Assembly (NCBI GenBank): GCA_963842885.1
Contig: CAWJIE010000002.1
Location: forward strand, 160,001 to 224,000
Origin: an uncultured Nitrososphaerota archaeon
GTDB lineage: Archaea > Thermoproteota > Nitrososphaeria > Conexivisphaerales > DTJL01
Length of the DNA stretch: 64,000 nt
Direction: 5' to 3'
Shown here: positions 1 to 64,000 of the stretch, in pieces
Layout of the letters: each line of letters starts with the position of its first letter
How positions within the stretch are numbered: position 1 is the stretch's first letter
Notes under the pieces: model-generated
Seen by the model: only the letters and a program-made list of their open reading frames with translations
Database searches by the model: none
What the model was told of the DNA's origin: nothing
Translations under genes and position numbers: made by a program

Positions 1-720
1 TGGTTCGCCAACGCTGTCCGCGGGATGGGCGCCTGGCTGGACCTTGCATGGGTGCCCTGGGTCGCTGGGCGGCCCTGCTTGGCCTGCCTACTGGGCCCTG
101 ATGTCCCCGGAGAGGCACGCCGTACGTCTGAGGGAGATTCTCTCTAATGCAGTTCATCGCCGACATCTCCTGGTGGGCCTTGCGGCTGGGGCCCTCGCCG
201 TCGTGTTGGTCGCTGCCGTGGTCGCCCCCTTCGCACCGTTCATCCAGGGCACAGCCTTCGCCGACATCTCCGGGGTCAGGGACACGGGGCCCACCTGGAA
301 CGCCGGCCTCAGGGCGCCCTTCGAATACCTGGCGCAGGAGCACGCGTCCTTCGGCGGCACCGCCTTCCTGACCTACGCAGCCTACGGCATCGAGTACTAC
401 GCGGGCGTGCCTTCTCTGGACATGAACCAGTCGGCCCAGGTCGCCCCCCTGCAGCCCTACATGCGGGACCCCTCGGCGCTCAGGGCCTTCCTTCTCGACC
501 ACGGGATAAGGTACGCCCTCTTCCCCCTGCAGACCAACACGGCGAGGACGTAGGCCCCAGCGCCTACGAAATGATGTCGAGGACGGCCTTCGGAGGCCTG
601 ATCGAAGGTTCGCTGGTCCTGAAGACCTGGGATGGCTGGGCCCTCTACGACCTTGCGCAGGGTATGAAGCTTGAAAAGAGCGGGTCCCCCGATGGAAAGT
701 CGGCCTGCATCTGTTTATAA
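1..720 (+). CDS. C-terminal part of a membrane protein, probably GT-C fold glycosyltransferase-like (partial, frameshifted near 540)
   Basis: ORF 44..553 has a TM helix followed by a soluble domain (LRAFLLDHGIRYALF). The shifted frame continues ...VLKTWDGWALYDL to a TAA at 718-720. Sits beside glycosyltransferases. Confidence 0.45.
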
Positions 721-753
721 GTGTAAGCCGCTGAGCGTATCCATCGATTCCAG

Positions 754-2691
754 ATGAGGAAGTCGCTCGTCGCCGGCTCGGTATTTCTTATCGTCCTGTT
801 GGTTTCCACCGTGGCCGTATACATGTTCCTGCAGACTGGCACGAGCCTTCCCCCCGCCACCCCCACCACCACCCACGATGAGCTGCAGACGCTGGGCTGG
901 AGGACCCTGGTCAACATCACGAGGGGAGGGGACCCGCCGCCGACTGTGCGGTGGGACAACATCTACGGCGGGACGGGCCCCGACACGGGCCAGTCGGCCG
1001 TGGAGACCAGCGACGGCGGCTTCGTACTGGCCGGCGACACCAACTCCTTCGGGGTGACGTCCCAGCAGGCCTGGCTCGTCAGGACCAACTCCACGGGAGG
1101 GGTCATCTGGAACTACACCTACGGAGGGACCGCGGCGAACTACGTCGAGAAGGTGGTAGCCGCCGGGGACGGGGGTTTCGTCGTGGCTGGCTACACCAAC
1201 TCCACGGCGCCCATCGGATACACGCCCGCTAGGGGGGCGGGCGGCTACGACGGCTGGCTCTTCAAGGTCTCTTCGACGGGCTCCCTGACCTGGGAGAAGC
1301 TCTTCGGCGGCGCTGCGGACGACTTCGTCTACACGTCCAGAAGACGTCCGACGGCGGCTAATCATGGTGGCGGCACTCCTACGGAGCGGGGGGTCCGGGG
1401 ACTCTTGTTCTCATCAAGACGGATTCAGACGGCAACCACAGTGGAGCACGACCTTGGACGGGACGGCGAGCGACGACGTGGCCTATCGCGTCGCCCAGAC
1501 CTCCGACGGCGGCTACATCCTGGCCGGCGAGACCCTGTCCTCGGGCTCCGGCGACATCTATGTCATCAAGACCGACCCAGCGGGAACCGCAGAAGAGCAC
1601 GAGCTTTACGGCGGGGCCGGGGTCGACGCGGCCTACGGGGTCGTCCAGGCCTCCGGCGGGGGCTACATCATCGAGGCCAACACGAAGTCCTTCGGCACGG
1701 GTGCCTCCGAGATATGGATGCTCAAGCTGGACACCTCCCTGACACTGTGCTGGGACTACACCTACGGAGCCGACCTATGACATCTTCGGCTACTCCCTCC
1801 TCCAGTCGGAGGACGGGGGCCTGCTCGTGGCTGGCTCGATCAACTCCAGCCTCGGTACGCAGGACGTCTTCATCATGAAGGCCGACTCTCTGGGTAGCCA
1901 GATCTGGAACATGACCTTCGGCGGGCCGCGGGACGACGTGGCCTACTCCATCGCCGCCACCGGAATCGATGGCTATATCGTGGCGGCGACGACAGACTCG
2001 TTCACCGCCAACAACGCCGCCTGGCTGATAGACCTGGGCAGCGACTTCTTCCTCTATCCCTACGTGCAGAACGGGGTGCTGAACGCCACGATGATAGCGG
2101 GCCTCAGCGAGCCTCACGGTCCGTCCGGCGCCGCCAACTCGCTCGATACGGTGGCCGGCATGGAGGTGGCAGAGGGGATGGGGGCCTTGAAGTCCTCCGG
2201 ATACGGCCAGTACTTCTTGGACACGGACGTCTCTGCCTACAACTACACTTCAGCTGCCGTGACCTACATCTACAACAACCTGACCAACATAATCACGATC
2301 GGCGGCCCCGGCGTCAACCAGGTCACATACAGGTACATCGCTAACCCCTGGTACGCTCCGGTCCATTACGAATTCAACTCGACTTCCGGGAAAGTTCGAC
2401 ATTATATCGCCGACACGGACCTACTATGAGAGCGATTGGGTCAACTCGACGGCCGACCTGGTCGTTCTTGAAAGCATCTTCGTGGCCAGCGAAGGGAGAT
2501 ATGTGATGTACCTGGGCGGCTTCGGTGGCCCGGCGACCAGGGCCGCCTGTCTCATAATGCAACTCCAAGGAAGCGGCCTCCTCCCGTTCACGCTGCAGGG
2601 GAGGGCGATGATCATCCAGTGGGTCGACTCCAATGCCAACGCCAAGGTGGACTCGGGAGACACATTCAAGGTCATTGAAATCGTCCCCTAG
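754..2691 (+). CDS. Secreted/membrane-anchored beta-propeller repeat protein with S-layer-like C-terminal domain (3 frameshifts)
   Basis: N-terminal hydrophobic anchor. Repeats of the form T.DGG(F/Y).LAG.T.SFG...W...(Y/F)GG run across ORFs 754..1878, 1364..1780 and 1827..2429. NIITIGGPGVNQV resembles an S-layer C-terminal motif. Ends in ORF 2482..2691. TTTATAA at 714-720. Confidence 0.7.
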
Positions 2692-2739
2692 GTCTCCCCA
2701 AGACGCTGGAGCCTAGGCCCTACACTTAGACCGGACGCC

Positions 2740-3494
2740 TTACTGCACCAGCCGCACGATGCGCCGGCCCAATGAGAGGAGAGCCCTGGGGGGATGATGC
2801 CTGACGACCAGGTTGCTCACGTCAAGGATGAGCAGCGCCCATCTCCTCTGAAACCTCTGTGAAAGCCCGTTTCCATCGGCCTTCTCACAGATGGTCATTG
2901 TGTCGATAAGCCTCAGGTTCCTGAACCGGCTTGACTTGTATACGACATCGCGGACGGCCCTTGGTACCCCCGGCCATACGCTGTTGACCGTGTCGTGAAT
3001 GGCCATGACCCCCCGTCCACGACCTTCGGGAACCAGAGCTCCACGTCGAGCTTCGCGTCTTCATACTCGTGAGACCCGTCGACGAACACGAATGCCACCC
3101 TGTCCTGGACCTGAGTCGCAGCCTCAGCGGAGGTCATCACATAGGGGACGACCAAGTCTTCGATCCCCGCACGCTTCATGTTTGCCTTGAAGCCCTCGAA
3201 GGTCCCCTGCAGCACAAGTTCTCCGGTGTCGGCTGAGCCACCGCGATGTGGATCGATGGCATAGACCTTGAGGCCTGAGCCCGACCTGGACCCCTTCGCC
3301 AACCAGGTGGTGGACTTCCCCTTCCAGGAGCCGATCTCCACGATGACCCCGGGGGAACGGCATCCTCTGGCCAGGGCGAACAGGGCCTCTCCCTCAGCGT
3401 CGCTCAGCCAGCCCTCGGTCTTGCCGGCGAGCTTCCTTGCCTCTTCCAACAATGGGTCCCTCCCTCGAGGCACGACCGCCATCAGCGAAATCAA
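2740..3494 (-). CDS. Class I SAM-dependent methyltransferase (Methyltransf_24-like), frameshift near 3005
   Basis: EGWLS..E, VEIGSWKGKST, FVFVDGSHEYE, continuing as (M)AIHDT in ORF 2740..3006. Confidence 0.85.
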
Positions 3495-3653
3495 GAATGG
3501 TCGAAACAGAGGACCGTATAAGAGTAACGGGCGACAGGGCAGAGCTCGCCTCCTGAATGTTCTGGAACGCCTGAAGTCAGTTGAATAAGACTCCCAACAG
3601 AAATGTAATTCATTAGGGGTCGTTTAAATGGAGAATCGCAAAGAGGCCTCGGA

Positions 3654-4577
3654 TTGGCCCTAGCCAGCGTATCCGTGGGCATCTGTGCCTACACGGAGCT
3701 GTCCAACACGGTATCGTTGGTAGACCAGATCCTGGCGATAGAGACAAAGGAGTTCCAGCTCCGCGAGGTCATAGTGGCCACGCCCAACCAAGCGCTGGTC
3801 CGGAAGCTCGCCGGCAGAGACGAAAGGCTTCAGGTCGTCTCAGAGGAGCGCAGGGAGGGCAAGGTCGCGGCCTTGAACAAGATCCTCCAGCGTGTGAGGG
3901 GGGACGTAGTGGTATTGGCTTCGGCCGACATAAGGCTGGGCGAAGACTCGCTGCAGAGCCTGGTGCGGCGTCTCCTCGACGACTCGAGGACGGGCGCCGT
4001 CGACTCGCACGTGGAGCTTCTCAACAGGAAAGGGACCCTGATGGACAAGGTGAGCCTCCTCCTGTGGAGGGTCCACAACACGACCCTCGAGGCCCTGGAC
4101 GACGAGGGAAGGCTGGGGCACACGGCCGGCGACCTCCTGGCCTTCAGGAAGGGGCTGGTCGAGAAGATACCCACCATGATCGTCAACGACGACGCCTTCA
4201 TCGCCCTGGCGGTGAAAAAGAGGGGGCTGGCCATCAGGAGGGTACAAGACGCCAAGGTCTGGGTGGCAGGCCCACGGACACCCGCCGACTATGTATTTCA
4301 GAGAAGCCGGATCCTGGGCGGGCACCTCCAGCTCGTGAGGAAGGAGAAGACCATCCCTACGACCTTCGAGTTCACCCTCCCGTCGTCACCCTTCAGGAAC
4401 ATGAAGCTCCTGATGAGGACCATCGCCACGATGGGCGCCTCCTACGTCTTCGTGTTCGGAACGGCCGTGCTCTTGGAGTTCAACAGCCTCATGCTCGCCA
4501 TCTGGCACCAAGCTAGAGGGAAGGACGAAACGCGCTGGAGGACAGTCACCTCCACGAAGGAGCTCGACGGGATATGA
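3654..4577 (+). CDS. Glycosyltransferase family 2
   Basis: VSVGICAY, REGKVAALN, SAD (DxD-like), NDDAFIA, QRSRI motifs. Confidence 0.85.
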   Translation: MALASVSVGICAYTELSNTVSLVDQILAIETKEFQLREVIVATPNQALVRKLAGRDERLQVVSEERREGKVAALNKILQRVRGDVVVLASADIRLGEDSLQSLVRRLLDDSRTGAVDSHVELLNRKGTLMDKVSLLLWRVHNTTLEALDDEGRLGHTAGDLLAFRKGLVEKIPTMIVNDDAFIALAVKKRGLAIRRVQDAKVWVAGPRTPADYVFQRSRILGGHLQLVRKEKTIPTTFEFTLPSSPFRNMKLLMRTIATMGASYVFVFGTAVLLEFNSLMLAIWHQARGKDETRWRTVTSTKELDGI

Positions 4578-4773
4578 GCGGCGGAAAGCGCGTGGACTTC
4601 ACTCGCGAGTCAGGATTAAATACTGAATCGCCGACCTCCGTCCGTAGCCTCTTGATGTCAGCTCGGACAGTCGTCGGTTCGATGGTCGCGGCCCTCTGGA
4701 TGCGGCTCTCGGGGCTCTTCGCCCCCGCCTCCAGCATCCGCCTTTTCCTCGCCGGAAGGGCCTGGCCCGAGAA

Positions 4774-6252
4774 ATGGGCTCCGTCGATGAGCCCCTGGGG
4801 TCGCCGGAGGGGATCCCGCCATGGGTCATAGCCTTGCTGGTCCTCCTCCTGGTGGCGGCCATCATTGTCTTGGCCATATCTGTTTCTCGTCCCGCCCGGT
4901 CCGCCGCCGTACACCTAGGCGCCGTCCGCTGGGGAGACTTTGGCCACAGGGCTCTTGGGACAGGGGAAAAGAGGCCCTCTCATCCGCTGCCGAAGTGGCT
5001 CCTGATCGGCTTGGCGGCCAGGCTGCTAATAGCTCCCTTCCTCGGCCACTACTACGACGACAGCGCCTTCATGGTGGTGGGGGCCGCCGTGGCCCACGGC
5101 CTGTCGCCCTACGGCATATACAAGGTCTGGGATTATTTCCCCAACATCAACTACCTGCTCTACGGCAACCTCCAGGGATACTCCTACGGTGTGGGGTACC
5201 CCCCGTTCTGGGGTCTGCTCCTGGGCGGTCTCTACTCCACATCATATGCGCTGACGCACAACCTCTATGTCTATAACCTCGCCCTGAAGCTCCCCATCAT
5301 AGCGGGGGACCTGGCCTTCGCCCTCCTCCTCCAGAAGGTCGTGCTGAGGGTCACCGGTGACGCGGGGACGGGGAGGAAGGCAGCGGCCATCTGGTTCCTC
5401 AACCCGTTCGTCATGATCGTAGGGGTCGTCTGGGGCCAGTTCGACGTCCTCCCCCTCACGTTCATACTGGCCTCCCTGTACCTCCTCTACATCGGCCGCT
5501 GGAAGTGGTCGGCCGTAGCCCTGGCCTTGGCCAACGAGTTCAAGCCCATAGGCCTCGTCCTGGTGCCCATCCTCTTCGTATACGCCTGGAGGGTGAAGTC
5601 GCTGAGGAGGGCGTTCTACTTCTCGTTCCTCACGCTGGGCGTCTTCGTCGGAATCACATACTCGATAATCCTAGGGCTGGGCTGGCCCCTGAGCAACTTT
5701 ACCGCGTGCCAGACCTACCAGGTGTCGGGGGTACTGGGGGGAGGAAGCCTGTACCTTCCCTACGTGGCGTATTACTTCTTCGTCCATGGCGTCGACCCGA
5801 CCTACTTCACCCCCATCCTAGGGATATTGTGGCTCCCCGCCATCGCGGTCGTCATGCTCGCGTACATGTATCGCGAGAAGAGGGCCACGTTCACCTCTCT
5901 CCGTTTTCTGGAGCATCCTCAGCGTCGCGGTCAGCTACGCACCAGGACATTCATTGACGAAACCCAGTTCATCATCCCGATCTCCCTAGTGCTGGTCTTC
6001 GCCGTCTGCCTGAAGCCCCCATCCCACAGGGAGTTCCTCATCCTGACGGGAATCATGACCGCGTTCGTGCTGGTGCACTTCCCTCCGGTCTACTTCGATT
6101 GGATAGGCTACTCGCAGGCGGTGAACGCGGCCGAAGCCTTCACGGAGTCGCCGTTCTGGGGGGAGGTGCGCTGGGTTGTGACCTCTCTCCTGATCTACGC
6201 CTACACCTTCCATCTGAGCAGGTACCTGTGGAGGGCCAGAGGGTCTCCTTGA
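4774..6252 (+). CDS. Polytopic GT-C glycosyltransferase (GT87/DUF2029/PIG-M-like)
   Basis: HYYDD, YPP, LKLPII.GDL, WFLNP, WGQFD and KP motifs, with many TM helices. Confidence 0.75.
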   Translation: MGSVDEPLGSPEGIPPWVIALLVLLLVAAIIVLAISVSRPARSAAVHLGAVRWGDFGHRALGTGEKRPSHPLPKWLLIGLAARLLIAPFLGHYYDDSAFMVVGAAVAHGLSPYGIYKVWDYFPNINYLLYGNLQGYSYGVGYPPFWGLLLGGLYSTSYALTHNLYVYNLALKLPIIAGDLAFALLLQKVVLRVTGDAGTGRKAAAIWFLNPFVMIVGVVWGQFDVLPLTFILASLYLLYIGRWKWSAVALALANEFKPIGLVLVPILFVYAWRVKSLRRAFYFSFLTLGVFVGITYSIILGLGWPLSNFTACQTYQVSGVLGGGSLYLPYVAYYFFVHGVDPTYFTPILGILWLPAIAVVMLAYMYREKRATFTSLRFLEHPQRRGQLRTRTFIDETQFIIPISLVLVFAVCLKPPSHREFLILTGIMTAFVLVHFPPVYFDWIGYSQAVNAAEAFTESPFWGEVRWVVTSLLIYAYTFHLSRYLWRARGSP

Positions 6253-7276
6253 AGGTCCTCCAGCTGTCGACCTGGTATCAACCAACCCTTGGCGGGATCG
6301 AACTTCACGTGAAGAGGCTGACGGAGGAGCTCAGGAAGCTGGGGTGCGAGGTGGAAGTCATGACTCTGACCCCCGACGCTGTTGCCGCGACCTCATTCTC
6401 CCATGCGACTATCCCCGGCGTCCCCCTGGGCTTCGGCATCGTCCCATCCCCAGGCCTCTATCGGGCCGCACTCAGGGAGGACGCGGACGTAGTGCACGCC
6501 CAAGGATACGGGTGGCCCATGAGCTGGGTGGGGTACGCAGCAAGGAAGCTGGGCCACAGGCCCCTCGTTTTCACGACTCACTCCAGCCCCTACACTCCCA
6601 TCTATCCACTCTCATCGATCTCTGCAGGGCCGTGCCCGTCAGGGCGTCGGATGCAGTCATCGTCACCACCGACCAGGAGGCCGAGAGGGTGAGGAGGTTG
6701 GGGGTAAACGGAGAACAGGATCACGGTCCTGCCAAATGGAGTTGACCGCCCAATGCCCGCCCCTAGACATGGAAGGACCCGTACATACTCTGTATTGGGA
6801 GGATGGAGTTCCGCAGCAAGGGACAGGACCTCCTGCTGAAGGCGTTCGAAAGAGGGGCCTTCGAGCAGACCTTGGTGTACGCCGGAGACGGCCCCGACCT
6901 CGGCGCGCTGAAAGAGATGTCCGCGGGGAAGTGGAATGTCGTTGTCCTCGGGGCCGTGGACGAAGCGAAAAAAGCGTCTCTTCTTTCCAACGCGGACCTC
7001 GTGGTGATGCCCAGCAGGGTGGAGCCCTTCGGCATAGTGGGCCTCGAAGCCGTCTCCTACGGGCGGCGCATAGTGGCCACAAAAGTGGGAGGCCTCCAGC
7101 ACATAATGGAGCCATACGCCGTCCTAGCCGAGCCGGACGAAGCCGACATCGCACGCGCAATGAAGGCTTCGCTGAGCGGGGAGCCCATCCAGCCTACGAT
7201 GGACTTCTTTGAACGATACTCCTGGAAGAGCATAGCCGCCCGGACACTGGAGATCTATCGGAAAATTGCTAGATAG
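6249..7276 (+). CDS. Glycosyltransferase family 4 (several frameshifts, 6610-6800)
   Basis: TTG start overlaps the upstream stop. YQPTLGGIELHV, DVVHAQ, PNGVD, KGQDLL, PSRVEPFGIVGLEA, YSW motifs spread over three frames. Confidence 0.85.
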
Positions 7277-7383
7277 TGCGACAGTCCGGCATGCCGTCGC
7301 CCAGAGGTTCCTACCGCTTGAGAAGATCCTGGTGGTGGAGCTGCACAGATAGGCGACCTTCGTAGAGTCGCCCAGCCCCGACA

Positions 7384-7911
7384 TCACCTGTCCGTCAGGC
7401 GAATCAGGCAAAGGAACGAGAGGAAACCCAGGGCCACGAGAAGGCTCACGAGGTCCCTGACATTCAGGAGGTCGAGCCTGGCTACGAAGAACGGCATGTC
7501 CACATAGTCCCTATTCAGCACGAGGACGGCGTTCATGGCGTCCTGAGCCAGCCAGAGCCCAGAGGTAAGGAGGGCGAAGCCGAAGATGGAGGCAAGGACC
7601 CGGCTGACGGTCAATCGGAAGGGCTTCCACTGGGCGGCTTCGAAGACAACCAGGCCCACGTATGAGAGCCAAAGGAGCGTGTACGCCAGGTCGTGATAGG
7701 TCCAGACATCGGTGCGCATCCCCCCGAAGGGCAGGTCGACGAAGTTCCGCCCCAGGGAAACGACCGAGTCCAGGGTCTGCTGGAGCGCCCAGAAGCCCAA
7801 CGCGAAAAGAAGAAAAATCAGGCCGGCGGCGAACAGGTTCTTGATGATCGCCATGCCCCTTCCCGTAAGTATCCCCTGTTCGGCCGCGTTTGCGGAAGGC
7901 GATTCGCTCAA
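7384..7911 (-). CDS. Four-TM membrane protein with internal two-fold repeat
   Basis: Hydrophobic helices. Repeat WALQQ...RNFVDLPF...HDL versus WLAQD...RDYVDMPF...RDL. Confidence 0.65.
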   Translation of the reverse strand: MSESPSANAAEQGILTGRGMAIIKNLFAAGLIFLLFALGFWALQQTLDSVVSLGRNFVDLPFGGMRTDVWTYHDLAYTLLWLSYVGLVVFEAAQWKPFRLTVSRVLASIFGFALLTSGLWLAQDAMNAVLVLNRDYVDMPFFVARLDLLNVRDLVSLLVALGFLSFLCLIRLTDR

Positions 7912-8031
7912 CGCTCCGACACCTCTTACGTTGCTTGCTGCACCGCTTTCAACGCAGGGAATCTAGCCCGTTCAATCCCAGAAGGAGAAGGCATGCAATG
8001 GCTACATTGAACATGGTCTCTCGGCCGGCCT

Positions 8032-8517
8032 TTAACCATTATGCACCGGGAGGATGTTGGGCTCGTCTTTGGGACCGATGTCGTGAACCTGCTCTGTCCC
8101 TTGGTCTTTTGACGCCTCTCCGTTCCCCTGCTCTTGGGCTTCGGGTGTCGGTGAGGGTGTCGAGGGTGTCGGTGAGGGTGTCGGCTCTTGGGCAGGCTGG
8201 GTGTCGGAGGGTTTCGCTGTGGTTTCCTTGCTTGACTCTTGGGCTGCTGGTGTGGAGGCTGGTGTGGAAGGTGTGGAAGGGTGTGTGGAAGACTGTGCAG
8301 GGTGTGTGCGCGGCGTGGAATCCTGTGGAATCTCCACACCGCTTGATGTGGAACTCACCTTATCGCTATCTGATGGCGGCGTTATGTTGCTCAATAGCCA
8401 CCGAGCATTACCACTTGAAGGGGTGGTATAGGGCCATCTGTGATGGTCCAGGGCCTTGCACACTTTTTCACAGTGAGCCGCACGTTTTATCACACACAAA
8501 CAACACTTTGACCCCAC
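8032..8517 (-). CDS. Hypothetical Ser/Thr/Pro-rich low-complexity protein (start uncertain)
   Basis: STPSTP/PTPS linker. The C-terminal motif QGTEQVHDIGP is shared with ORF 14547..14759. Confidence 0.4.
   Translation of the reverse strand: MGSKCCLCVIKRAAHCEKVCKALDHHRWPYTTPSSGNARWLLSNITPPSDSDKVSSTSSGVEIPQDSTPRTHPAQSSTHPSTPSTPASTPAAQESSKETTAKPSDTQPAQEPTPSPTPSTPSPTPEAQEQGNGEASKDQGTEQVHDIGPKDEPNILPVHNG
8143..8330. repeat. Short imperfect repeats GGGTGTCG (about 5 copies) and GTGTGGA/GTGGAA (about 6 copies)
   Basis: Directly visible, e.g. gggtgtcggtgagggtgtcgagggtgtcggtgagggtgtcgg and ggtgtggaaggtgtggaagggtgtgtggaa. Confidence 0.75.
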
Positions 8518-8772
8518 ATGGTAGCCTGCTGGCGTGCAGAGGTGGTGGAGAAAACAGGCTAATGACGGACAGAAGAATTGGTCTGCTGGTGGTCTGGTGG
8601 GCCTCCAGCCGAGTCGAGGAGGGTGTCAAAAGGTGTCGGGCCGTGCGGACCTTGTGCCGGCGTGATCGCCCAGGAGACGCCCAACACTAACAAGACGGTT
8701 TGACCGATGGAAGGAGGAATCCGTCGGCCAGGTGCATCAGCAGGACTAGTCAGTAGTGGAGGTGGGCGACTG

Positions 8773-9090
8773 ATGGAGGAACCTGGGCTGGAAAGACCGA
8801 AGGGCATCATCGAAACGCTGGCCGAACAACTAAGCCACGACTTTCAGGTGAGGGGACCATACGACGACTTCGTGAGGGCCATCACAGCGAAGGACGGGAT
8901 CGAAGCGGCTTGGTCGGCCACCTATGTCCACACCCCACAGCTCACAGCCATCCGAGAGCAGGCCCAGAAGGACTTCGAGACGAAGAAGCTGGCACTTCAG
9001 AAGGCAATAGCCGCATACCTTCCTTGTGCGCTGGCCTACCAACTTGAGAAGGCCGCCTGGGGTCAGGCGAGGGTGAAGAAGAATGGGTGA
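8773..9090 (+). CDS. Hypothetical helical protein
   Basis: ORF 8707..9090. Likely start MEEPG after a GGTGGG purine run. Normal codon usage. Confidence 0.45.
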   Translation: MEEPGLERPKGIIETLAEQLSHDFQVRGPYDDFVRAITAKDGIEAAWSATYVHTPQLTAIREQAQKDFETKKLALQKAIAAYLPCALAYQLEKAAWGQARVKKNG

Positions 9091-9287
9091 ATACGGCTTC
9101 CTCATCTCGGAGAAGTGGTCCTCCTTCCTCTTCGAGGCCTCCAACTTCGGCCATATCTCTTGCTCCTTCGTCCATCTCGGGAAGATAGTAAGCGTGGAGT
9201 TCATCGGCGACAACTGCCGCGAGAACACCGAAGAATGACAGATATACAAGCGACGGGGACGTCCCCCAGCTGGAGACGCAGAGAGAA

Positions 9288-9863
9288 TTGTCGGCGCCCA
9301 AGCAGGAGAAACCCTACCCAGCGAGCCTGGCCTTCCTCCTGAACAACCCCATCAAGAGATGGATTCAGCCGCCCTCCGGGCTCCTGGACATGCTGGAGAT
9401 CAAGCCCACCGATACCGTGGTCGACTTCGGCTGCGGACCGGGGTTCTATACGCTCGGGATCGCCCAGAGGGCTAGGTCGGCGGTGGCGGTGGATATTTCG
9501 CCTGAGATGCTGGGGAAGGTCCAGGACGCCGCGACGAGGGCCGGCGCCACCAACATCCAGTTCATTCAGAGCGACGGCAGGAGGCTCCAGCTGGGGGACC
9601 GGTCGACGGACAAGGTGCTCCTCGTGAAGGTCTACCATGAGGTTCAGGAGCACGAGGCGGTCCTGAGGGAGTTCGGCAGGGTCCTCAGGCCCGAGGGGAG
9701 GCTCATCCTGGTGGAGAGGGTGAAAAAGGGCCTCCTCCCCGGGCCTCCCGTTCAGGACCCTGACGCACTGAAGGAGGAGGTCGAATCGTCCGGATTGTTC
9801 AGGCTACAGAACGCCCTGCCCCGCGGCGCTCTTTCCGTCCTCATCTTTGGGAAGAGCGTGTAA
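9288..9863 (+). CDS. Class I SAM-dependent methyltransferase (UbiE/Methyltransf_11-like)
   Basis: VVDFGCGPG, AVDISPEML, YHE, RVLRPEGRL. Confidence 0.9.
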   Translation: MSAPKQEKPYPASLAFLLNNPIKRWIQPPSGLLDMLEIKPTDTVVDFGCGPGFYTLGIAQRARSAVAVDISPEMLGKVQDAATRAGATNIQFIQSDGRRLQLGDRSTDKVLLVKVYHEVQEHEAVLREFGRVLRPEGRLILVERVKKGLLPGPPVQDPDALKEEVESSGLFRLQNALPRGALSVLIFGKSV

Positions 9864-10078
9864 GGCGCTCCTAGCCCACTCCGGCGGCAGGACGATAGGG
9901 CTCACTCGAGGAGTTACAGGAGGCGCGTAACGTTCACTTCAGGGCAGGAAGGCCTGCCTAGCGGCTGAAGCAAGAACAAACCGTCTCCGATCATACGGAA
10001 GTTGTCTATGGAGGAGCTCTTGATGGTGTTGCCGTAGCCCAAGCAGCAAGGAAGGGCTCCCGTTCACCCCCTAGTTGG

Positions 10079-10908
10079 CCTAGTCGCCGGGAGCCTGGCC
10101 CGAGTCGAAGATGGGGCAGAATGCGGCGACCTCCCCCTTCGAGCCTTCGATGGCCACCGCGGTGGAGCCGTCCCCGGCATGTCACGCTGCTGAGCTTCCA
10201 CCCCTGCTCCAGCCCTCCGCCATGGACCCAGTCGGCGACGGCCTTGAGCCGTTCGTCCTTCAACTCCTCGCCGCCGAGCGAGCCCGCGTACCTGACCGCC
10301 AGCTCCACCTTCCTGAAGAGCTCCTCAGGGAGCTCCCCGACCAGGACCCTCTGCGCCAGCGCGCCCAGGAGCTCCTCCCTCCTCTTCTCCTCCTTGGCCC
10401 TCGTTTCGTAGCTGGCCAGGTAGAAGAGGGTGATGAAGGCCACTATGGCCACGAGGCCCTGGGGGGACCTGACGAAGAGGAGCACATAGCCCGCCCACGG
10501 TATGACCAGGGCGGGCACCCCGAGGACCTGGTCGGCTTGGACCGCGTTCGGGTCGTTCAACAGGTTGTTGTCGCCCTTCGTCTGGTAGGACAGCTGGCCG
10601 TCGGACCCGGCCTGGACTCCGACGATCCTGTGGATGACGACGGGCTTCAGCAGCGAGTCGAGCGCCCCGATCCCCGTGCCTGATTGCACGAACACGATGA
10701 TGGAGCCGTTGGCTATGGAATGAGGCGCACCCCTGAAGAGGACGAGGTCGCCGTTCTGAAGGGTGGGGTACATGGAGGTCCCTTCGACGATGGCGAAGGG
10801 GTAGGTCGACGTCCCCATGACGACGGGGAGGACGGCCAGAAACACGAGGACGGCGACCGTAACTATGATCTCGACGTTCCTCTTCTTCAGGAAATCCTGT
10901 CTCTTCAA
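10079..10908 (-). CDS. Signal peptidase I, archaeal/ER type (Sec11/SipW-like) with C-terminal extension; frameshift near 10172
   Basis: Catalytic Ser in GTSMYPTL..GDLV, His in VIHRIV, TKGDNN..D. The shifted frame ends GSTAVAIEGSKGEVAAFCPIFDSGQAPGD*. Confidence 0.9.
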
Positions 10909-10909
10909 C

Positions 10910-12970
10910 CTATGTCAACACCCTGTACGGGACCTGGAAGTTGGTGGGCTGGCCTGCCCCCCAATAAATCGTGTAGCTGGGTGGAAGGCCGACGCCCGAA
11001 GGAGCTGTCAGGACGACGACGAGATAGCCGTTCGCCGGGATGCTCGCTGGGCCTCCGCTAAAGGACGTCGAAAGCTGGAATTCGGACGAGGTGATGGTCC
11101 CCGTCGAGAGGCCGTTGGCCACCACCCCCTGGACCACGCCCGAGGCGTCGGTGACGTAGACGGAGAAGCTCATTCCCCCCGACAGGGGGACGGCCGGGGA
11201 GTAGCTGCAGTAGATGCTCCCTTCGTAGCCCTCGCTGTGGCCGGGGGCCCAAGGGCTGGGGAGGGAGATGGGCAGGGCGAGGAAGTCATAGTACTCCGTC
11301 CCTCCTGACGTCGACACGGCCATGCCGGGGTTGTCGGCGGCGTCACAGGTCACCGTGAGGAGGTAGTCGGTGCCGTTGACGAGGGAGGGACGGGTGCCGA
11401 AGTTGAAGGAGTACCAGGCCCAGGAGGAGGTCACGTTGAGCTCCCTGGTCTGGGTCGCGGCCACCAGCTGGTAAGGGCTTGAGGTGGTGTCGTAGAGGGC
11501 GCAGGTGTAGTTCACGTTCAGCGAGCCCGACGCGGACGACAGGGCCACGGTGATGGACCTGGCGGCCTGCCCATTGCCGCCCGAGAAGGTGAACCTGAAG
11601 CCGCGGACGTAGACGTTCATCGAGGCGCCCCGGACGGCGCCGAAAGTGGAGGTCGGCATTACGTTGTTGGGGACGAAGGACCTGACCCTGAACCAGTAAA
11701 CGGTCATGGTGTCGGTCGGGTTCCAGCCAGTCATCCACATACCGGGGTAGTTGGCCGCCAGGGGGACCGTCCCTGTAACCGTCACCACGTTGGCGTAGTT
11801 CTGTGTGGAGGTCGCGACGGTGGAGTTCACGGCGAGGGATGTCACCTGGAGCACGGAGGAGGCGGGGCTGGGGGTGATGGAGGTGCTACCCCCCGGGATT
11901 ACGAGGCTGTAGAACCCGTCGGAGCCCTGAGGGGGGTATATCTGCTGGGCAGCGCCGCTCGTCACCGTGTAGGACACCGTGTCCGTCTGGATGTTGCAGT
12001 AGGACAGGCCTATCCATGCGCCGTTGCTTCCCATCTGGTAGGCGTCTAGCGCCAGCGGGCCCGCGTAAGGGTTCACCAGTGTGAAAGCGTAGCCCGCCAC
12101 TGAGTAGGGGTTCACCGTGAGCCCGTTGTTCACAGAGTAGTACCCCACGGCGCCGGTGGTGTACCACGCGCGGCTCAGGGTGGTGCCCGCGAAGTTGTCG
12201 TAGAAGGAGAAGGTGAGGTTGCCATTGTCGTACTGGCCGTACGAGGGAGACAGGGTGGGGGCCTCCCCCAAGTAGCCGGCGGCGTTGAAGTTGTTCGTAG
12301 ATAGAGGGTAGAAGCCCATGTAGGCGGTGGAGCACCCCCCTGCCGGTATGGAGGAGCTCAGCTCCACCCAGACGACGGAGGAGGTGGAGGCGCTGCTGTT
12401 GCCGCTCTCAAGCCAGGAATACAAAGGGCTCCAGCTCGCATCGAAAAAGCCGACGTTCTGGAGGTTCGCCGCCAGGTAGGAGGAGTAGCCGGACCAGTTG
12501 ACCGTCAGCATGACCTGAGTTCCGGCCGCGACGGGCGAAGTCTGAGAGTTGACCAGGGTCACGGGAACGTACGCCACCACTCCCGCAGGCGGGGAGGGCG
12601 CCCTGCCGAGGGCCTCGGAGGACGATTCGATGGAGGCGTCACCGAAGGTCCCCCCGCCGCTCGAAGCCGACGCCCAGAGGTCCAGCACCCAATTTCCGGC
12701 GCTGACTGAAGTCGCACTGGTGAACTGGGGAGACCACAGGTAGGCGGTGGCCCCATTGCTCACCGCGTAGGAGCCGCTGCTGCCGGAGGGGGTCAGGGCG
12801 GTGTTCGTGTTCGGCGTCGAGCCTGAAGGGCCCGAGGCGGTCTCGAAGTACACGTTCGTCAATGAGCCATATTTCGTCTGGAGGGTAACCGTAGTCACGC
12901 TGACCGACGCCGCGAAGGAGGCTACGGAGAGGGTGGAGATTAGGAGGATGGAAAGGAGGAACCTCTTCAG
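10910..12970 (-). CDS. Large secreted pilin/adhesin-like protein with DUF2341-like lectin insert (probable minor/tip subunit)
   Basis: Signal peptide KRFLLSILLISTLSVASFA is nearly identical to that of the upstream small protein. DUF2341-like segment YVPVTLVNSQ...LYSWLES...YGQYDNG...FYDNF. Exact start codon uncertain. Confidence 0.7.
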   Translation of the reverse strand: MKRFLLSILLISTLSVASFAASVSVTTVTLQTKYGSLTNVYFETASGPSGSTPNTNTALTPSGSSGSYAVSNGATAYLWSPQFTSATSVSAGNWVLDLWASASSGGGTFGDASIESSSEALGRAPSPPAGVVAYVPVTLVNSQTSPVAAGTQVMLTVNWSGYSSYLAANLQNVGFFDASWSPLYSWLESGNSSASTSSVVWVELSSSIPAGGCSTAYMGFYPLSTNNFNAAGYLGEAPTLSPSYGQYDNGNLTFSFYDNFAGTTLSRAWYTTGAVGYYSVNNGLTVNPYSVAGYAFTLVNPYAGPLALDAYQMGSNGAWIGLSYCNIQTDTVSYTVTSGAAQQIYPPQGSDGFYSLVIPGGSTSITPSPASSVLQVTSLAVNSTVATSTQNYANVVTVTGTVPLAANYPGMWMTGWNPTDTMTVYWFRVRSFVPNNVMPTSTFGAVRGASMNVYVRGFRFTFSGGNGQAARSITVALSSASGSLNVNYTCALYDTTSSPYQLVAATQTRELNVTSSWAWYSFNFGTRPSLVNGTDYLLTVTCDAADNPGMAVSTSGGTEYYDFLALPISLPSPWAPGHSEGYEGSIYCSYSPAVPLSGGMSFSVYVTDASGVVQGVVANGLSTGTITSSEFQLSTSFSGGPASIPANGYLVVVLTAPSGVGLPPSYTIYWGAGQPTNFQVPYRVLT

Positions 12971-13021
12971 GCCTTCCTGCCCCCAAAAGAGGAAACGCCG
13001 ACTGTGAAGCCGCAAACAATC

Positions 13022-13057
13022 AGAAAAACCGGGGAGGTATGCGGGCCCTCGCCCGCA
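13022..13057 (-). terminator. Hairpin plus U-tract after the small pilin-like gene (terminator/attenuator)
   Basis: Minus strand: TGCGGGC-GAGG-GCCCGCA (7-bp stem, 13040-13057) followed by TTTTTCT (13028-13022). Confidence 0.55.
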
Positions 13058-13069
13058 CACGCGTTCATC

Positions 13070-13543
13070 CTACGTCACCGAGATGACGATCCCTGTTGGT
13101 GCTGTAAAGGAGCTGGCTTGCATGTCGAACAGGAAGGTCATCGAGCCTGCGATCGTGCTGCTGTTGGTGAAAGTGATCGTAGCGAGTGCAGTATAGGTCG
13201 TGCCAGCGCTCCAGCTGACCGTGATCACGTGGCTGCTTCCGAACAGCCCTGCGGCGGGGGCCAGGGAGACGCTGAAGAACCAGTCGCCGGCAGTCAGTGC
13301 CGTCTGAGCCGTGGTTCCAGTCGCCCATGTCGGGGACGCTGTCGCTGCGCCGGAGTTGGTGACGACGAAGAACCCGTTGCTTGTGGCAGTGAAGCCTCCG
13401 TATACCACGTAGTAGACGCCACTCTGCGATTGAAGCGTGGACGTGGTCACTCCGACTGTTGCGGCAAACGAGGCCACCGAGAACATGGAGATGAGTAGTA
13501 GTGGCAGTAGGACCTTGATTGATAGCTTGCTTTTGATAGACAT
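13070..13543 (-). CDS. Small secreted beta-rich protein, probable major filament subunit (TasA/AbpA-like)
   Basis: Signal peptide ...LLLISMFSVASFA followed by about 130 aa of Thr/Ser/Gly-rich beta strands. First gene of the SipW-type operon. Confidence 0.7.
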   Translation of the reverse strand: MSIKSKLSIKVLLPLLLISMFSVASFAATVGVTTSTLQSQSGVYYVVYGGFTATSNGFFVVTNSGAATASPTWATGTTAQTALTAGDWFFSVSLAPAAGLFGSSHVITVSWSAGTTYTALATITFTNSSTIAGSMTFLFDMQASSFTAPTGIVISVT

Positions 13544-13855
13544 GCTAGTGAATAGAGTGCATTCCCTCTTTCGCTATATGAGCGGGGGTCTTTTTCTTGC
13601 AACTTTCATGTGAATTTCTTTTATGTCGGTAGTTGGATGGGCGAAAAGCTTGAGTTTCTCCCCTTTTGGCAAGATATAAATGCCATTATACATAGAAAGG
13701 CGACGCTTTCGGCCCCTGAAGCGACTCCCTCCTGCAGGAGGCCCCTCCGCCATGTCCGTATCCTGTCGTCGGCCAGCCGACCGTGAACCCCTGTGAAGTT
13801 TCAGTTGACTGACAAAGTATAAACAGCTGAACCGAGGCGTCCCGGTTAACCGCTA

Positions 13856-14569
13856 ATGCTATCCAGCCCCATCTGCACCGAATGCGGGTGCCAGGAGGAA
13901 TCATGCGAGAGCTGCCAGAAGCCCAGCGAGTGCGTCAACTGCGTCTCCTGCTGCTGTTCTCAGGGTCACATGGCCTGGAGGCGGGACAGGATCCATCAGG
14001 GGGTCATGCTCGAATACTATAGCCTCGGATGGATGTCCATCGAGGTCATCGGCTCGATCGGGATTGGACTGCTGTCGAGCAGCTTCGCCCTCATCGCCTT
14101 CGGGAGCGACAGCCTGGTTGAAATCGCCTCCGCGTTCGCTGTGATGCTCCATCTAAGGGGCGACGCATCCGGGTCGAACGATTTCGGCGAGGGCACGGAA
14201 AGGCTCACGAAGTTCCTCCTCGTCGCCCTCCTCCCGATAATCGGAGGAGGTGCACTCTACTCCTACTTCACTGGGGTTGAGCCCGAGTCCTCCCTCTTGG
14301 GCATCGCCGTCTCCCTTGGAGCCGCCATCATCATGCCAGTGCTTTGGATTCAGAAGAGGAGGATAGGGAGGGAGACGAACTGCGCGCCCCTCTCGGTGGA
14401 CGCCGTTCAATCGGCCACCTGTTTCCTGATGTCTCTCGCTTTGCTCGGAGGTCTGCTCATCAACTATCTCTTCGGCATACACTGGGTGGATTACGCTGCC
14501 ACGGCTGTGATCCTCGCCTTCGTATCCAAGGAAGCCGTAGAGGCGTTCAACGAGCGGAACCCTTCTTGA
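13856..14569 (+). CDS. Cation-efflux (CDF-like) membrane transporter with Cys-rich N-terminus
   Basis: SFALIAFGSDSLVE, DAVQSATC, HWVD motifs and 6 TMs. Ten Cys in the first ~36 aa. Confidence 0.75.
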   Translation: MLSSPICTECGCQEESCESCQKPSECVNCVSCCCSQGHMAWRRDRIHQGVMLEYYSLGWMSIEVIGSIGIGLLSSSFALIAFGSDSLVEIASAFAVMLHLRGDASGSNDFGEGTERLTKFLLVALLPIIGGGALYSYFTGVEPESSLLGIAVSLGAAIIMPVLWIQKRRIGRETNCAPLSVDAVQSATCFLMSLALLGGLLINYLFGIHWVDYAATAVILAFVSKEAVEAFNERNPS

Positions 14570-14759
14570 GCTGCTGTTGCGCGCCTTGCTTCCCATGCCC
14601 AAAGAACTTCTCAAAACTCCTCGCCGAAGCCCCTTGCTCGTAGCGGTTCAGGATGATTTGAATGCCCTGTGGCCCGATGTCTTTCACCTGTTCCTTTCCT
14701 TGACCCTCCGACACCTGCGCCTTCGCCTGCCCTTGGTCTGACGGTTGGCTGACAGTCAT
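14547..14759 (-). CDS. Small hypothetical protein (MTVSQPSDQG...)
   Basis: ATG at 14759 within ORF 14547..14927. Motif shared with 8032..8517. Confidence 0.4.
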   Translation of the reverse strand: MTVSQPSDQGQAKAQVSEGQGKEQVKDIGPQGIQIILNRYEQGASARSFEKFFGHGKQGAQQQLKKGSAR

Positions 14760-14868
14760 CGGGAAAGGGCCCCACCTGGTCGCTGTCCTAGTGTAAGACG
14801 TTCCGTCGAAGATACGTTCCGTCAACGTGGAGATACTCTTAATACATCTCATGGGCACCTCACTTTCA

Positions 14869-15342
14869 ATGCCGATGAGCGAAGAGGAGCTGGAGTTCCA
14901 CAAGAAGGAAGCCCGCCACTGCTTCAACCACGCCTGGGATTACCTGGACAAGGGAGATCGCAGCCCCCAGGACGATGTCGAGATGCTACATCTTGCGCAC
15001 GCGTCGCGCTACCACTGGGGACTGGTGGGCGGCGTCAGGGAGGCCGCAATCGGAGAGTGGCAGATCTCGAGGATATACGCCGCCATCGGCCAGCCGTCCC
15101 TGTCCCTCCGATTCGCCGCCCAAGCCCTTGGCATATGTGAGTTGAACGACCTCACGGACCTCCTCCACGTCGCCTTTGAAGGGATGGCCAGGGCCTCCAT
15201 AGCCATGGGGGACCAGGAGACAGCCAGGACCTTCCTTCTGAAGGCGCGCGCCAACCTGGAGACCCTCCACTTGGACGCCGACGACAGGAAGGCCTACCTC
15301 CAGCAGATAGAGGACACCGAAGGCCTGCTCAGGGCGAAATGA
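14869..15342 (+). CDS. Conserved hypothetical helical (TPR-like) protein
   Basis: HKKEARHCFNHAWDYL...MLHLAHASRYHW...EWQISRIYA. Typical coding composition. Confidence 0.7.
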   Translation: MPMSEEELEFHKKEARHCFNHAWDYLDKGDRSPQDDVEMLHLAHASRYHWGLVGGVREAAIGEWQISRIYAAIGQPSLSLRFAAQALGICELNDLTDLLHVAFEGMARASIAMGDQETARTFLLKARANLETLHLDADDRKAYLQQIEDTEGLLRAK

Positions 15343-15570
15343 CCAGCTGGCTTCACCGGGCCCGCCGGAACCTCGCGTTCCTGAAGAGCCCGACGAAGTG
15401 AAGCCTGAACGAAAGCAAGGCCACCCAGCGGTTATGGCATCTTTGAATATCTATTGCTGCTGGAGAGCGGAGCGGCATCACGTCCCAACAACCCCTCCAT
15501 GAGGAAGTGACTGCTGGAGTCATCGGGTGTCACGGCTTCGTCGCCAGCAGGCAGGACCTGCCGAACTGGT

Positions 15571-16167
15571 CTAGCTTGTGGTCTTCCCTTCCGCAGCCCT
15601 GCTCACTATGCGGAAGATGGTGCTCAACATGAGGATCGCCTGCTCAGTGGGCGGCTCCAGGCTGACGATCTGGAAGTACCTCTCCTTCCCTGAAGGTTCC
15701 GCCTGGGGCACCATCACGACGTCTCCTGGCGAGACGGGGACGCCGTTGAGGGCCAATTCGATGTACCGGGCGTCAACTGAAGGCGTCTCAGCCAACGACA
15801 TGACCTCTACATAGTTGGCCGGAAGGGCCTTCACCCTCCGCAGGCTGACGGTTTCGCCCACAGACACCCTCGCGTTCTCCCTCGTCACGCGGTCCATCTT
15901 CGTTACGCCTCTGTCCACCGGCTGACGAGAGCCGTCGGCCACGACCTCGCCGGCGTCCGTCCGTTCGTCGCCCAGCGGAAGGCACATGGCGACCGTCCTC
16001 CTCCTCCCAAGGACCTCGAGAACGTCCCCCGCCGATGCGCCCAGGGCCTCCATGGTCTCTGCGTCCACCCTGACCACTCCTCGCCCTGCGTCCCTGTCCC
16101 ACGCCTCAAGGACCTTCAAGCTGATGCTTTTAATCACCAAGGTCAGAGAGACACCTCCGCCCTTCAT
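15571..16167 (-). CDS. Stand-alone Cdc48/VAT N-domain protein (double-psi barrel plus Cdc48_2), no AAA domain
   Basis: LKVLEA..RDAGRGVVRVD..TME.LG...GDV.EV.G and MD..TRENA.VS.GE.V, then stop with no Walker A. Confidence 0.85.
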   Translation of the reverse strand: MKGGGVSLTLVIKSISLKVLEAWDRDAGRGVVRVDAETMEALGASAGDVLEVLGRRRTVAMCLPLGDERTDAGEVVADGSRQPVDRGVTKMDRVTRENARVSVGETVSLRRVKALPANYVEVMSLAETPSVDARYIELALNGVPVSPGDVVMVPQAEPSGKERYFQIVSLEPPTEQAILMLSTIFRIVSRAAEGKTTS

Positions 16168-16284
16168 GCAATCCTAGTGCGTCGGGCACTCTTAAACAAT
16201 CATCCTAAGTCGTACGATTGGTCACCCAGTCCGCATGGGAAGACGACGGCAAGGGTGAACCAGGAGGGTTTGAGACTCTGAGAG

Positions 16285-16632
16285 CTACTTCATCAGCTCC
16301 GCCATGGCGACGTGGAGCTGCCGGGGGGCCGCCATGGATAGGGCCGTCCTCAGCCTCTCCGCCGCCTGCAGCTGCCTTTCGATCCTCTTCCTCTGGTTCC
16401 TCTCGTGGACAAGGCGGTCGACATCCTCCCCCATCATCGTCTTCAGGAGGGAGGCGAATCCGGGGGACATCTGGCCCAGCCTTATCCTTTCAATTTCCGC
16501 GTCGACTCCCCTGTTGCAGATGCCCCTGATGGAGGAGAGCATGGCCCCGTCGGCGGCGGCCGCCTCCTCCCTGACCTTCCCGAGCCTTTCGGCGAGGAGC
16601 AGAGCCTCCTCCGAGAGCCTACGCTGGCCCAC
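16285..16632 (-). CDS. Hypothetical coiled-coil protein
   Basis: Overlaps the end of the upstream coiled-coil gene. Helical, charged. Confidence 0.55.
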   Translation of the reverse strand: MGQRRLSEEALLLAERLGKVREEAAAADGAMLSSIRGICNRGVDAEIERIRLGQMSPGFASLLKTMMGEDVDRLVHERNQRKRIERQLQAAERLRTALSMAAPRQLHVAMAELMK

Positions 16633-18758
16633 CCTTCAGCTCATCCCTGAGGGCGTCCCTTAGCTTCCCAGCGGCCAGCTGCAGCTTGGGGAACTCGCCC
16701 TTCTCCGCGTACTGCTCCAGCTTGTCGGCGAAGCCCATTCCGAAGGCGAGAAGCTCCTGCTTCTGGGCCTCCCCGACTGCCATGAAGTGCAATATGGGCT
16801 TGAGGGCCTCGAGCCTCCCTATCTCCTCGCCGACGTCCTTCGCTCGCAGGTAGGTCTGCTCCACCTCTTGGGCGAAGGCGTCGAGCCTATCAGCCGTCGC
16901 CTTGAGGACGGTCCCGGCGCCCGTTGAGGCTTCGATGCGCATCTTCTTCATGGAGGACTCCACAGCCTCATCAATCGACCTTATCTCCTCGGCCGTCTTC
17001 ATGGCCATTCCCTCGGCGGCCTTCTGGAGCTCTTCGGTGTAGGACTGCACCGACGCCTTGGCCATGAGGGTAATCCCTTCGATGTCCTTCTCCAGCTGCG
17101 CCTTCATGGAACCGAGATGGGCGACGTTCTCGGTGAGGGTGCTCTGCTGGTGCTCCAGGGCAGCCACCTGCTTCTGGAGCTCCTCCATGTGCTGGGAGAG
17201 GCCTTGGTACCGTCTGAGCTCCTCCCCCACCAGGGCAGCCGAAAGGTTCGTCTCTTCGAGGATCTTTCCCCACTTCGCCATCTCCCGGGCGTCGACGCCC
17301 TTCTTCATGGCGCTGACGTAGCCGTCCACCGCCTCCATTTCGTTCTTGTACTCCTCCTCCAGCCCCGCCTTCTTCTTGGCCAGGGCCTCCGTCTCAGAGG
17401 TGAGGCGGCCCAGCTCCTCCTCCGCCACTTTGACCTCCTTCGCCTTCCCCTCCCTTAGGCCCTCGAAGCTGGCCATCTCCCTCAGGCTCGCCCACACGGT
17501 GTCGGCGCTGAGGTTGGCATCGTCGAGGAGGCGTGCCCAAGCCGCCATCATCGCGTCCGTCACTCCCTTGTCCTTCAGCCCAGCGTACGCCTCCAGCTGC
17601 CCGGCGACCTTGGCGCGCTCCTCCCCTATGGCCGCCAGCTTCGCGTTAGCGGCCTCCAGCGCTTGGGGGAGGGCCTTGATCTTGTGGTCGAACTCTTCCA
17701 GGAGGAGACCCTTCCTCTCCTCCAGCTCCTTGACCTCGGGGGCTAGGCCCAGGAGCATGTCGTAGTGCTTCAGGAGATCCTCTTGGAACTTCTGCATCGC
17801 CTCCGACGCGCTCAGGCCGTGGTTGGCCGATGTCTGGACGACGAGGTTCCTGATCTCCTGTATGCCGATATATGTCAGGCCCGTCTGCTCGTACCTCCAG
17901 AATCTCCTCCACAATCTTCTGCTTTGCCTGCGTCTCCCTTTCGAGCTCCTCCTTCTTCTTCCGCAGTCCGTCGACCTCCCCTTTCAGGGAGGCCTCCTCC
18001 CTGCCGAGGTCGCCCACTCGCGACTCGACGCCGTCGAGGGACTTCAGCACTGAGGAGACCTTGGCCGTGTCGAACCCCTCCTCCTTCAGGCCCGAGAGGA
18101 CCCTCGTCGCCTCGTCCAGGGAGGACAGCTCCATCCCGGCAGACGAGAGGGCCGTGCGCATCTTGACGAACTGCTCCAGGTCCTTCTTGGCGGTGTCGTG
18201 CTCTTCGAAGAGGTTCGCGAGCTCCTTCCTCTTCTCCTCGCACTGCTTGGAGAGCTTCTGCTGCTGCTCCTTGAGCACGGGGACCCTCGATACCATCATG
18301 CCGTACTCCTGCCTGATCAGGTCGAAGCCCTTCCCGTACTTCTGCTCTAAACGCTCTATCTCTGCGCAGTTCTCCGCGACCTTGGCTGCGGTGAGCTCCT
18401 TGTCCTTGGACCTCTGGAGGACGTCCCTGACGAAGTTGAGGGCGGCCTCCCCCTCCAGCCCAGCTTTCTTCAGAGCCAGCGCTACCCCTGCCCCGTCGGC
18501 CATTTCCGTGGGAGAGAGCTTCCTCTCCAGCATGGCTTCGGCAACTTGGTGCAGCTCGGCCACGGTCTCCGTCACGTCGAACTCCTCCGCCGCGGCCCAG
18601 ATCCCCTTCTTGTTCCAGAACTTCTCAAAACTTGCAATCTCCCCCTTGACGACCCGCGCCTTCTCCTTCGTCCTCTTGGCTACCCCGGGCTCGGTACAGC
18701 CTCCAAGGTAGGAGCCAATAATCTCCCTACGCCTCGCCGGAGAAATGGTCGCGGGCAC
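16619..18758 (-). CDS. N-terminal HTH plus long coiled-coil protein (~710 aa, frameshift near 17890)
   Basis: ORFs 17646..18758 and 16619..17914 join. HTH-like start, heptad-rich body, repeated KG(V)...M..W...L...NLSA units. Confidence 0.7.
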
Positions 18759-18978
18759 TGTGGGAGGTTATGTTGGACGAATATATACGCGTCACGTGTT
18801 ACGACTTTCCGTATTATTGAAGCACGACCGCTGAGCCTGCCAAACCCTTCTGCCGACGCAGTTGGAATCTACAATTCTTCGAGCCTGCCCCCCCAGCACC
18901 TCTGCTGCTGGAAAAGAGATCAATATCATAGGACTGCTTCAGGCGGTCGTCAGGGTCGCCACTGCAGTTCCCTTATAA

Positions 18979-19647
18979 GTGCACCAGGAACCCACCACGG
19001 TCGTGGACCCGCTCACCTACATCTTCCACCTCATCACCAACCTGAGCAACCTGGGCGGGCTAATCCAGGCCTACGGAACCTGGGTGTATGGAGCGTTGTT
19101 CCTCATCATCTTCTGTGAGACAGGGCTGGTGGTCTTCCCCTTTCTGCCCGGAGACTCCATCCTATTCATAGCGGGCACCTTTTCGGCCGGCGGCTCTTTC
19201 GACGTCTACATGCTGACCGCAATCCTGGCGGTCGCGGCCGTGGCTGGGGATTCGGTGAACTATGGGATAGGGCGTTATGTTGGTCCCAGGGCTTTCAGGG
19301 GGAACATCCGATATCTGAAGAAGGAGTATCTCGACCGCGCCCATTCCTTCTTCGAGAGATACGGAGGGAAGACCATCGCCATCGGGAGGTTCGTCCCCGT
19401 GATTCGCACCTTCGTCCCCTTCGTAGCGGGAATCGGGTCCATGCGATACCGGCGATTCTTCACCTTCAACGTCGTGGGCGGGGTCGCGTGGGTCCTCCTC
19501 TTCGTCCTGAGCGGATACTACTTCGGGAACATCGCCTTCGTGAAGGACAACTTAACGATGGTCGTCTACGCGATCATCGTCATCTCCCTGCTTCCAGCCG
19601 CCTACGAGTTCCTCCACCAACGTCGCTCCGAGAGATCAAGCGCTTGA
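18979..19647 (+). CDS. dedA: DedA family membrane protein
   Basis: IIFCETGLVVFPFLPGDS, GDSVNY.IG, FFERYGGKT, GRFVPVIRTF.PFVAG. Confidence 0.95.
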   Translation: MHQEPTTVVDPLTYIFHLITNLSNLGGLIQAYGTWVYGALFLIIFCETGLVVFPFLPGDSILFIAGTFSAGGSFDVYMLTAILAVAAVAGDSVNYGIGRYVGPRAFRGNIRYLKKEYLDRAHSFFERYGGKTIAIGRFVPVIRTFVPFVAGIGSMRYRRFFTFNVVGGVAWVLLFVLSGYYFGNIAFVKDNLTMVVYAIIVISLLPAAYEFLHQRRSERSSA

Positions 19648-20053
19648 CTCTGAGAAGGAGCACGGGTCCCTTGCCATGGGTGGGCGAAAAGGGACAGATA
19701 CTATGAAACACTATCTCCGTGATTTGACCGAAGAGAGACGCATCTCTGGGGCCTCGAATACTGTCAAGGGATTCTTCGGCGTTCCTATGGCCCATGACCC
19801 GTCCAGTCCAACCGGATGACTTCGGCAGAACTGCTCCGAGGATTCTCAGCGACGTTCTAATAACCGCTCCATCAGGACGAAGTCTATTCGACGCCTGTGC
19901 CCGCCCGTCTTGACGTTGTTCCTCTGGATTCGATCTTGCCTGTCCGCAGTCGAGAGCGGCTGGCCTCCCAGCGGCACCTCGTCATCGGTGGGCGCCGGGC
20001 TTGGAATAGTAAAAAGGAGAGTGTGATCAAGAACGTCAGAGAGAACGTCCGTC

Positions 20054-21073
20054 GTGTATGCCCCGGGCAAGCCGGATTCGACCATCGTGAAGGCAGAGGG
20101 CCTTTCCAAGAGCTACGGGAAGTTCAAGGCGGTGGACAACATCAGCTTCGACATCAAGGAGGGAGAGATCTTCGGCTTCCTCGGCCCGAACGGTGCCGGG
20201 AAGACCACCACCATCAACATGCTCACGACCCTGATCAGGCCCACCTCGGGAGACGCCACCGTCTGCGGCTACGACATCAGGAAGGACGCAACTGAGGTGC
20301 GAAGGAACGTCGGGGTGGTGCCGCAGGAGTACACGGCCGACGAAGACATGACAGGCCTGAACAACATACTCCTCTGCGCGGACCTCTACGGGATGCCCAG
20401 GAGCGATTCCAGGGAGCACGCGGCCGAGCTCCTAGAGCTGGTGGAGCTGCAGGACGCAGCCCACAAGAAGGTGAGCACCTACTCGGGCGGGATGCGCAGG
20501 AGGCTGGAGCTCGCCTGCGGCCTCATAAACTACCCCAAGGCCCTCTTCCTCGACGAGCCCACCCTGGGCCTAGATGTTCAGACACGCGCTGCGGTCTGGA
20601 AGTACATCAAGACCCTGAAGGAGGAGTACCAGATGACCCTCTTCCTGACGACCCATTATCTGGAGGAGGCCGACCTTCTCTGCGACAGGATCGCCATAAT
20701 CGACCACGGCCACATCGTCAGGATTGGCACCCCCGGTGAACTGAAGGCGAGCGTCGGTGGAGACATAATCGTGGTCGGAGTCGATGAAGCCACGCCCGAC
20801 ATCTCATCCGACATCGCCAAGGTGGCCTCCGTCAAGGAAGTCAAGCGCAACGGGAACGATTACCGCATTAAGGCCGAGCTCGGCGAGCAAGCCTCGCCCC
20901 AGATAATGGACCTCGTGCGGTCGAAGGGGCTTCACGTAACGAAGATTTCGCTGACCAAGCCCACCCTGGACGAAGCATATCTGGAGTTCACCGGCCGAAG
21001 CCTCAGGGAAGAGGAAGGAAACAAGTGGGAGGCACGTTCCCAGCGGCGCACGGTGGGGAAGGCCAGGTCGTAG
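20054..21073 (+). CDS. ABC transporter ATP-binding protein (DrrA-like)
   Basis: GPNGAGKTT, YSGGMRRRLE, LFLDEPT, TTHYLEEA. Confidence 0.95.
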   Translation: MYAPGKPDSTIVKAEGLSKSYGKFKAVDNISFDIKEGEIFGFLGPNGAGKTTTINMLTTLIRPTSGDATVCGYDIRKDATEVRRNVGVVPQEYTADEDMTGLNNILLCADLYGMPRSDSREHAAELLELVELQDAAHKKVSTYSGGMRRRLELACGLINYPKALFLDEPTLGLDVQTRAAVWKYIKTLKEEYQMTLFLTTHYLEEADLLCDRIAIIDHGHIVRIGTPGELKASVGGDIIVVGVDEATPDISSDIAKVASVKEVKRNGNDYRIKAELGEQASPQIMDLVRSKGLHVTKISLTKPTLDEAYLEFTGRSLREEEGNKWEARSQRRTVGKARS

Positions 21074-21086
21074 GGGTAGGATCACA

Positions 21087-22028
21087 ATGGTTGAAACAGG
21101 AGACGGAAAGATCGCGGAGGCCTCGGGAAGCAACGCGCAGGTGGAGAGTCAGTCCAGCGCCGCTGCGGGCGTCAGAGAGAAGAGGTTCAGGGCGGCTCCG
21201 AAGCTGAGCAGGAGCCCCATCCACGGCCTCTGGTCGCTGACGAACAGAGACCTGAGGAAGTGGTACACGAACCCCGTGCAGCTCATCGCTTCGATGATCC
21301 AGCCTGTCATCTGGCTGGCCCTCTTCGGCAAGGCCCTCAACTTCGGGGCGTTCATAGCGGGCGCAGGCGGCTCTCAGGCCGAGCAGAACGCCGTCCTCAT
21401 GGGCTTCTTCGGCACCACCAGCTACTTCTCCTACCTGGCCTGCGGGATGCTGGCCTTCGTGATACTGTTCACGTCGGCTTTCAGCGGGCTCTCCGTCGTG
21501 TTCGACCGCAGGTTCGGCTTCCTGAATAAGGCGCTGAGCACGCCTGTGGCTCGAGGCTCCATCATCATGAGCAAGGTCCTCCAGAGCGTCGGAAGGTCAA
21601 TCGCCCAGGCTGCGATGGTCTTGATCATAGCGGTGGTCCTTGGCATGGACACTTCGCACTTCTCCATCCTCGGCATCATCGCCGCCTTCGTCATACTCTT
21701 CCTCATGTCCATGGGGCTCTCTTCTCTCTTCGTAATGTTCGCACTGAGGTCGGGCGACTGGCAGACGCAGATCGCCATAATCAACGTAATCAACCTCCCC
21801 CTCCTGTTCGCCAGCAACGCCCTGTTCCCGGCGAAGGAGATGCCCGCTTGGCTTCAGGGAGTGGTGAACATCAACCCCGTAAGCTACACCAACGACGCCG
21901 TCAGGTCCCTGCTGCTCGGATCGACGGCCCACTACGGGCTCGCCGTCGACTTCGTCTACCTCACCGGGTTCGCCGTCGTGCTCTGCGCCATCGGCGTGGT
22001 CCTGTCATGGAGGTTCCTGTCGAAATGA
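21087..22028 (+). CDS. ABC-2 type permease (DrrB-like)
   Basis: QPVIWL.LFG, DRRFGFL, MP.WLQ...INP.SY. Six TMs. Confidence 0.92.
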   Translation: MVETGDGKIAEASGSNAQVESQSSAAAGVREKRFRAAPKLSRSPIHGLWSLTNRDLRKWYTNPVQLIASMIQPVIWLALFGKALNFGAFIAGAGGSQAEQNAVLMGFFGTTSYFSYLACGMLAFVILFTSAFSGLSVVFDRRFGFLNKALSTPVARGSIIMSKVLQSVGRSIAQAAMVLIIAVVLGMDTSHFSILGIIAAFVILFLMSMGLSSLFVMFALRSGDWQTQIAIINVINLPLLFASNALFPAKEMPAWLQGVVNINPVSYTNDAVRSLLLGSTAHYGLAVDFVYLTGFAVVLCAIGVVLSWRFLSK

Positions 22029-22173
22029 CGTGGAAGGAGCCCTTGCCGACCGCATAACTTCGGTGGAATCCTCGTCTCCGCTCTTGTGCGCCCTGCGTGG
22101 CGAGCCCCTCTGACGTAGGCTTGACTCGCTTCGAAGCCCTTGCATAAACGCGTTTGAAATCTGCGACGCCGGT

Positions 22174-22938
22174 TCATTCCACATTGAAGCGCAAGAATAC
22201 AGTCTGTCCCCACACATCGGCAACAACCACAGTATAGGGGCCAGCAGGGAACTGATGAAAGGCGACCACTGAGGAGCCCCCCGTATACGCCGTATAGTAT
22301 CCAGCAGCCCCGTCCAGAGGGCCTCCCTCCGTATACTGCCCGTTTGTGCTGATGACTGACTTGAAGGGGCTCAAGGAGAAAATGATGTCTTCGATATTCG
22401 TCCAGTTGGTGCCTGCTAAATCTACGAACTCCTCCGCCGCCGTATGGCTGCCAGGGAGGAAGGTGATCCTGGTCAGTGTCAGGGGCGCAGCGCAGGGAAT
22501 CGGATAGGGCTCGGCCAGCTGTAGTGGAGGCCCGGCCGTCGAGATGTCGCCCGAAGTGTAGTTGCCCTGGAACACCGCGATGACGAGAATCGGCTGCCAA
22601 TTGCACACGTTCGTGCTGTACGGCCCCCACGCTGTGATGTTAGAATAGGTGGCGAAGTCAGGGTACAACGTGAGGTCTTCTTTGAGGGTGTTCACAAGCT
22701 CCGCCGTAACGCCTATCGCTTCGCCCTGCCGAATCCCGGTCGAGTTCAAGGTCACAGAAAGCTTCAGCCCCAAGGCCGACGTCAGGCTGGCGTTCTGAGG
22801 CGTTGAGTTGAGGCCGCCGGATGACGAATTGCGGCCGCTGGTGGATGGTGGGAAGAATACGAAGGCTAACCCGACGACGTCGAAGAGCATGAGGACCAGG
22901 GCCACTCCCACAAGCACCTTGCTCGCCCCTCTTCTCAT
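22174..22938 (-). CDS. Membrane-anchored secreted hypothetical protein
   Basis: N-terminal TM, beta-rich body with a Cys pair, C-terminal GPYTVVVADVWGQTVFLRFNV. Confidence 0.7.
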   Translation of the reverse strand: MRRGASKVLVGVALVLMLFDVVGLAFVFFPPSTSGRNSSSGGLNSTPQNASLTSALGLKLSVTLNSTGIRQGEAIGVTAELVNTLKEDLTLYPDFATYSNITAWGPYSTNVCNWQPILVIAVFQGNYTSGDISTAGPPLQLAEPYPIPCAAPLTLTRITFLPGSHTAAEEFVDLAGTNWTNIEDIIFSLSPFKSVISTNGQYTEGGPLDGAAGYYTAYTGGSSVVAFHQFPAGPYTVVVADVWGQTVFLRFNVE

Positions 22939-23003
22939 GCCAGCTCCATCGCTAGATTGTCTCCACAGCATCCATAAGCCTAGTCTTTAGAACGACCGCC
23001 GTC

Positions 23004-23819
23004 TTATTGGCTGCCCAAACCGCCACCGGTGAGGGATACCTGAGGCTCGACGGCCACGATCCTCTCCCTTAGCTTGGCTGAGACCTCAGGAAGAAGCTTC
23101 GCCGCGACGTCCCCCATCTTGAGCTGCTGCCACTCAGAGGGACGAATGACTTGGGAGAACCCCATCTTCTCGGCCAGCTCGTATGCCTCCTTGGCCTGGG
23201 CCTCCTCCCCGGAGAAGATGGAGTCCTGGAGGCGCGAAAGCAGGAAGACCGCCGCGTAGATTGCTTGGGCCTTGGAGGCGCCCAGCTCCTTCTCCTTGGC
23301 TTGCAGGGCGACCCCCAGCGCCGCCTTCCTCTCCTCGACGGGCTTGTAGATGCCCAACAGGATGGAGCCGACGACGTTCTCTTCCTTGGGTGGAGCCTGA
23401 GCCCAGAGACCTACGAACGCCTCTCTCGGGTTCTCGCGGACGGTCCTGAGTGCCTCAAACGCGGCGCCCCTGGCTGAGACGAACTCTCTCAAGAGGGGAA
23501 ACAGCTCGTCGCAGAGCTTGCCGTTGCGATCGGCCATCTCCAGGGCGGGCCTGCGGAGGATGGAGGCCAGCTCCAAGACGGTGGAGCCCCTTTCGGAATG
23601 GAGGGAAAAGTCGCCCACCCGCAGGTCCGTCTCCCCCAGCTCCACCACGGTCCTCTCGTCGTACGCGAAGGCCGTCAGCTGGAGGCGCTCCTTCTTGAAG
23701 AGCGAGTGTCTCTCGTAGGTCGCCACTACATTCCTTTTCTCTTCGTCGACTTCCACCGTCACAGAGGAGTACTCTTTTCCCTTGTAAGTGGCGAAGACGA
23801 ACTCCAGCGACCTGCTCAT
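23004..23819 (-). CDS. Hypothetical protein, N-terminal PH-like beta domain plus helical bundle (gene 5 of tubulin-like operon)
   Basis: 4-bp overlap with the upstream gene. About 85 aa of alternating beta strands ending in a helix. Confidence 0.75.
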   Translation of the reverse strand: MSRSLEFVFATYKGKEYSSVTVEVDEEKRNVVATYERHSLFKKERLQLTAFAYDERTVVELGETDLRVGDFSLHSERGSTVLELASILRRPALEMADRNGKLCDELFPLLREFVSARGAAFEALRTVRENPREAFVGLWAQAPPKEENVVGSILLGIYKPVEERKAALGVALQAKEKELGASKAQAIYAAVFLLSRLQDSIFSGEEAQAKEAYELAEKMGFSQVIRPSEWQQLKMGDVAAKLLPEVSAKLRERIVAVEPQVSLTGGGLGSQ

Positions 23820-24859
23820 CGTATCGCCTCCATGCTCAGGTCCTTAGCCTTCATGGCAACCTTACGGTAGCCCTCCTCAAGGTACTTGGGGAGGGGAAGG
23901 CCCTTCACGCCGTATAGCACGAGGAGGTCGTAGAAGCCGTACCTGCTCATGCCCTCCACCACCTTCGACTCCGAGCTGATCAGGTCCGGGAACCTCTTGC
24001 AGTATTCATCGAAGGCCTTGGCTATGTCGCCGGCAAGTTCCCTCCCTGCCAAGGCGAAGAGGTGGGCCATCACGACATCTTCGTTGGGGACGGCCGACGA
24101 CATCACCTCCTTTTGGACCGAGAATGCGTCGGGGACCCCCTTGTACACCTTCCCGGACGCCGCCAGGAGGGGCGAGAAGGCGTGGAAGGTCACGCCGAGG
24201 CGGACGTCCTTCTTAACGAAACCGGAGACCTCCTTCAGGTTGCCCAGGAAGTAGTTCATCACCCTCAGGAGGGCCGCGCTCCCCGTGAGCAGCCCTTCGT
24301 CCTCGGTGAAGCAGGCCAGGTCATCGATGAACTCCTGATTGACGAGGATGAGCGGCTCCTTCCTCCGGACGGCCGCCTGGAGAGAAACGAAGCTGGAGCT
24401 CTTCTCCATGGCCGTGGCTCCCCTCTCCGGCACCAGGGCCATGACGACGGAGTTGGAGTCAAGGATGGGGGACGAAAGGAGGGCTGGCGCCAAGGGATGG
24501 GCCGTGTCGACCACGACGAACCTGTACCTGCACCGGTCGTAGCCGACGAGCCTGAGCCAGAGCGTGATGTCCTTCGAGTAGGCCTTGTAGTATTCGAGCC
24601 ATGTTCCTCCCTCCAACTCCTTCAGTGAGAGGCCCGATGCCTTCCTCTCCTCCGTCGCCCCCAGGGAGACCTCACCCGCCCAGGCGCCGCCGACCTGGGG
24701 AGCAGGGAGGCCCAGAGACAGGACCTCCATCTCACCGAAGTTCGGCGTGACCTTAGGGAGGGTTATCGCGGGGAAGAGCTCCGAGTACAGGACGGGGGCC
24801 CCGCACTGGTCGCAGGTCACCAAGGGGCCCACTTCGTGGCCGTTGACGCACCTAGGCAT
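23816..24859 (-). CDS. Zn-ribbon plus degenerate tubulin/FtsZ-like fold protein (gene 4)
   Basis: CVNGH...CDQCG. Then VLSLG, VVVD, VMALVP, LILVNQ and a C-terminal LLVLYGV in tubulin-like order. No GGGTG motif. Confidence 0.6.
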   Translation of the reverse strand: MPRCVNGHEVGPLVTCDQCGAPVLYSELFPAITLPKVTPNFGEMEVLSLGLPAPQVGGAWAGEVSLGATEERKASGLSLKELEGGTWLEYYKAYSKDITLWLRLVGYDRCRYRFVVVDTAHPLAPALLSSPILDSNSVVMALVPERGATAMEKSSSFVSLQAAVRRKEPLILVNQEFIDDLACFTEDEGLLTGSAALLRVMNYFLGNLKEVSGFVKKDVRLGVTFHAFSPLLAASGKVYKGVPDAFSVQKEVMSSAVPNEDVVMAHLFALAGRELAGDIAKAFDEYCKRFPDLISSESKVVEGMSRYGFYDLLVLYGVKGLPLPKYLEEGYRKVAMKAKDLSMEAIR

Positions 24860-27113
24860 TCTTGACCACCATGGCCTCGTCGGAGGAGTCGAACGACACC
24901 TTCCTGTGAGTCAGCATATACAGCTTGATGTAGACTATGGAGGCCTCGCGCTGGAAGGGTAGCTCCGAGATGGGGACGTATTCCCGCTTGGCGACCGCCG
25001 CCTCGAGGACCTTCCTCGCTATGGGATACTGCGAGAGGAGTATGAGATTCTGCTCGTCCACCCTCCTCTTCTCCTGGAGGTTGGAGAGGACGGAGGTGGC
25101 CTCCTCCACGAAATTGGAGAGGGAGCCGAAGGTGGGCTTGCTCGCGGAGAGCTCTTGGGACAGCGTCTGGAGCCTCGTCGACTGATCTATGGACTCGAAG
25201 CGTATGACCTTGGTGGCCCCAGGCGTGAGGGACCTTATGAGACGCTCGAGCTGTTCCGACTCCTTCCGCCAGTTTTCGGTGGCCTCCTGAAGGAGGAGGG
25301 AGGTGGCTGCGAGGGCCACGGCGTAGTCGGGGGAGGAGGCCGGCTCGGCGGGGGTGAGCTTCTCCATCTCGGCTTCCAGCCTCCCCCTCCTTTGGCCGTC
25401 GAGGAGCGCGCCCAGCCCCCTGACCTTGGCCGTCAGCTCCTTCACCTTGTCCTCCAGCTCCTGCTTCGACGTGTTCCTGAAGTTCAACCAGTACTCCTCG
25501 GAGACGAGCCTCATCCCCGTGACGTACTCTCCCGAGTCGAAGAGGTAAGAGGCGTTCACCGGAGGGGTGAGGTCTTGGCGGTCAGTGATGAAGTTGTATG
25601 CGGTGCTGACGGCTGTGTACTGGGTGAATAGCTCGGATGCAGCATCCCGGACGCCCTTCGTGAGCTCCTTGTAGCTTTCTACGGCCGCCTCCAGCGACAG
25701 GAGGCCGTCGATGTTGTCCAGAGTGGGGAAGCGGCCCGCGGCCTTCGCCTCCTCCAGCATGTTGTTGTGGGTCGAAGCCAGGGCCGAGAGGGAGGTGAGC
25801 TCGTTGATGACCTTAATCCTGAGGTTCTCGGGCATCTTGTCGAGGCTGGGGAGGACCTTCCCCTGCAGCTCCGCCGTCCAGTTCACCACAGTCTCGTAGC
25901 TGGCGGTGCCGATCCCCCTATCGACGTCCTTCATCAGGGCGGAACACTCGTCGACGGCGAGCTTCTCGGGGCGGACGGATACGGTGGGCGCTTCGGAAGC
26001 TATCGTCTGGATGGCACGGGACGCCTCCTCCAGGAGCTCCTTGTTCTTGGTCAGCAGGGAGGCGAGGTCGTTCTTGGCGAACTCCAGGCGCTCCAGCCGC
26101 TGAATCGAGTACTCCCTCACGGTGAAGATGAGCCCCACGCCCAGAGCACATGAAAGGAGGAGGACGTCGTCTAGGGGGTCCGTAACGAGCGACGTCTGGT
26201 AGCCCCCCGCCGATGAGGGGGAGAGCGTTGTGATGAGCGCTACGAAGGTGACGGCCGTCACGAGCCCGGCCACCAGCGGAGAAAGGACCTTGACCAGCTG
26301 GCGAAACCTTTCGAATGCCCCCAGCCGGCTCAGCGACGTGACCACTATTCCGGCGACGGAGGCTGACGCGCTGAAGATGATGCCCAGCAGGATGACGGGG
26401 ATGACCAGGTAGGTCGAGTCGGCTGAGGAGATGTACGTGGTCACCTGGGTGGCATAAGGGGATTCGATGTTTAAGGGGAAGACGAGGGGGACGTTGAGCC
26501 CCGAAAGGGAGGGGGCCATGTAGTCGTGGAGATCCTTCAGGTAGGAGAAGATGACCGGTATATGTGTGGAGAGGACGCTGGCCTGGAAATAGATGCCGTT
26601 CTCAAGGAGGAGGAGGGGGATGAGGGTGCTGACAAAGGTGACGGAGACAGGACCGATGCTCTCCAGCCCCCCCACGGCCGCCGCCGCCACGATGAGGGCT
26701 ATTGAAAGGTAGTAGAAGGGGGTGAGCATGAGGGCGACGGCCATCACGGCAAGCGCCATCGACGACGGCTCAATCCTAGCGCTGACCAACTCGAAGACGA
26801 AGAGGAAGGCCATCAGGCCCAGGGTCAGGAGGCCGTTGGTGGTCTTGACGACGTGCAGGAGGCCGAAGCCCAGAAGCTGCCAGCCGATGGTCGCGAAGGC
26901 GAAGAGGGCCAGCATGACGGAGGCCCAGCGCGGCCTTCTGAGGGCGGCCAGGCCCAGCCCCAGGGCGACAAGGAGGGCCAGCACGGGGAAGCCTGAAGCA
27001 GTGGGGAGGAAGTTGACGACGGAGAGCCAGACGAAGGCGGAAAGGGCGATGAGCGGCGACGCGGTGTACTTGTTGATTGTGGCTCGCGCTTTGGAGGTGG
27101 TCCCTAAGGTCAC
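24852..27113 (-). CDS. Polytopic membrane protein with large helical cytoplasmic region and C-terminal winged-helix-like end (gene 3)
   Basis: About 9-10 TMs in the first 335 aa, then ~400 aa of amphipathic helices/coiled coil. Confidence 0.8.
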   Translation of the reverse strand: MTLGTTSKARATINKYTASPLIALSAFVWLSVVNFLPTASGFPVLALLVALGLGLAALRRPRWASVMLALFAFATIGWQLLGFGLLHVVKTTNGLLTLGLMAFLFVFELVSARIEPSSMALAVMAVALMLTPFYYLSIALIVAAAAVGGLESIGPVSVTFVSTLIPLLLLENGIYFQASVLSTHIPVIFSYLKDLHDYMAPSLSGLNVPLVFPLNIESPYATQVTTYISSADSTYLVIPVILLGIIFSASASVAGIVVTSLSRLGAFERFRQLVKVLSPLVAGLVTAVTFVALITTLSPSSAGGYQTSLVTDPLDDVLLLSCALGVGLIFTVREYSIQRLERLEFAKNDLASLLTKNKELLEEASRAIQTIASEAPTVSVRPEKLAVDECSALMKDVDRGIGTASYETVVNWTAELQGKVLPSLDKMPENLRIKVINELTSLSALASTHNNMLEEAKAAGRFPTLDNIDGLLSLEAAVESYKELTKGVRDAASELFTQYTAVSTAYNFITDRQDLTPPVNASYLFDSGEYVTGMRLVSEEYWLNFRNTSKQELEDKVKELTAKVRGLGALLDGQRRGRLEAEMEKLTPAEPASSPDYAVALAATSLLLQEATENWRKESEQLERLIRSLTPGATKVIRFESIDQSTRLQTLSQELSASKPTFGSLSNFVEEATSVLSNLQEKRRVDEQNLILLSQYPIARKVLEAAVAKREYVPISELPFQREASIVYIKLYMLTHRKVSFDSSDEAMVVKNA

Positions 27114-29770
27114 GCTGATCCACGCCCTTTCGCCCTAGGCGAAGGGCCGCTCAGCTTGGAGATCAGTTCAGCGAGGTCCGTGATGCCGTGCTCCAACAGG
27201 AAGGAGCGGAACATGACGCGCTCCACCTTGCGGACGCCGTCGGCGTCGTTCCTCATTCCCTGAAACTTCTCCAGCTGCTCGACTGTGGCCTTGGCGAAGA
27301 TTATCAGGAATGTGATGGTCCATGGGTCCACCTGCGGTATCTGGCGGATAGAGATGCTCTTGCTTGCCTCCACGCTGGAGAAGATGTTTAGGGTGCTCGA
27401 AAGGTTCACCTGGAGGTCCTGGTCCCAGAGCCCCTGGGGGATGCCCACAGTCGCCCATATCAGGTCGGAGCGGTAGCCGTCGTTTAGGCCGGCGTAGTTG
27501 GAGACGCTGAATATGCGCATGTAGCTCTTTACCACGTCCCTGAAGCGGTCCCTGTCGACTATCTCCCTGAGTATGCCCTCGCCCTTAAGCGAGGCCTCCT
27601 CCTCCGTGAGTATCTTCTTCAGTATCTTCTCCTGTTCGTCGTCGCTGAGCTCGACGACCCTTTCGAAGTAGCTCCCCGTGCCCGAGATGCTGCTGAGCAT
27701 GCTGTTGAGCTCGGCCGTCTTGCCGACGATAGAGTTAAGAGACTTCCTGTACGGTGAAGTGACTTCGAGGGACTTCTCCAAGGACGTCAGGATGTCCAGC
27801 TCGGAATGGAGCCTGTCCACCTCCGCCTTCCTCTCCTCGAGCGCGGTCTTCTGGGCGCCTATCTCACCCTTCACGGACTCAAGGTGGCGCCGGATGACCT
27901 TCCGTCTGCCGCTGATGTCCAGCCTTATCTTCTGGAGCTCCCCCTTGAGCCTCGTCTCCTCCGTCTCCTTCTGCGCCAAGAGGCGCATGAGGGACTCCAT
28001 CTCCTCCCCCGCCTCCTTGAACCTGGACTCCAGGTTCTTCCTTACCACCCTCACGCCGGGGATGTACTGGTCCGACATCTTGATCTCGGTCTCGGGCTTC
28101 GTCAGAATAGTCCCCGCCGTCTTGAACAGTGGGGTCACCTCCGTCTCGCCCACGGTGACGGCCCTCTTCCCCTCCGGGCTCTGGTCCTTGGCGAAGCGTA
28201 TCTTCAATTCGTCGGCGAGGGCCTTGGTCCTCAGGTACGTGCCGAAGACTTGAATGGCGCCGTTGACCAGGTTGACGAAGTTGATGTAGGAGCGTATCTG
28301 CCTGAGCTGGCTGGAAGTCACGAACTTGCTCGCCGTCAAGCTGCTTTCGACGTCGGCGAGGCTGGCGGCGAGCCCCTTGGTGAAGTCCTCGTAGGTCCTG
28401 CTTATCTCCGAGATGTCCTGGCTCCAGCGGCCTATCTGCTGCATCACGGAGTACTCCACCGTGTCCTCGGAGAAGGCCATGGCCTTCAGCGCCTTGGCCC
28501 ACTTGTCGTTGTAATATGCGGCGAAGTCCTCTATCCCCTTGACCTGCTTCTTGAACTCGAGATCATACTTGCCCGCCCTGTGTATGACGTCCTCCACTTC
28601 GGCGTCGAAGGACTCCGGCCTGTAGTTGTTGATGGAGATGAGGTGCCTCCTGAAAAGCTCCACCAGTTCGATATACCGCCTCTTCAGCACGTCGTCGATC
28701 TGAGAGAGGGACTCCCTCTTGAGGTTGACAAAGGAGCCCACCGACTCCAGGAGCTTCAGGTACTCGTGCAGGTACTTCAGGTAGTCCTCCAGGGGGTAGC
28801 GGATCTTGAGGTAGGCGATGTTGTGGACCCAGTTCTGGCCGAAGTCGTTGTTCGTCCCGACGCGGCTGAGGAGGTCGGCCAGGTCGAAGTTCATCATAAC
28901 ATGGACGATGTCGACGATGGCCCCGTCCAGCTCCTTTTTAGCGCTGAGAAGGGAGCTCTTGTTGTTGTAGACAGGGTCTAGAGGTAGGAAGAACATGGCG
29001 GTGAAGGGGTTCCTGTATGCCCCGCCATACGCCTTGATCACCCGTTCGTTGGCCTCCCTGTCGAAGAGGAGTTGCGCCTCCATCAGCGTAGCATAGGGGG
29101 CCGGTCCCCGGGCTAGGAGGTCGTCGGCCGAGCTAGGGAGTATGCCCAGCCCCACTATTGGGACGGCGGATCCCAGTTTCGCCCTCAGGTGGCGGGCGAA
29201 GTCGAAGATGAGACCGCTCCCCGTGCCTCCTCCCAGCCCGAAGACCAGGAGGACTATGGGCTGATACTTGGAGGTGAGGACCCTGTCCTTGTAGACGGAC
29301 ATCACGCTGTTCAGCTCGACGTAGTGGTAGTAGTTCAGGGCGTACACGGCCTTGCTGAGCGCCCTCTGCCTGCCGACCCCCCCGGCTAGGGGCGGGATGG
29401 ACATGGAGGACTGGATCCACGGCCTGTAATCATTGACGGTGACGCCATCCTTTTCGAGGTACTTGGAGTACTTCTCCATGAACTCGAACAGGGCGTCGGG
29501 GGTGTTGAACTTGATATTCAGGGGCTTGAGCCACAGGCGATCGACGCCGATTCCCTTCTCCTCAAGCTTCGCCATGGCCTCCTTGTAGGAGGCCTGGAGG
29601 GAGACCAGGTCCCCATCGGCCACGTCGAGGGCGAGGCAGGCGATGCGGAAGTCCTCGGTGGCGAGGAGGCGTGCCAAGCGCTCGCTCTCTATGAGAGTCT
29701 GGATGACGTTGGCGCCCGTGCCGCCGAGGCCTATGACGTGGATGGAGGCGAAGACGTTGGCCTTGCTCAT
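27110..29770 (-). CDS. Tubulin/FtsZ superfamily GTPase with ~400-aa coiled-coil insertion (886 aa; gene 2)
   Basis: T1 IGLGGTGANV, T3 GGVGR.R, signature FGLGGGTGSG, ILP, T7-like NFDLADL. Then coiled coil and a C-terminal alpha/beta domain. Confidence 0.92.
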   Translation of the reverse strand: MSKANVFASIHVIGLGGTGANVIQTLIESERLARLLATEDFRIACLALDVADGDLVSLQASYKEAMAKLEEKGIGVDRLWLKPLNIKFNTPDALFEFMEKYSKYLEKDGVTVNDYRPWIQSSMSIPPLAGGVGRQRALSKAVYALNYYHYVELNSVMSVYKDRVLTSKYQPIVLLVFGLGGGTGSGLIFDFARHLRAKLGSAVPIVGLGILPSSADDLLARGPAPYATLMEAQLLFDREANERVIKAYGGAYRNPFTAMFFLPLDPVYNNKSSLLSAKKELDGAIVDIVHVMMNFDLADLLSRVGTNNDFGQNWVHNIAYLKIRYPLEDYLKYLHEYLKLLESVGSFVNLKRESLSQIDDVLKRRYIELVELFRRHLISINNYRPESFDAEVEDVIHRAGKYDLEFKKQVKGIEDFAAYYNDKWAKALKAMAFSEDTVEYSVMQQIGRWSQDISEISRTYEDFTKGLAASLADVESSLTASKFVTSSQLRQIRSYINFVNLVNGAIQVFGTYLRTKALADELKIRFAKDQSPEGKRAVTVGETEVTPLFKTAGTILTKPETEIKMSDQYIPGVRVVRKNLESRFKEAGEEMESLMRLLAQKETEETRLKGELQKIRLDISGRRKVIRRHLESVKGEIGAQKTALEERKAEVDRLHSELDILTSLEKSLEVTSPYRKSLNSIVGKTAELNSMLSSISGTGSYFERVVELSDDEQEKILKKILTEEEASLKGEGILREIVDRDRFRDVVKSYMRIFSVSNYAGLNDGYRSDLIWATVGIPQGLWDQDLQVNLSSTLNIFSSVEASKSISIRQIPQVDPWTITFLIIFAKATVEQLEKFQGMRNDADGVRKVERVMFRSFLLEHGITDLAELISKLSGPSPRAKGRGSA

Positions 29771-30720
29771 AGGGCGTCACCCAGCTGCTCCTTCAGCTTC
29801 TTCAGGCGCTCCGCCAGCGCCTTGTCGTACTTCCCTGCCGTGACTTCGAGCGACGCCAGCTCCTTCTGGGCGTCGCTGACGATGCTGCCCGCGAAGCCGC
29901 GCCTGGACCTGGTCCTGACCCACATCAGGGCCAGGAGGAAGGCCACCAGCGCCAGGACGACGGTGGAAACCAGCAGCAGGGTGTAGACCGTGGTGCTGGG
30001 CGGGGCGGGGAAGTTCTGCGGATTGAGCGTGTTCAACAAGTCCGTGGCCGTCACGGGGAGGCCTGACGTGTAGATGGTCTGGGCCTGAGCCAGGAGCCTG
30101 TTGACTACGCTGGTGTACGCCGGGTCAATCTGGCCCGAGGAGATGAGGTTGGACTTCTGTGAGTAGGTGTTGAGATAGCTCTGGATGGCGTCGTCCGATA
30201 TCGTGATGCTGTAGTTCGCCACACGGGAGCCACCTGTCACGAAGGCAGTGATCAGGTCGAAGCTGGGCTTGGCGAACCTGAGGCTGAAGGGGATTCCTTC
30301 GCTGTTGTTGAGCACTTGCGTCGTGAAGGTGGCGGGGATGGTGAACACGGCAGAGAGGGTGACCTCACCCTGCACCTGGGTGAATATCACAGCGGGGGAC
30401 CCTGGGGTGAAGGACGCGGGGCTGTATCCAGCGTAACCAGGCGTCAGGACGTACCAGTATTGGGAGCCGCTGAGGGTCATGCTGGGGTCCAGGAAGACCG
30501 TAAAATTGGAGATCGACTGGGTGAACGGGACTTCCAGGGTGATGGTTACGTTGTAGTTGTGACCAGCCAGCAGCGGCTGACCGGCCGCGACGTCCACGTT
30601 CCCCGTGAAGTCATGCACTGAGTAAGCGCTCACCCAGTTCGTCGTAGCGGCATGGGCAGGAATCGCCAGAAAGGCGAGTGACAGAACTAACAGTAGCGAG
30701 AGGCCTCTCTGCCTTCTCAT
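29767..30720 (-). CDS. Secreted single-pass membrane protein with cytoplasmic coiled-coil tail (gene 1)
   Basis: Signal peptide ending AHA, beta-rich ectodomain, PAPPS linker, TM, RTRSRR stop-transfer, helical tail. Confidence 0.8.
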   Translation of the reverse strand: MRRQRGLSLLLVLSLAFLAIPAHAATTNWVSAYSVHDFTGNVDVAAGQPLLAGHNYNVTITLEVPFTQSISNFTVFLDPSMTLSGSQYWYVLTPGYAGYSPASFTPGSPAVIFTQVQGEVTLSAVFTIPATFTTQVLNNSEGIPFSLRFAKPSFDLITAFVTGGSRVANYSITISDDAIQSYLNTYSQKSNLISSGQIDPAYTSVVNRLLAQAQTIYTSGLPVTATDLLNTLNPQNFPAPPSTTVYTLLLVSTVVLALVAFLLALMWVRTRSRRGFAGSIVSDAQKELASLEVTAGKYDKALAERLKKLKEQLGDAL

Positions 30721-30723
30721 AAA

Positions 30724-30750
30724 GGAGGTAGAATCTACCTCCGAATATAA
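30724..30750 (-). promoter_or_regulatory. TATA box plus perfect 19-bp palindrome (putative operator) of the tubulin-like operon
   Basis: Minus strand reads TTATATTC GGAGGTAGA-T-TCTACCTCC TTT ATG. Confidence 0.65.
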
Positions 30751-30893
30751 GCCTAACGTGTGTCGGGTCTTTCAGCTCGAGAGTGGGAGGTGTTGACCTC
30801 CTCCTCTCTACGAAGGCCGGCGCGGGACCAGCAGAGCCTTCGACATGGGAAACTCTTAAGACCTGACTCGCTCCTGTTGACCCGAGCCCGAAG

Positions 30894-31736
30894 ATGAAGG
30901 GGAAGGTCGTCCTGCTCACCGGTGGTAACTCTGGCATCGGCAAGGCCGCCGCCATAGAGCTGGCGAAGATGGGGGCGGAGCTTACCCTGGTCTGCCGCCA
31001 CAGGGAGAGGGCCGAAGCAGCCAAGAGCGAAATAGTCTCTGAAAGCGGCAACTCCTCAGTCGACCTAATCATAGCCGACCTCCTCCCGCAGAGGGAGGTC
31101 AGGAGGGCTGTGGCGGAGTTCCTGTCTTCCCGCACGAGGCTGGACGTCCTGATAAACAACGCGGGGAGCAACTTCCCCAGCTATTCGGAGACTGAGGACG
31201 GTATCGAGAGCGCCATGGCCCTGAATTACTTCGCGCCCTTCCTCCTCACGAACCTCCTGCTGAAGACGCTGGAGTATAGCGCCCCTTCGAGGGTGGTCAA
31301 CGTCTCCTCCGCGGCTCACTTCGGCGCGAACCTAGACCTCAGCGACCTGAACGGGCGAAATGGCGTCGGGATGGGCGGGCTGGGGTCTTACGGCCGGTCG
31401 AAGCTCGCCCTAATGCTGTTCACCAACGAACTGGCGAGGCGCATGGAGAGGAGGGACGTCACGGCCAATTCCCTCCACCCTGGAGCCGTAAGGACCCACA
31501 TCTGGGCCCATTCGGGAACCTTCAGCCCTCTTGTGAGATTCGCCTCCCTCTTCATGATCGGCCCCGAGGAGGGGGCGAAGACGACGGTGTACCTGGCATC
31601 GTCCCCTGAGGTGGAGGGCGTGACAGGGAAGTACTTCGAGAAGTGCAAAGCCAGGCAGTCCTCGGCCAAATCCTATGACGCGGAGCTGGCGGCTAGGCTC
31701 TGGGACATGAGCCTCAAGATGATCGGGCTGGCCTAG
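30894..31736 (+). CDS. Short-chain dehydrogenase/reductase (retinol dehydrogenase-like)
   Basis: TGGNSGIG, LINNAG, VSS, YGRSK, HPGAVRT. Confidence 0.95.
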   Translation: MKGKVVLLTGGNSGIGKAAAIELAKMGAELTLVCRHRERAEAAKSEIVSESGNSSVDLIIADLLPQREVRRAVAEFLSSRTRLDVLINNAGSNFPSYSETEDGIESAMALNYFAPFLLTNLLLKTLEYSAPSRVVNVSSAAHFGANLDLSDLNGRNGVGMGGLGSYGRSKLALMLFTNELARRMERRDVTANSLHPGAVRTHIWAHSGTFSPLVRFASLFMIGPEEGAKTTVYLASSPEVEGVTGKYFEKCKARQSSAKSYDAELAARLWDMSLKMIGLA

Positions 31737-31835
31737 GAAGGCTGCACGTCGTCCGACTCTTCCTCGCCTTCGCGGCCATCTTCGCCCTTGCCTTTATCCG
31801 GCGAGATTCCCTCTGACAGAAAGATGTGAAGCCCG

Positions 31836-32426
31836 TCAGGAGGCCGACACGATGATGATGAGCAGCGCGAGGCCGGCGGAGAAGAGCGCGTGTTTCCATC
31901 TGGCTCCACTCAGAAGCCTGACGGCCAAGGCCGCAGAGACTATCGAGGAAGCCGCCCAGACGACCTCGAACGAGATGGCGTAGAGGCTGGTGCTGACGAA
32001 GGCGGCGTAGTACACCGGACCGTGAAGAGGGTAGGCGGCGTAGGTCAGGCTGAAGAGGAAGGTCAGGTAGCCGCCCATGGCCATGGATTGCCACATCCTG
32101 AGCTTGTACTTCCCGCGCGAAACGGTGAGGACGGTCATGAAGATTATGAACCCGCCAATCATCAGCTGCCCGCCGGCAAGCAGGAGGCAAGGGATGAGGA
32201 AGAGGTCGAACCCCACCTTCAGACGATAGCTCGAGTCGGGGAGACCGGGGATGAGGATGTCAAGAAAGAATGCGTATGTCGTGAAGGCGAGGATCAGGAA
32301 GGTGACAGCCAGCACCTTGTACCTGGTGAGCTTGTCGGAAGGCTGGAGCGAGCCCAAGGCAGTTCTAAACGAAGAGCTTGTTACTGAATCTTGACGAGAG
32401 GAACCTTTCCTCCAAGATGAGCCCAC
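31836..32426 (-). CDS. Hypothetical multi-TM membrane protein
   Basis: About 5 TM helices. Overlaps the end of the CPBP gene. Confidence 0.65.
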   Translation of the reverse strand: MGSSWRKGSSRQDSVTSSSFRTALGSLQPSDKLTRYKVLAVTFLILAFTTYAFFLDILIPGLPDSSYRLKVGFDLFLIPCLLLAGGQLMIGGFIIFMTVLTVSRGKYKLRMWQSMAMGGYLTFLFSLTYAAYPLHGPVYYAAFVSTSLYAISFEVVWAASSIVSAALAVRLLSGARWKHALFSAGLALLIIIVSAS

Positions 32427-33174
32427 GCGCCTGAGCGGCCGCTAACTCAGCTGGAAATGCGCCTCCTACGTAAGGCACCGCTGCCTTCCTCTGCGCTTGG
32501 GCTATCTCCAGGATCGCGAGTGCGAGGTCCACCATCATGATGACCCCCAGGGCCGCATAGGAAACGTATCCGAAGGGGGAGGCCGGCAGGGCGGTGCTGA
32601 GGTAGGCGAACAGGTTCCATGCGGCGTGGATGCTGGCCGTGACGTAGACGCTCCGGGTGACCAAGAAGACGGGGGCGTAGACCAAGCCCAAGAGCACGAG
32701 GATAGTCAGTGAGATGGGGTCCTGGAACTGCTGAGCCCCGAGGTGGAAGACGGCGAAGAGGACGGCGGAGGCCACGGAGGCGGTGACCATGCCCAGCCCT
32801 CGAAGGCGTCCCGCCACGTACCCCCGGAAGAAGATCTCCTCGCACAGAGGGGCGACGACCACCGCGAACATTATGGTGGGGGCGATGTCGGACTGCCACA
32901 GCATCGGCACGAAGACGAGAGGGAGAAGGAGAGCGGCCGCGAAGCACTTCCAAGACAGGGCGGTGGCCCCTCTAAGGCCCTGCTCGGAGGCGAAGTCCGA
33001 CCTCCTCAGCCTCGCGGAGACCAGAGGGATCCCCACCAGGAGGCCCAGATAGGTCGCCAGCGCCGCGGAGACGTAATGATATGAGGGGGAGTTCACCAGG
33101 ACGACGGCCCCGAGGGAGACGGCGAAGGCTAGGCCCAGCTCCAGGACGTCGCGAAATGCCGGCTTCGCCAACAT
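32365..33174 (-). CDS. CPBP (CAAX/Abi) intramembrane glutamic endopeptidase
   Basis: EEIFFRG, FAVFH, HAAWN motifs. Confidence 0.93.
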   Translation of the reverse strand: MLAKPAFRDVLELGLAFAVSLGAVVLVNSPSYHYVSAALATYLGLLVGIPLVSARLRRSDFASEQGLRGATALSWKCFAAALLLPLVFVPMLWQSDIAPTIMFAVVVAPLCEEIFFRGYVAGRLRGLGMVTASVASAVLFAVFHLGAQQFQDPISLTILVLLGLVYAPVFLVTRSVYVTASIHAAWNLFAYLSTALPASPFGYVSYAALGVIMMVDLALAILEIAQAQRKAAVPYVGGAFPAELAAAQARGLILEERFLSSRFSNKLFV

Positions 33175-33393
33175 CCTTGAGTGGCGCTCACTCGATATAT
33201 GAACTGTAACCCATTGGGCGCCGCTTCAGATGCCCGTCCAAGTGGGACGGGGTGCCACGCTGGGTAACCCGCAGAGGCAGAGTGGCCTCTGGGAAGAGGA
33301 GAAGCAGTCTGCGACAGCTGGTCCCCTGTGCCCGCCCTTACATCAACTTGGACCCGGCAGAAGGTCGCCGATCATCCCGCGGGAACGAGAGTC

Positions 33394-35817
33394 CTAGCCG
33401 GAGGGATGCCAGGAAATAGGGAACGTAAGCGTGAACGTGGTTCCCTTCCCAGGTTCGCTGTCTACGGAAATCGTGCCTCTGTGGGCTTCCACGAGCCTCT
33501 TGCAGATGGCCAGCCCCAGGCCCGTGCCCTTTGGCTTCGTCGTGAAGAAGGGTGTGAAGAGCTTCCCCATGTTCTCCTTCGATATCCCCTGGCCGGTGTC
33601 CGCAAAGGAGAGGACAACGGTCCTCTGATGAACGACCATCCCGATCGTGAGGGTCCCTCCCTTGGGCATGGCGTCGATGGCGTTGAAGATGATGTTCTGG
33701 AAAATCCTGACCAGGTAGGTGGAGTCTCCGGAGACCGGCGCTTCGGGAAACGGCTTCGTCACGATCCTGACGTGGGCAGGAACTGAGACCTGCCTGAGAG
33801 CCGACCTGACCACCCTGCCGAGGTCCAGCTCCTTCATCTTCAGCTTCGTCTTCTTGGAGAAGTCGAAGAGGTCGGCGATGATCCCGTTGGCGTGGACCAG
33901 GCTCTCGTCCATGGACTTGAGCACTCCCTGCAGTTTCCTCCTCTCCCTTTCTGGAAGGACGTTCTGCAGGTAGAAGAGGTCGGTCCGGACGGCGGTGAGG
34001 GGGCTCCTCAGGTCATGGCCCACCTGGGCGGCCACGCTCCCGATGGCGGCCAAGCGCTCCGCCTTCAGCAGCTGCCTGTTGGATTCGTTAAGCTCCCTGG
34101 TCCTCTCCTTGACCATCTCCTCCAGCTTGGTGCTGTACCTCTTCAGGTCCTCCTCCATGATCTTCCTGTCGGTGATGTCCGTGCCCACGCTGAGTATTAT
34201 GGGCTCGCCGCCGGTGTCCTTCGCAACGTTGTTGCTCCAGTGGACCCAGACCCTCGTGCCATCCTTCTTGGTGTTCTCGTTGACGCTGTTGGCGTAGCTT
34301 TCGGGGTGGGCGTAGATGTCCTCGATAAGCGTGCCCAGGTCCCTCCCCGTCGACTCGGTCTTCGGGGCGATGGTGCCAACCACCCCTTTCCCGATGAGCT
34401 CCTTCTCGGGGAACCCGAAGAACTCCTCCCCGTATTCGTTGATGCTGAGTATCCTGCCCTTCATGTCCTGCTTGAGGATGATGCTGCGGGCGTTCTCCAC
34501 CAGCTCCCGATACTTCTCCTCGGAGGAGCGCAGCGCCTCCTCGTTCTTCTTTATCTGGGTGAGGTCCGTCACGGAGACTATGACTCGCGAATAGGTCTTC
34601 TCGGAACCCGGCGGTATGATGTACCTGACGACGACGGGGATGAGCTTCTCTCTAAGGGTCTTGTTCTGGGTCTCGGTCTCGAACTCCCTGCGCCCTTCCG
34701 CCAGCGCCACGAACCTGTCGACGAAACCGGCCACTGCCTCTTCGCTGAGGATCTGATAGAGATTGTTCAGCTCCCCCTTGCCGCCGGCTTCGTAGAGGCG
34801 AACGAGAGCCGCGTTGGCGTCGATGAGCTTCACCTTCCCGACCAGCCTTTTGACTTCGCCAGGGTTCGCCGCGAGGTGCTCCCTGAGCGATCTGATGCCC
34901 CGCCGAGCCATGACGTCCAGCTCGGCCTTCGCCACGGAGAAGTCCTCCACCATCAGTGCGACAGGGCATTCTTCGAAGAGCGTCCTATACCTCCGTTCGC
35001 TCTCGAGGAGGGCCGCCTCCATCGTCTTCCGCTCGGTGATGTCGTAGACGAGGCCGATGATCCCTAAGATTCGGCCGCGTTCACCCTTCAAAGGGAGCTT
35101 GGTGGTTTCAGCCACCATGGCTTTCCCTCTTTCCGCCCATGGCCCCTCCCAGTGGATGGCCTCGCCTGTTGTCAGCACCCTGTTGTCGTCGGCGGCGTAC
35201 TTGTCCGCCAGCGCCCTGCTGGTGATGTCGTAGTCCGTCTTCCCGACGATCTCCGACTTGCTGAAGCCGACCACATCGCAGAACCTCCTGTTGGCGGTCA
35301 TGAAGCGGCCCCGGGTATCCTTGAGAAACGCGTACGCGGGGATGCTGTCCAGGAGAGTGCTCACCTCCCTTTCCGTCAGCCGAAGCTTCTCCTCCATCTC
35401 CCTCCTTTCGGTGATGTCTTCCAGCAGGGCTACTATGGAAGACGGGGAGAGGTCGGCGTCCCTGACGACCGAGATCGTCATGTGCCCCCGGCGCGCGACC
35501 CCCTCCTTCGTGCTGAACCTGACCTCCGCCTGATGGCTGTCCGTGAGACCGGCGAGGAGCTCCAAATAGGCAGCCTTGTTCCTTGCCTCGTCTTCGGGGT
35601 GGATGATTGCCTCCCAGTCCATCCCCTTGAGCTCGTAGAGCTCGTACCCCAGCATCTTGCAAAGCGCGGGATTCGCATCGATGATGGTGCGCTCGACATC
35701 CACTACGGCAACACCGACGGCGGCCCTCTGGAAGATGGTTCTAAATCTGGCCTCGGCCTCTCGGACGGTGACCTCGGTGGGCCGCGCTCCAGGTCCAGAG
35801 TCCATGATGTCGCTCAA
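33394..35817 (-). CDS. Cytoplasmic 4xPAS sensor histidine kinase
   Basis: Four PAS/PAC units ending D(I/L)T. H-box VGHDLRSPL, N-box NIIFNAIDA, DTGQGI, FTPFFTTK, GTGLGL. Confidence 0.95.
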   Translation of the reverse strand: MSDIMDSGPGARPTEVTVREAEARFRTIFQRAAVGVAVVDVERTIIDANPALCKMLGYELYELKGMDWEAIIHPEDEARNKAAYLELLAGLTDSHQAEVRFSTKEGVARRGHMTISVVRDADLSPSSIVALLEDITERREMEEKLRLTEREVSTLLDSIPAYAFLKDTRGRFMTANRRFCDVVGFSKSEIVGKTDYDITSRALADKYAADDNRVLTTGEAIHWEGPWAERGKAMVAETTKLPLKGERGRILGIIGLVYDITERKTMEAALLESERRYRTLFEECPVALMVEDFSVAKAELDVMARRGIRSLREHLAANPGEVKRLVGKVKLIDANAALVRLYEAGGKGELNNLYQILSEEAVAGFVDRFVALAEGRREFETETQNKTLREKLIPVVVRYIIPPGSEKTYSRVIVSVTDLTQIKKNEEALRSSEEKYRELVENARSIILKQDMKGRILSINEYGEEFFGFPEKELIGKGVVGTIAPKTESTGRDLGTLIEDIYAHPESYANSVNENTKKDGTRVWVHWSNNVAKDTGGEPIILSVGTDITDRKIMEEDLKRYSTKLEEMVKERTRELNESNRQLLKAERLAAIGSVAAQVGHDLRSPLTAVRTDLFYLQNVLPERERRKLQGVLKSMDESLVHANGIIADLFDFSKKTKLKMKELDLGRVVRSALRQVSVPAHVRIVTKPFPEAPVSGDSTYLVRIFQNIIFNAIDAMPKGGTLTIGMVVHQRTVVLSFADTGQGISKENMGKLFTPFFTTKPKGTGLGLAICKRLVEAHRGTISVDSEPGKGTTFTLTFPISWHPSG

Positions 35818-35955
35818 GGGCGGACCACGAAGGATGTCCGGAAGTCACCAGGGTATGCGCCTTCGCGTGAAGCTAACCGAGGCAACTGACCTTTAGGAAC
35901 CTGTGCGCTCTATAACCGTTGCGCCTTTGTGCGCGACACCATGAAGGAGACCTAT

Positions 35956-36168
35956 CTATAGCTGGCCCACCAGCTTGGCGACGGCGCGGTGGAAGTCATG
36001 GATCGAGCGCACGGGTGGAGCGTACATCAGGATGCACTTCCCGGAAACGGCCTCTAAGCCCAGCTCTTTGGCGATCGCAAGGGCCTCCGAGGGCTCTGCT
36101 CCCCTCTGCAGCCAGACCTTGCGCATGTCGCGAGCCCCGAATTCCCGCAGGGGCGCCGCAATCGCCTG
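35956..36168 (-). pseudogene. C-terminal half of a CoA-binding (YccU-like) protein
   Basis: Manual translation: ...MRKVWLQRGAEPSEALAIAKELGLEAVSGKCILMYAPPVRSIHDFHRAVAKLVGQL*. In-frame TAA immediately upstream and the N-terminal half is absent. Confidence 0.65.
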
Positions 36169-36221
36169 TTACCGCCAAGAGGGAGGGGAGGCTACGCACG
36201 TCTTACAAGGGATGAGGGAGG

Positions 36222-37025
36222 TCAGATGTACACAGCGGAGAGCATGCCGTAGTACGTCGGGCAGGAGTAGCTGCAGCACGCTGGCTTCAGGCCCTTCCCC
36301 TTGAGGGCACCGTGCAGGATGAGCATCTGCCAGAGGCTGTCCGGCTTGGCCCTTTCTACGAACGCGGGATCGAAGCGCAAGAGTCCCTTCAACCTGTCCG
36401 ACCTTACGAGGGAAGCCACCTTCGCGTCGTACTCCTCTGATGCCCTGTCGAAGCCGTATGGGCCCGATTCCTTGTGAGCGTGTCCCTGGTCGGCGCTGGC
36501 GACGAAGGCCACCCTTGTCGCCGCCCCCCTGGCCGCCTCGCCGACGCATTCCCCCATGGCTACAAGGTCGGCCCAAGGGATCTCTCTGGATGGGGTGACG
36601 AGGACAATTCCAACCTTCCTGGGGAGGAACCAGAGGGGGACCATCGTTCCCCAGTCCAGAGGCATCCTCGATTCGGGGCCTGAGCTGGTGCCGAAGTTGA
36701 CAGCTACGACCGGGAGGCCCCTCTTCTCGGCCGACTCAAGTATCGAATCGGCCAGCCGCACGTCGCACTTCCAGGAGAGCGAGAGCCTCTTCTCTCCCTC
36801 CTCCAGCGTTCCGGCGCAGCTCTCGGTCCTCACGACGCCTATCTTCCCTTCTATCCTAAGGTTGTGAGGGGAGGCTATGACGACGATCCGGGGGTTCCTG
36901 CTGGCGACGAGGGAGGCGGCTTTTCTCATCCCTTTCGTCACGTCAGAGAAGTCGGCATTTCCCTCCCTGAACCCCGGTATCGCGGCCGTGCCGTGCGGCA
37001 GGATGGCTGCTGAAACCAGCGGCAT
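36222..37025 (-). CDS. LigB/Memo-like class III extradiol dioxygenase family protein
   Basis: PHG, IASPH, LDWG..VPL, ASADQGH, TYYGM. Confidence 0.85.
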   Translation of the reverse strand: MPLVSAAILPHGTAAIPGFREGNADFSDVTKGMRKAASLVASRNPRIVVIASPHNLRIEGKIGVVRTESCAGTLEEGEKRLSLSWKCDVRLADSILESAEKRGLPVVAVNFGTSSGPESRMPLDWGTMVPLWFLPRKVGIVLVTPSREIPWADLVAMGECVGEAARGAATRVAFVASADQGHAHKESGPYGFDRASEEYDAKVASLVRSDRLKGLLRFDPAFVERAKPDSLWQMLILHGALKGKGLKPACCSYSCPTYYGMLSAVYI

Positions 37026-37266
37026 GGCTGTAGCTGACGCCGCCGAGGCTTATCAGCGCTTCGAACCACCAAACGTACTTGCAGAGGAGGAGGAAGCGCA
37101 TGTGAACGCACGGTCGACAGAACCGACCAGGCCCTCTGCACGATTCTTCTGGCCAACTGAAGGCGGCTGATGGTGTTTCCCCCCGGTCGAGAGGTTAAAT
37201 ACGGCCGGAGCCGTTCAGCCGTCGCTTGACTAGGGCCGCCCCAAGAGGGGCTACAGGGAGGGCGAA

Positions 37267-37804
37267 ATGAGAGCCATCGTCCTCTACGACACTCGCTATA
37301 GGAACACCGAGAGCGTGGCCAGGGCGCTGGCGCGGGGAGTCGAGGAATCTGGGGTCAGGACGAGATGCGGCAGCATCGCCGAGGCCGACGTCAAGGGCCT
37401 AACCGAGTTCGACTTGATAGCCGTCGGCGGGCCCACTCACTTCAGGACCGCGTCGCAGCCCATGCAGGAGTTCCTCAACTCCCTTGAAGGGGTCGAATTC
37501 TGCGGCCAGATGGCGTTCGCCTTCGACACCAGGAGGGACTCTTACTGGGCCGGCAGCGCGGCAAAGTACATCGAGAGGAAGCTTCGCTCTCGGGGCCTCA
37601 CTATGATTCTGGCCTCCGATGTCGGCGCGCGTGTTCATCCCCGAGGAGGACGAAGACAGAGGCGTCACACTCACCAAGGAGGAGCGGAAGGAGAGGAAAA
37701 GGAGCAGTGTGAGGCTCGCAGAGAAGATGGAGGAGCTCTTCCAGAGGACGGGAAGAGAGATGGGCAGGACGCTCTCGAAGGCTCCGTCCCATCCCGAAGT
37801 CTAG
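37267..37804 (+). CDS. Flavodoxin-like protein (frameshift near 37615)
   Basis: IVLYDTRYRNTE.VA, IAVGGPTH, AFDTR. Continues in ORF 37619..37804. Confidence 0.8.
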
Positions 37805-39057
37805 GAGATGACCTCGCCGCCGCGACCGCTGAAGTCCTTGAGGGTCCTGTGAGGGAAGACCTTGTTGCCGTTGAGGACGCACCCCTCTCCTATGCTCACG
37901 TCGTCACCCAGCACGGAGAGACCGACCACCCACGTAGGCTTCTCCCTGCTGGATCCGATGCGGGCGTGCCTGCCGACGATGCTCTGGCGCACATCAGCCC
38001 CGTCGCCGACGACGACCCTGTCCATTAGGGAGGAGTTCTCGATCGTCACTCCCTCGCCTAGGACGCAGAAGTTGTCGATGCAGGAGTTCCTGATGGTGGT
38101 GCCGTCGCCGATTTGGCAGTGGCGGCCCACGAGCACCGAGCCCTCCAGCCGTATCTTGCCCTCCCTGACCTTCTCCACTATCACCCTTCTCCTCTTCTCC
38201 GAATCGAGGGAGTTGCCCTTGATCCAGACCCTCTCGAGCCCGTTGACGGGCTCGCCCAGGTAGAAGGAGGTACGCCGGCCACCCAGGACCTTCTCCATGG
38301 TCCGGAGGTAACCCTTGGGCGTCCCCACGTCGAACCACTCTCCTTTCATGGTGTACCCGTAGACCGGGTGGCCGCCGTCGGTCATGAAGGGGATGAAGTC
38401 CATCCCGAAGTCGAGGCGCTTCTTGCCGCGTATCATCTCCTGAACGTGGGGATCGTCGAACACTTTGCGCACGCCGGCGGAGAGAAGGTAGATGCCGGCG
38501 TTGGCCAGGTTCGACGGCGCCTCATCCTTGGCGGGCTTCTCGACGAACCTGCGGATCCTCCCTCCATCGGCGACGTCGGCCACGCCGTAGCCTTCCACGT
38601 CGTCCACCGGGGTGAGGACCACCGTCATGGCGGCCCTCTTCTTCTCATGGAAGGAGAGGAGGTCCCTGAGGTCCAGGTTGAAGAGGTTGTCTCCCTGGAC
38701 GACGATCACGGGCCCGTCGATGTCGAAATACTCCATGTTGATGCGGACGGAGTCGGCGCTGCCGACGTCTTCGACGTTGGGCTGGTACTTGATGTGGACC
38801 CTGGGGGAGATGCCATATTCAGCCGAGAATCCGACGCCGTCTTTCAGATAGTCCATCAGGGAGACGTAGTTGACGTAGCCCTTCACGCCCATGACGAAGT
38901 TCCTGACCCCCTGCTGGGCCAGCTCGGCCATGGCGAACTCGACCATGGGCTTGCAGAAAATCCGCACCACGGCCTTCGAGACCTCCGCAGTGAGAGGCTT
39001 GAGCCGCTTGGCCTCCCCCCCGACGGGTATGATGGCTTTGAGGTCTGAAGGGTTCAA
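37801..39057 (-). CDS. NDP-sugar pyrophosphorylase with left-handed beta-helix (probable glucose-1-phosphate nucleotidyltransferase)
   Basis: GGEAKRLKPLT, QGDN, FVEKP, NAGIY, WFDVGT and hexapeptide repeats. Confidence 0.9.
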   Translation of the reverse strand: MNPSDLKAIIPVGGEAKRLKPLTAEVSKAVVRIFCKPMVEFAMAELAQQGVRNFVMGVKGYVNYVSLMDYLKDGVGFSAEYGISPRVHIKYQPNVEDVGSADSVRINMEYFDIDGPVIVVQGDNLFNLDLRDLLSFHEKKRAAMTVVLTPVDDVEGYGVADVADGGRIRRFVEKPAKDEAPSNLANAGIYLLSAGVRKVFDDPHVQEMIRGKKRLDFGMDFIPFMTDGGHPVYGYTMKGEWFDVGTPKGYLRTMEKVLGGRRTSFYLGEPVNGLERVWIKGNSLDSEKRRRVIVEKVREGKIRLEGSVLVGRHCQIGDGTTIRNSCIDNFCVLGEGVTIENSSLMDRVVVGDGADVRQSIVGRHARIGSSREKPTWVVGLSVLGDDVSIGEGCVLNGNKVFPHRTLKDFSGRGGEVIS

Positions 39058-39126
39058 TTGGAGCCGACTAATCCATATATACGCAGGAGGGGGGGTTTAT
39101 CTTTGTCTGAGATGGGGATTCTTGGA

Positions 39127-40674
39127 ATGAAGAGCATCCTCCTGATATTCGAGGTCCACCAGCCGTTCAGGCTCAAGAGGGACTTCCTCTGGGCCAAGCG
39201 AGCCTTCAGGAAGCTCGACAAGGGAGGGCTCACGGAGCACTACTTCGACTCCGCCGCCGACAGGGAGGTCTTCGAAAGGGCGGCAAAGAAATGTTACGTG
39301 CCCGCCAACGCCGCTTTGCTGCGGGCCATCGAAAGGAACGCCGACGGCGAAAGTCCGGTGAAGCTGTCTTTCAGCCTTTCAGGGACATTCCTCGATCAGT
39401 GCGAGCTCTACGGAAAGGAAGTCCTGGAGGGGTTCAGGCAGCTCGCCAGGACTGGGAGGGTGGAGTTCCTGGGGCAGACGTACTACCATTCGCTGAGCTC
39501 CCTCTATCAGGACAAGGGCGAGTTCGAGGAGCAGGTGAGGGAGCAGGGAAGGGCCGTCAAGGAGCTCCTGGGGGCTTCCACTACCGCTTTCGAAAACACG
39601 GAGCTCGTATACAACAACTCGATAGCCAAGGCCGTCGCGAGCCTCGGGTTCAAGGCCATCTGCACGGAGGGCGCGGAGAGGGTCCTGGGCGACCGGTCTC
39701 CCAACTACATCTACGAGGCCGCTGAGAGCGGAGGCCTCAAGGTAATCCTGAGGAACTACAGGTTGACGGACGACGTGGGGTTCAGGTTCTCGGACAGGAG
39801 GTGGAGCGAATGGCCACTCACGGCCGAGAAGTACGCCTTTTGGCTGTCCAAGGCGGAGGGAGATTCCGTCTGCATCTTCCCCGACTACGAGACGTTCGGC
39901 GAGCATCACTGGCCGGAGACCGGCATACATGACTTCCTGGCCGGGCTGCCGGGGGAGATCCTGAAGAGGGGGGACTTGAAGATGGAGCTCCCCTCCGAGT
40001 ACGCCGGCCACCACGGTGCGGCGGGCGTCCTGGACGTCCCGGAACCTCAGACCATATCCTGGGCCGACATCGAGCGGGGGACGGCGAGCTGGATCGGGAA
40101 CTCCATGCAGTGGGCCTACTTTACCTCCGTGAGAGAGATGGAGCCTCTGGTGAAGGAGTCCGGGTCGCGCGACGTCATCAGGACGTGGAGGCTTCTGGGG
40201 GTGAGCGACCACCTCTACTACATGTTCACCGGAGGGGGAGGGCCGGGGACGGTACATTCGTATTTTAGCCCGCATGGGTCGGCCGCGGAGGCGTTCGTGT
40301 GCGCCCAGGCGGCGGCATTCGACTTCGAATGGAGGGTGAGGGAGATAGTCGACGCCGCCAACGAGCCATTCGAGTTCCACACCGAGGAGGGAGAGAAGGG
40401 CTTCGTCGGGGTGCGCGCGTGGAGCCTGGCGGGGTTCAGGAGAGCCCTTTCGAAGGTCCCCCCCGAAAGCCTCCTCTTCCACGTGAAGAGGGGCGACTTC
40501 GAGGCTTGGGCCGAGGGGAGCCTGAAGGATGAGGCCCTGACGAAGGAGATGGCGGAGCTCAGGCGGAGGAAGCTGAATGGTGAAACGGTCAGGGCGGAGC
40601 TACTTCGCATCTCGACTAAACAGCTGAATGCTAGGAAAGGATATCTCAAGGCCATGGGTCTGACCATAGAGTGA
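39127..40674 (+). CDS. GH57 alpha-amylase/amylopullulanase with C-terminal DUF5752-like domain
   Basis: FEVHQP, QTYYHSL, FENTEL, DYETFGEH, SDH.YYM. C-terminal PFEF...SL.FH..RGDF..W. Confidence 0.9.
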   Translation: MKSILLIFEVHQPFRLKRDFLWAKRAFRKLDKGGLTEHYFDSAADREVFERAAKKCYVPANAALLRAIERNADGESPVKLSFSLSGTFLDQCELYGKEVLEGFRQLARTGRVEFLGQTYYHSLSSLYQDKGEFEEQVREQGRAVKELLGASTTAFENTELVYNNSIAKAVASLGFKAICTEGAERVLGDRSPNYIYEAAESGGLKVILRNYRLTDDVGFRFSDRRWSEWPLTAEKYAFWLSKAEGDSVCIFPDYETFGEHHWPETGIHDFLAGLPGEILKRGDLKMELPSEYAGHHGAAGVLDVPEPQTISWADIERGTASWIGNSMQWAYFTSVREMEPLVKESGSRDVIRTWRLLGVSDHLYYMFTGGGGPGTVHSYFSPHGSAAEAFVCAQAAAFDFEWRVREIVDAANEPFEFHTEEGEKGFVGVRAWSLAGFRRALSKVPPESLLFHVKRGDFEAWAEGSLKDEALTKEMAELRRRKLNGETVRAELLRISTKQLNARKGYLKAMGLTIE

Positions 40675-42635
40675 GCAGCGCGATAACATTCGGCCGTGAT
40701 GTCCTCGGGAACTACGAGCAATCGAAGTCGAAGGAATGGCTCGTGACGAACGGCCTGGGGGGCTACGCCTCTTCCACGGTCATCGGCGCCAATTCGAGGG
40801 GTTACCACGGGCTGCTGGTGGCCGGGTTGCAGCCGGACCTGACCCGCGTCCTCCTGCTGTCCAAGGTCGAGGACGAGCTGCGCACCGCAAAGGGTTGGTA
40901 CCCCCTGTCGACCAACCACTATCCCGGCCTCCTCCACCCCGAGGGGTTCAAGCACCTAAAGGGGTTCGAGCTGGCCCCCGATCCGACGTGGCGCTACACC
41001 TTGGACGGGACGACCGTCCGGAAGGTCGTCTCCATGCCTCAGGGCCTCAATGCGGTGAACGTTTCATATACGGTCGAGGAGGGAGGGGGGCCGTCGGAGT
41101 TGACGATCAGGCCCCTGATCAACCACAGGGGCTTCCACGGCAGGACGAAGGAGGCGGGCGGCCTTTCCTTCTCCCAGGAGTTCGCCGGCAGCGCCGTCAG
41201 GGTCGATTCGTCGGCCGGGCCCTCCCAGCCTGTACCTGAAATGCGACCATGGGACCTACGAGGGCACCGGCGTCTGGTACCGGCACATGCTCTATGACGA
41301 GGAGGAGGAGAGGGGGTATCCCAACAGCGAAGACCATTTCAACCCGGGCGTCTTCCGGGCCATCCTCGACGTGGGGGAGGGGCTCACGCTGACGGCTTCG
41401 GTGGAGCCCCCCGCTGCCCTCCCTGGGGGACCTCCTCCTGCGCCCGGAACGGAGGGGTACGCGTCAAAGCTCGACGCGCCCTTGGCGCTGCTCGCCTGGA
41501 TGAGGCTGGCGTCCCGCCAGTTCGTCGTGACGCCGCCCGGCACCGATGACCTTACGATAGTGGCGGGGTACCACTGGTTCGGAGAGTACGGCCGCGACGC
41601 CGCTGTCTCCATCCCGGGGCTGCTCCTGGCGACGGGACGAGAGGACGCGGCCAGGGCCGTCTTCAGGAGGTTCTTCAGGGAACAGCGCGGAGGGCTCCTC
41701 CCCGTCGTCATGGATGGAGGAAATCGCTCCTGGGCCTCCGTGGACACCTCCCTGCTCTTTGTCTACGCCATGAAGAAGTACTGGGACCGGACGAAGGACA
41801 TGGCCTTCCTCAAGGAGGTCTGGGGTGGGCTCACTTCCGATCATGGAGTCCTATGCGAAGGGGACAGACTTCGGCATCAGGATGGCCGAAGACGGGCTCA
41901 TCGAGTCCCGGACGGAGGACCTTCCCCTGACCTGGATGGACGCTGTGGTGCGCGGCGCGCCGACCGTGCGAAGGTTGGCCAAGTCCGTAGAGGTCAACGC
42001 CATGTGGTACAACGCCCTGAGGAGCATGGACGCCCTGAGACGGGCGACGGGCGCCACCGATGGAGGCTACCTCGAGCTGTCGAAGAAGGTGAAGGCCTCC
42101 TTCAACAAGCAGTTCTGGTTCGCGGAGGGTGGCTACCTCTTCGGACTCCGTCGACGGAGAGCGGAGGGACGTCTCCATAAGGCCTAACCAGGTCTTCGCC
42201 ATCAGCCTACCATACGCCGTGCTGGCGGGCCAGAGGTGGAACAGAGTCCTCCACGTCGTGCAGGAGCACCTTTTCACCCCATACGGCCTAAGGAGCTTGT
42301 CGCCGAGCGACGCCAACTACAAGGGGGTATACTTCGGCAGCCCCGACCAGAGGGACTATGCCTATCATAACGGCACGGCGTGGTCCTGGCTCGCAGGGCC
42401 TTTCATTACGGCTGCCTTCAAGGCGAGAAGCGCCCCCAGGGACGCGCTGGTCCGCAGGATGTTGAACGCCTTCCTGGGGCACGTGGCCGACGCCGGCCTG
42501 GGAAGCATCTCGGAGATCTTCGACGGCAATTCACCTCACCTGCCCCGTGGCTGCATCGCCCAGGCGTGGAGCGTGGCGGAGCTTCTGAGGACCTACGACG
42601 AAGATTTAAGGAAGGCCGGGGCGACCGTCGCGTAG
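40671..42635 (+). CDS. Glycogen debranching enzyme (amylo-alpha-1,6-glucosidase), 3 frameshifts
   Basis: EWLVTNGLGGYAS, AGYHWF..YGRD, LTWMDA, VEVNAMWYN, IRPNQ, YHNGTAW, QAWSVAE. Confidence 0.92.
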
Positions 42636-42639
42636 GCCT

Positions 42640-43678
42640 TTGATTTCAGGGATAAGGTTCGAGAAGGAGGTCACCGAGGCCAGGCTCCTGGACCCGACAA
42701 AGGGTTTCAGTGAAACCGTCCAGACGATAGAGCGCCGGAAGGACCCCCTTCTGGAGAGGTGGTGCAGGATCAACGCGCAGCGGGCCAACAGGCCGAAGGA
42801 CCTCTCCAGGGACTCCTCGCTGGAGGAGCTGGCCAAGTCCACCGAGAAGGGCTGCTTCTTCTGCCCCGCCAACATCGAGTCCAGCACCCCGAAGTTCCCG
42901 CCTTCGCTGGCCCCTGAGGGCAGGATAAGGGTCGGCGCCTCAACCGTCTTCCCCAACCTGTTCCCGTTCGCCAGGCACCACGCCGTGGTGACCCTCTCCG
43001 AGACTCACTTACGTGCCTCTAGAGCGGATGGGGGAAGAGGTCGTTGGAGACGGGCTTCGCGCCTCTGTCGAGTACGCCAGGAGGCTTCACGCGCGGGACC
43101 CCGAATCGAAGTATCTCTCTGTGAACTGGAACTGCCTGCCCACGGCGGCGGCTTCCCTCATGCACCCGCACTTCCAAGTGGTGGCCGACGTCACCCCCAC
43201 GAGGTACGTCGGAGCCGCCCTGGCGGCGTCCCTCTCCTACTTCGGCAGGAACGGGTCGAGCTTCTGGTCCGACCTCCGCGCCGCGGAGGAGGCCGGAGGC
43301 GAGAGGTTCGCATCCAGGGACGGAGCGTTCAGCTGGGTCGCGAGCTTCGCACCAATGGGGAACAACGAAGTGTTGGGCATTGCGGATGGGGCTTCAGAGC
43401 TGCTGGGCTTGGACGAGTCCGGCATGGGGGACCTGGCAAGGGGGCTGTCGAAGGCCCTCCAGGTCTACGGCCGCCTCGGCGTGCAGGGCCTCAACATGGC
43501 CGTGTACTCGGGGCCGTTGGGCCAGGGGACCGGAGGCTTCTCGCTCCATGTCCGCCTCATTTCTAGGCCGAAGCTGAAGCAGCTCTACACCTCAGACGCG
43601 GGTTTCATGGAGAGGCTCCACGACGAGGTGGTCGTCGAGACGTGGCCGGAGGACGTGGCCAGAGAGCTCAGGGCCTAG
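42640..43678 (+). CDS. GalT-family (HIT-like) sugar-1-phosphate nucleotidyltransferase, frameshift near 43010
   Basis: RKDPL, CFFCP, FPNLFPF, AASLMHPHFQ (HxHxQ). Confidence 0.85.
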
Positions 43679-43690
43679 AGCGACGCCGCT

Positions 43691-44932
43691 TCAGCGGTTG
43701 GCCCGCCGGTAAACCTTCAGTGTCTCCGCCGCCGCCCTGTCCCAGGTGAAGTACTCCTGCACCCGGCGGCGCCCGTTGGCGCCCCAGGCCTTCGCCTGTT
43801 CGGCATCCTTCAGGGCTTCGTCGACACCCCAGGCGATGTCGCCCGGGTCGGAGCCGTTGACGTGTATGCCGCACCTGTCAGGCCCATGGGGGATCACCTG
43901 CTCCACGAAGCCGACGACGCCCCTTGCGCCGGCGACCACGGGCTTGGCCATGGACATGGCTTCAAGCGTGACGATGCCGAAGGGCTCGTAGCTGGAGGGG
44001 AAGACGCAGAGGTCGGAGGCGGCATAGTGGAGGATCCTCAGCTCCTCGGCGACGAACTCAAGGCGGAGCTTCACGGAGCCGGAGAGGCCCAGGCCTTCCA
44101 CGAGGGAGATGACCTCCCTCTCGAGCTCGCCGCTGGCGAGGACGACCAGCTTGGTCTTGGGCTGGCGCTTGACGATGTCAGGCATGGCCTGAATCAGGGA
44201 GAGTATCCCCTTGACGGGGGAGAGCCTTCCCACGAACAGCAGCATCCTGTCGTCCGGGGCGATGCCGTATTTGGCCCGGAGGGCCTCGACTTCCCCGCTT
44301 CCGATCCTTGCGGGGTCGTAGACGGCGGGGTCGACGCCGTTCCAGACCACGTCGATCTTGTTCTTCGGCCAGCCGTGCCGGATGAGGTCCTCCTTCATGA
44401 CGTTGCTGACGGTGATTATCCGGTCGGCGGTCTGGGACGCCGCCTGCTCGATGTTGGACACGACGTCCGAACCCTGACCGTTGGTCCTCCCCCACTCGGT
44501 GGAATGGACATGGAAGACGGAGGGCAGCTTCGAGTTCTGCTGCACCGTGATGCCGGCCAGGGCGCTGAGCCAGTCGTGGTAGCAGATCATGTCGAACCTC
44601 GCCTTCTCCTTGGCGACCAGCTCATTGAGGAACTTCGAGGCGGAGAGCGTGTTGTAGACCGCGATGTCCGAGAAGAACCTGAGGCCCGAGCCCCAACGGT
44701 TGAGGCCGTCCGAGGCGATGAGGGACAGCCCCTTCGTCATGTCCATGATCTGGGGCCTGTGGACGTCCACTCCCTCGAGGACCTCCTTGGTGGGGAGGCC
44801 TCCCCTGTTCATCGTGAACACGGACACGTTGTGGCCCAGGTTCACCAGCTTGGGGGCCATGTTCTGCGCGTAGGTGCCCAGCCCTCCCACGAGGGATGGA
44901 GGATACTCCCAGACGAAGAAGCCTATTCTCAA
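43691..44932 (-). CDS. GT4 glycosyltransferase (glycogen synthase-like)
   Basis: WEYPP..VGGLG, HDWL, HSTE, NGVD, YEPFGIVTLEAM. Confidence 0.9.
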   Translation of the reverse strand: MRIGFFVWEYPPSLVGGLGTYAQNMAPKLVNLGHNVSVFTMNRGGLPTKEVLEGVDVHRPQIMDMTKGLSLIASDGLNRWGSGLRFFSDIAVYNTLSASKFLNELVAKEKARFDMICYHDWLSALAGITVQQNSKLPSVFHVHSTEWGRTNGQGSDVVSNIEQAASQTADRIITVSNVMKEDLIRHGWPKNKIDVVWNGVDPAVYDPARIGSGEVEALRAKYGIAPDDRMLLFVGRLSPVKGILSLIQAMPDIVKRQPKTKLVVLASGELEREVISLVEGLGLSGSVKLRLEFVAEELRILHYAASDLCVFPSSYEPFGIVTLEAMSMAKPVVAGARGVVGFVEQVIPHGPDRCGIHVNGSDPGDIAWGVDEALKDAEQAKAWGANGRRRVQEYFTWDRAAAETLKVYRRANR

Positions 44933-44949
44933 CCAATCACCTTTGATTT

Positions 44950-46176
44950 CTATGGCAAAGCGCGGGACCTTTGAGGCGACGAAGGTTTCCAGGTGCCCGC
45001 GTCATACTCCTTCATTGTACGCCTGTATATACCTGTGGTCAGAGATGCGATGTTGGCCCAGCTATAGAGGGGGACCCTCTGGGCGGCCTTCGCCCGAAGG
45101 GACTCGGCGAATGGAGGCGAATAGAGGACCGTCGAGATGCCGTCGGCCAGGGAGGCCGGGTTGGGTTGGACGAAGTGCCCCGTCTCCCCGTTCTGGAGGA
45201 TCTCGCTGAGGCCTCCCGAGCCCAGGGTGACTATGGGGGTCCCAGCCGCCATGGCCTCCAGGGCGACGATGCCGAAGGGCTCGTAGAGCGAGGGTATGAC
45301 GCTGACGTCGGCCACCCGGAAGAGGCCTCTCAGCGTATCGGAGTCCAGGAAGCCCGTCACGTAGACGCTTTCCGACACGCCCAGCTCCCTGGCCCTGGCG
45401 ATGATGCTCTCCTTGAGGTAGCCTTCGCCTACCATCACGATCTTTGCGGGGCCCCTTCGGAGGACGTAGGGGGTCGCCTCCACCAGGAGGTTCACGCCCT
45501 TCTCGTGCACGAGCCTTCCGACGTAGAGGACCAGCTTCTCGTCCGGGCGGGCGAACCTGGCCCTGAGGGCGGCCCGGTCCAGCGGCGCCCGAAACGGCGT
45601 GGGGTCGATGCCGTTGGGAACGACGTCGATCTTCTCGCGGGCGACGCCGAGGGCCTCGGTCACTTCGCCCACCATGAAATTGCTGCAGCAGATTATCCTC
45701 CACGACTCCCCGGTCAGCCAGGACTCCTCGGAGCTAATCATCCTCTGGTAGTCGTCATAAATCCCGCCTCGGCGGCCCTTCTCGGTGGAATGGATGGTCG
45801 AAACCAGGGGGAGGCGGAACATGTGCTTTAGACCGATGGCCGCGTTGGCCACCAGCCAGTCGTGGGCGTGAATCACCCGGACCTTGCCGCCGGACGCGCG
45901 AATCACTTCGGCCGCGCGCCTCTGCAGGTTGACGTTCATCATGGAGACCCACGTCGCGAAGTTCGGGGTGGGATAGCTGTAGGAGTCCACCCGATCCACT
46001 TGGACCCCTCCTTCCGTTTCGTGTGCCTTCGTATCGGGGAAGTCGCAGGTCACGACGTGGACCCTGACGCCCAGCTTGGCCAGCTCCTTAGAGAGGTTGT
46101 AGACGTGGGGGGCTATCCCTCCCACGATCCGCGGCGGGTATTCCCATGTCAGCATTATGACTTCGTAACCCACCAC
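44950..46176 (-). CDS. GT4 glycosyltransferase (glycogen synthase-like)
   Basis: WEYPPRIVGGI, HAHDWL, IHSTE.GR, GRLVHEKG, YEPFGIVALEAM. Confidence 0.9.
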   Translation of the reverse strand: MVGYEVIMLTWEYPPRIVGGIAPHVYNLSKELAKLGVRVHVVTCDFPDTKAHETEGGVQVDRVDSYSYPTPNFATWVSMMNVNLQRRAAEVIRASGGKVRVIHAHDWLVANAAIGLKHMFRLPLVSTIHSTEKGRRGGIYDDYQRMISSEESWLTGESWRIICCSNFMVGEVTEALGVAREKIDVVPNGIDPTPFRAPLDRAALRARFARPDEKLVLYVGRLVHEKGVNLLVEATPYVLRRGPAKIVMVGEGYLKESIIARARELGVSESVYVTGFLDSDTLRGLFRVADVSVIPSLYEPFGIVALEAMAAGTPIVTLGSGGLSEILQNGETGHFVQPNPASLADGISTVLYSPPFAESLRAKAAQRVPLYSWANIASLTTGIYRRTMKEYDAGTWKPSSPQRSRALP

Positions 46177-46178
46177 CT

Positions 46179-46817
46179 TTAAGCCCCCCTCTTGGCGACC
46201 TTGGCGTCGCCATATGCCCTCAGGGTGTCGTCGAGCCAGGAAGACGAGCCCGCGTCCAGGAGCCTGATCTTGGAGGGAGGGACCTTGTGAATGGCTGCCG
46301 CCTGGGACTTCACGCGAGCCGAAGCGGCCAATATGACGCTCGATTCGTAGAGGCCCAGCCATTCGAGCCCCGTTATGCAGGAGCTTAAGGGAGATGAGAT
46401 GTCCTGAGACCTCTGTTCTTCCAGGCTGTGGACGGTGAAGACGAAGGGGAGACCCAGGGACTTCTTCAGGCCAACGGCCGCCGAGACGAAGTGCCAGTCA
46501 TGGACGTCCAAGAGGTCAACCCGGGTGCCTGGGCCGTAGTAGAGGTCGGCCGCTACCCTCTGGGCTTCTGAGCATAGCGAAAGGGACCATGTCACCGCGT
46601 TCAGGTGAGGGTCCACCGGGTTCTGCATCCAGTGGAGCTGAAGATTCGGGGAGACCGCCTCAGAAGCCGGGCCGGCCCCGTGGAAGGAGACGACGTGGAC
46701 CTCTCCCTCCCTCCTGGACAGCCCCTGCGCCAGCCTCTCGACATAGTAGGCAAGGTCACCCATGACTCGCGGAGGGTACTCCCAGGTGAGGATGGTAGGG
46801 TGATGCTGTGAAGTCAA
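46179..46817 (-). CDS. GT4 N-terminal-domain-only paralogue
   Basis: WEYPPRVMG, HDWH, VHSLE present. The C-terminal nucleotide-sugar domain is absent. Confidence 0.75.
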   Translation of the reverse strand: MTSQHHPTILTWEYPPRVMGDLAYYVERLAQGLSRREGEVHVVSFHGAGPASEAVSPNLQLHWMQNPVDPHLNAVTWSLSLCSEAQRVAADLYYGPGTRVDLLDVHDWHFVSAAVGLKKSLGLPFVFTVHSLEEQRSQDISSPLSSCITGLEWLGLYESSVILAASARVKSQAAAIHKVPPSKIRLLDAGSSSWLDDTLRAYGDAKVAKRGA

Positions 46818-46823
46818 GATGCA

Positions 46824-47078
46824 TCAAGTGAACAAGGACGAAACCCTGATGATCCCCCGACCGGTGAGGAAGTACTTCTTAACGCCCCCCTCGTCCACGA
46901 CGTCACCAAGGTAGCCCGCGGCAGTGTGGTCGGCAATCAGCTGGGGGATGTCCTCCGCTGGGATGCCAGTCAGCCTGGCCAACTCGTCGACGCTCTTCCC
47001 GGACTTGCCCATGATGGCGCCGGCGTTGTGCATCGCCAAGAGGAGCTTCTGTTGGGGCGACAGCTCGGAATCGTTCAA
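46824..47078 (-). CDS. Small winged-helix protein
   Basis: SVDELARLTGIP...GYL...YFLTGRG. Confidence 0.75.
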   Translation of the reverse strand: MNDSELSPQQKLLLAMHNAGAIMGKSGKSVDELARLTGIPAEDIPQLIADHTAAGYLGDVVDEGGVKKYFLTGRGIIRVSSLFT

Positions 47079-47154
47079 GTCGTCGCGGGTACGATTTGCG
47101 CTCTAATATCCGTTCCCTAGGAGGGAGCCCCCTCTCAGGCCGGAGGGGGCGGCG

Positions 47155-47421
47155 GTGATACCGGGGTTCACCTCCGGGCCATGCCAGCCCCTCCTGATAG
47201 TGGTCATGGGGGCCTACGACGACCAGGAGAAGCTCATCCTCCAGACGATCGAATACGTCTCCGCCCGCTGCCGGGGGGCGACGAAGTACGTCGTCTTCTA
47301 CGCCATCTCTTGGAACGGGATGGCCTGGGCGGAGCACAGGGACTCGTTCAGGGCCTCGAAGGCAGTCCCCATCCTGAAGTTGTTGGGGTCCGAGCCGGTG
47401 ATACTGAATCCTATGTACTGA
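47155..47421 (+). CDS. Small hypothetical alpha/beta protein
   Basis: 88-aa ORF with typical codon usage. Confidence 0.5.
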   Translation: MIPGFTSGPCQPLLIVVMGAYDDQEKLILQTIEYVSARCRGATKYVVFYAISWNGMAWAEHRDSFRASKAVPILKLLGSEPVILNPMY

Positions 47422-47587
47422 TCGCCACTGGACGGTATTCATCCTGCTTCGGTCGAACTCGCGCTGAGATTGGCCTTGACATCGGGCTACGGCCCGTCCC
47501 CTGATTGATCCCGATGGTAACACCGTAATCTGACTCGTCAGATCTTCGGCCCAGTCGGCTTCTCCAGAGCATTGGCGCCGCCATGAC

Positions 47588-47616
47588 GGTCGGGGAACGT
47601 CGGCCGTTCCCCGACC
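47588..47616. repeat. Perfect 12-bp inverted repeat
   Basis: GGTCGGGGAACG-tcggc-CGTTCCCCGACC. Confidence 0.9.
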
Positions 47617-47749
47617 CTTGCCCACCGCTCTGTGATCGTCCGTCGCCTGATGACCGAGGGTCGCATTCTTCTGTCCGTCGTCAGCTTGACTTCAGGCCTC
47701 CTGCAGGCTCCAGGTAGGCGCATGTCTGGAAAAGACGTCGGTGGGCCAT

Positions 47750-47860
47750 GGGAACGGGGGGAACGCGCGAGAACGACAGGGAATGGGGCAGAACGGAGGG
47801 GGAACGCCTAGAGAACGATGAGGGAACGGGGCGGGAAAAGTGGGGAACGCAAGGGAACGG
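47750..47860 (+). repeat. Array of 11 helically phased (G/A)GAAC(G) motifs
   Basis: GAA(C) starts at 47752, 47761, 47771, 47781, 47791, 47802, 47813, 47824, 47835, 47845, 47855. Confidence 0.85.
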
Positions 47861-48129
47861 CGTAATGCCTTCCCACCGTCGGTCATGGCTCGACAGGTCC
47901 TTGTTTCGAGATGGGTCCTCGCCGCGTGACTGCAGCAACAAAAGTCTAGGATTTGTCCCTTTCTGGTTTGCCGAATTGCTCGACCCGGTTAACATCCAGA
48001 CCGTGGTGAATGAGTATCGCAACCGCCCGCGACAACGTCCTAAACGAATGGAAGAAGGGCGCCGCGACGAGGGGCTAAGTAGAAAAGGGTCTTCACAGCC
48101 TATAGGGAGAAGCACCAAGGCGTTTGACC

Positions 48130-48537
48130 ATGAAAGCTGGCTCCTGGAGGCTCGTGGCGTTCCTCGTAGCCCTCCCTGGGCTCCTTTCCTCCGCCTATCT
48201 GGCCTACCACGCCGCGTTCCCCCAGAGCCTCCTGTACTGCCCGACTGCGGGACCGCTCGACTGCAACCAGGTGACGTCGAGCCCGTATTCCGTGTTGTTC
48301 GGGGTCAGCGTCGCCTACCTCGGCCTCGTCTGGTTCGTGGTCATGCTCTCGTTGATCGCCCTGCGGAGGACGGGCTCTCTCTTCACCCTGTGGGCGCTAG
48401 GCATCGTCTTCGTAGCCTATCTAGTGGGCGCCGAGATCTTCCTGATCCATTCGGTCTGCGTGTACTGCACCGTTGCCCATGCCTCTGCCATGCTTCTGGG
48501 GCTGCCGGTAATCAGGCTCCCAGACGCCGATGGCTGA
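48130..48537 (+). CDS. Vitamin K epoxide reductase (VKOR) family protein
   Basis: YC......DC..V..S.YS and VCVYC. Four TMs. Confidence 0.92.
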   Translation: MKAGSWRLVAFLVALPGLLSSAYLAYHAAFPQSLLYCPTAGPLDCNQVTSSPYSVLFGVSVAYLGLVWFVVMLSLIALRRTGSLFTLWALGIVFVAYLVGAEIFLIHSVCVYCTVAHASAMLLGLPVIRLPDADG

Positions 48538-49298
48538 ATCTGGGCGCAGACGTTCCCCGGGTTGCCTTGGGTGACGTTGCACAGGGCTGAGGTTATCCCG
48601 TCGGCAGCCGCCATAATCGTCTTGCTCAGGGCATCGTCGCTGACAATCGACTGGATGACTTGCTGCTGGCTCATCCCTGCCAAGAGCGAAGCGTTGAACT
48701 GGGTCCCCTTCACGACATAGATGTTGCCGATGTCCAAGAAGGGGACCGTGCCGAACGAAGGAGGGCCCTTCCAGAGGGCCGTGTAGTTGTCCGGGACGCT
48801 CATGAGGGGCTTGCCGTTGCGGTCTTCATACTCGTATGCCTGGAGGGAGATGTACCGGCTGCTGTAGGAGTAGTTCGCAAATGAGAACGACGGGGTGTTG
48901 GGAAGCTCGATGTTGGAGCTCGAATACGTGTATGAGAGAGAGGAGAAGCTGCCGAACCGCATCAGCGCGATGACGAGTGCCCACCTTTCAGCCGCGCAGT
49001 AGGGACAGAAGTCTCCGCTGACGAAGAGGACCACCGTCTTGCCTCCGTCGCTCAGCGAGGTCCCGGAGAAGGGCTGGATGTCCTGCGTTGACGGCGCGCC
49101 GTACCTCGAGTTGGCGACCTGGCTCAACTGGTTCAGGACAGCTGAGGGGACGGACGACGTCTCGCCCACCGTGCCTCCTCCGCTGAGGGAGAGGACGTAG
49201 GCACCGACGACGATCACTGTGGCCACGACGGCAAGGATCGTGATCGTGGCCGTCTTCCCCTGTTTCTTGTCCTTCCTGCGGCTCTTCGACTTCGGCAT
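48417..49298 (-). CDS. DUF929-like membrane-anchored thioredoxin-fold protein
   Basis: N-terminal basic stretch plus TM, FCPYCAAERW.L..AL.RFG.F, VPF.DIGN.Y. Confidence 0.85.
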   Translation of the reverse strand: MPKSKSRRKDKKQGKTATITILAVVATVIVVGAYVLSLSGGGTVGETSSVPSAVLNQLSQVANSRYGAPSTQDIQPFSGTSLSDGGKTVVLFVSGDFCPYCAAERWALVIALMRFGSFSSLSYTYSSSNIELPNTPSFSFANYSYSSRYISLQAYEYEDRNGKPLMSVPDNYTALWKGPPSFGTVPFLDIGNIYVVKGTQFNASLLAGMSQQQVIQSIVSDDALSKTIMAAADGITSALCNVTQGNPGNVCAQIQPSASGSLITGSPRSMAEAWATVQYTQTEWIRKISAPTR

Positions 49299-49457
49299 GA
49301 GGGTATCGTCTGGCCAAAGCAAAGCTGAATGAAGCCAGATATTAGCGTTGCCATGACAGGACGGAGAGGTCCGCCTTCGGACTGGGACAATCGCCCAACT
49401 CCGCCCCAAAATGCCTTTAACGCTGGACGGATGAGGGGTGAGTGAGAGAGATAGCTG

Positions 49458-50123
49458 ATGCCCTACTGTAGCAAATGTGGCGCGTTAAACGCTGACGATT
49501 CGAGGTTCTGCGCCAGCTGTGGAACGCCCACATCGATGGCCTCCTCTTCCGCCGACCAGTTCGGCCAGCGGGTTTCGGAGGGCGCCCAAGACTTCGCAAA
49601 AAGGATGCAGCAAGAAGCGGAAAGGGTTTCCGAGACGGTGCGCCGGGAGACGGACTCTCGCTTCGGCCGCATGCCGCCCGAGGTCTACCAGAACGAGTCC
49701 CTCATCGGGGCCATCTCGGCAGGGGCCGTCTTAGTCATAATCGCGTTGACCTTCCTCAGGTTCCCGAACGTCTTCAACGTCCTTGGCGACTACTTCAGGA
49801 GCATGGGCGAACTGGGGGCTTTCATCAGGCCTCCCCGGGTCATCCTAGAAGCTGCCTCGTTCTTCTTCGCGTCGGTCGGCCTGTGGACGTTCGTCATGGC
49901 GGTGCTGCGACTTCTGGTCCAGAGGAGCGCGCGAAGAGCGCTCAACGACGTCGTCGGCGGCCTGTTCAGCCTCTACGTGGCGTTCGTTGTGTCGGCATAC
50001 GCGGCCCTCCGCATCGGCGGGGTGGGGGTGCTTGCCCTCGTCGTGGTGGGCTTGGGAGCCCTGGTCATCGTCCATGGCATCATCGCCATGGCCCTACCCT
50101 GGAGTCGTCAGTCCATCGGCTGA
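49458..50123 (+). CDS. Zinc-ribbon domain membrane protein
   Basis: YCSKCG...FCASCG, then 4 TMs. Confidence 0.85.
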   Translation: MPYCSKCGALNADDSRFCASCGTPTSMASSSADQFGQRVSEGAQDFAKRMQQEAERVSETVRRETDSRFGRMPPEVYQNESLIGAISAGAVLVIIALTFLRFPNVFNVLGDYFRSMGELGAFIRPPRVILEAASFFFASVGLWTFVMAVLRLLVQRSARRALNDVVGGLFSLYVAFVVSAYAALRIGGVGVLALVVVGLGALVIVHGIIAMALPWSRQSIG

Positions 50124-50170
50124 AGGCAGCTTGATCGGTGGCCCGGGGGCAGACGGAGGCCATCCTAGCT

Positions 50171-50626
50171 TCAGATGCTCTTGCGGCTAACCCAGAGCAG
50201 CCAGGCGCAGACCAGAAAGAGGACCCAGGAGGGCCCGACCAGCCCTGCCGCGTAGACTAGGCCGAACACGTAGAGGACGGAGGTCATGGCCAGCCCGAGT
50301 CCGATTGTTATGGCAGAGGCCACCTTCAGCCAGGTGCCGCCGTTCCCCAAATGCATCTCGTACCCTATGTAGAGTCCTGCGACCCCGACGACCACATATG
50401 GAATCAGGAGGAGGAGGACGTGCTGGACCAGATAGCTGGAGCCGAGGGTGAGGAGGACGTAGAGGGAGGAGGCAATGTGAAGGATTGCCAGGGCTTCGAC
50501 ATAGTCGGTGAGCCTTGTCGCCCTCAGCTCGACACCGCAGTTGCCGCAAAACTTAATGCCAGCGTCGTTCATGAAACCGCACTTCGGGCATCGTACGGGC
50601 ACTTTATCCATCTCAGCCTGAGACAC
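50171..50626 (-). CDS. Zinc-ribbon domain membrane protein
   Basis: CPKCG...FCGNCG, then 4 TMs. Confidence 0.85.
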   Translation of the reverse strand: MSQAEMDKVPVRCPKCGFMNDAGIKFCGNCGVELRATRLTDYVEALAILHIASSLYVLLTLGSSYLVQHVLLLLIPYVVVGVAGLYIGYEMHLGNGGTWLKVASAITIGLGLAMTSVLYVFGLVYAAGLVGPSWVLFLVCAWLLWVSRKSI

Positions 50627-50681
50627 GTCTGAACCGGTCGCTGGTACGATGTAATAAATCTCGCGACGGCGGCAGGCCCAG

Positions 50682-50990
50682 CTATCCCTGCATCTCTGCT
50701 TCGATGGCGCGCAAGTCCACGCAACTAGCGTCCTGTTTCATTTTGAGAGACCTTCCGTGCTTGAAAACCCCCTTCAATGAGGAGAAGGCGACGCCGGGCA
50801 GCACCAACGCGGACCCCGCCAGCGTAAGGAGCACTGAAAGCGGCCTTCTCTCGGTCCCATGGACGTAAGTCGCCATGTGCATGGAGACGGCCGCGGCCGG
50901 AGGCATCCCCAGCGCCAGCACGGAGCTCCAGGAGACGGTGGGGAAGACCTCTCTCAATTGCAGGGAGATACTGTGCCGTATTATCCGCAC
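50682..50990 (-). pseudogene. Possible decayed membrane-transporter (EamA-like) fragment
   Basis: Hydrophobic remnant ...GTER...LTLAGSALVLPGV resembles an EamA C-terminus. No intact N-terminus. Confidence 0.25.
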
Positions 50991-51012
50991 TTGGTCGCGG
51001 TGGGCCTTTACC

Positions 51013-51981
51013 CTATTTTTGCGGCTCGGGATTTCCCTTGCCGGCGTGGAGGACAGCGAATATGACCGTGAAGGAAAGGATGAAGATAAGGCCGAAGGCG
51101 AGGGCCAGGGCTCCCACGATGAGGAGAGGCACGTTGAGCCTCGCCCCGGAGTTGTATGAAACCAACGCCCCGATGAACAGAGCCAGCCCCGCGATGGTCA
51201 GCTCAATGCCGGGCGCGCCTATAAAGAAGAACGGCCTCTCAGTTATAATCCTGTGGAGGACCTTCTCCCATCTGGCTTGGATGGTGAGCTCCTCCTTCGG
51301 CGATGGAATGGACGGGGGCGACAGGACTGCGGACTTGAAAGTGACTATCTTGACGCGCAGCCCAGAGGCGACGGCGACTGCCATCTGGTCTTCGCCTCCG
51401 AAGGACGTGAAGAAATCGTCTCTGGTCCTCGCTCCCAGGGCCTTCGAGTTGAGCGCCAGAAGCTCGACACCAGGCACAGGGACGCCTCCTTCTTCATGCA
51501 CCCCGATGCAGATGTCGGCTTCGTCCCTGCGTATCGGCTCGATTAGTCCGGGGAGCTGTTCGGGGTCGTTGTGCTTTTCGACCTCCATTGTGACCACGAT
51601 TTGCGGATCGGACTTGAGGGCCTCCTCCATCAGGTCCGACATGGCCTTGCCTTTGCCCAAGCCTTCTTTGTGCTGAATCACGAAGGCTCCAGCTTCGCGC
51701 GCCTTTGACGCCGTTTCGTCCAAGGAGCCGTCGTCGCAGACTATCACCTTGTTGACGAACTTCAGGGCCTTCGACACCGTCTTCCCGATCTGCTTCTCGG
51801 CGTTCAGGGTCGCGATGCACAGCACGACGCCCTTGGGGGTGGGCGCAGGCGCCTCCTCCACGGTTGGCTCTGCTATCTGTTTCTCGAGCTGCTGCAGGCC
51901 TTCCGGGGAAGCGGCCGGCTCTGGTGCCGCTGACCGGGCCTCGGTTGTTATCTCGCTCATCTGACGCGCAACAGGGGACAT
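51013..51981 (-). CDS. GT2 (DPM-synthase-like) glycosyltransferase, degenerate DxD, two C-terminal TMs
   Basis: IAT.NAE, VCDDGS.DET, LGKGKA. VTMEVE stands where DAD is expected. Confidence 0.75.
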   Translation of the reverse strand: MSPVARQMSEITTEARSAAPEPAASPEGLQQLEKQIAEPTVEEAPAPTPKGVVLCIATLNAEKQIGKTVSKALKFVNKVIVCDDGSLDETASKAREAGAFVIQHKEGLGKGKAMSDLMEEALKSDPQIVVTMEVEKHNDPEQLPGLIEPIRRDEADICIGVHEEGGVPVPGVELLALNSKALGARTRDDFFTSFGGEDQMAVAVASGLRVKIVTFKSAVLSPPSIPSPKEELTIQARWEKVLHRIITERPFFFIGAPGIELTIAGLALFIGALVSYNSGARLNVPLLIVGALALAFGLIFILSFTVIFAVLHAGKGNPEPQK

Positions 51982-51995
51982 GACGGACGAGCGTA

Positions 51996-54900
51996 TTATA
52001 CCTTAGCCCGCCGATTCGTCGCATCTCGGGCTGGCTTGCTCCTCTTGTGGGGCCGTTCGGCCGGTCGAGGGAGCTCCACGGTGAACGTGGATCCTCTTCC
52101 AAGCCTGCTGGAGGCCGAGATCCTGCCGCCATGGGCCTCCACCAGCCTCTTGCAGATGGAGAGGCCCATGCCCAGTCCCTGAGCTTTGGTCGTGTAGAGC
52201 GGGACGAACAACTTCTCCATCTGCGACCTGCTCATGCCCACTCCTGTGTCAGAAATGACCGCCTTGAGCCCACCTCTCGGAGGCGGAGGACCGGATCGTT
52301 AGCTTCCCGCCCGCCGCCATGGCGTCCACAGAGTTGGTGATGAGGTTCTGGAAGACTCGGATCAGACGAGACCTGTCCCCGGCTACCTTCGTTCCCGGCG
52401 CCAGCTCCAAGGAGAGCCTGATGTGGCTCGGAATGACGACGCTCTCCGTGGCGGTCTCTATCAGTTCATTGAGGTCCAGCCTGACCTTCTTTATCGGAGA
52501 TTGCCTCGAATAGGTCAGCAGGTCCTCGATGATCTTGTCCGCGTGCATTATGGCCGCTTCCATGTAGTCCATCGTCTCCCTGACCCTACCCTCAGGCTCC
52601 AGGGGCAGGACGCCCCTCAGATAGAACAGGCTGGTGTTGATGGTGGTCAGGGGGTTCCTGAGGTCGTGGCCCACCTGGGCGGCCACCGTCCCGATGGTGG
52701 CAAGCCGTTCGGCCTCAAGGAGTTTCTTGTGAGACTCGTCCAGCTCGCGAGTCCTCTCCTCCACCTTGTCCTTCAGCCTGGAGCTGTACTCCTTAAGCTG
52801 GTCCGCCAGGGCCTTGGCCTGGCTGATGTCTTCGGCCATCGCGATGCTGAGGAGGGGTTTGCCTGCGTTGTTCCTGATCAGGGAAACGGTGATCCTAGCC
52901 CAGATGTGGCCTCCTCCCTTCTTCAGATAGCGCTTCTCGAAATGGTAGTGGTCGATCTTCCCGGACAGCAGCAGTCGGCCGAACTCCTCGTCCGTCGGGA
53001 TGTCATCCTTGTACGTGATCCTCCTCCAGTCCATCGAGGTCAGCTCCTCTTCGGAGTAGCCCACCATCCGGCAGAAGGCCGGGTTCGCCCTCACGAAGAC
53101 TCCTTCCGGTGTTGACAACGTCATGCCCACGGCGGCATTGTGGAAGGTCAGCCTGAACCGCTCCTCGCTGGCGCGAAGCTCGGACTCCGCCACTTTCAGG
53201 GCCGTGATGTCCATCACAGACACGAGCACCCTGTCCCAAGTCTCCTCGCTCCCTGCTGCGAGCGAGCCCTTGATGCTCGTGAAGATGTCCCTCCCCCGGA
53301 TGTCCTTCTCCCGAATCTGCGCTGAAGACTCCCTCCCTCCCCGGTAGAATGTCAGAAGGGCCTTCACGAATGAGTGCGTCCTGTCGTCGCTCCTCTTGAC
53401 CAGGAACTTCCTGAGCTCCTTCTCGGATGCCACTCCATAGATGTCGTAGGTGGCCTTGTTGAAGTCGATGAGCTTGGTCCTGGAGATAAGGGCCTCCACC
53501 TCCGCGGGGTTGTTCATGAAGTGCTGCTCAATATCGGCGACCCCCTTCGCCTCCAGTTGCTTCAGATATGCTTGAGCCCCGGAGCAGTCCTCCTCCCAGA
53601 TGGAAATGGGGGAGTCCTGGAAGAGCGAGCGGTATCTCTCCTCGCTTCTCCTAATCTCCTCTTCGGACCTCCTCCTCTCCGTGATGTCGCTTATGGCGAT
53701 GAAGACTTTGGCATACGAGCCTTCGAAGCCCGGCGGAACGAGCACAAGGAGGTCCACAAGGCGCAGCTCTCCGTGGAGAGTCCGGTTCACGACTTCGGCT
53801 TGATACTTGGTCTCGCCCCTGGCAATGGCTGCAAAGATGCCCGCCTCTTCGCCGTAGCTCGACTCATCGACCATGGAGTCGATGCCTCCCAGCTCCTCCC
53901 TCTTCGCTTGGTGAAAGGCCAACCCGGCGCGGTTGACGTCCACGATCCTCACGAGCCTCAGAAGGCGCCTGACCTCGTCCGGCCTCCCCGCCAGGTAGGA
54001 GCGAATGTCGACGACACCCTTGGCCTCCATCGACTGCAGCTCCAGCTTCACCAAGGAGTAGTCCTCTTCCCAGAGCGGAATGGGGGAATGCTCGAAGAGG
54101 GTACGATACCTGTCCTCACTTTCCTCCAGAGCGCCTTCGAAGGCCTTCCTAAGCGAAATGTCCTGGACGATAGATAGATCGAAGACCCTGCGACCGGCGG
54201 CGTCATGCAGCGAAGAGACGTTCAGGATGGTCCATACGGTGTGGCCATCCTTGTGGATGTACCTCTTCTCCATGGTGAAGGTGGGTATCTCACCGGAGGC
54301 GAGTTTCGTCCTGAGCGCAATATTGGCACGCAGGTCTTCGGGATGAGTGATAGATTCGAAGCTTATGGACTGCAGCTCCTCAGTGGTATACCCTAGCATC
54401 TCGCTGAACGCCCTGTTGACCCGGAAGTACATCCCATTCGGCTCGGCGATGGTCATGCCGACGGGAGCGTCTTCGAAAGCGTGACGGAACCTCTCTTCGC
54501 TCTCCCTCAGCCCCTCCTCCAGCTTCTTGCGCTGGGTTATGTCGGTGAACAGACAGACCGCACCCACCGCCAGGCCCGCGGGGTCATGCATGGGGGCCAT
54601 GATTAGACTGGTCTCCAGGCGCGTTCCGTCCTTCCTCACGCACTCTACTTCGTCGAGGCCACTTTCTCCTGTGGAGAGGAGGGTCCGAAACCTCTCGACG
54701 AAGGAGTCCACTTGGTCTGCGGGGACAAGGGGGTTGAAGTGGCCCACTACCTCCCTTGCGCTCCAGCCGAAGAGTTTCTCCGCCTTGCTATTCCATAGTT
54801 TCACCGCGCCTGCGGTATCGAATGTAAGCACGGCCAGAGGCGAGGCGTTCACCAGGGCGCCGAGCGTTTCATTTACTTCGGCCAGCCTGAGCTCCTGTGC

Positions 54901-55689
54901 CTTCCGCTCGGTGACGTCCTCCTGCACAGCTACGAAATGGGTGATCTTTCCCTCGGCGTCTTTCACCGAAGAGATGGTCGCGGCCGCCCAGTAGTAGCTG
55001 CCGTCCTTCTTCCTGTTGTGGAACTCGCCATGCCAGTCTTTGCCAGAGGTTATCGAATCCCACAAGCGCTTGTAGATCGCATCAGGGAGTTCGCCTGACT
55101 TCAGGATCCGTGGCGTCTTTCCCAGGACGTCTTCGATAACGTAGCCTGTGACCTCAGTGAACTTCGAGTTGACGTATTCGATCTTCCCCTCCGTGTCCGT
55201 TATGATGACGATAACGGGGCTCTGGTCGACGGCCCTGCCCAGCTTCCGGAGGGTGTCCTCGATGGCCATGCTGCTGGTGAGGTCCCGGGCCCAGATGACC
55301 ACGCGAGAGGTCCCCGCCATGTCCCACCTGGAAAGCGTCGCCTGGATGGGGAACTCACTCCCGTCCTTCCTCAAGCCGCTGTCCCATCCTGAGCCGAGCA
55401 GCTTGCCGCCAATCTCGGCGGTCCAGAGCCTCTGAATGTGTGAGAGAAGCGTCTCCCTGAAACGAGGGGGGACCAAATCGGAGAGGGAAAGGGCGGAGAT
55501 CTCGTCCTTGGAGTAGCCGAAGCCGAGGAGGGCAGGTGAGTTGGCGAATTCGAGCTTTCCGTCAGAGTCGGCCAACAGAATCAGGTCGGAGGAGGTCTCC
55601 GCGAGCGAACGCAGGATGGTAGAGGTCCAGAGGTCAGCCTGCGGGTCGCGACGCACGTTGGGCTCCCCGTTTACACCTGATTCGTTCAA
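51996..55689 (-). CDS. Cytoplasmic ~7xPAS sensor histidine kinase (frameshift near 52265)
   Basis: Repeated PAS/PAC, VGHDLRNPL, NLITNSVDA. The G-boxes lie in ORF 51996..52241. Confidence 0.93.
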
Positions 55690-55697
55690 CTCAGTTT

Positions 55698-55991
55698 CTA
55701 CTTTGTGGCAGGCTTGTCAGACGGGCTTCCGGGGGAAGAGGACGCTTGACCTTCTGCCTTCTTCGCCTCGGCCTGAAGCTCCTTCTCTATCTCTTCGATG
55801 GGCTGCGGAGGCGGTGTGGTGGCCAAGGTGTAGCCAATCCAGGCGAGGATGGCGAGGACTCCGGCCACCGCAAGGAAGGCAGTGATCTCCAACACGATGA
55901 GCGGGAAGTACCAAATCAGAACACCGTAGGCGACGATGCCGATGATACTCAAGACAAGAATGACGGCCCCGAGAGTCTGGTCCTTGCTCAC
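55698..55991 (-). CDS. Conserved archaeal two-TM small protein
   Basis: MSKDQ.LG...LAWIGYTLATTPPP.PIEEIEKEL. TTATATAA about 45 bp upstream. Confidence 0.85.
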   Translation of the reverse strand: MSKDQTLGAVILVLSIIGIVAYGVLIWYFPLIVLEITAFLAVAGVLAILAWIGYTLATTPPPQPIEEIEKELQAEAKKAEGQASSSPGSPSDKPATK

Positions 55992-56051
55992 AAATACTCA
56001 CTCCGCTCTATTGAACGAGCGTTACACCCTTCAGTTATATAAGCGATTTCG

Positions 56052-56987
56052 TCACAGTTTCCGCTGGCCCGTCGGTCCATAGTCGACGTACACCAGCTGG
56101 AACCCTTCGGGAAGGATGACGAGGCCATGGGAGTCGATGAGCATCTGCCGTAGCTTCTCCTTGGAGCCGAAGTGCCTCTTGTCGTAGGTGCACATGATGT
56201 GGGCCGAGAAGGGCAGCTTCGCGCCCAGCGCCCGTTCGAGCTGGGCCACGCCCACCTCCTCGCCGTATTTCAGGAGGCCACCGTTGTCGATGACCACCCT
56301 CGCCCCTTTGTATCCCTTCCCCTTCGCTTCCGTGACGAGCATGCGGAGCTTGTCAAGTGCCTTCTGGGGGCTGAAGACGAAGTTGTCGAAGAACGATTCC
56401 CTGACGCTGAGGATGGAGGTGCGCTTTGCGTCCACGTTGACTGGCAGACCCCTGCTCGAAAGATCGCCCGTTATGTTTGACCTGTCGGGCGATCCTGCGA
56501 TGAGAGCGAACATGAAGTCCTTCTCCACTGCGCCCTTGTAGAACCACTGAATCACCTGCTCCTTCATCTCAAGGCTGTCGTAGAGGACCATGATGTGATC
56601 TCCCAGCTTCATCTTCTCCATCACGACCGTCTGCACCTTCAGCGAGTGGTCTATCTCCTCCAGCTTCTCGGGGGCTTCGTCGAGCGACTCAACGCCGCTG
56701 AGGGCCTGCGGGAAGGTGACCTTGAGGTGGGCAAGGACAAGAGGATAGAGTATCACCGCGGCATTTATGCCGAGGAGGGCCCCCACCGATTCAACGAAAC
56801 GCTCGTGGTTGTAGACCAAGTCCTCGGGAGAGAGGCCGTACAGGGCCGACAGCTGCTTTCTGAGGGCAGGCCAAGCCAGCTCGCCCATGGCTTCGGCGAG
56901 AGAGGCGTCCACGCTGGCCGCCACCTGTTCACGGATGTTCTCTGACCTTGGGAAGTACAGTACCTTGGTGGACATCGGTTGTGCCAA
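56052..56987 (-). CDS. MEDS-domain sensory protein with N-terminal DUF3227/NitrOD5-like helical domain
   Basis: GDHIMVLY, A..KGYKGARV, LER.L......MCTYD....HG. Confidence 0.75.
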   Translation of the reverse strand: MAQPMSTKVLYFPRSENIREQVAASVDASLAEAMGELAWPALRKQLSALYGLSPEDLVYNHERFVESVGALLGINAAVILYPLVLAHLKVTFPQALSGVESLDEAPEKLEEIDHSLKVQTVVMEKMKLGDHIMVLYDSLEMKEQVIQWFYKGAVEKDFMFALIAGSPDRSNITGDLSSRGLPVNVDAKRTSILSVRESFFDNFVFSPQKALDKLRMLVTEAKGKGYKGARVVIDNGGLLKYGEEVGVAQLERALGAKLPFSAHIMCTYDKRHFGSKEKLRQMLIDSHGLVILPEGFQLVYVDYGPTGQRKL

Positions 56988-57169
56988 TTCTCTTGCTGCT
57001 TGAGGATATATATGTTAGCCCGGCCGATGGCCTTTCTGGTCAAGTCGCCCCCCGGAGGCGTGAACGATTGGCACGCCTCCGCGTGTTACTTTGCGCGTTT
57101 CTGCAACTGGGAGGCGGCACATTCACCGAATGGTGATTCCAACGAGATATGGCGAAGGCGTCAGGCTCC

Positions 57170-58096
57170 CTACAGCCGAGGAAGTGTCCCCAGCCCGGCG
57201 TAATACTCGGCGATGATACCCAGTCCCTTCTTGACGGGCACCCGGGCTTCGAAGCCCAGCCTCTCCCTCGCCTTTTTGGTATCGGCCTTGGTCCTCATCA
57301 CATAATTGGTCATGTCCGCATTGACGTACTTGGGCGCAGTCTTTGTGCCCAACCTGGCACATATCAGCTCGACCATGGCGTTGAAGCTGGTTTCGGAACC
57401 CGTACCGAGGTTGAAGATGTCGAACCCCCCCGTCCGCTTCGAAGCGAGTAGGAGGCCCTCTACGATGTCCTTGACGTACGTTAGGTCGCGTGACTGCTCC
57501 CCCGTTCCATAGAGCACGGGCTGTTGCCTCTGCATGACGCTCCAGAGGAACTGGGTGAAGGTGTTGGCGTACCTCCCCTTGCCCTCTTCGCGCTCTCCGT
57601 ATACGCTAAAGAGCCTCAGAGCGGTGCTGCCCACGCCATGTAGCTTCCAGTAGAGTTCGCCCAGCCTTTCCACGGCGTAGCGGGCTTCCGTGTAGTAGTC
57701 GGTGACCTTGGGAAAGATGTCCTCTGACCAAGGGAGGGGCGTCCCGTTGTAGATGGAGCTGGTGGAGGCCACGACGAGCCTGCAGCGCGTCCTCAGTCCG
57801 AATTCGTAGACGGCGACGGCATCCTTCACGACCTCCCCCACCAGTCCGGGGTTCTCCTTATACATGGGAGAGCTGCTGTACATCCCCAGATGGAAGACGA
57901 CGTCGGCGCCATGAGCCACCGAAGATATGTCGCCAGCCGAACCCCTGTGGAGCCTGAAATTGCCGCCCTTGGGGAGGTTCTCGGCCTTCCCAGTGTAGAA
58001 GTTGTCTATGATGAGCACCTCGTCCCCTTCGGCCAGGAGCCTTTCGACCAGATGGCTCCCAATGAAACCCGCACCACCCGTCACGACGGCCTTCAT
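57170..58096 (-). CDS. NAD-dependent epimerase/dehydratase
   Basis: VTGGAGFIGSHL, ASTSSIY, LRLFSVYG, RDLTYV.D, FNLGTG. Confidence 0.93.
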   Translation of the reverse strand: MKAVVTGGAGFIGSHLVERLLAEGDEVLIIDNFYTGKAENLPKGGNFRLHRGSAGDISSVAHGADVVFHLGMYSSSPMYKENPGLVGEVVKDAVAVYEFGLRTRCRLVVASTSSIYNGTPLPWSEDIFPKVTDYYTEARYAVERLGELYWKLHGVGSTALRLFSVYGEREEGKGRYANTFTQFLWSVMQRQQPVLYGTGEQSRDLTYVKDIVEGLLLASKRTGGFDIFNLGTGSETSFNAMVELICARLGTKTAPKYVNADMTNYVMRTKADTKKARERLGFEARVPVKKGLGIIAEYYAGLGTLPRL

Positions 58097-58490
58097 GCCG
58101 ATGCGAAGGCACCTCTCGTTGCCGGCGTGATGCCCTCCGGCCCAGGAGCGGCTCGACCTAGAGCCCGAGGAAGACCTTGAATGAAGGCGGGCATCAACCG
58201 TTTTCGCATATCCGCGAACAGGGGTGACGCCGTATTAATCCTTTCGTGGAGATGGGGGACACCTTCGGAGATGGAGGACATGTCAGGAGTCTGATGGAGC
58301 TGGAGGACAATCTCGGGGAGACCGGGCATCCGGCCCACTGGGACCCGCAGGGGACGATGGCTCTTATCTTCCTGCTGCTTCCGCACACGCTGAGCGGTTG
58401 GTACTCGTGCTTCATCTTCGCTTCCTCGCAGTCTGTAGTGTGTAAGGGTTCTTTCTTCGTCATCGAACCGCCTTAGGTAAGGAGAAGCAG

Positions 58491-61400
58491 CTACCGCGAG
58501 GCGAGGGCTTCGTCTGCAGCGCCTCCTTCCGCGGAGGCGAGGGGGAGTGCTACGCTGATGGTTGTCCCTTCGCCGACCTTGCTCTTTACGTCGATCCTTC
58601 CGCCGTGGGCCTCGACCAGGCGCTTGCATATGGCCAAGCCCAGACCCAGACCCTCCGACTTGGTGGTGAAGAAGGGGGTGAAGAGCAGGCCAAGGTTCTC
58701 CTCCCGGATGCCGGCGCCCGTGTCGGAGATGCTCACGATGACCTCCTTTGGCCCGACCGCCGAGGAGACGGTGAGAGACCCCCCATCGGGCATGGCGTCG
58801 ACGGCGTTGCTCACCAGGTTCTGGAAGACGCGTGTCAGCCTTGTGCTGTCGCCATCCACCTCGACTCTGTCTTCGAGTTTCACATGTACGCTGACGTTCT
58901 TCGGGATCAGGACCGAGCTCATCGAAGATGTCAGGACAGAATTGAGTAGCAGCTTCCTCTTCTTGAGGCCCGCGGTCCGCGCGTACTCCAAGAGGTCCTC
59001 CACTATTCTGTTGGCGTGAAAGATGGCGTTCTGCATGGAGTTGAGGGTCACGTCGACCTTGTCCTTCTGCTTCCTGGGGAGGACGTTGTGAAGGTAGTAC
59101 AGATTCGTGTTGATGGCCGTCAGGGGGTTACGGAGGTCATGGCCCACCTGGGCCGACACCTCTCCGATGGTGGCAAGGCGCTGGGCCTTGAGCAACTTCT
59201 CCTGGGCGTCCACCAGCTCGCGGCTCCTTTCCTCGACCTTCTCCTCCAGCTGTCCCGCGTATTCCCTTATCTCGTTTCGGGCTCTCTCCAGCTCCTTGAA
59301 GAGGCGTGCGCTCTCGAGGGCGACGGCTGCCAGGCCGATGAAGAGCTCCAGCGGAGCAAGTGAGGTCTGCGTCGGCCTCCTTCCGTCCACGGGGTCGTCG
59401 ACGGAGAGGATGCCGATGATGCGGCCGTCAGGAAGGGTCAGAGGGGTGTAGAGGAGGTCCTCCGGGCCCCAGTCCACCATCTGCTCGGGCGACAGGCGGC
59501 TCGAGATGCCTATCTGGGCCGTCCTCTCCCTCACGAACGGGTCGCTCCAAGGCAGGTAGTAGAAGGAGCCGATCTTGAAACGCTCGTATTCGGGTCCGAA
59601 CCTGTCCCTCCAGCTCATACCGGAGGAAGTCGTCCTCCAGAGGAAATCTCGTTCCTCGTCGCTGAGGCCAGCCGTTACGAGGTCTTCGGGGGACACTATG
59701 TCCATGTTCTCGTCCCTCGCGGAGATCACCACCCTCCTCCAGCCCAAGTCCTTTATGGCGTCGGTGATCTTCTGGAGCCTTTCCTGAACGTCTCCGGCAC
59801 GGAGTATCTGGGCCGAGCTTCGCAGGAGGAAGGCGAGCTGGTGGGACCTCTTCTCTATCTCCGTTCGCTGCTCAAGGTTGCCGATGGCCGCCGCCATGTG
59901 CGAGGCGAGGATTTGAAGAAGCTTGACGTCGTTGATGTCGAACGCGTCAAGCTCCATGCTCTTGCAAGTCAATCACGCCCAGAACCTGGCCCTCCAGTTC
60001 GACGGGGACGACCAGCTCCGACTTTACGCCGGCGATGCCCATCAAGTAGCCTTCGTCTTTGGTGACGTCAGGGAGCAAGACAGGCTCGTGCGTGCGGGCC
60101 GCCCTGACCATAAGACCTCGCTGGGAGCCGTCCAAGGGAAGCTTCGCAATCAGAATCTCCCCTGGCCCCTGCTGGCGGCCCTCTCAAGGTATTCCCCGCG
60201 CACCCTGGCGAAGAAGGCGTGTTCGAAACCCAGGACGCGTTGGACGGCGTCCATGGTTATTTCGTAGACGTCCGTCAGGTTCCTGGCGGAGCTCAGCTCC
60301 GTGTCATAGTAGTGCAGAGCTGAGAGCCTCTCCTCGAAGATCCTTCTTTCCGTCTCTGCCAGCTTGCGGGCAGTGACGTCACGGGCCACAACGAGGACCG
60401 CTGGATTCCCCCTGTATGAGACGCGGATGGCCGCGGCTTCGGCGTCGGCGACCGCGCCGTCAAAACGATGGAACTTCACTCCCAGGACGTTGGTCTCCTG
60501 AACCGTGCCTGTGCCCTTCCTGACTTCCTCCATGATAGCTGCGGCATCGACGGGCTCGAAGAACTGTTTCCAGTCCTTGCCAACAATGTCGCCGGCGGAC
60601 GCTCCTCCCATCAATGTCACCGCGGCGGCGTTGGCGAAGACGAACGCGCTTTCGCTGTAGACCAGAATGGCGTCTGGCGAGAATTCAACAAGCTGGCGGT
60701 ACCTATGCTCACTCTCTTCGAGGGCATATTGAGTTCCCGTAAGCTCGGTTATGTCGGTGCCGACGGCTAAGACGGAGGCAAGCTCACCGCTTGCGCCGCG
60801 CACAAGCCTGTTGGTCCAATGAATCCACACCCTAGTTCCGTCCTTCTTGATGTTCTCATTGATGTTGTTCGCAAAGCGCACGGGATCCCTGATGACGTCG
60901 TCCACCATGGAGCTCGTGTCCTTGCCCGCGGAATCGACCTTGGGGACGATGGTCTCCGACGCCTTCATCCCGATAATCTCGTCCCTTTCGAAGCCGAAGA
61001 AACGCACGGCGAACTCGTTGAACGACGTTATGCGCCCGGACATGTCAAGCATGATGATGATAGAGTTGGCGCTTTCGACGAGCTCGCGGTACTTCTCCTC
61101 AGATTCGCGCAGAGCCAAGTCGGCCCGGCGACGCTCGGTCACGTCCAGGACGAGGCCCTCCAGGGTTGTTGTGCGACCCCTCTCCATTTCGACCCCGGTT
61201 CCCTGTTCCCAGACGTACTTCGTGGAGCCGTCGGCCGCGACTATCCTGTACTCAAAAGTGTAAGGCCTCGATTCGGCCAAGGCAGCCTCCACCTCCTTGC
61301 GGACCCTCTCTCGGTCCTCGGGATGGATGACGTCGGAGTAAGGCTTGCCGACGAAGACGGAGGGGTGATATCCGGTCAGGGAGAGGCACCCCTCGCTGAC

Positions 61401-62123
61401 GAACTCCATGGTCCACTTCTCGTCGTTGACGCGTCGGTAGGCCATGCCTGGGAGGTTGCTCATCAAGGTAGAGAGAGACCTCTGACTTTCCTGTAGCTCC
61501 TCTTCCGCCTTCCTGATCCCGGAGACGTCGGTGATGGCAACCATGATGCCGACGATTTGCCCCGATGGGTCCCTTATGGGGGCAGTGGAAATCAAGCATT
61601 GAACGGTGGAGCCGTCCTTCTTTCGTGGCCTTATGGCCACGGCCGCATAACTCTCCCCCCTGAGGATTTCATCCTTCATTTTCCCGTATATTCCATGGGC
61701 TTCTTCGGTGTCAGGAAGGATGGGGTTGGGCCTTCCGATCACCTCGTCGGCCGTCCAGCCGAAAATGGACTCGGCCGTCTTGTTCCACGATAAGATGTTG
61801 TCGGCGGCATCCAGCGACGTGATGGCGACCGGCGACGCGCTGAAGATGGCCTGCATCTCGCGGTTGGCAGCTGAGAGCTGCCGGCGATAGAGGTCCTCTC
61901 TTTGAGTGTACTGCCGAACCAGGAGGAAGAGCACAAGCGAAGCGACGACGACGACTGCGCCGAAGAGCCCGACGGAGAAGAGCTCGCCCACCAGGCCGGT
62001 AGAGAGGAATGACTCTGCGACGGCCAACAGGATCATGAGCGCCCCGCCGGCGGCGAGGGTGAGGACCGTCAGGATGAGAGTGCGAGGATTGCTCCCGCTC
62101 CTCCCTTCCGGGGGCTCAGGCAT
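58491..62123 (-). CDS. Membrane-anchored 4xPAS-2xGAF histidine kinase (frameshifts near 60160 and 59960)
   Basis: Two N-terminal TMs, PAS units, GAF (SELVVPV...VLGVID), VGHDLRNPL, DTGAGI, GLGLGL. Confidence 0.92.
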
Positions 62124-62441
62124 AAGCTCTTGTTCCTGTAGGCTCGGTATTTAACCTTCACATGAGGCGGAAAAGGAGGTCTCATACAGGGCTGCCGGTC
62201 GAAGCGGGGCGTGTCAGGGCGCCACGATTTCGCTGGCCCTATTAGCTTTGTCAGCCATCTTCAACGAATTAAGGGACAGGTATCGGGCTCTCCTCAACAA
62301 CACACTCCTGGCTCTCTCTGCGGCGATTATCGCCATATCTGGTATGACATTCAATCTCCAATTCTGGAACAGGTGCTTCGTGCGTCTGACCTGGAGCACA
62401 ACGGTAGGAAGCGCATAGAGGTTTTCTGACTTCTGTAGGCC

Positions 62442-63536
62442 GTGGACGAGCGACGAGCTCCTCCCTGCGTCGGGCGTCGTCCAAGCAAGCGCCACTTCGG
62501 TGGAAACCTCAAAAAGGATGCCATCGAGCAATCATGTCGCAGAGGTGGGAGGACCGCGGACAGGAGGGTGGGATACGTCGGTGGCGGAGTCCTAGTCGTG
62601 CTGCTGGTCTTCGTCGCGGCATCCTGCTACATGCCTCCCTCGTCTTCCATTTCGTACGTCGTCGGAGACCCCGAGATCAGCGGGAACTCGACCTCCATCA
62701 CCTATCCTCCCGGCTACCAGGGGCTGGCGCAGTACGTGCTGGTCCTCATCAACCAAGACCGGTCAAGCTTGGGTGTTCAAGCGGTCAACTTGAGCGTCGT
62801 CCCCTCCGGGCAGCAGCATGCGAATTCGATGCTGTTCTTCGGCTACTTCAGCCACTGGGACACCCAGGGCCTGAAGCCTTACATGCGGTACAGTCTGCTG
62901 AACGGAACAGGGGCGGTCTTCGAAAACGTCGCCTGGCAAACCCAGAGTCCTTCTCGATACGCTAGCCTCGACGACCTGAAGTCGGCGCTAGTTGAGATGA
63001 ACGTGCAGATGATGTACGATGACTCCTCCTTCAACTGGGAGCACAGGAGCAACATACTTGATCCCAACCACGGCAGCGTCTCCCTGGGGATATCGTACGA
63101 CGAACACAACATGTACCTGGTGGAGGACTTTGAGAACACCTTCATCAACCTCACCAGTCCTCTGGGGTTGTCCGACGGTGTCCTCCAGATAGAGGGGACG
63201 ACTCCTTCCACACTCGACCTGACGGTGGCGGCAGTCTACATGGACGCCACACCCGCCAATATCAGCGTTAGCGCCCTGCGCCAGGACGCTCAATACACGG
63301 CCTCCTATGACCTGGGCAAAGAAATCGGAATCGTCCTGCCACCTTCCGACTACGGGATAACGGGCCCGCCTGGGACCCTATCTGCGAATGCCTTGACCTG
63401 GCAGACGGGACCGGGCCTGGTGAACCTGACCCTGCCTATGGAGCCATTCATCGCCTCTTTCGGCAGGGGAGTCTACACCGTCTACCTGCTGCGGTCGGAT
63501 GGAGAGGCCATTCTGAGCTACACCTTTTTCGTGTAG
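62442..63536 (+). CDS. Secreted CAP/SCP-domain protein (true start probably downstream)
   Basis: LINQDR, QQHANSM...YFSHWD, ENVA, HRSNILDP....V.LGI. Confidence 0.85.
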   Translation: MDERRAPPCVGRRPSKRHFGGNLKKDAIEQSCRRGGRTADRRVGYVGGGVLVVLLVFVAASCYMPPSSSISYVVGDPEISGNSTSITYPPGYQGLAQYVLVLINQDRSSLGVQAVNLSVVPSGQQHANSMLFFGYFSHWDTQGLKPYMRYSLLNGTGAVFENVAWQTQSPSRYASLDDLKSALVEMNVQMMYDDSSFNWEHRSNILDPNHGSVSLGISYDEHNMYLVEDFENTFINLTSPLGLSDGVLQIEGTTPSTLDLTVAAVYMDATPANISVSALRQDAQYTASYDLGKEIGIVLPPSDYGITGPPGTLSANALTWQTGPGLVNLTLPMEPFIASFGRGVYTVYLLRSDGEAILSYTFFV

Positions 63537-63588
63537 GGAATCCCGCTCGTCGCAAAGAGCCATGGTTTCAAAATGGCGCGGCAGAGAA

Positions 63589-64000
63589 TCAGGCGGTCCC
63601 CTTCGTCGCGTCTTCCATGGCCTTCCTGAAGACGGCCTCCCTCCGCTCGACGATCCTGTAGTAGTAGAACATCACCAGACCGGCGAAAACGAGGGTCGCA
63701 CCCCAGTATATGCCGAGGCTGACCTGGTAGTACTGAACCCAGTCCCCTCTCACCGAGACGCTGTAGGTGGAATTGTACGACGTAATCATCAGGACGAAAG
63801 GGTTGAAGTACTTGACGGGTATCGTCAGGTTTGCGGTGGGGACGGTTTGGTCCAGCGTTATCAGATACGCGTCAGGGAGGTTGCCCGAAGGGTCCTGTTG
63901 CACGATTTGTAGGGTAACCGTTCCCGAACCGCCCTCAGAGGCCTGCACGTTCAGTGACTGTCCTGCCCTTGTTGGAGGGGTTTCTTCCAAGTCGGTCCAA
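63589..64000 (-). CDS. Hypothetical membrane protein, C-terminal part (runs off window)
   Basis: Beta-rich segment, C-terminal TM and charged tail. Confidence 0.55.
   Translation of the reverse strand, partial: WTDLEETPPTRAGQSLNVQASEGGSGTVTLQIVQQDPSGNLPDAYLITLDQTVPTANLTIPVKYFNPFVLMITSYNSTYSVSVRGDWVQYYQVSLGIYWGATLVFAGLVMFYYYRIVERREAVFRKAMEDATKGTA

Follow-up and report, generated by a model that had tools for sequence, protein, structure and literature searches.

A conserved five-gene module with a large FtsZl1/Tubulin_2 homologue and a second tubulin-fold protein in archaea and Chloroflexota

FtsZl1 proteins and the layout of the locus

Since 2010, the FtsZl1/Tubulin_2 family has been known at the sequence level, and the literature that we searched yields no structure, demonstrated polymer or function for it. 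Makarova and Koonin described FtsZl1 proteins as generally large and rich in coiled coil, predicted them to remodel membranes, and found them usually encoded in operons with vWA domain proteins, a distinct P-loop GTPase, a Ser/Thr kinase or OmpA-family proteins (PMC2875224). T6-H7 could not be identified in these proteins, and it was considered that they may not form filaments (PMC2875224). Searched by term, the supplementary tables of that study returned no FtsZl1 protein from Nitrosopumilus or Cenarchaeum (PMC2875224).

Here we describe a large, well-conserved FtsZl1/Tubulin_2 subfamily with a fixed set of partners. In the window (the whole analyzed stretch of 64,000 nucleotides, positions 160,001 to 224,000 of contig CAWJIE010000002.1 from an uncultured Nitrososphaerota archaeon, assembly GCA_963842885.1), five minus-strand ORFs, denoted g1 to g5, span positions 23004-30720; according to the ORF list their ends overlap by 4, 4, 8 and 4 bp, and translation reveals no internal stops in any of them. 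This is the arrangement given by a sequence-only reading of the window, which set these intact genes against frameshifts said to be common elsewhere; at least one such case is found, in which a glycogen-debranching gene is broken into two ORFs (40671-41297 and 41287-42180). The same reading placed a TATA box and an operator ahead of the genes, and both motifs are present. A TATA-box-like TTATATT (30744-30750, minus strand) precedes the g1 ATG (30720) by 24-30 nt, a spacing typical of leaderless archaeal transcripts, and is a putative promoter element; a perfect inverted repeat, GGAGGTA-N5-TACCTCC (30724-30742, minus strand), between this box and the ATG is a candidate operator or 5' hairpin.

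As in FtsZl1/Tubulin_2 proteins (PF13809), g2 has an FtsZ-like GTPase domain at the N-terminus and a further domain at the C-terminus, joined by a helical coiled-coil region, and the operon association with membrane proteins, the patchy spread and the predicted link to membrane remodeling are likewise shared with FtsZl1. The partners are different: those fixed in this module are g1, g3, a second tubulin-fold protein (g4), and g5 or an alternative family, gX. Pfam families for vWA, P-loop GTPase, Ser/Thr kinase and OmpA were absent from the five proteins (where the sequence-only reading had already missed vWA domains, extra GTPases and kinases), from 23 window ORFs and from 19 flanking ORFs at 10 of the 80 loci collected. 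In the literature searched we found no paper describing this gene neighborhood, in keeping with its presentation as undescribed.

The module resembles the TM-fused Tubulin_2 proteins of the SSO1376/SSO1378 type from Sulfolobales in that a Tubulin_2 domain is present in Thermoproteota. An hhalign comparison of the g2 family with an example of that type, the 1051-aa protein L118, gave a probability of 98.7% over g2 residues 1-395. The gene for L118 is followed by one for a large membrane protein and then one for a ~264-aa protein, which is the S. solfataricus layout in the corresponding entries of the 2010 supplement (PMC2875224). In the SSO1376 type, however, the TM segments form the N-terminal part of the GTPase polypeptide, whereas g1 has an ORF of its own in the present module; homology of the neighbors of L118 to g3 or g5 could not be detected, and a second tubulin resembling g4 was not found next to L118.

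The two tubulin-superfamily proteins

The g2 protein (886 aa; 27110-29770, minus strand) matches the Pfam Tubulin_2 model over residues 12-214 (41.5 bits; cut-off, 27), which bears out its assignment to the tubulin superfamily; over residues 9-289 it shows 31% identity to a Tubulin_2 protein from a Rhodococcus plasmid. It comprises a GTPase domain (~1-330), a helical middle with heptad-like stretches and a conserved C-terminal domain (~700-860). The protein opens directly at the T1 loop (GLGGTG, residues 13-18), and its sole hydrophobic window (171-189) is the strand of T4, the signature of which is GLGGGTGSG (178-186). Among 66 sequences, G178, G180-182, G184, G186, F295, D296 and D299 are invariant, and the set of G14/G16/G19, G178-G186 and F295/D296/D299 is invariant or nearly so. 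In profile searches against PDB, only the T1 and T4 loops of g2, and not T7, could be aligned with FtsZ and CetZ of known structure. At residues 294-299, g2 contains NFDLAD, which we take to resemble the T7 motif NxDFAD of FtsZ; the reading of FDLAD as T7 follows from this likeness, and FDLAD aligns with FDLDD of a distant Tubulin_2 subfamily (hhalign probability 98.7%). This candidate T7-like motif would distinguish g2 from the FtsZl1 proteins as known in 2010.

The size of g2, which the sequence-only reading set against the 350-500 aa of most tubulins and FtsZ proteins, is normal among the large coiled-coil FtsZl1 proteins (PMC2875224) and hence not the novelty, and the description "giant coiled-coil" proves overstated: our own heuristic delineates a modest heptad-like stretch (about 573-620 and 636-672) and two shorter segments (about 331-375 and 436-479). 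The former pair flanks a conserved turn at G621/K624, and residues 550-715 show weak SMC-type matches. For a 74%-identical homolog of g2, an Atlas structure look-up found other Tubulin_2 clusters to be closest to the C-terminal domain and, in the model, placed residues ~700-850 near the CetZ_C and FtsZ_C domains with TM of 0.42-0.46; profile tests of this block were negative. Homology of the block to the C-terminal domain of FtsZl1 is put forward as a lead from this look-up only.

The g4 protein (347 aa; 23816-24859, minus strand) starts with a Zn-ribbon (C4, H8, C16 and C19), followed by a complete two-domain tubulin/FtsZ fold, so that its earlier description as a Zn-ribbon and tubulin-like protein holds on residues, profiles and fold matches alike. 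In the window, VVDTAHPLAPA stands where the GGGTGxG nucleotide loop is expected, and the protein has no match in Pfam, Tubulin included; among 53 g4 homologs, 14 retain GGG[TM]G and 32 match PF00091. The GTP-binding signature has been lost from g4 in the lineage of the window and in most archaeal lineages. The presence of TubZ among the profile and fold matches of g4, together with the N-terminal Zn-ribbon, could point to a TubZ-like system of DNA or plasmid segregation in which the ribbon binds DNA. We consider this very improbable: the locus lies on the chromosome among housekeeping genes, two conserved partners are membrane proteins, the Zn-ribbon is missing in clades C and D, and an unsystematic look noticed no centromere-like repeats or TubR-like gene.

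The same two proteins could instead constitute a non-filamentous switch or signaling device, with g2 as a regulated dimer akin to dynamin or SRP that would link g1 and g3 to cytoplasmic targets, and g4 as a pseudo-enzyme regulator. The loss of the g4 nucleotide loop in most archaeal clades would fit such an arrangement, as would the suggestion that FtsZl1 is possibly non-filamentous (PMC2875224), and the heptad segments around the G621/K624 turn would suit a hairpin arm. Against it, the FD..D residues of g2 are invariant, the complete two-domain tubulin fold of g4 suits longitudinal contacts, and the tubulin fold is known to hydrolyze GTP through contacts between subunits; we regard the switch as quite unlikely.

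Membrane partners and the fifth subunit

Both g1 and g3 are supported by hydropathy as the membrane proteins that the sequence-only reading took them for. In g1 (317 aa; 29767-30720, minus strand), our Kyte-Doolittle heuristic marks residues 4-22 and 241-259 as hydrophobic, and all four NxS/T sequons fall within 57-169. It is a predicted single-pass surface protein, with a signal peptide, an ectodomain of ~200 aa, a helical stalk, one TM (241-259) and a conserved, presumably cytoplasmic helix of ~45 aa; searches of Pfam and PDB sequences gave no match. The g3 protein (753 aa, GTG start; 24852-27113, minus strand) matches no Pfam family. The same heuristic counts nine hydrophobic segments within 18-331, instead of the roughly ten TMs first proposed, followed by about 420 non-hydrophobic residues, in line with the proposed tail of 400 aa; this helical tail (~400 aa) ends in a conserved C-terminal module. 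Almost no residues of g3 are invariant, which weakens its role in the machine proposed below.

The g5 protein (271 aa; 23004-23819, minus strand) consists of a β-rich N-terminal domain of ~90 aa and a helical C-terminal half, is a putative adaptor and matches no known family; its PH-like character, earlier proposed, is hinted at but was not confirmed. The fifth subunit is variable, being g5, gX or g5', and many clade D loci have a member of the gX family in the place of g5 or yielded no g5. Fused g4-g5 ORFs exist in two cases (L019 and P0211).

An accessory module spread across two domains of life

A single scan yielded 181 confirmed genomic stretches across two domains of life. The 80 loci include 34 from Bathyarchaeota, 23 from Nitrososphaerota, 3 from Thermoproteota, 5 from unplaced archaea and 15 from Chloroflexota. 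Among 71 loci with upstream room, g1 adjoins g2 in 70; of the 54 loci with at least 5.5 kb downstream, 51 have g3, 48 have g4 and 47 have the two together. Co-occurrence in other genomes had been set beforehand as a test of the proposal, and the genes do recur together: the same set in the same order in dozens of distant genomes, which puts the operon beyond chance and makes the five genes a real conserved module.

The module is an accessory, patchily spread trait. It is carried by only 4 of 41 relatives, and the window genome has another Tubulin-family gene besides the module; together, these two observations disfavor a role in core division. Such a distribution had not been foreseen when the locus was first read.

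A conflict, defense or niche-specific function would also account for patchiness of this kind; g1 would then be a surface sensor, and the tubulin-like GTPases a membrane-located switch or effector of an abortive response in place of a housekeeping cytoskeleton. Tubulin_2 was detected in 31 of 401 sampled Thermoproteota and 13 of the 301 genomes in the class titled Dehalococcoidia were positive; in two genomes of the same genus, the module is missing from a conserved SDR-CAAX-kinase-LigB site; in a quick, midpoint-rooted tree, one clade of Chloroflexota sits among those of archaea; and the fifth subunit varies. We nevertheless judge this function improbable. Among the models of known defense systems, PADLOC 2.0 reported only coiled-coil-type LmuB matches, to g2 (E 2e-5) and g3, and profile searches found no nuclease, protease or toxin domain in the module proteins. 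The flanks are housekeeping genes and not defense islands, viral contigs gave 41 pattern hits but no confirmed one, and g2 is strongly conserved, with ~60% identity across clade A.

A tentative model and its implications

The reading that we prefer, although we put it somewhat short of an even chance, is a membrane-attached machine built around two tubulin-superfamily proteins that would shape membrane or surface in a GTP-dependent manner. In this model, g2 would be the active GTPase, retaining T1, T4 and the FDLAD resembling T7 of FtsZ and equipped with a coiled-coil arm and the conserved C-terminal domain. By analogy, g4 is most likely a non-hydrolyzing partner that would pair with, cap or nucleate g2 assemblies in a heterodimer-like manner, with g5 bridging to g4. 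Polytopic g3, through its long cytoplasmic tail, and single-pass g1, through its cytoplasmic helix, would anchor this assembly at the membrane and link it with the cell surface. The output may be the shaping or organization of membrane or cell surface, such as a protrusion, a vesicle or a surface patch, as an accessory function separate from core division.

Such a machine would follow the logic of FtsZ and its tethers FtsA, ZipA and SepF, in which dedicated partners keep a GTPase of the tubulin fold at the membrane, but it is accessory and not conserved division machinery, and profile searches revealed no sequence relation of g1, g3 or g5 to these tethers. Unlike in α/β-tubulin, BtubA/B, Asgard AtubA/B and CetZ, g2 (Tubulin_2) and g4 (Tubulin/CetZ-like) come from widely separated branches; in this clade g4 has no nucleotide loop at all and carries a Zn-ribbon, and the putative g2-g4 pair is further set apart by the giant helical arm and by membrane proteins dedicated to it. 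In a bolder version, which we consider rather unlikely, g2 would be a "split" tubulin whose GTPase (1-330) and FtsZ_C/CetZ_C-like domain (~700-860) are separated by an arm of ~370 residues; it would form a heterodimeric membrane polymer with the pseudo-GTPase g4, be wired to g1 via g3, and have been passed whole between Thermoproteota and Chloroflexota. If this is true, the pairing of one active with one silent tubulin would have been invented independently here.

The fixed partner set of this subfamily includes a second tubulin-fold protein in which the nucleotide site is mostly dead, and what had been a vague "tubulin-like hypothetical protein" becomes part of a concrete, testable five-part machine. 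The distribution flags a possible transfer of a cytoskeletal module between domains of life. One homolog (43% identity) is named as Sulfolobus tengchongensis and, Sulfolobus being a cultivated genus, may permit experiments. The module offers a natural system in which to study how pairs of active and inactive tubulins, and membrane tethers, arise outside eukaryotes.

Layout of the operon and its surroundings

The module consists of five minus-strand genes, designated here g1 to g5 from the most upstream to the last, with boundaries taken from ORF calls: g1 (29767-30720, 317 aa), encoding a single-pass surface protein; g2 (27110-29770, 886 aa), a large FtsZl1/Tubulin_2-type protein; g3 (24852-27113, 753 aa, GTG start), a polytopic membrane protein; g4 (23816-24859, 347 aa), a small tubulin-fold protein; and g5 (23004-23819, 271 aa), a putative adaptor. 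Successive genes overlap by 4, 4, 8 and 4 bp and no translation contains a stop, in agreement with the sequence-only reading of overlapping, frameshift-free genes. The accompanying claim that frameshifts are common elsewhere in the window is borne out to the extent of at least one split gene, that of a glycogen-debranching enzyme (40671-42635) apparently divided between two ORFs, of which 40671-41297 corresponds to GDE_N positions 1-159 and 41287-42180 to GDE_N 187-217 and the start of GDE_C; the split is a frameshift, that is, a pseudogene or an assembly error. The GC content of the operon region (0.60-0.63) is the same as in the remaining window. Reading of the sequence upstream of g1 identified, on the minus strand, a candidate TATA-like box, TTATATT (30750-30744), located 24-30 nt 5' of the g1 ATG, and a perfect palindrome, GGAGGTA-N5-TACCTCC (30742-30724), which is a candidate operator.

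A sixth ORF on the same strand (22174-22971), 32 bp downstream of g5, was excluded from the module given that no homologue was found in any related locus. Its product is probably secreted or anchored in the membrane, contains several N-x-S/T sites and has no match in Pfam or PADLOC. Upstream of the operon by 2.7 kb, and on the same strand, the window encodes an 807-aa PAS-rich histidine kinase (33394-35817, minus). The block to which this gene belongs (SDR, a 165-aa protein, CAAX protease, PAS kinase and LigB) is kept, with 44-74% identity, in two genomes of the same genus in which g1-g5 are absent from beside the SDR gene; because the block is syntenic in these operon-less relatives, the kinase probably does not serve the operon specifically.

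Two tubulin-superfamily proteins

The g2 protein matches Pfam Tubulin_2 over residues 12-214 with 41.5 bits (cut-off 27), which bears out its placement in the tubulin superfamily. Three elements are invariant or nearly so among 66 homologues: GLGGTG (the T1 loop), GLGGGTGSG (the T4 signature) and F295, D296 and D299 of an NFDLAD motif, which resembles the FtsZ T7 motif NxDFAD. Because profile search aligned only T1 and T4 with solved FtsZ and CetZ, the T7 assignment is putative; it gains some support from the alignment of FDLAD with FDLDD of a distant, TM-fused Tubulin_2 subfamily (hhalign probability 98.7%, E 2.8e-16). Residues ~340-700 are helical and charged, with heptad-like stretches at 331-375, 436-479, 573-620 and 636-672 according to our own heuristic, the last two of which flank a conserved G621/K624 turn; weak SMC-type matches support these stretches. 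The conserved C-terminal block (~700-860) contains the invariant residues W772, P778, W782 and W817. A search of PDB sequence profiles with this domain yielded nothing usable, and hhalign gave no match between it and g4. For the corresponding block of a 74%-identical homologue with a stored ESM-Atlas model, the nearest structures are other Tubulin_2 clusters (TM 0.51-0.64), followed by CetZ_C, TubZ-like_C and FtsZ_C at TM 0.42-0.46, and one row of this look-up reached the naming threshold; we treat the likeness of the modelled block to Tubulin_2 and to FtsZ_C-CetZ_C as a lead only.

The g4 protein of the window has no Pfam match. Pfam Tubulin is matched by 32 of 53 members of its family and Tubulin_2 by 11 of the 53. 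The family profile matches the solved structures of CetZ1 (4b46_A, E 4e-10) and BtubB (2.6e-9), as well as Asgard AtubB2, TubZ and gamma-tubulin. A Foldseek search with an AF2 model of g4 (pLDDT 88.6, pTM 0.82) retrieved CetZ (3zid_A, E 1.1e-10) as the top hit and at least 500 tubulin/FtsZ chains at E <=1e-3. A Zn-ribbon (C4, H8, C16, C19) occupies residues 1-30. The description of g4 as a Zn-ribbon/tubulin-like protein stands. The nucleotide signature GGG[TM]G is intact in 14 of the 53 family members, from Chloroflexota and three early-branching archaea of clade B of the g2 tree (see below), is degenerate in marine Nitrososphaeria and clade-D Bathyarchaeia, and is missing in clade C and in clade A, to which the window belongs.

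Membrane proteins and the g5 family

The g1 protein is predicted to begin with a signal-peptide-like segment (4-22), followed by an ectodomain in which all four NxS/T sequons lie (57-169) and then by a helical stalk, a PxPP motif and a single TM segment (241-259), and to end, after an Arg-rich stop-transfer stretch, in a conserved cytoplasmic helix of ~45 residues; R269, D299 and L313 are near-invariant. This predicted topology is that of a surface-exposed single-pass protein, as originally proposed, and PDB sequence profiles provided nothing usable. For g3, previously read as a ~10-TM protein with a 400-aa helical tail, the tail of ~400 residues was recovered and nine hydrophobic segments were counted, all inside residues 18-331. 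The tail closes with a conserved module (consensus NYP..E..I...L.....V...DLP.....A..YLKLY........FD). The protein belongs to no Pfam family and only two prolines are invariant over the whole alignment; its appearance suits a scaffold better than an enzyme.

The g5 protein has no match in Pfam, NCBIfam or PDB. A profile search against 1.84 billion representatives identified 102 clusters at E <=1e-3, nearly all of 200-290 aa. Homology of the deeper profile to g5', which is the fifth gene of clade C (234-245 aa), is probable (probability 89%, E 2e-6), and that of the N-terminal ~90 residues to gX, a gene of ~325 aa found in clade B, is possible (58.5%, E 9.6e-5). Searching PDB sequence profiles with gX gave nothing usable, the match to the PH domain of TFIIH Tfb1 being very weak (E 0.6), and for this reason the PH-like label of g5 stays a hint.

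Fusions of g4 and g5 were detected, in particular a 519-aa protein of a Nitrososphaerota contig (L019, 12894-14453) that joins g4 (37% identity) to the C-terminal half of g5 and the 524-aa protein P0211; P0151 looks fused too, though with garbled stretches. An apparent homology of g5 to g4 obtained with an iterated g5 HMM was rejected since the matches are due to the fused L019 ORF. The L019 contig also carries, upstream on the opposite strand, a second, divergent g3 (793 aa, 2147-4528, minus), which a g5-like tblastn match adjoins.

Distribution, relation to FtsZl1 systems and predicted function

Relatives of the g2 protein number 311 at E <=1e-3 among 8000 scored candidates; of the 120 listed, nearly all measure 860-910 aa, with query coverage of 97-100%. 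One homologue, P0109, is recorded under the name Sulfolobus tengchongensis. Scanning a single genome for each species gave 181 confirmed stretches, and 80 loci were retained from these: by record title, 34 Bathyarchaeota, 23 Nitrososphaerota, 3 Thermoproteota, 5 unplaced archaea and 15 Chloroflexota. Gene content was assessed with iterated HMMs against every ORF. The operon genes co-occur in other genomes: g1 is located directly 5' of g2 in 70 of the 71 loci with upstream room, and where at least 5.5 kb of downstream sequence is available (54 loci), g3 is present in 51, g4 in 48 and the two together in 47. A miss at L011 is an ORF-calling artefact, given that tblastn placed g3 and g4 there.

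A quick maximum likelihood tree of 73 g2 sequences (LG+G4, SH-aLRT, midpoint root; ORFs below 800 aa, L001-L005 and L044, which comes from the same MAG as L043 with identical values, were left out) contains four clades that match four operon layouts. These are g1-g2-g3-g4-g5, with a Zn-ribbon and a dead G-box in g4, in clade A (16 rows); g1-g2-g3-gX-g4, with the Zn-ribbon, in clade B (13 archaeal rows plus the 15 Chloroflexota, which all group in a single clade with support 98); g1-g2-g3-g4-g5', without the Zn-ribbon, in clade C (4 rows); and g1-g2, g4 on the opposite strand and g3 in clade D (25 Bathyarchaeia rows, with a gX-like gene nearby in four). The nested position of the Chloroflexota points to a single transfer between domains, in either direction.

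Directly 5' of g1, on the same strand, three clade-A loci encode a protein of 870-944 aa (L008, 4066-6900; L017, 4406-7015; L035, 4401-7010), and the two that were scanned, those of L008 and L017, contain an InlB B-repeat (Flg_new_2) domain. In marine Nitrososphaeria, a ~990-aa transglutaminase-like protein is encoded convergently downstream of the operon. At L120 (G068:C6, 9408-12290) lies a 960-aa g2 homologue (E 3.5e-155) for which none of g1, g3 and g4 was detected within about 8 kb; this may be a variant that stands alone or has been rearranged.

The module is an accessory trait. Counting the window's own genome, g2 matches are present in 4 of 41 close relatives; one is weak, and another is 35% identical and contains a TGA. 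Of 401 Thermoproteota sampled evenly, 31 have a Pfam Tubulin_2 match, 15 of the 31 (own included) with an 874-907-aa frame. In the class to which a Dehalococcoidia-titled MAG belongs, 13 of 301 genomes encode full-length g2. Rival explanations include a conflict or niche-specific module and a TubZ-like segregation system. Against PADLOC, only coiled-coil matches were obtained. Of 41 pattern matches in viral contigs none was confirmed, and plasmid relatives are distant and limited to the N-domain. An example of the latter is a 514-aa Tubulin_2 protein from the Rhodococcus jostii RHA1 plasmid pRHL2 (L122, 8860-12440), 31% identical to g2 residues 9-289, whose gene is followed by genes for 99-aa and 568-aa hypothetical proteins and adjoined by an aliphatic amidase gene, with no vWA gene in the neighbourhood. 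A role of g2 in division is unlikely because the window's genome encodes a further Tubulin-family protein (G000:C5:53490-53747; Pfam Tubulin 37.8 bits, 325-aa open frame), unrelated to the operon locus, and has a weak Snf7-like match.

FtsZl1 was defined by Makarova and Koonin in 2010 (PMC2875224), who, in the accessible text, list vWA proteins, a distinct GTPase, Ser/Thr kinases or OmpA proteins as the usual operon partners and predict membrane remodelling; g2 agrees with that family in protein architecture but differs in neighbourhood. The supplement of the same paper includes the crenarchaeal FtsZl1 SSO1376/1378, TM-fused and ~1040 aa long, followed by 831-aa and 263-aa proteins. The SSO1376-SSO1380 layout given there recurs, but intact, at L118 (G149:C1, minus strand), where ORFs 7552-10707, 5235-7544 and 4422-5216 encode a Tubulin_2 protein with N-terminal hydrophobic segments (1051 aa), a membrane protein (769 aa) and a 264-aa protein. 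In the SSO1376 type, the TM is fused to the GTPase, whereas in the window operon g1 is a separate gene, and hhalign detected no homology of g3 or g5 to the neighbours of the SSO1376-type gene in G149. As far as their accessible text goes, Tubulin_2 proteins serve as an outgroup only in Santana-Molina 2023 (PMC9871819), the Culexarchaeia paper (PMC9723716) reports FtsZL1 in two Sulfolobales and, in Bathyarchaeia and Nitrososphaeria, FtsZ-like proteins that are non-canonical and undetermined, and the 2024 ESCRT survey (PMC10936438) does not mention the operon. A search of the openly accessible full-text literature returned no account of it.

The present analysis shows the gene set and how far it is conserved, the assignments to families and folds, the state of the motifs and an accessory distribution. 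As for function, we infer that g2 would assemble in a GTP-dependent manner, with g4 as a mostly non-hydrolysing tubulin partner pairing with it and possibly bound by g5 or gX, and that the assembly would be tethered to the membrane and the cell surface through g3 and g1, to shape or organise either locally. A further rival explanation is a GTPase switch that forms no filaments. The operon is a real, conserved and apparently so far undescribed variant of the FtsZl1/Tubulin_2 systems, and its most interesting new element is the second tubulin-fold protein, g4, an obligatory component with a nucleotide site that has decayed in most archaeal lineages.

Follow-up and report, generated by a model that had tools for sequence, protein, structure and literature searches.

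A predicted tubulin fold split by a helical stalk and encoded beside a putative pseudo-tubulin and membrane proteins in an uncultured Nitrososphaerota archaeon

The closest described relatives of the protein studied here are the FtsZl1 proteins, for which the passages on this family in Makarova and Koonin (2010, Biol Direct 5:33; PMC2875224) give an architecture of a head, a coiled coil and a C-terminal globular domain. According to these passages, neither the T6-H7/T7 region nor a tubulin-like C-domain was identifiable, the C-terminal domain was called mostly alpha-helical, and membrane remodelling by the operons was proposed from gene context only. The majority of the published operons encode a vWA-domain protein, which is frequent and not universal, and a P-loop GTPase, a Ser/Thr kinase or an OmpA protein is often found in them (PMC2875224). 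Our literature search found no experimental data on any FtsZl1 protein. Within the tubulin superfamily, few branches are as divergent as this family, which has been left out of superfamily phylogenies; throughout the literature that we found, it is regarded as a shortened FtsZ-like head to which unrelated extensions are attached.

Three other groups invite comparison. CetZ (4b46, 4b45 and 3zid) has a two-domain fold with helices after S10 in a contiguous chain, and alpha/beta-tubulin and BtubA/B each comprise two co-encoded tubulin folds. Dynamin-like and SMC proteins combine a nucleotide-hydrolysing head with a long helical stalk that leaves and returns, and membrane association is expected for dynamin-like proteins.

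The window (the whole stretch of DNA that was analysed, 64,000 nucleotides) carries on its minus strand an open reading frame, P0001, at 27110..29770, which is open throughout and encodes 886 amino acids (aa); all features described below lie on the same strand except where a short upstream motif is given by position. Pfam Tubulin_2 (PF13809) matches aa 12-214 with 41.5 bits (cut-off 27; E 1.3e-10), and an hhalign comparison with 13 classical FtsZl1 proteins spans aa 6-329 (probability 99.9, E 8e-31). On this sequence evidence, P0001 is a member of the FtsZl1/Tubulin_2 branch of the tubulin-FtsZ superfamily, and the source genome has one Tubulin_2-type gene. As far as the published passages describe the family, P0001 has its layout of head, extended coiled coil and C-terminal globular domain, together with the GGGTG(S/T)G motif of the head and membrane-protein neighbours, and it differs in length, at ~886 aa against ~1,100 aa in classical members. 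A sequence-only reading of this DNA had proposed such a head-plus-stalk layout, and that much stood, but it had not recognised the layout as the one published for FtsZl1 in 2010.

The two glycine-rich loops typical of tubulin and FtsZ, which the same reading had pointed out in the head, are present once each. These are a T1-type loop, GLGGTG (aa 14-19; 29714..29731), and the tubulin signature loop T4, GGGTGSG (aa 180-186; 29213..29233), which HMMER and hhalign align with FtsZ and CetZ. In an alignment of 54 homologues with identities down to 34%, G14, G16, G17, G19, G180-182, G184 and G186 are invariant in 54 of 54 sequences. A motif count showed that the other quoted motifs, IAYLKIRYP (318-326), LIWATVGIP (770-778), ISIRQIP (806-812) and DPWTITFLIIF (815-825), likewise occur a single time in the protein.

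Assignment to better-known families failed. P0001 is not FtsZ proper, given that the FtsZ equivalog model TIGR00065 scores 21.7 bits, far under its cut-off of 295.2, and that FtsZ_C has no Pfam match in P0001; across the source genome, FtsZ_C has none at E <= 1e-10. Sequence similarity to CetZ is confined to the signature loop (HMMER, E 0.001). We rejected a dynamin-like GTPase, for which Pfam and NCBIfam scans gave no dynamin family while the top of the fold search contained the tubulin superfamily only, and an SMC-like protein, for which there was only a sub-threshold coiled-coil likeness (TIGR02168, 15.2 bits where the cut-off is 567). The dynamin- or SMC-like design suggested earlier holds only as an analogy of layout, to which may be added that the stalk weakly resembles SMC arms as a coiled coil; the head is predicted to have a tubulin fold, which is unrelated to the dynamin-type P-loop G domain and to the ABC ATPase fold, and P0001 lacks a hinge, PH or paddle domain.

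Directly after a long core helix, P0001 has its only copy of the sequence NFDLADL (aa 294-300; 28871..28891), which in the structural model sits between helices 274-293 (H7) and 297-304 (H8). All 54 homologues have F295, D296 and D299, N294 is kept in only 29 of them, and the N-x-D-x-x-D pattern is shared with 15 of the 16 archaeal FtsZ sequences fetched. The distance from the signature loop is similar, at 114 residues compared with 100-101 in archaeal FtsZ. The profile alignment of P0001 with 16 real FtsZ sequences stops short of this loop; judging from the pattern, the invariance and the model position, NFDLAD may be equivalent to the catalytic T7 loop, as the FtsZ-like T7 reading of this motif had supposed. 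FD-x-A-D is absent from classical FtsZl1 proteins and from stalk-less relatives of P0001, and T7-dependent hydrolysis is therefore presumably not general in the family.

The AlphaFold2 (AF2) model of full-length P0001 is a single model built from 54 sequences (pLDDT 88.8, pTM 0.77), and most 10-residue blocks in the parts on both sides of the stalk have pLDDT 86-96. DSSP assigns a strand at 315-324, helices only at 327-695, and strands again at 771-777, 806-812 and 818-828, which matches the order read earlier from the letters, namely the strand IAYLKIRYP, a helical region and a return to alpha/beta structure. The best whole-chain match of the model is CetZ1 (4b46; Z 26.8, rmsd 3.6, 326 of 330 residues aligned, range 8..848; VIA). 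CetZ chains align almost completely (rmsd 3.2-3.6, Z ~26, in the range 25.9-26.8), tubulins over ~352 residues (Z ~22, range 7..870), and FtsZ over the range 8..828-841 (Z ~22), and TubZ and PhuZ are also among the structural matches (Z 17-23; VIA). Foldseek places CetZ2 first (E 8.8e-7). In a search independent of Foldseek, tubulin-superfamily proteins fill all of the top 16 places among 48,161 representatives (Z 17.5-26.7), and the aligned ranges are the same.

Because the model covers these targets nearly in full, the segment after about aa 740 would supply the tubulin C-domain. We therefore consider it very probable that aa ~8-326 and ~740-870 of P0001 form one tubulin fold, with the stalk (~327-739) inserted after S7. 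In this predicted arrangement, aa 1-326 (28793..29770; supported by Pfam, AF2, VIA and hhalign) hold the N-terminal GTPase domain, H7, the T7-like loop, H8 and S7, while aa 740-873 (27152..27553; supported by the VIA ranges, which end at 848-870, and by stalk-less relatives) hold the rest of the C-terminal domain and the C-terminal helices, so that the model has the two-domain organization of the superfamily, comprising a GTPase domain, H7 and an S7-S10 C-domain. The sequence-only reading had placed the coiled coil within the C-terminal domain, and the coverage of complete CetZ, FtsZ, TubZ and tubulin chains by the model supports this placement; an unrelated fold of the C-terminal part, named beforehand as the outcome that would speak against it, was looked for by structure comparison and did not appear.

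Support independent of the model comes from the sequences of stalk-less relatives of 473-588 aa (P0157, P0158, P0160 and P0169). These match the P0001 profile at positions 8-~290 and ~754-869, with the two matching halves only ~90-100 residues apart, and profile positions 754-869 match the C-terminal part of such relatives with E 3e-11 and 2e-13. The C part of P0001 is also conserved comparably to the GTPase part, with identities of 42% and 50%, respectively, among the 16 most distant rows of the alignment. Sequence methods gave no match of the C part to the C-domains of FtsZ or CetZ, a profile-profile comparison of P0001 with the 16 real FtsZ sequences aligned only T1 and T4-H5 (probabilities 24 and 87), and hhalign of the C part with classical FtsZl1 C-termini returned E 0.044 and probability 1.2.

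The inserted stalk (aa 327-739; 27554..28792) is recognized by DSSP, by its heptads, by low conservation and by its absence from the relatives of 473-588 aa. It is the least conserved part of P0001, with 26% identity in the same 16 rows. A scan with windows of 42 residues looked for hydrophobic periodicity of 3.5 residues; 15 windows reached z >= 2.5 relative to shuffles, and every one of them begins at residues 323-673, with none in the head. A wide VIA search identified, as the end of the stalk, an antiparallel coiled-coil hairpin formed by helices at aa 559-614 and 622-668 (27767..28096); generic antiparallel coiled coils match 559..699 (e.g., 3u0c, Z 12.6, rmsd 1.5, 106 residues), as do many unrelated coiled coils with Z 10-13, and weak sequence matches of the stalk include SMC, keratin and the ClpB M-domain. 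The stalk of ~400 residues proposed earlier is thus predicted to be helical and heptad-rich, but a classical antiparallel hairpin is seen only at ~559-668/699, and the rest is multi-helical. The return segment at aa ~703-739 is conserved and may be part of the neck or the head. We take the insertion point to be the S7-H9 (M-loop) position in tubulin nomenclature, where the stalk would occupy the lateral face used by tubulin for sheet formation. The contiguous CetZ chain has no such insertion, and neither alpha/beta-tubulin nor BtubA/B bears a stalk of ~400 residues like that of P0001.

P0001 is part of a conserved operon. Besides the stalked tubulin, the operon encodes a surface protein that crosses the membrane once, a protein in which ~9 transmembrane (TM) helices are joined to a large, helical cytoplasmic part, and a zinc-knuckle pseudo-tubulin. 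The first gene, P0003 (29767..30720; 317 aa), whose stop overlaps the P0001 start, encodes a signal peptide, an extracytoplasmic domain, a TM helix at aa 248-266 and a cytoplasmic helix of ~50 aa, and tblastn finds a similar protein immediately upstream in 63 out of 80 related loci. The start of P0002 (24852..27113; 753 aa) overlaps the P0001 stop; its product has ~9 TM helices at aa 21-332 followed by a soluble helical part of ~420 aa, belongs to no Pfam family, and has relatives downstream in 29 of the 80 loci at 21-43% identity (tblastn), while a search of its soluble part against the ESM Atlas returned nothing usable. P0125 (23004..23819; 271 aa), a soluble protein that matches no known family and whose gene overlaps the P0004 stop, is kept only in close relatives (tblastn matches in 6 of 80 loci). 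P0126 (22174..22971; 265 aa), with an N-terminal TM helix or signal anchor and an extracytoplasmic domain, may close the operon, although its membership is uncertain, and it had zero tblastn matches across the 80 loci.

In contrast to the published FtsZl1 operons, the partners of P0001 are a pseudo-tubulin and two membrane proteins, and no Pfam match to a vWA, kinase, P-loop GTPase or OmpA domain was detected in P0002, P0003, P0004, P0125, P0126 or the flanking ORFs. A scan for sigma-70 promoters and terminators, which is unsuited to archaea, gave no more sites than in shuffles. The sequence TTATATT at 30744-30750, 24 bases ahead of the P0003 ATG, may be an archaeal TATA box.

P0004 (23816..24859; 347 aa) combines an N-terminal zinc knuckle, C-x3-H-x7-C-x2-C, with a predicted complete tubulin fold at aa ~40-346, and lacks glycine-rich T1 and T4 loops. 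Its AF2 model (pLDDT 88.5) matches CetZ 3zid with E 1.6e-11 (Foldseek) and BtubA with Z 22.1 over 293 aligned residues (wide VIA search). CetZ structures reach Z 20.9-21.8, and the top 17 rows of the fold search are all tubulin superfamily, the next row having Z 7.6. By contrast, hhalign of the P0004 family with the P0001 family gave a probability of 0.1, and the P0004 profile matched nothing among PDB sequences; the tubulin relation is therefore visible by fold only. Like CetZ, P0001 and P0004 are both predicted to have helices after S10. The family was gathered by an iterative search over the fetched loci (a word-index search gave 4), and its alignment has an invariant Asp, D218, where the core helix ends. 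A P0004-like ORF is found together with the stalked gene in 62 of the 80 loci; among the 18 loci that lack one, 15 have <3.6 kb of sequence downstream.

Two co-encoded tubulin folds are thus predicted here as in alpha/beta-tubulin and BtubA/B, which match the P0001 model with Z ~22 and whose C-terminal helices extend the match to residue 870. However, P0004 has a zinc knuckle and no nucleotide loops, and it is a candidate binding partner of P0001. A complex prediction with P0001 aa 1-330 and 740-886, GTP, and P0004 aa 38-347 scored 0.00 in two runs in which the controls did not fold, which leaves binding neither favoured nor disfavoured.

Taken together, we hypothesize, with a slight inclination in its favour, that the stalked tubulin acts in a GTP-dependent, membrane-tethered assembly. 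In such an assembly, P0001 heads would bind GTP and join one another head to tail, an acidic T7 loop (D296/D299 of P0001 or D218 of the pseudo-tubulin) would complete the active site of the neighbouring subunit, and the stalks would stick out to the side at the lateral face and anchor the assembly to membrane proteins. The GTP-dependent assembly would in this way organise the membrane or envelope, or remodel it. We regard the GTP-dependent head-to-tail contact of P0001 as evenly balanced, and tethering to the membrane through the stalk as slightly more doubtful than that. A fuller version would be a membrane-anchored cytomotive system of two tubulins, in which P0001 co-assembles with P0004 as the supplier or regulator of T7, the stalks, at the lateral (M-loop) position, couple GTP-driven protofilament dynamics to the polytopic membrane protein and the surface protein, and a dynamin-like remodeller of membrane or envelope built on a tubulin fold has spread in TACK archaea and been exchanged between archaea and Chloroflexota; as a whole, this version is rather unlikely.

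Alternatively, P0001 and P0004 may form a discrete heterodimer or small oligomer that makes no filament and works as a GTPase switch, like the alpha/beta-tubulin dimer or a GTPase with nucleotide-dependent dimerisation, its GTP state gating a membrane complex (e.g., the export, assembly or anchoring of P0003). The co-occurrence of one active and one degenerate tubulin fold in those 62 loci would fit such a dimer, as would a stalk placed on the face that tubulin presumably uses for sheets. The gene is also patchily distributed: 4 out of 201 genomes in the class have it, counting the source genome, as does 1 of the 4 other genomes in the genus. It is therefore not part of a core cytoskeleton, which a switch would accommodate. 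However, the active subunit has an invariant T7-like loop, as head-to-tail polymers require, a fixed heterodimer needs just one T7, and the tubulin-superfamily fold matches listed all come from filament-forming families. We consider such a switch a lesser possibility, on the unlikely side.

The same patchiness would suit a module of conflict or of mobile elements, acting in defence or in the segregation of an element in the way of TubZ and PhuZ, both of which are among the structural matches. In a quick tree, 22 Chloroflexota sequences group with a 12-member Nitrososphaerota clade (SH-aLRT 100), which suggests transfer between domains, as would be expected of such a module. Nevertheless, PADLOC gave only coiled-coil-type LmuB matches to the stalk and none for the five neighbours, the ORFs scanned around the operon included neither a TubR-like DNA-binding gene nor an integrase or phage gene, and the partners that recur are membrane and surface proteins; we consider this explanation improbable. 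Least probable is that AlphaFold2 docked a separate C-terminal alpha/beta domain onto a fold truncated as the 2010 paper assumed, a view to which the single model from 54 sequences and the missing sequence link of aa 740-870 to known C-domains would lend some weight, but against which stand the confident blocks on both sides of the stalk, the almost whole CetZ chains aligned, the near-contiguous halves of the short relatives and a C part conserved like the GTPase part.

If P0001 does have a split tubulin fold, FtsZl1-type proteins would keep the whole polymerisation-competent fold, and that fold would tolerate an insertion of 400 residues at a lateral-contact position. The branch of P0001 would then differ from FtsZl1 as described in 2010 in a C-terminal part that completes the tubulin fold in the model and in an invariant T7-like loop, retained alongside a pseudo-tubulin partner. 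It would offer a design for wiring a tubulin to a membrane complex without adaptors such as FtsA or SepF, and a natural system for the minimal requirements of tubulin-type assembly. A cultivated carrier appears to exist, in the form of a 43%-identical homologue that its source assigns to Sulfolobus tengchongensis.

The gene under study, P0001, occupies window 27110–29770 on the minus strand and has an uninterrupted reading frame of 886 aa. All strings quoted in the sequence-only reading were confirmed, each occurring once: GLGGTG (aa 14–19), GGGTGSG (aa 180–186), NFDLADL (aa 294–300), IAYLKIRYP (aa 318–326), LIWATVGIP (aa 770–778), ISIRQIP (aa 806–812), and DPWTITFLIIF (aa 815–825). Pfam assigns aa 12–214 to Tubulin_2 (PF13809; E 1.3e-10, 41.5 bits vs. 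a cut-off of 27), with a sub-threshold Tubulin match on the signature loop. Assignment to NCBIfam ftsZ was rejected (21.7 bits, far below the cut-off of 295). The only solved relatives found by sequence are CetZ, tubulins and FtsZ, recognized through the T1 and T4 loops.

A word-index search (8,000 candidates scored) returned 311 relatives at E ≤ 0.001. Of the 120 listed, almost all are 860–910 aa long with 97–100% query coverage. Those named by their sources are called "tubulin-like domain-containing protein" and assigned to Nitrososphaerales, Bathyarchaeia, a Dehalococcoidia bacterium, and Sulfolobus tengchongensis, the homolog so labeled being 43% identical to P0001. We aligned P0001 with 53 of the 120, picked to cover 94% down to 34% identity (alignment A1). 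Invariant in all 54 rows are the T1 and T4 glycines, N21, F295, D296, and D299, as well as W772, P778, W782, P816, W817, and E860 within the last 130 residues, while just 29 retain N294. Among the 16 rows farthest from P0001, identity to it is 50% for the GTPase part, 48% for aa 271–325, 26% for aa 326–745, and 42% for aa 746–860, indicating similar constraint on both ends and a fast-evolving middle.

The sequence-only reading held that a tubulin fold is split by a stalk of ~400 residues and resumes after it. An AlphaFold2 model built on A1 (mean pLDDT 88.8, pTM 0.77) supports this structural inference. According to DSSP, Rossmann-like alternation extends to strand 258–263, followed by a long helix (274–293), a short loop containing NFD, a helix (297–304) and a strand (315–324); residues 327–695 of the model are helical only, including helices of 53, 40, 56, and 47 residues, and strands return at 771–777, 806–812, and 818–828 with helices between them, before short terminal helices to residue 873. 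The predicted order thus agrees with a helical chain after the strand at 315–324 and a return to alpha/beta from 771. Foldseek against the PDB placed CetZ2, CetZ1, and many FtsZ on top (E 8.8e-7 and weaker). In a second look with VIA, the model aligned to whole chains of CetZ1 4b46 (Z 26.8, rmsd 3.6, 326 of 330 residues, model range 8..848), CetZ 3zid (Z 26.7, rmsd 3.2, 311 of 342, range 7..850), tubulins (Z about 22, rmsd 3.3–3.7, about 350 of 410–440, range 7..870), and FtsZ (Z about 22, range 8..828–841). A Foldseek-independent search of 48,161 representative chains gave CetZ, TubZ, tubulin, FtsZ, or PhuZ in all of the top 16 rows (Z 17.5–26.7); the rows below are far weaker or reflect nonspecific matching of the stalk hairpin. 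Since ~326 of 330 CetZ1 residues align across an 841-residue range of P0001, ~515 model residues are skipped, and the segment after ~aa 740 supplies the predicted C-domain, as the sequence-only reading had proposed; an unrelated C-terminal fold was looked for in the model and did not occur. From the superpositions, strand 315–324 probably pairs with strands 771–828.

Sequence support independent of the model came from relatives that have no stalk. The A1 profile, searched against 1.84 billion cluster representatives, matched 271 proteins with E ≤ 0.001 (111 of them at 1e-10 and 48 at 1e-30), including 13 full-length representatives and a 1,069-aa protein that is more distant. When those listed representatives that reach 450 aa were re-scored locally against the profile, four metagenomic Tubulin_2-like proteins of 473–588 aa (P0157, P0158, P0160, and P0169) matched positions 8 to ~290 and ~754–869 with only ~90–100 residues between the two matches; none of the four contains the FD-x-A-D motif. 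Because the two halves nearly adjoin in these proteins, those of P0001 belong together and the helical middle is an insertion. The short proteins may be ancestral, with the fold not yet split, or may have lost the stalk secondarily. We consider it very probable, on the predicted model, that P0001 has a complete tubulin fold interrupted by a stalk.

The stalk itself had been described as a coiled coil of 400 residues. A helical stalk of about this length is present in the model, but it contains one clear antiparallel coiled-coil hairpin rather than a coiled coil throughout. Significant hydrophobic periodicity of 3.5 residues (z ≥ 2.5) was seen in 15 scanning windows, all of which begin within residues 323–673. 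Residues 559–699 resemble numerous unrelated antiparallel coiled coils (Z 10–12.8; e.g., 3u0c, rmsd 1.5 over 106 residues), which is the generic level for helical hairpins. The segment at ~aa 703–739, through which the chain returns to the head, shows high conservation in A1 and is regarded as neck rather than stalk. The order of predicted secondary structure puts the insertion after S7 and ahead of the helix leading into S8, a point that we take to be the S7–H9 or M-loop position of tubulin nomenclature. The M-loop is the lateral contact element of microtubules, and an insert at this position should leave the longitudinal interfaces free.

The FtsZ-like T7 loop claimed earlier resembles that of archaeal FtsZ in pattern and spacing, whereas profile alignment with FtsZ stops short of it. 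Among 16 FtsZ proteins extracted from 17 FtsZ_C-containing loci in genomes of the same phylum, 15 have N-x-D-x-x-D (NLDFAD, NIDYAD, and the like) 100–101 residues past the signature loop. P0001 has a single such motif, NFDLAD, 114 residues past its signature loop and, in the model, directly after the long core helix. Profile–profile alignment of the P0001 family with the 16 FtsZ covered T1 (probability 24) and T4–H5 (probability 87) only, reaching neither T7 nor the C-domain, and therefore the assignment of NFDLAD as T7 is likely but unproven. In 13 classical FtsZl1 proteins (~1,100 aa), whose heads align to P0001 aa 6–329 with probability 99.9, the T7 place is not conserved, so that the T7-like loop is a property of the P0001 sub-branch.

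P0001 is the second of six minus-strand ORFs in series, their ends overlapping or nearly abutting. P0003 (30720–29767) has a signal peptide, one TM helix (aa 248–266) and a cytoplasmic helix of ~50 aa, and TTATATT, presumably an archaeal TATA box, lies 24 bases upstream of its ATG. P0001 (29770–27110) is followed by P0002 (27113–24852), with about nine TM helices in aa 21–332 and then a soluble helical region of ~420 aa; P0004 (24859–23816) and P0125 (23819–23004), both without a TM helix; and P0126 (22971–22174), with one N-terminal TM helix. TM helices were predicted by a simple hydropathy scan. None of the five partners matched a Pfam, NCBIfam, or PADLOC family. A scan of the genome collection matched 567 stretches, 88 of them encoding a P0001 relative, and 80 loci were kept: going by their titles, 24 from Chloroflexota, 22 from Bathyarchaeota/Bathyarchaeia, and the remainder from Nitrososphaerota-type or other Thermoproteota. 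By tblastn, a P0003-like gene lies directly upstream in 63 of the 80, and P0002-like and P0004-like genes occur in 29 and 18, respectively. An iterative profile search seeded with P0004 and run on every ORF ≥100 aa in these loci, which did not drift onto FtsZl1 ORFs, found a P0004-like ORF in 62 loci; 15 of the 18 others have <3.6 kb of sequence downstream. A pseudo-tubulin and membrane and surface proteins are co-inherited with P0001. In one locus, the P0004-like and P0002-like genes of the regular cassette are accompanied by a further, inverted copy of each upstream (L017:108–1154 and 1147–3528, both minus), a paralogous half-cluster.

The designation of P0004 as a pseudo-tubulin derives from its AlphaFold2 model, built on a 16-sequence alignment of its relatives (pLDDT 88.5, pTM 0.82), by which it is the second predicted tubulin fold of the operon. 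Foldseek placed CetZ 3zid on top (E 1.6e-11), and a wide VIA search aligned 293 residues to BtubA (Z 22.1, model range 42..346), with the top 17 rows all from the tubulin superfamily and the following row at Z 7.6. Glycine-rich T1 and T4 loops are absent from the sequence, in which VVVDTAHPLAP follows the fourth strand; its N terminus carries a C-x3-H-x7-C-x2-C knuckle, and its core helix ends in an invariant Asp, D218. No sequence method ties P0004 to P0001 or to any solved protein.

The FtsZl1 family was defined by Makarova and Koonin (2010; PMC2875224), who described operons that also encode vWA proteins, kinases, a P-loop GTPase, and OmpA-like proteins, and predicted membrane remodeling from this content. 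Tubulin_2 proteins lack FtsZ_C and Tubulin_C according to Santana-Molina et al. (2023; PMC9871819), who left them out of their trees. We found no structural or experimental study of FtsZl1/PF13809 in the literature covered, which takes in few subscription journals. The family and its head–stalk–tail layout are already described; what appears to be new in print is the predicted completion of the tubulin fold by the tail, the retention of a T7-like loop in the P0001 branch, and the pairing of this branch with a pseudo-tubulin.

P0001-type genes are patchily spread, occurring in four of 201 genomes sampled from the same class (its own included) and in one of four other genomes of the genus. A homolog in a genome of the same order (G075:C117:1535–4093, 35% identity) has one in-frame TGA, which could reflect a sequencing error, a pseudogene, or recoding. 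The source genome (87% complete) contains a single Tubulin_2 gene and a further, divergent FtsZ-like gene; FtsZ_C was not matched anywhere in it. The second FtsZ-like protein (324 aa; contig C5, L082:967–1941, minus) has a weakened signature, GLGGSSGSN, and matches part of the Pfam Tubulin model (37.8 bits); Snf7/CdvB-like matches in this genome are sub-threshold only. A quick maximum-likelihood tree of 71 rows comprised 68 of the 80 loci (the other 12, whose genes are truncated, were omitted), the window protein, the Sulfolobus-named protein, and a long-branched outgroup. All 22 Chloroflexota sequences (within L020–L055) cluster with 12 from Nitrososphaerota (L019, L021, L032–L044, L074) at SH-aLRT 100, with gene order alike. 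This clade suggests that the whole cassette passed between archaea and bacteria, the rooting of the tree being unsafe.

How might such a protein work? The nucleotide loops of P0001 are intact and its T7-like loop is conserved. We hypothesize that its heads bind GTP and would make head-to-tail contacts with one another or with the pseudo-tubulin, an acidic T7 residue completing the adjoining active site as in FtsZ and tubulin; we give GTP-dependent head-to-tail contact an even chance. The stalks might extend from the lateral face and, by binding the helical cytoplasmic region of P0002, the P0003 tail, or both, would place the assembly on the membrane; this putative tethering seems to us slightly doubtful. 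The main rival to head-to-tail assembly is a heterodimeric GTPase switch that does not polymerize. A role in defense or in a mobile element is also suggested, the patchy spread being its sole pointer. That the split fold is a modeling artefact is unlikely because stalk-less relatives exist.

The genes flanking the operon are ordinary and unrelated in kind (20054–22028 and 30894–31736 on the plus strand, 32365–33174 and 33394–35817 on the minus), including an ABC-2 transporter pair, a short-chain dehydrogenase, a CAAX-type protease and a multi-PAS histidine kinase, and no integrase or phage gene was seen adjoining it. A few kb away, two overlapping long ORFs of 431 and 370 aa (16619–18758, minus), with weak coiled-coil-type Pfam matches only (ZapB, DUF7310, apolipoprotein-like), may constitute a coiled-coil protein gene.
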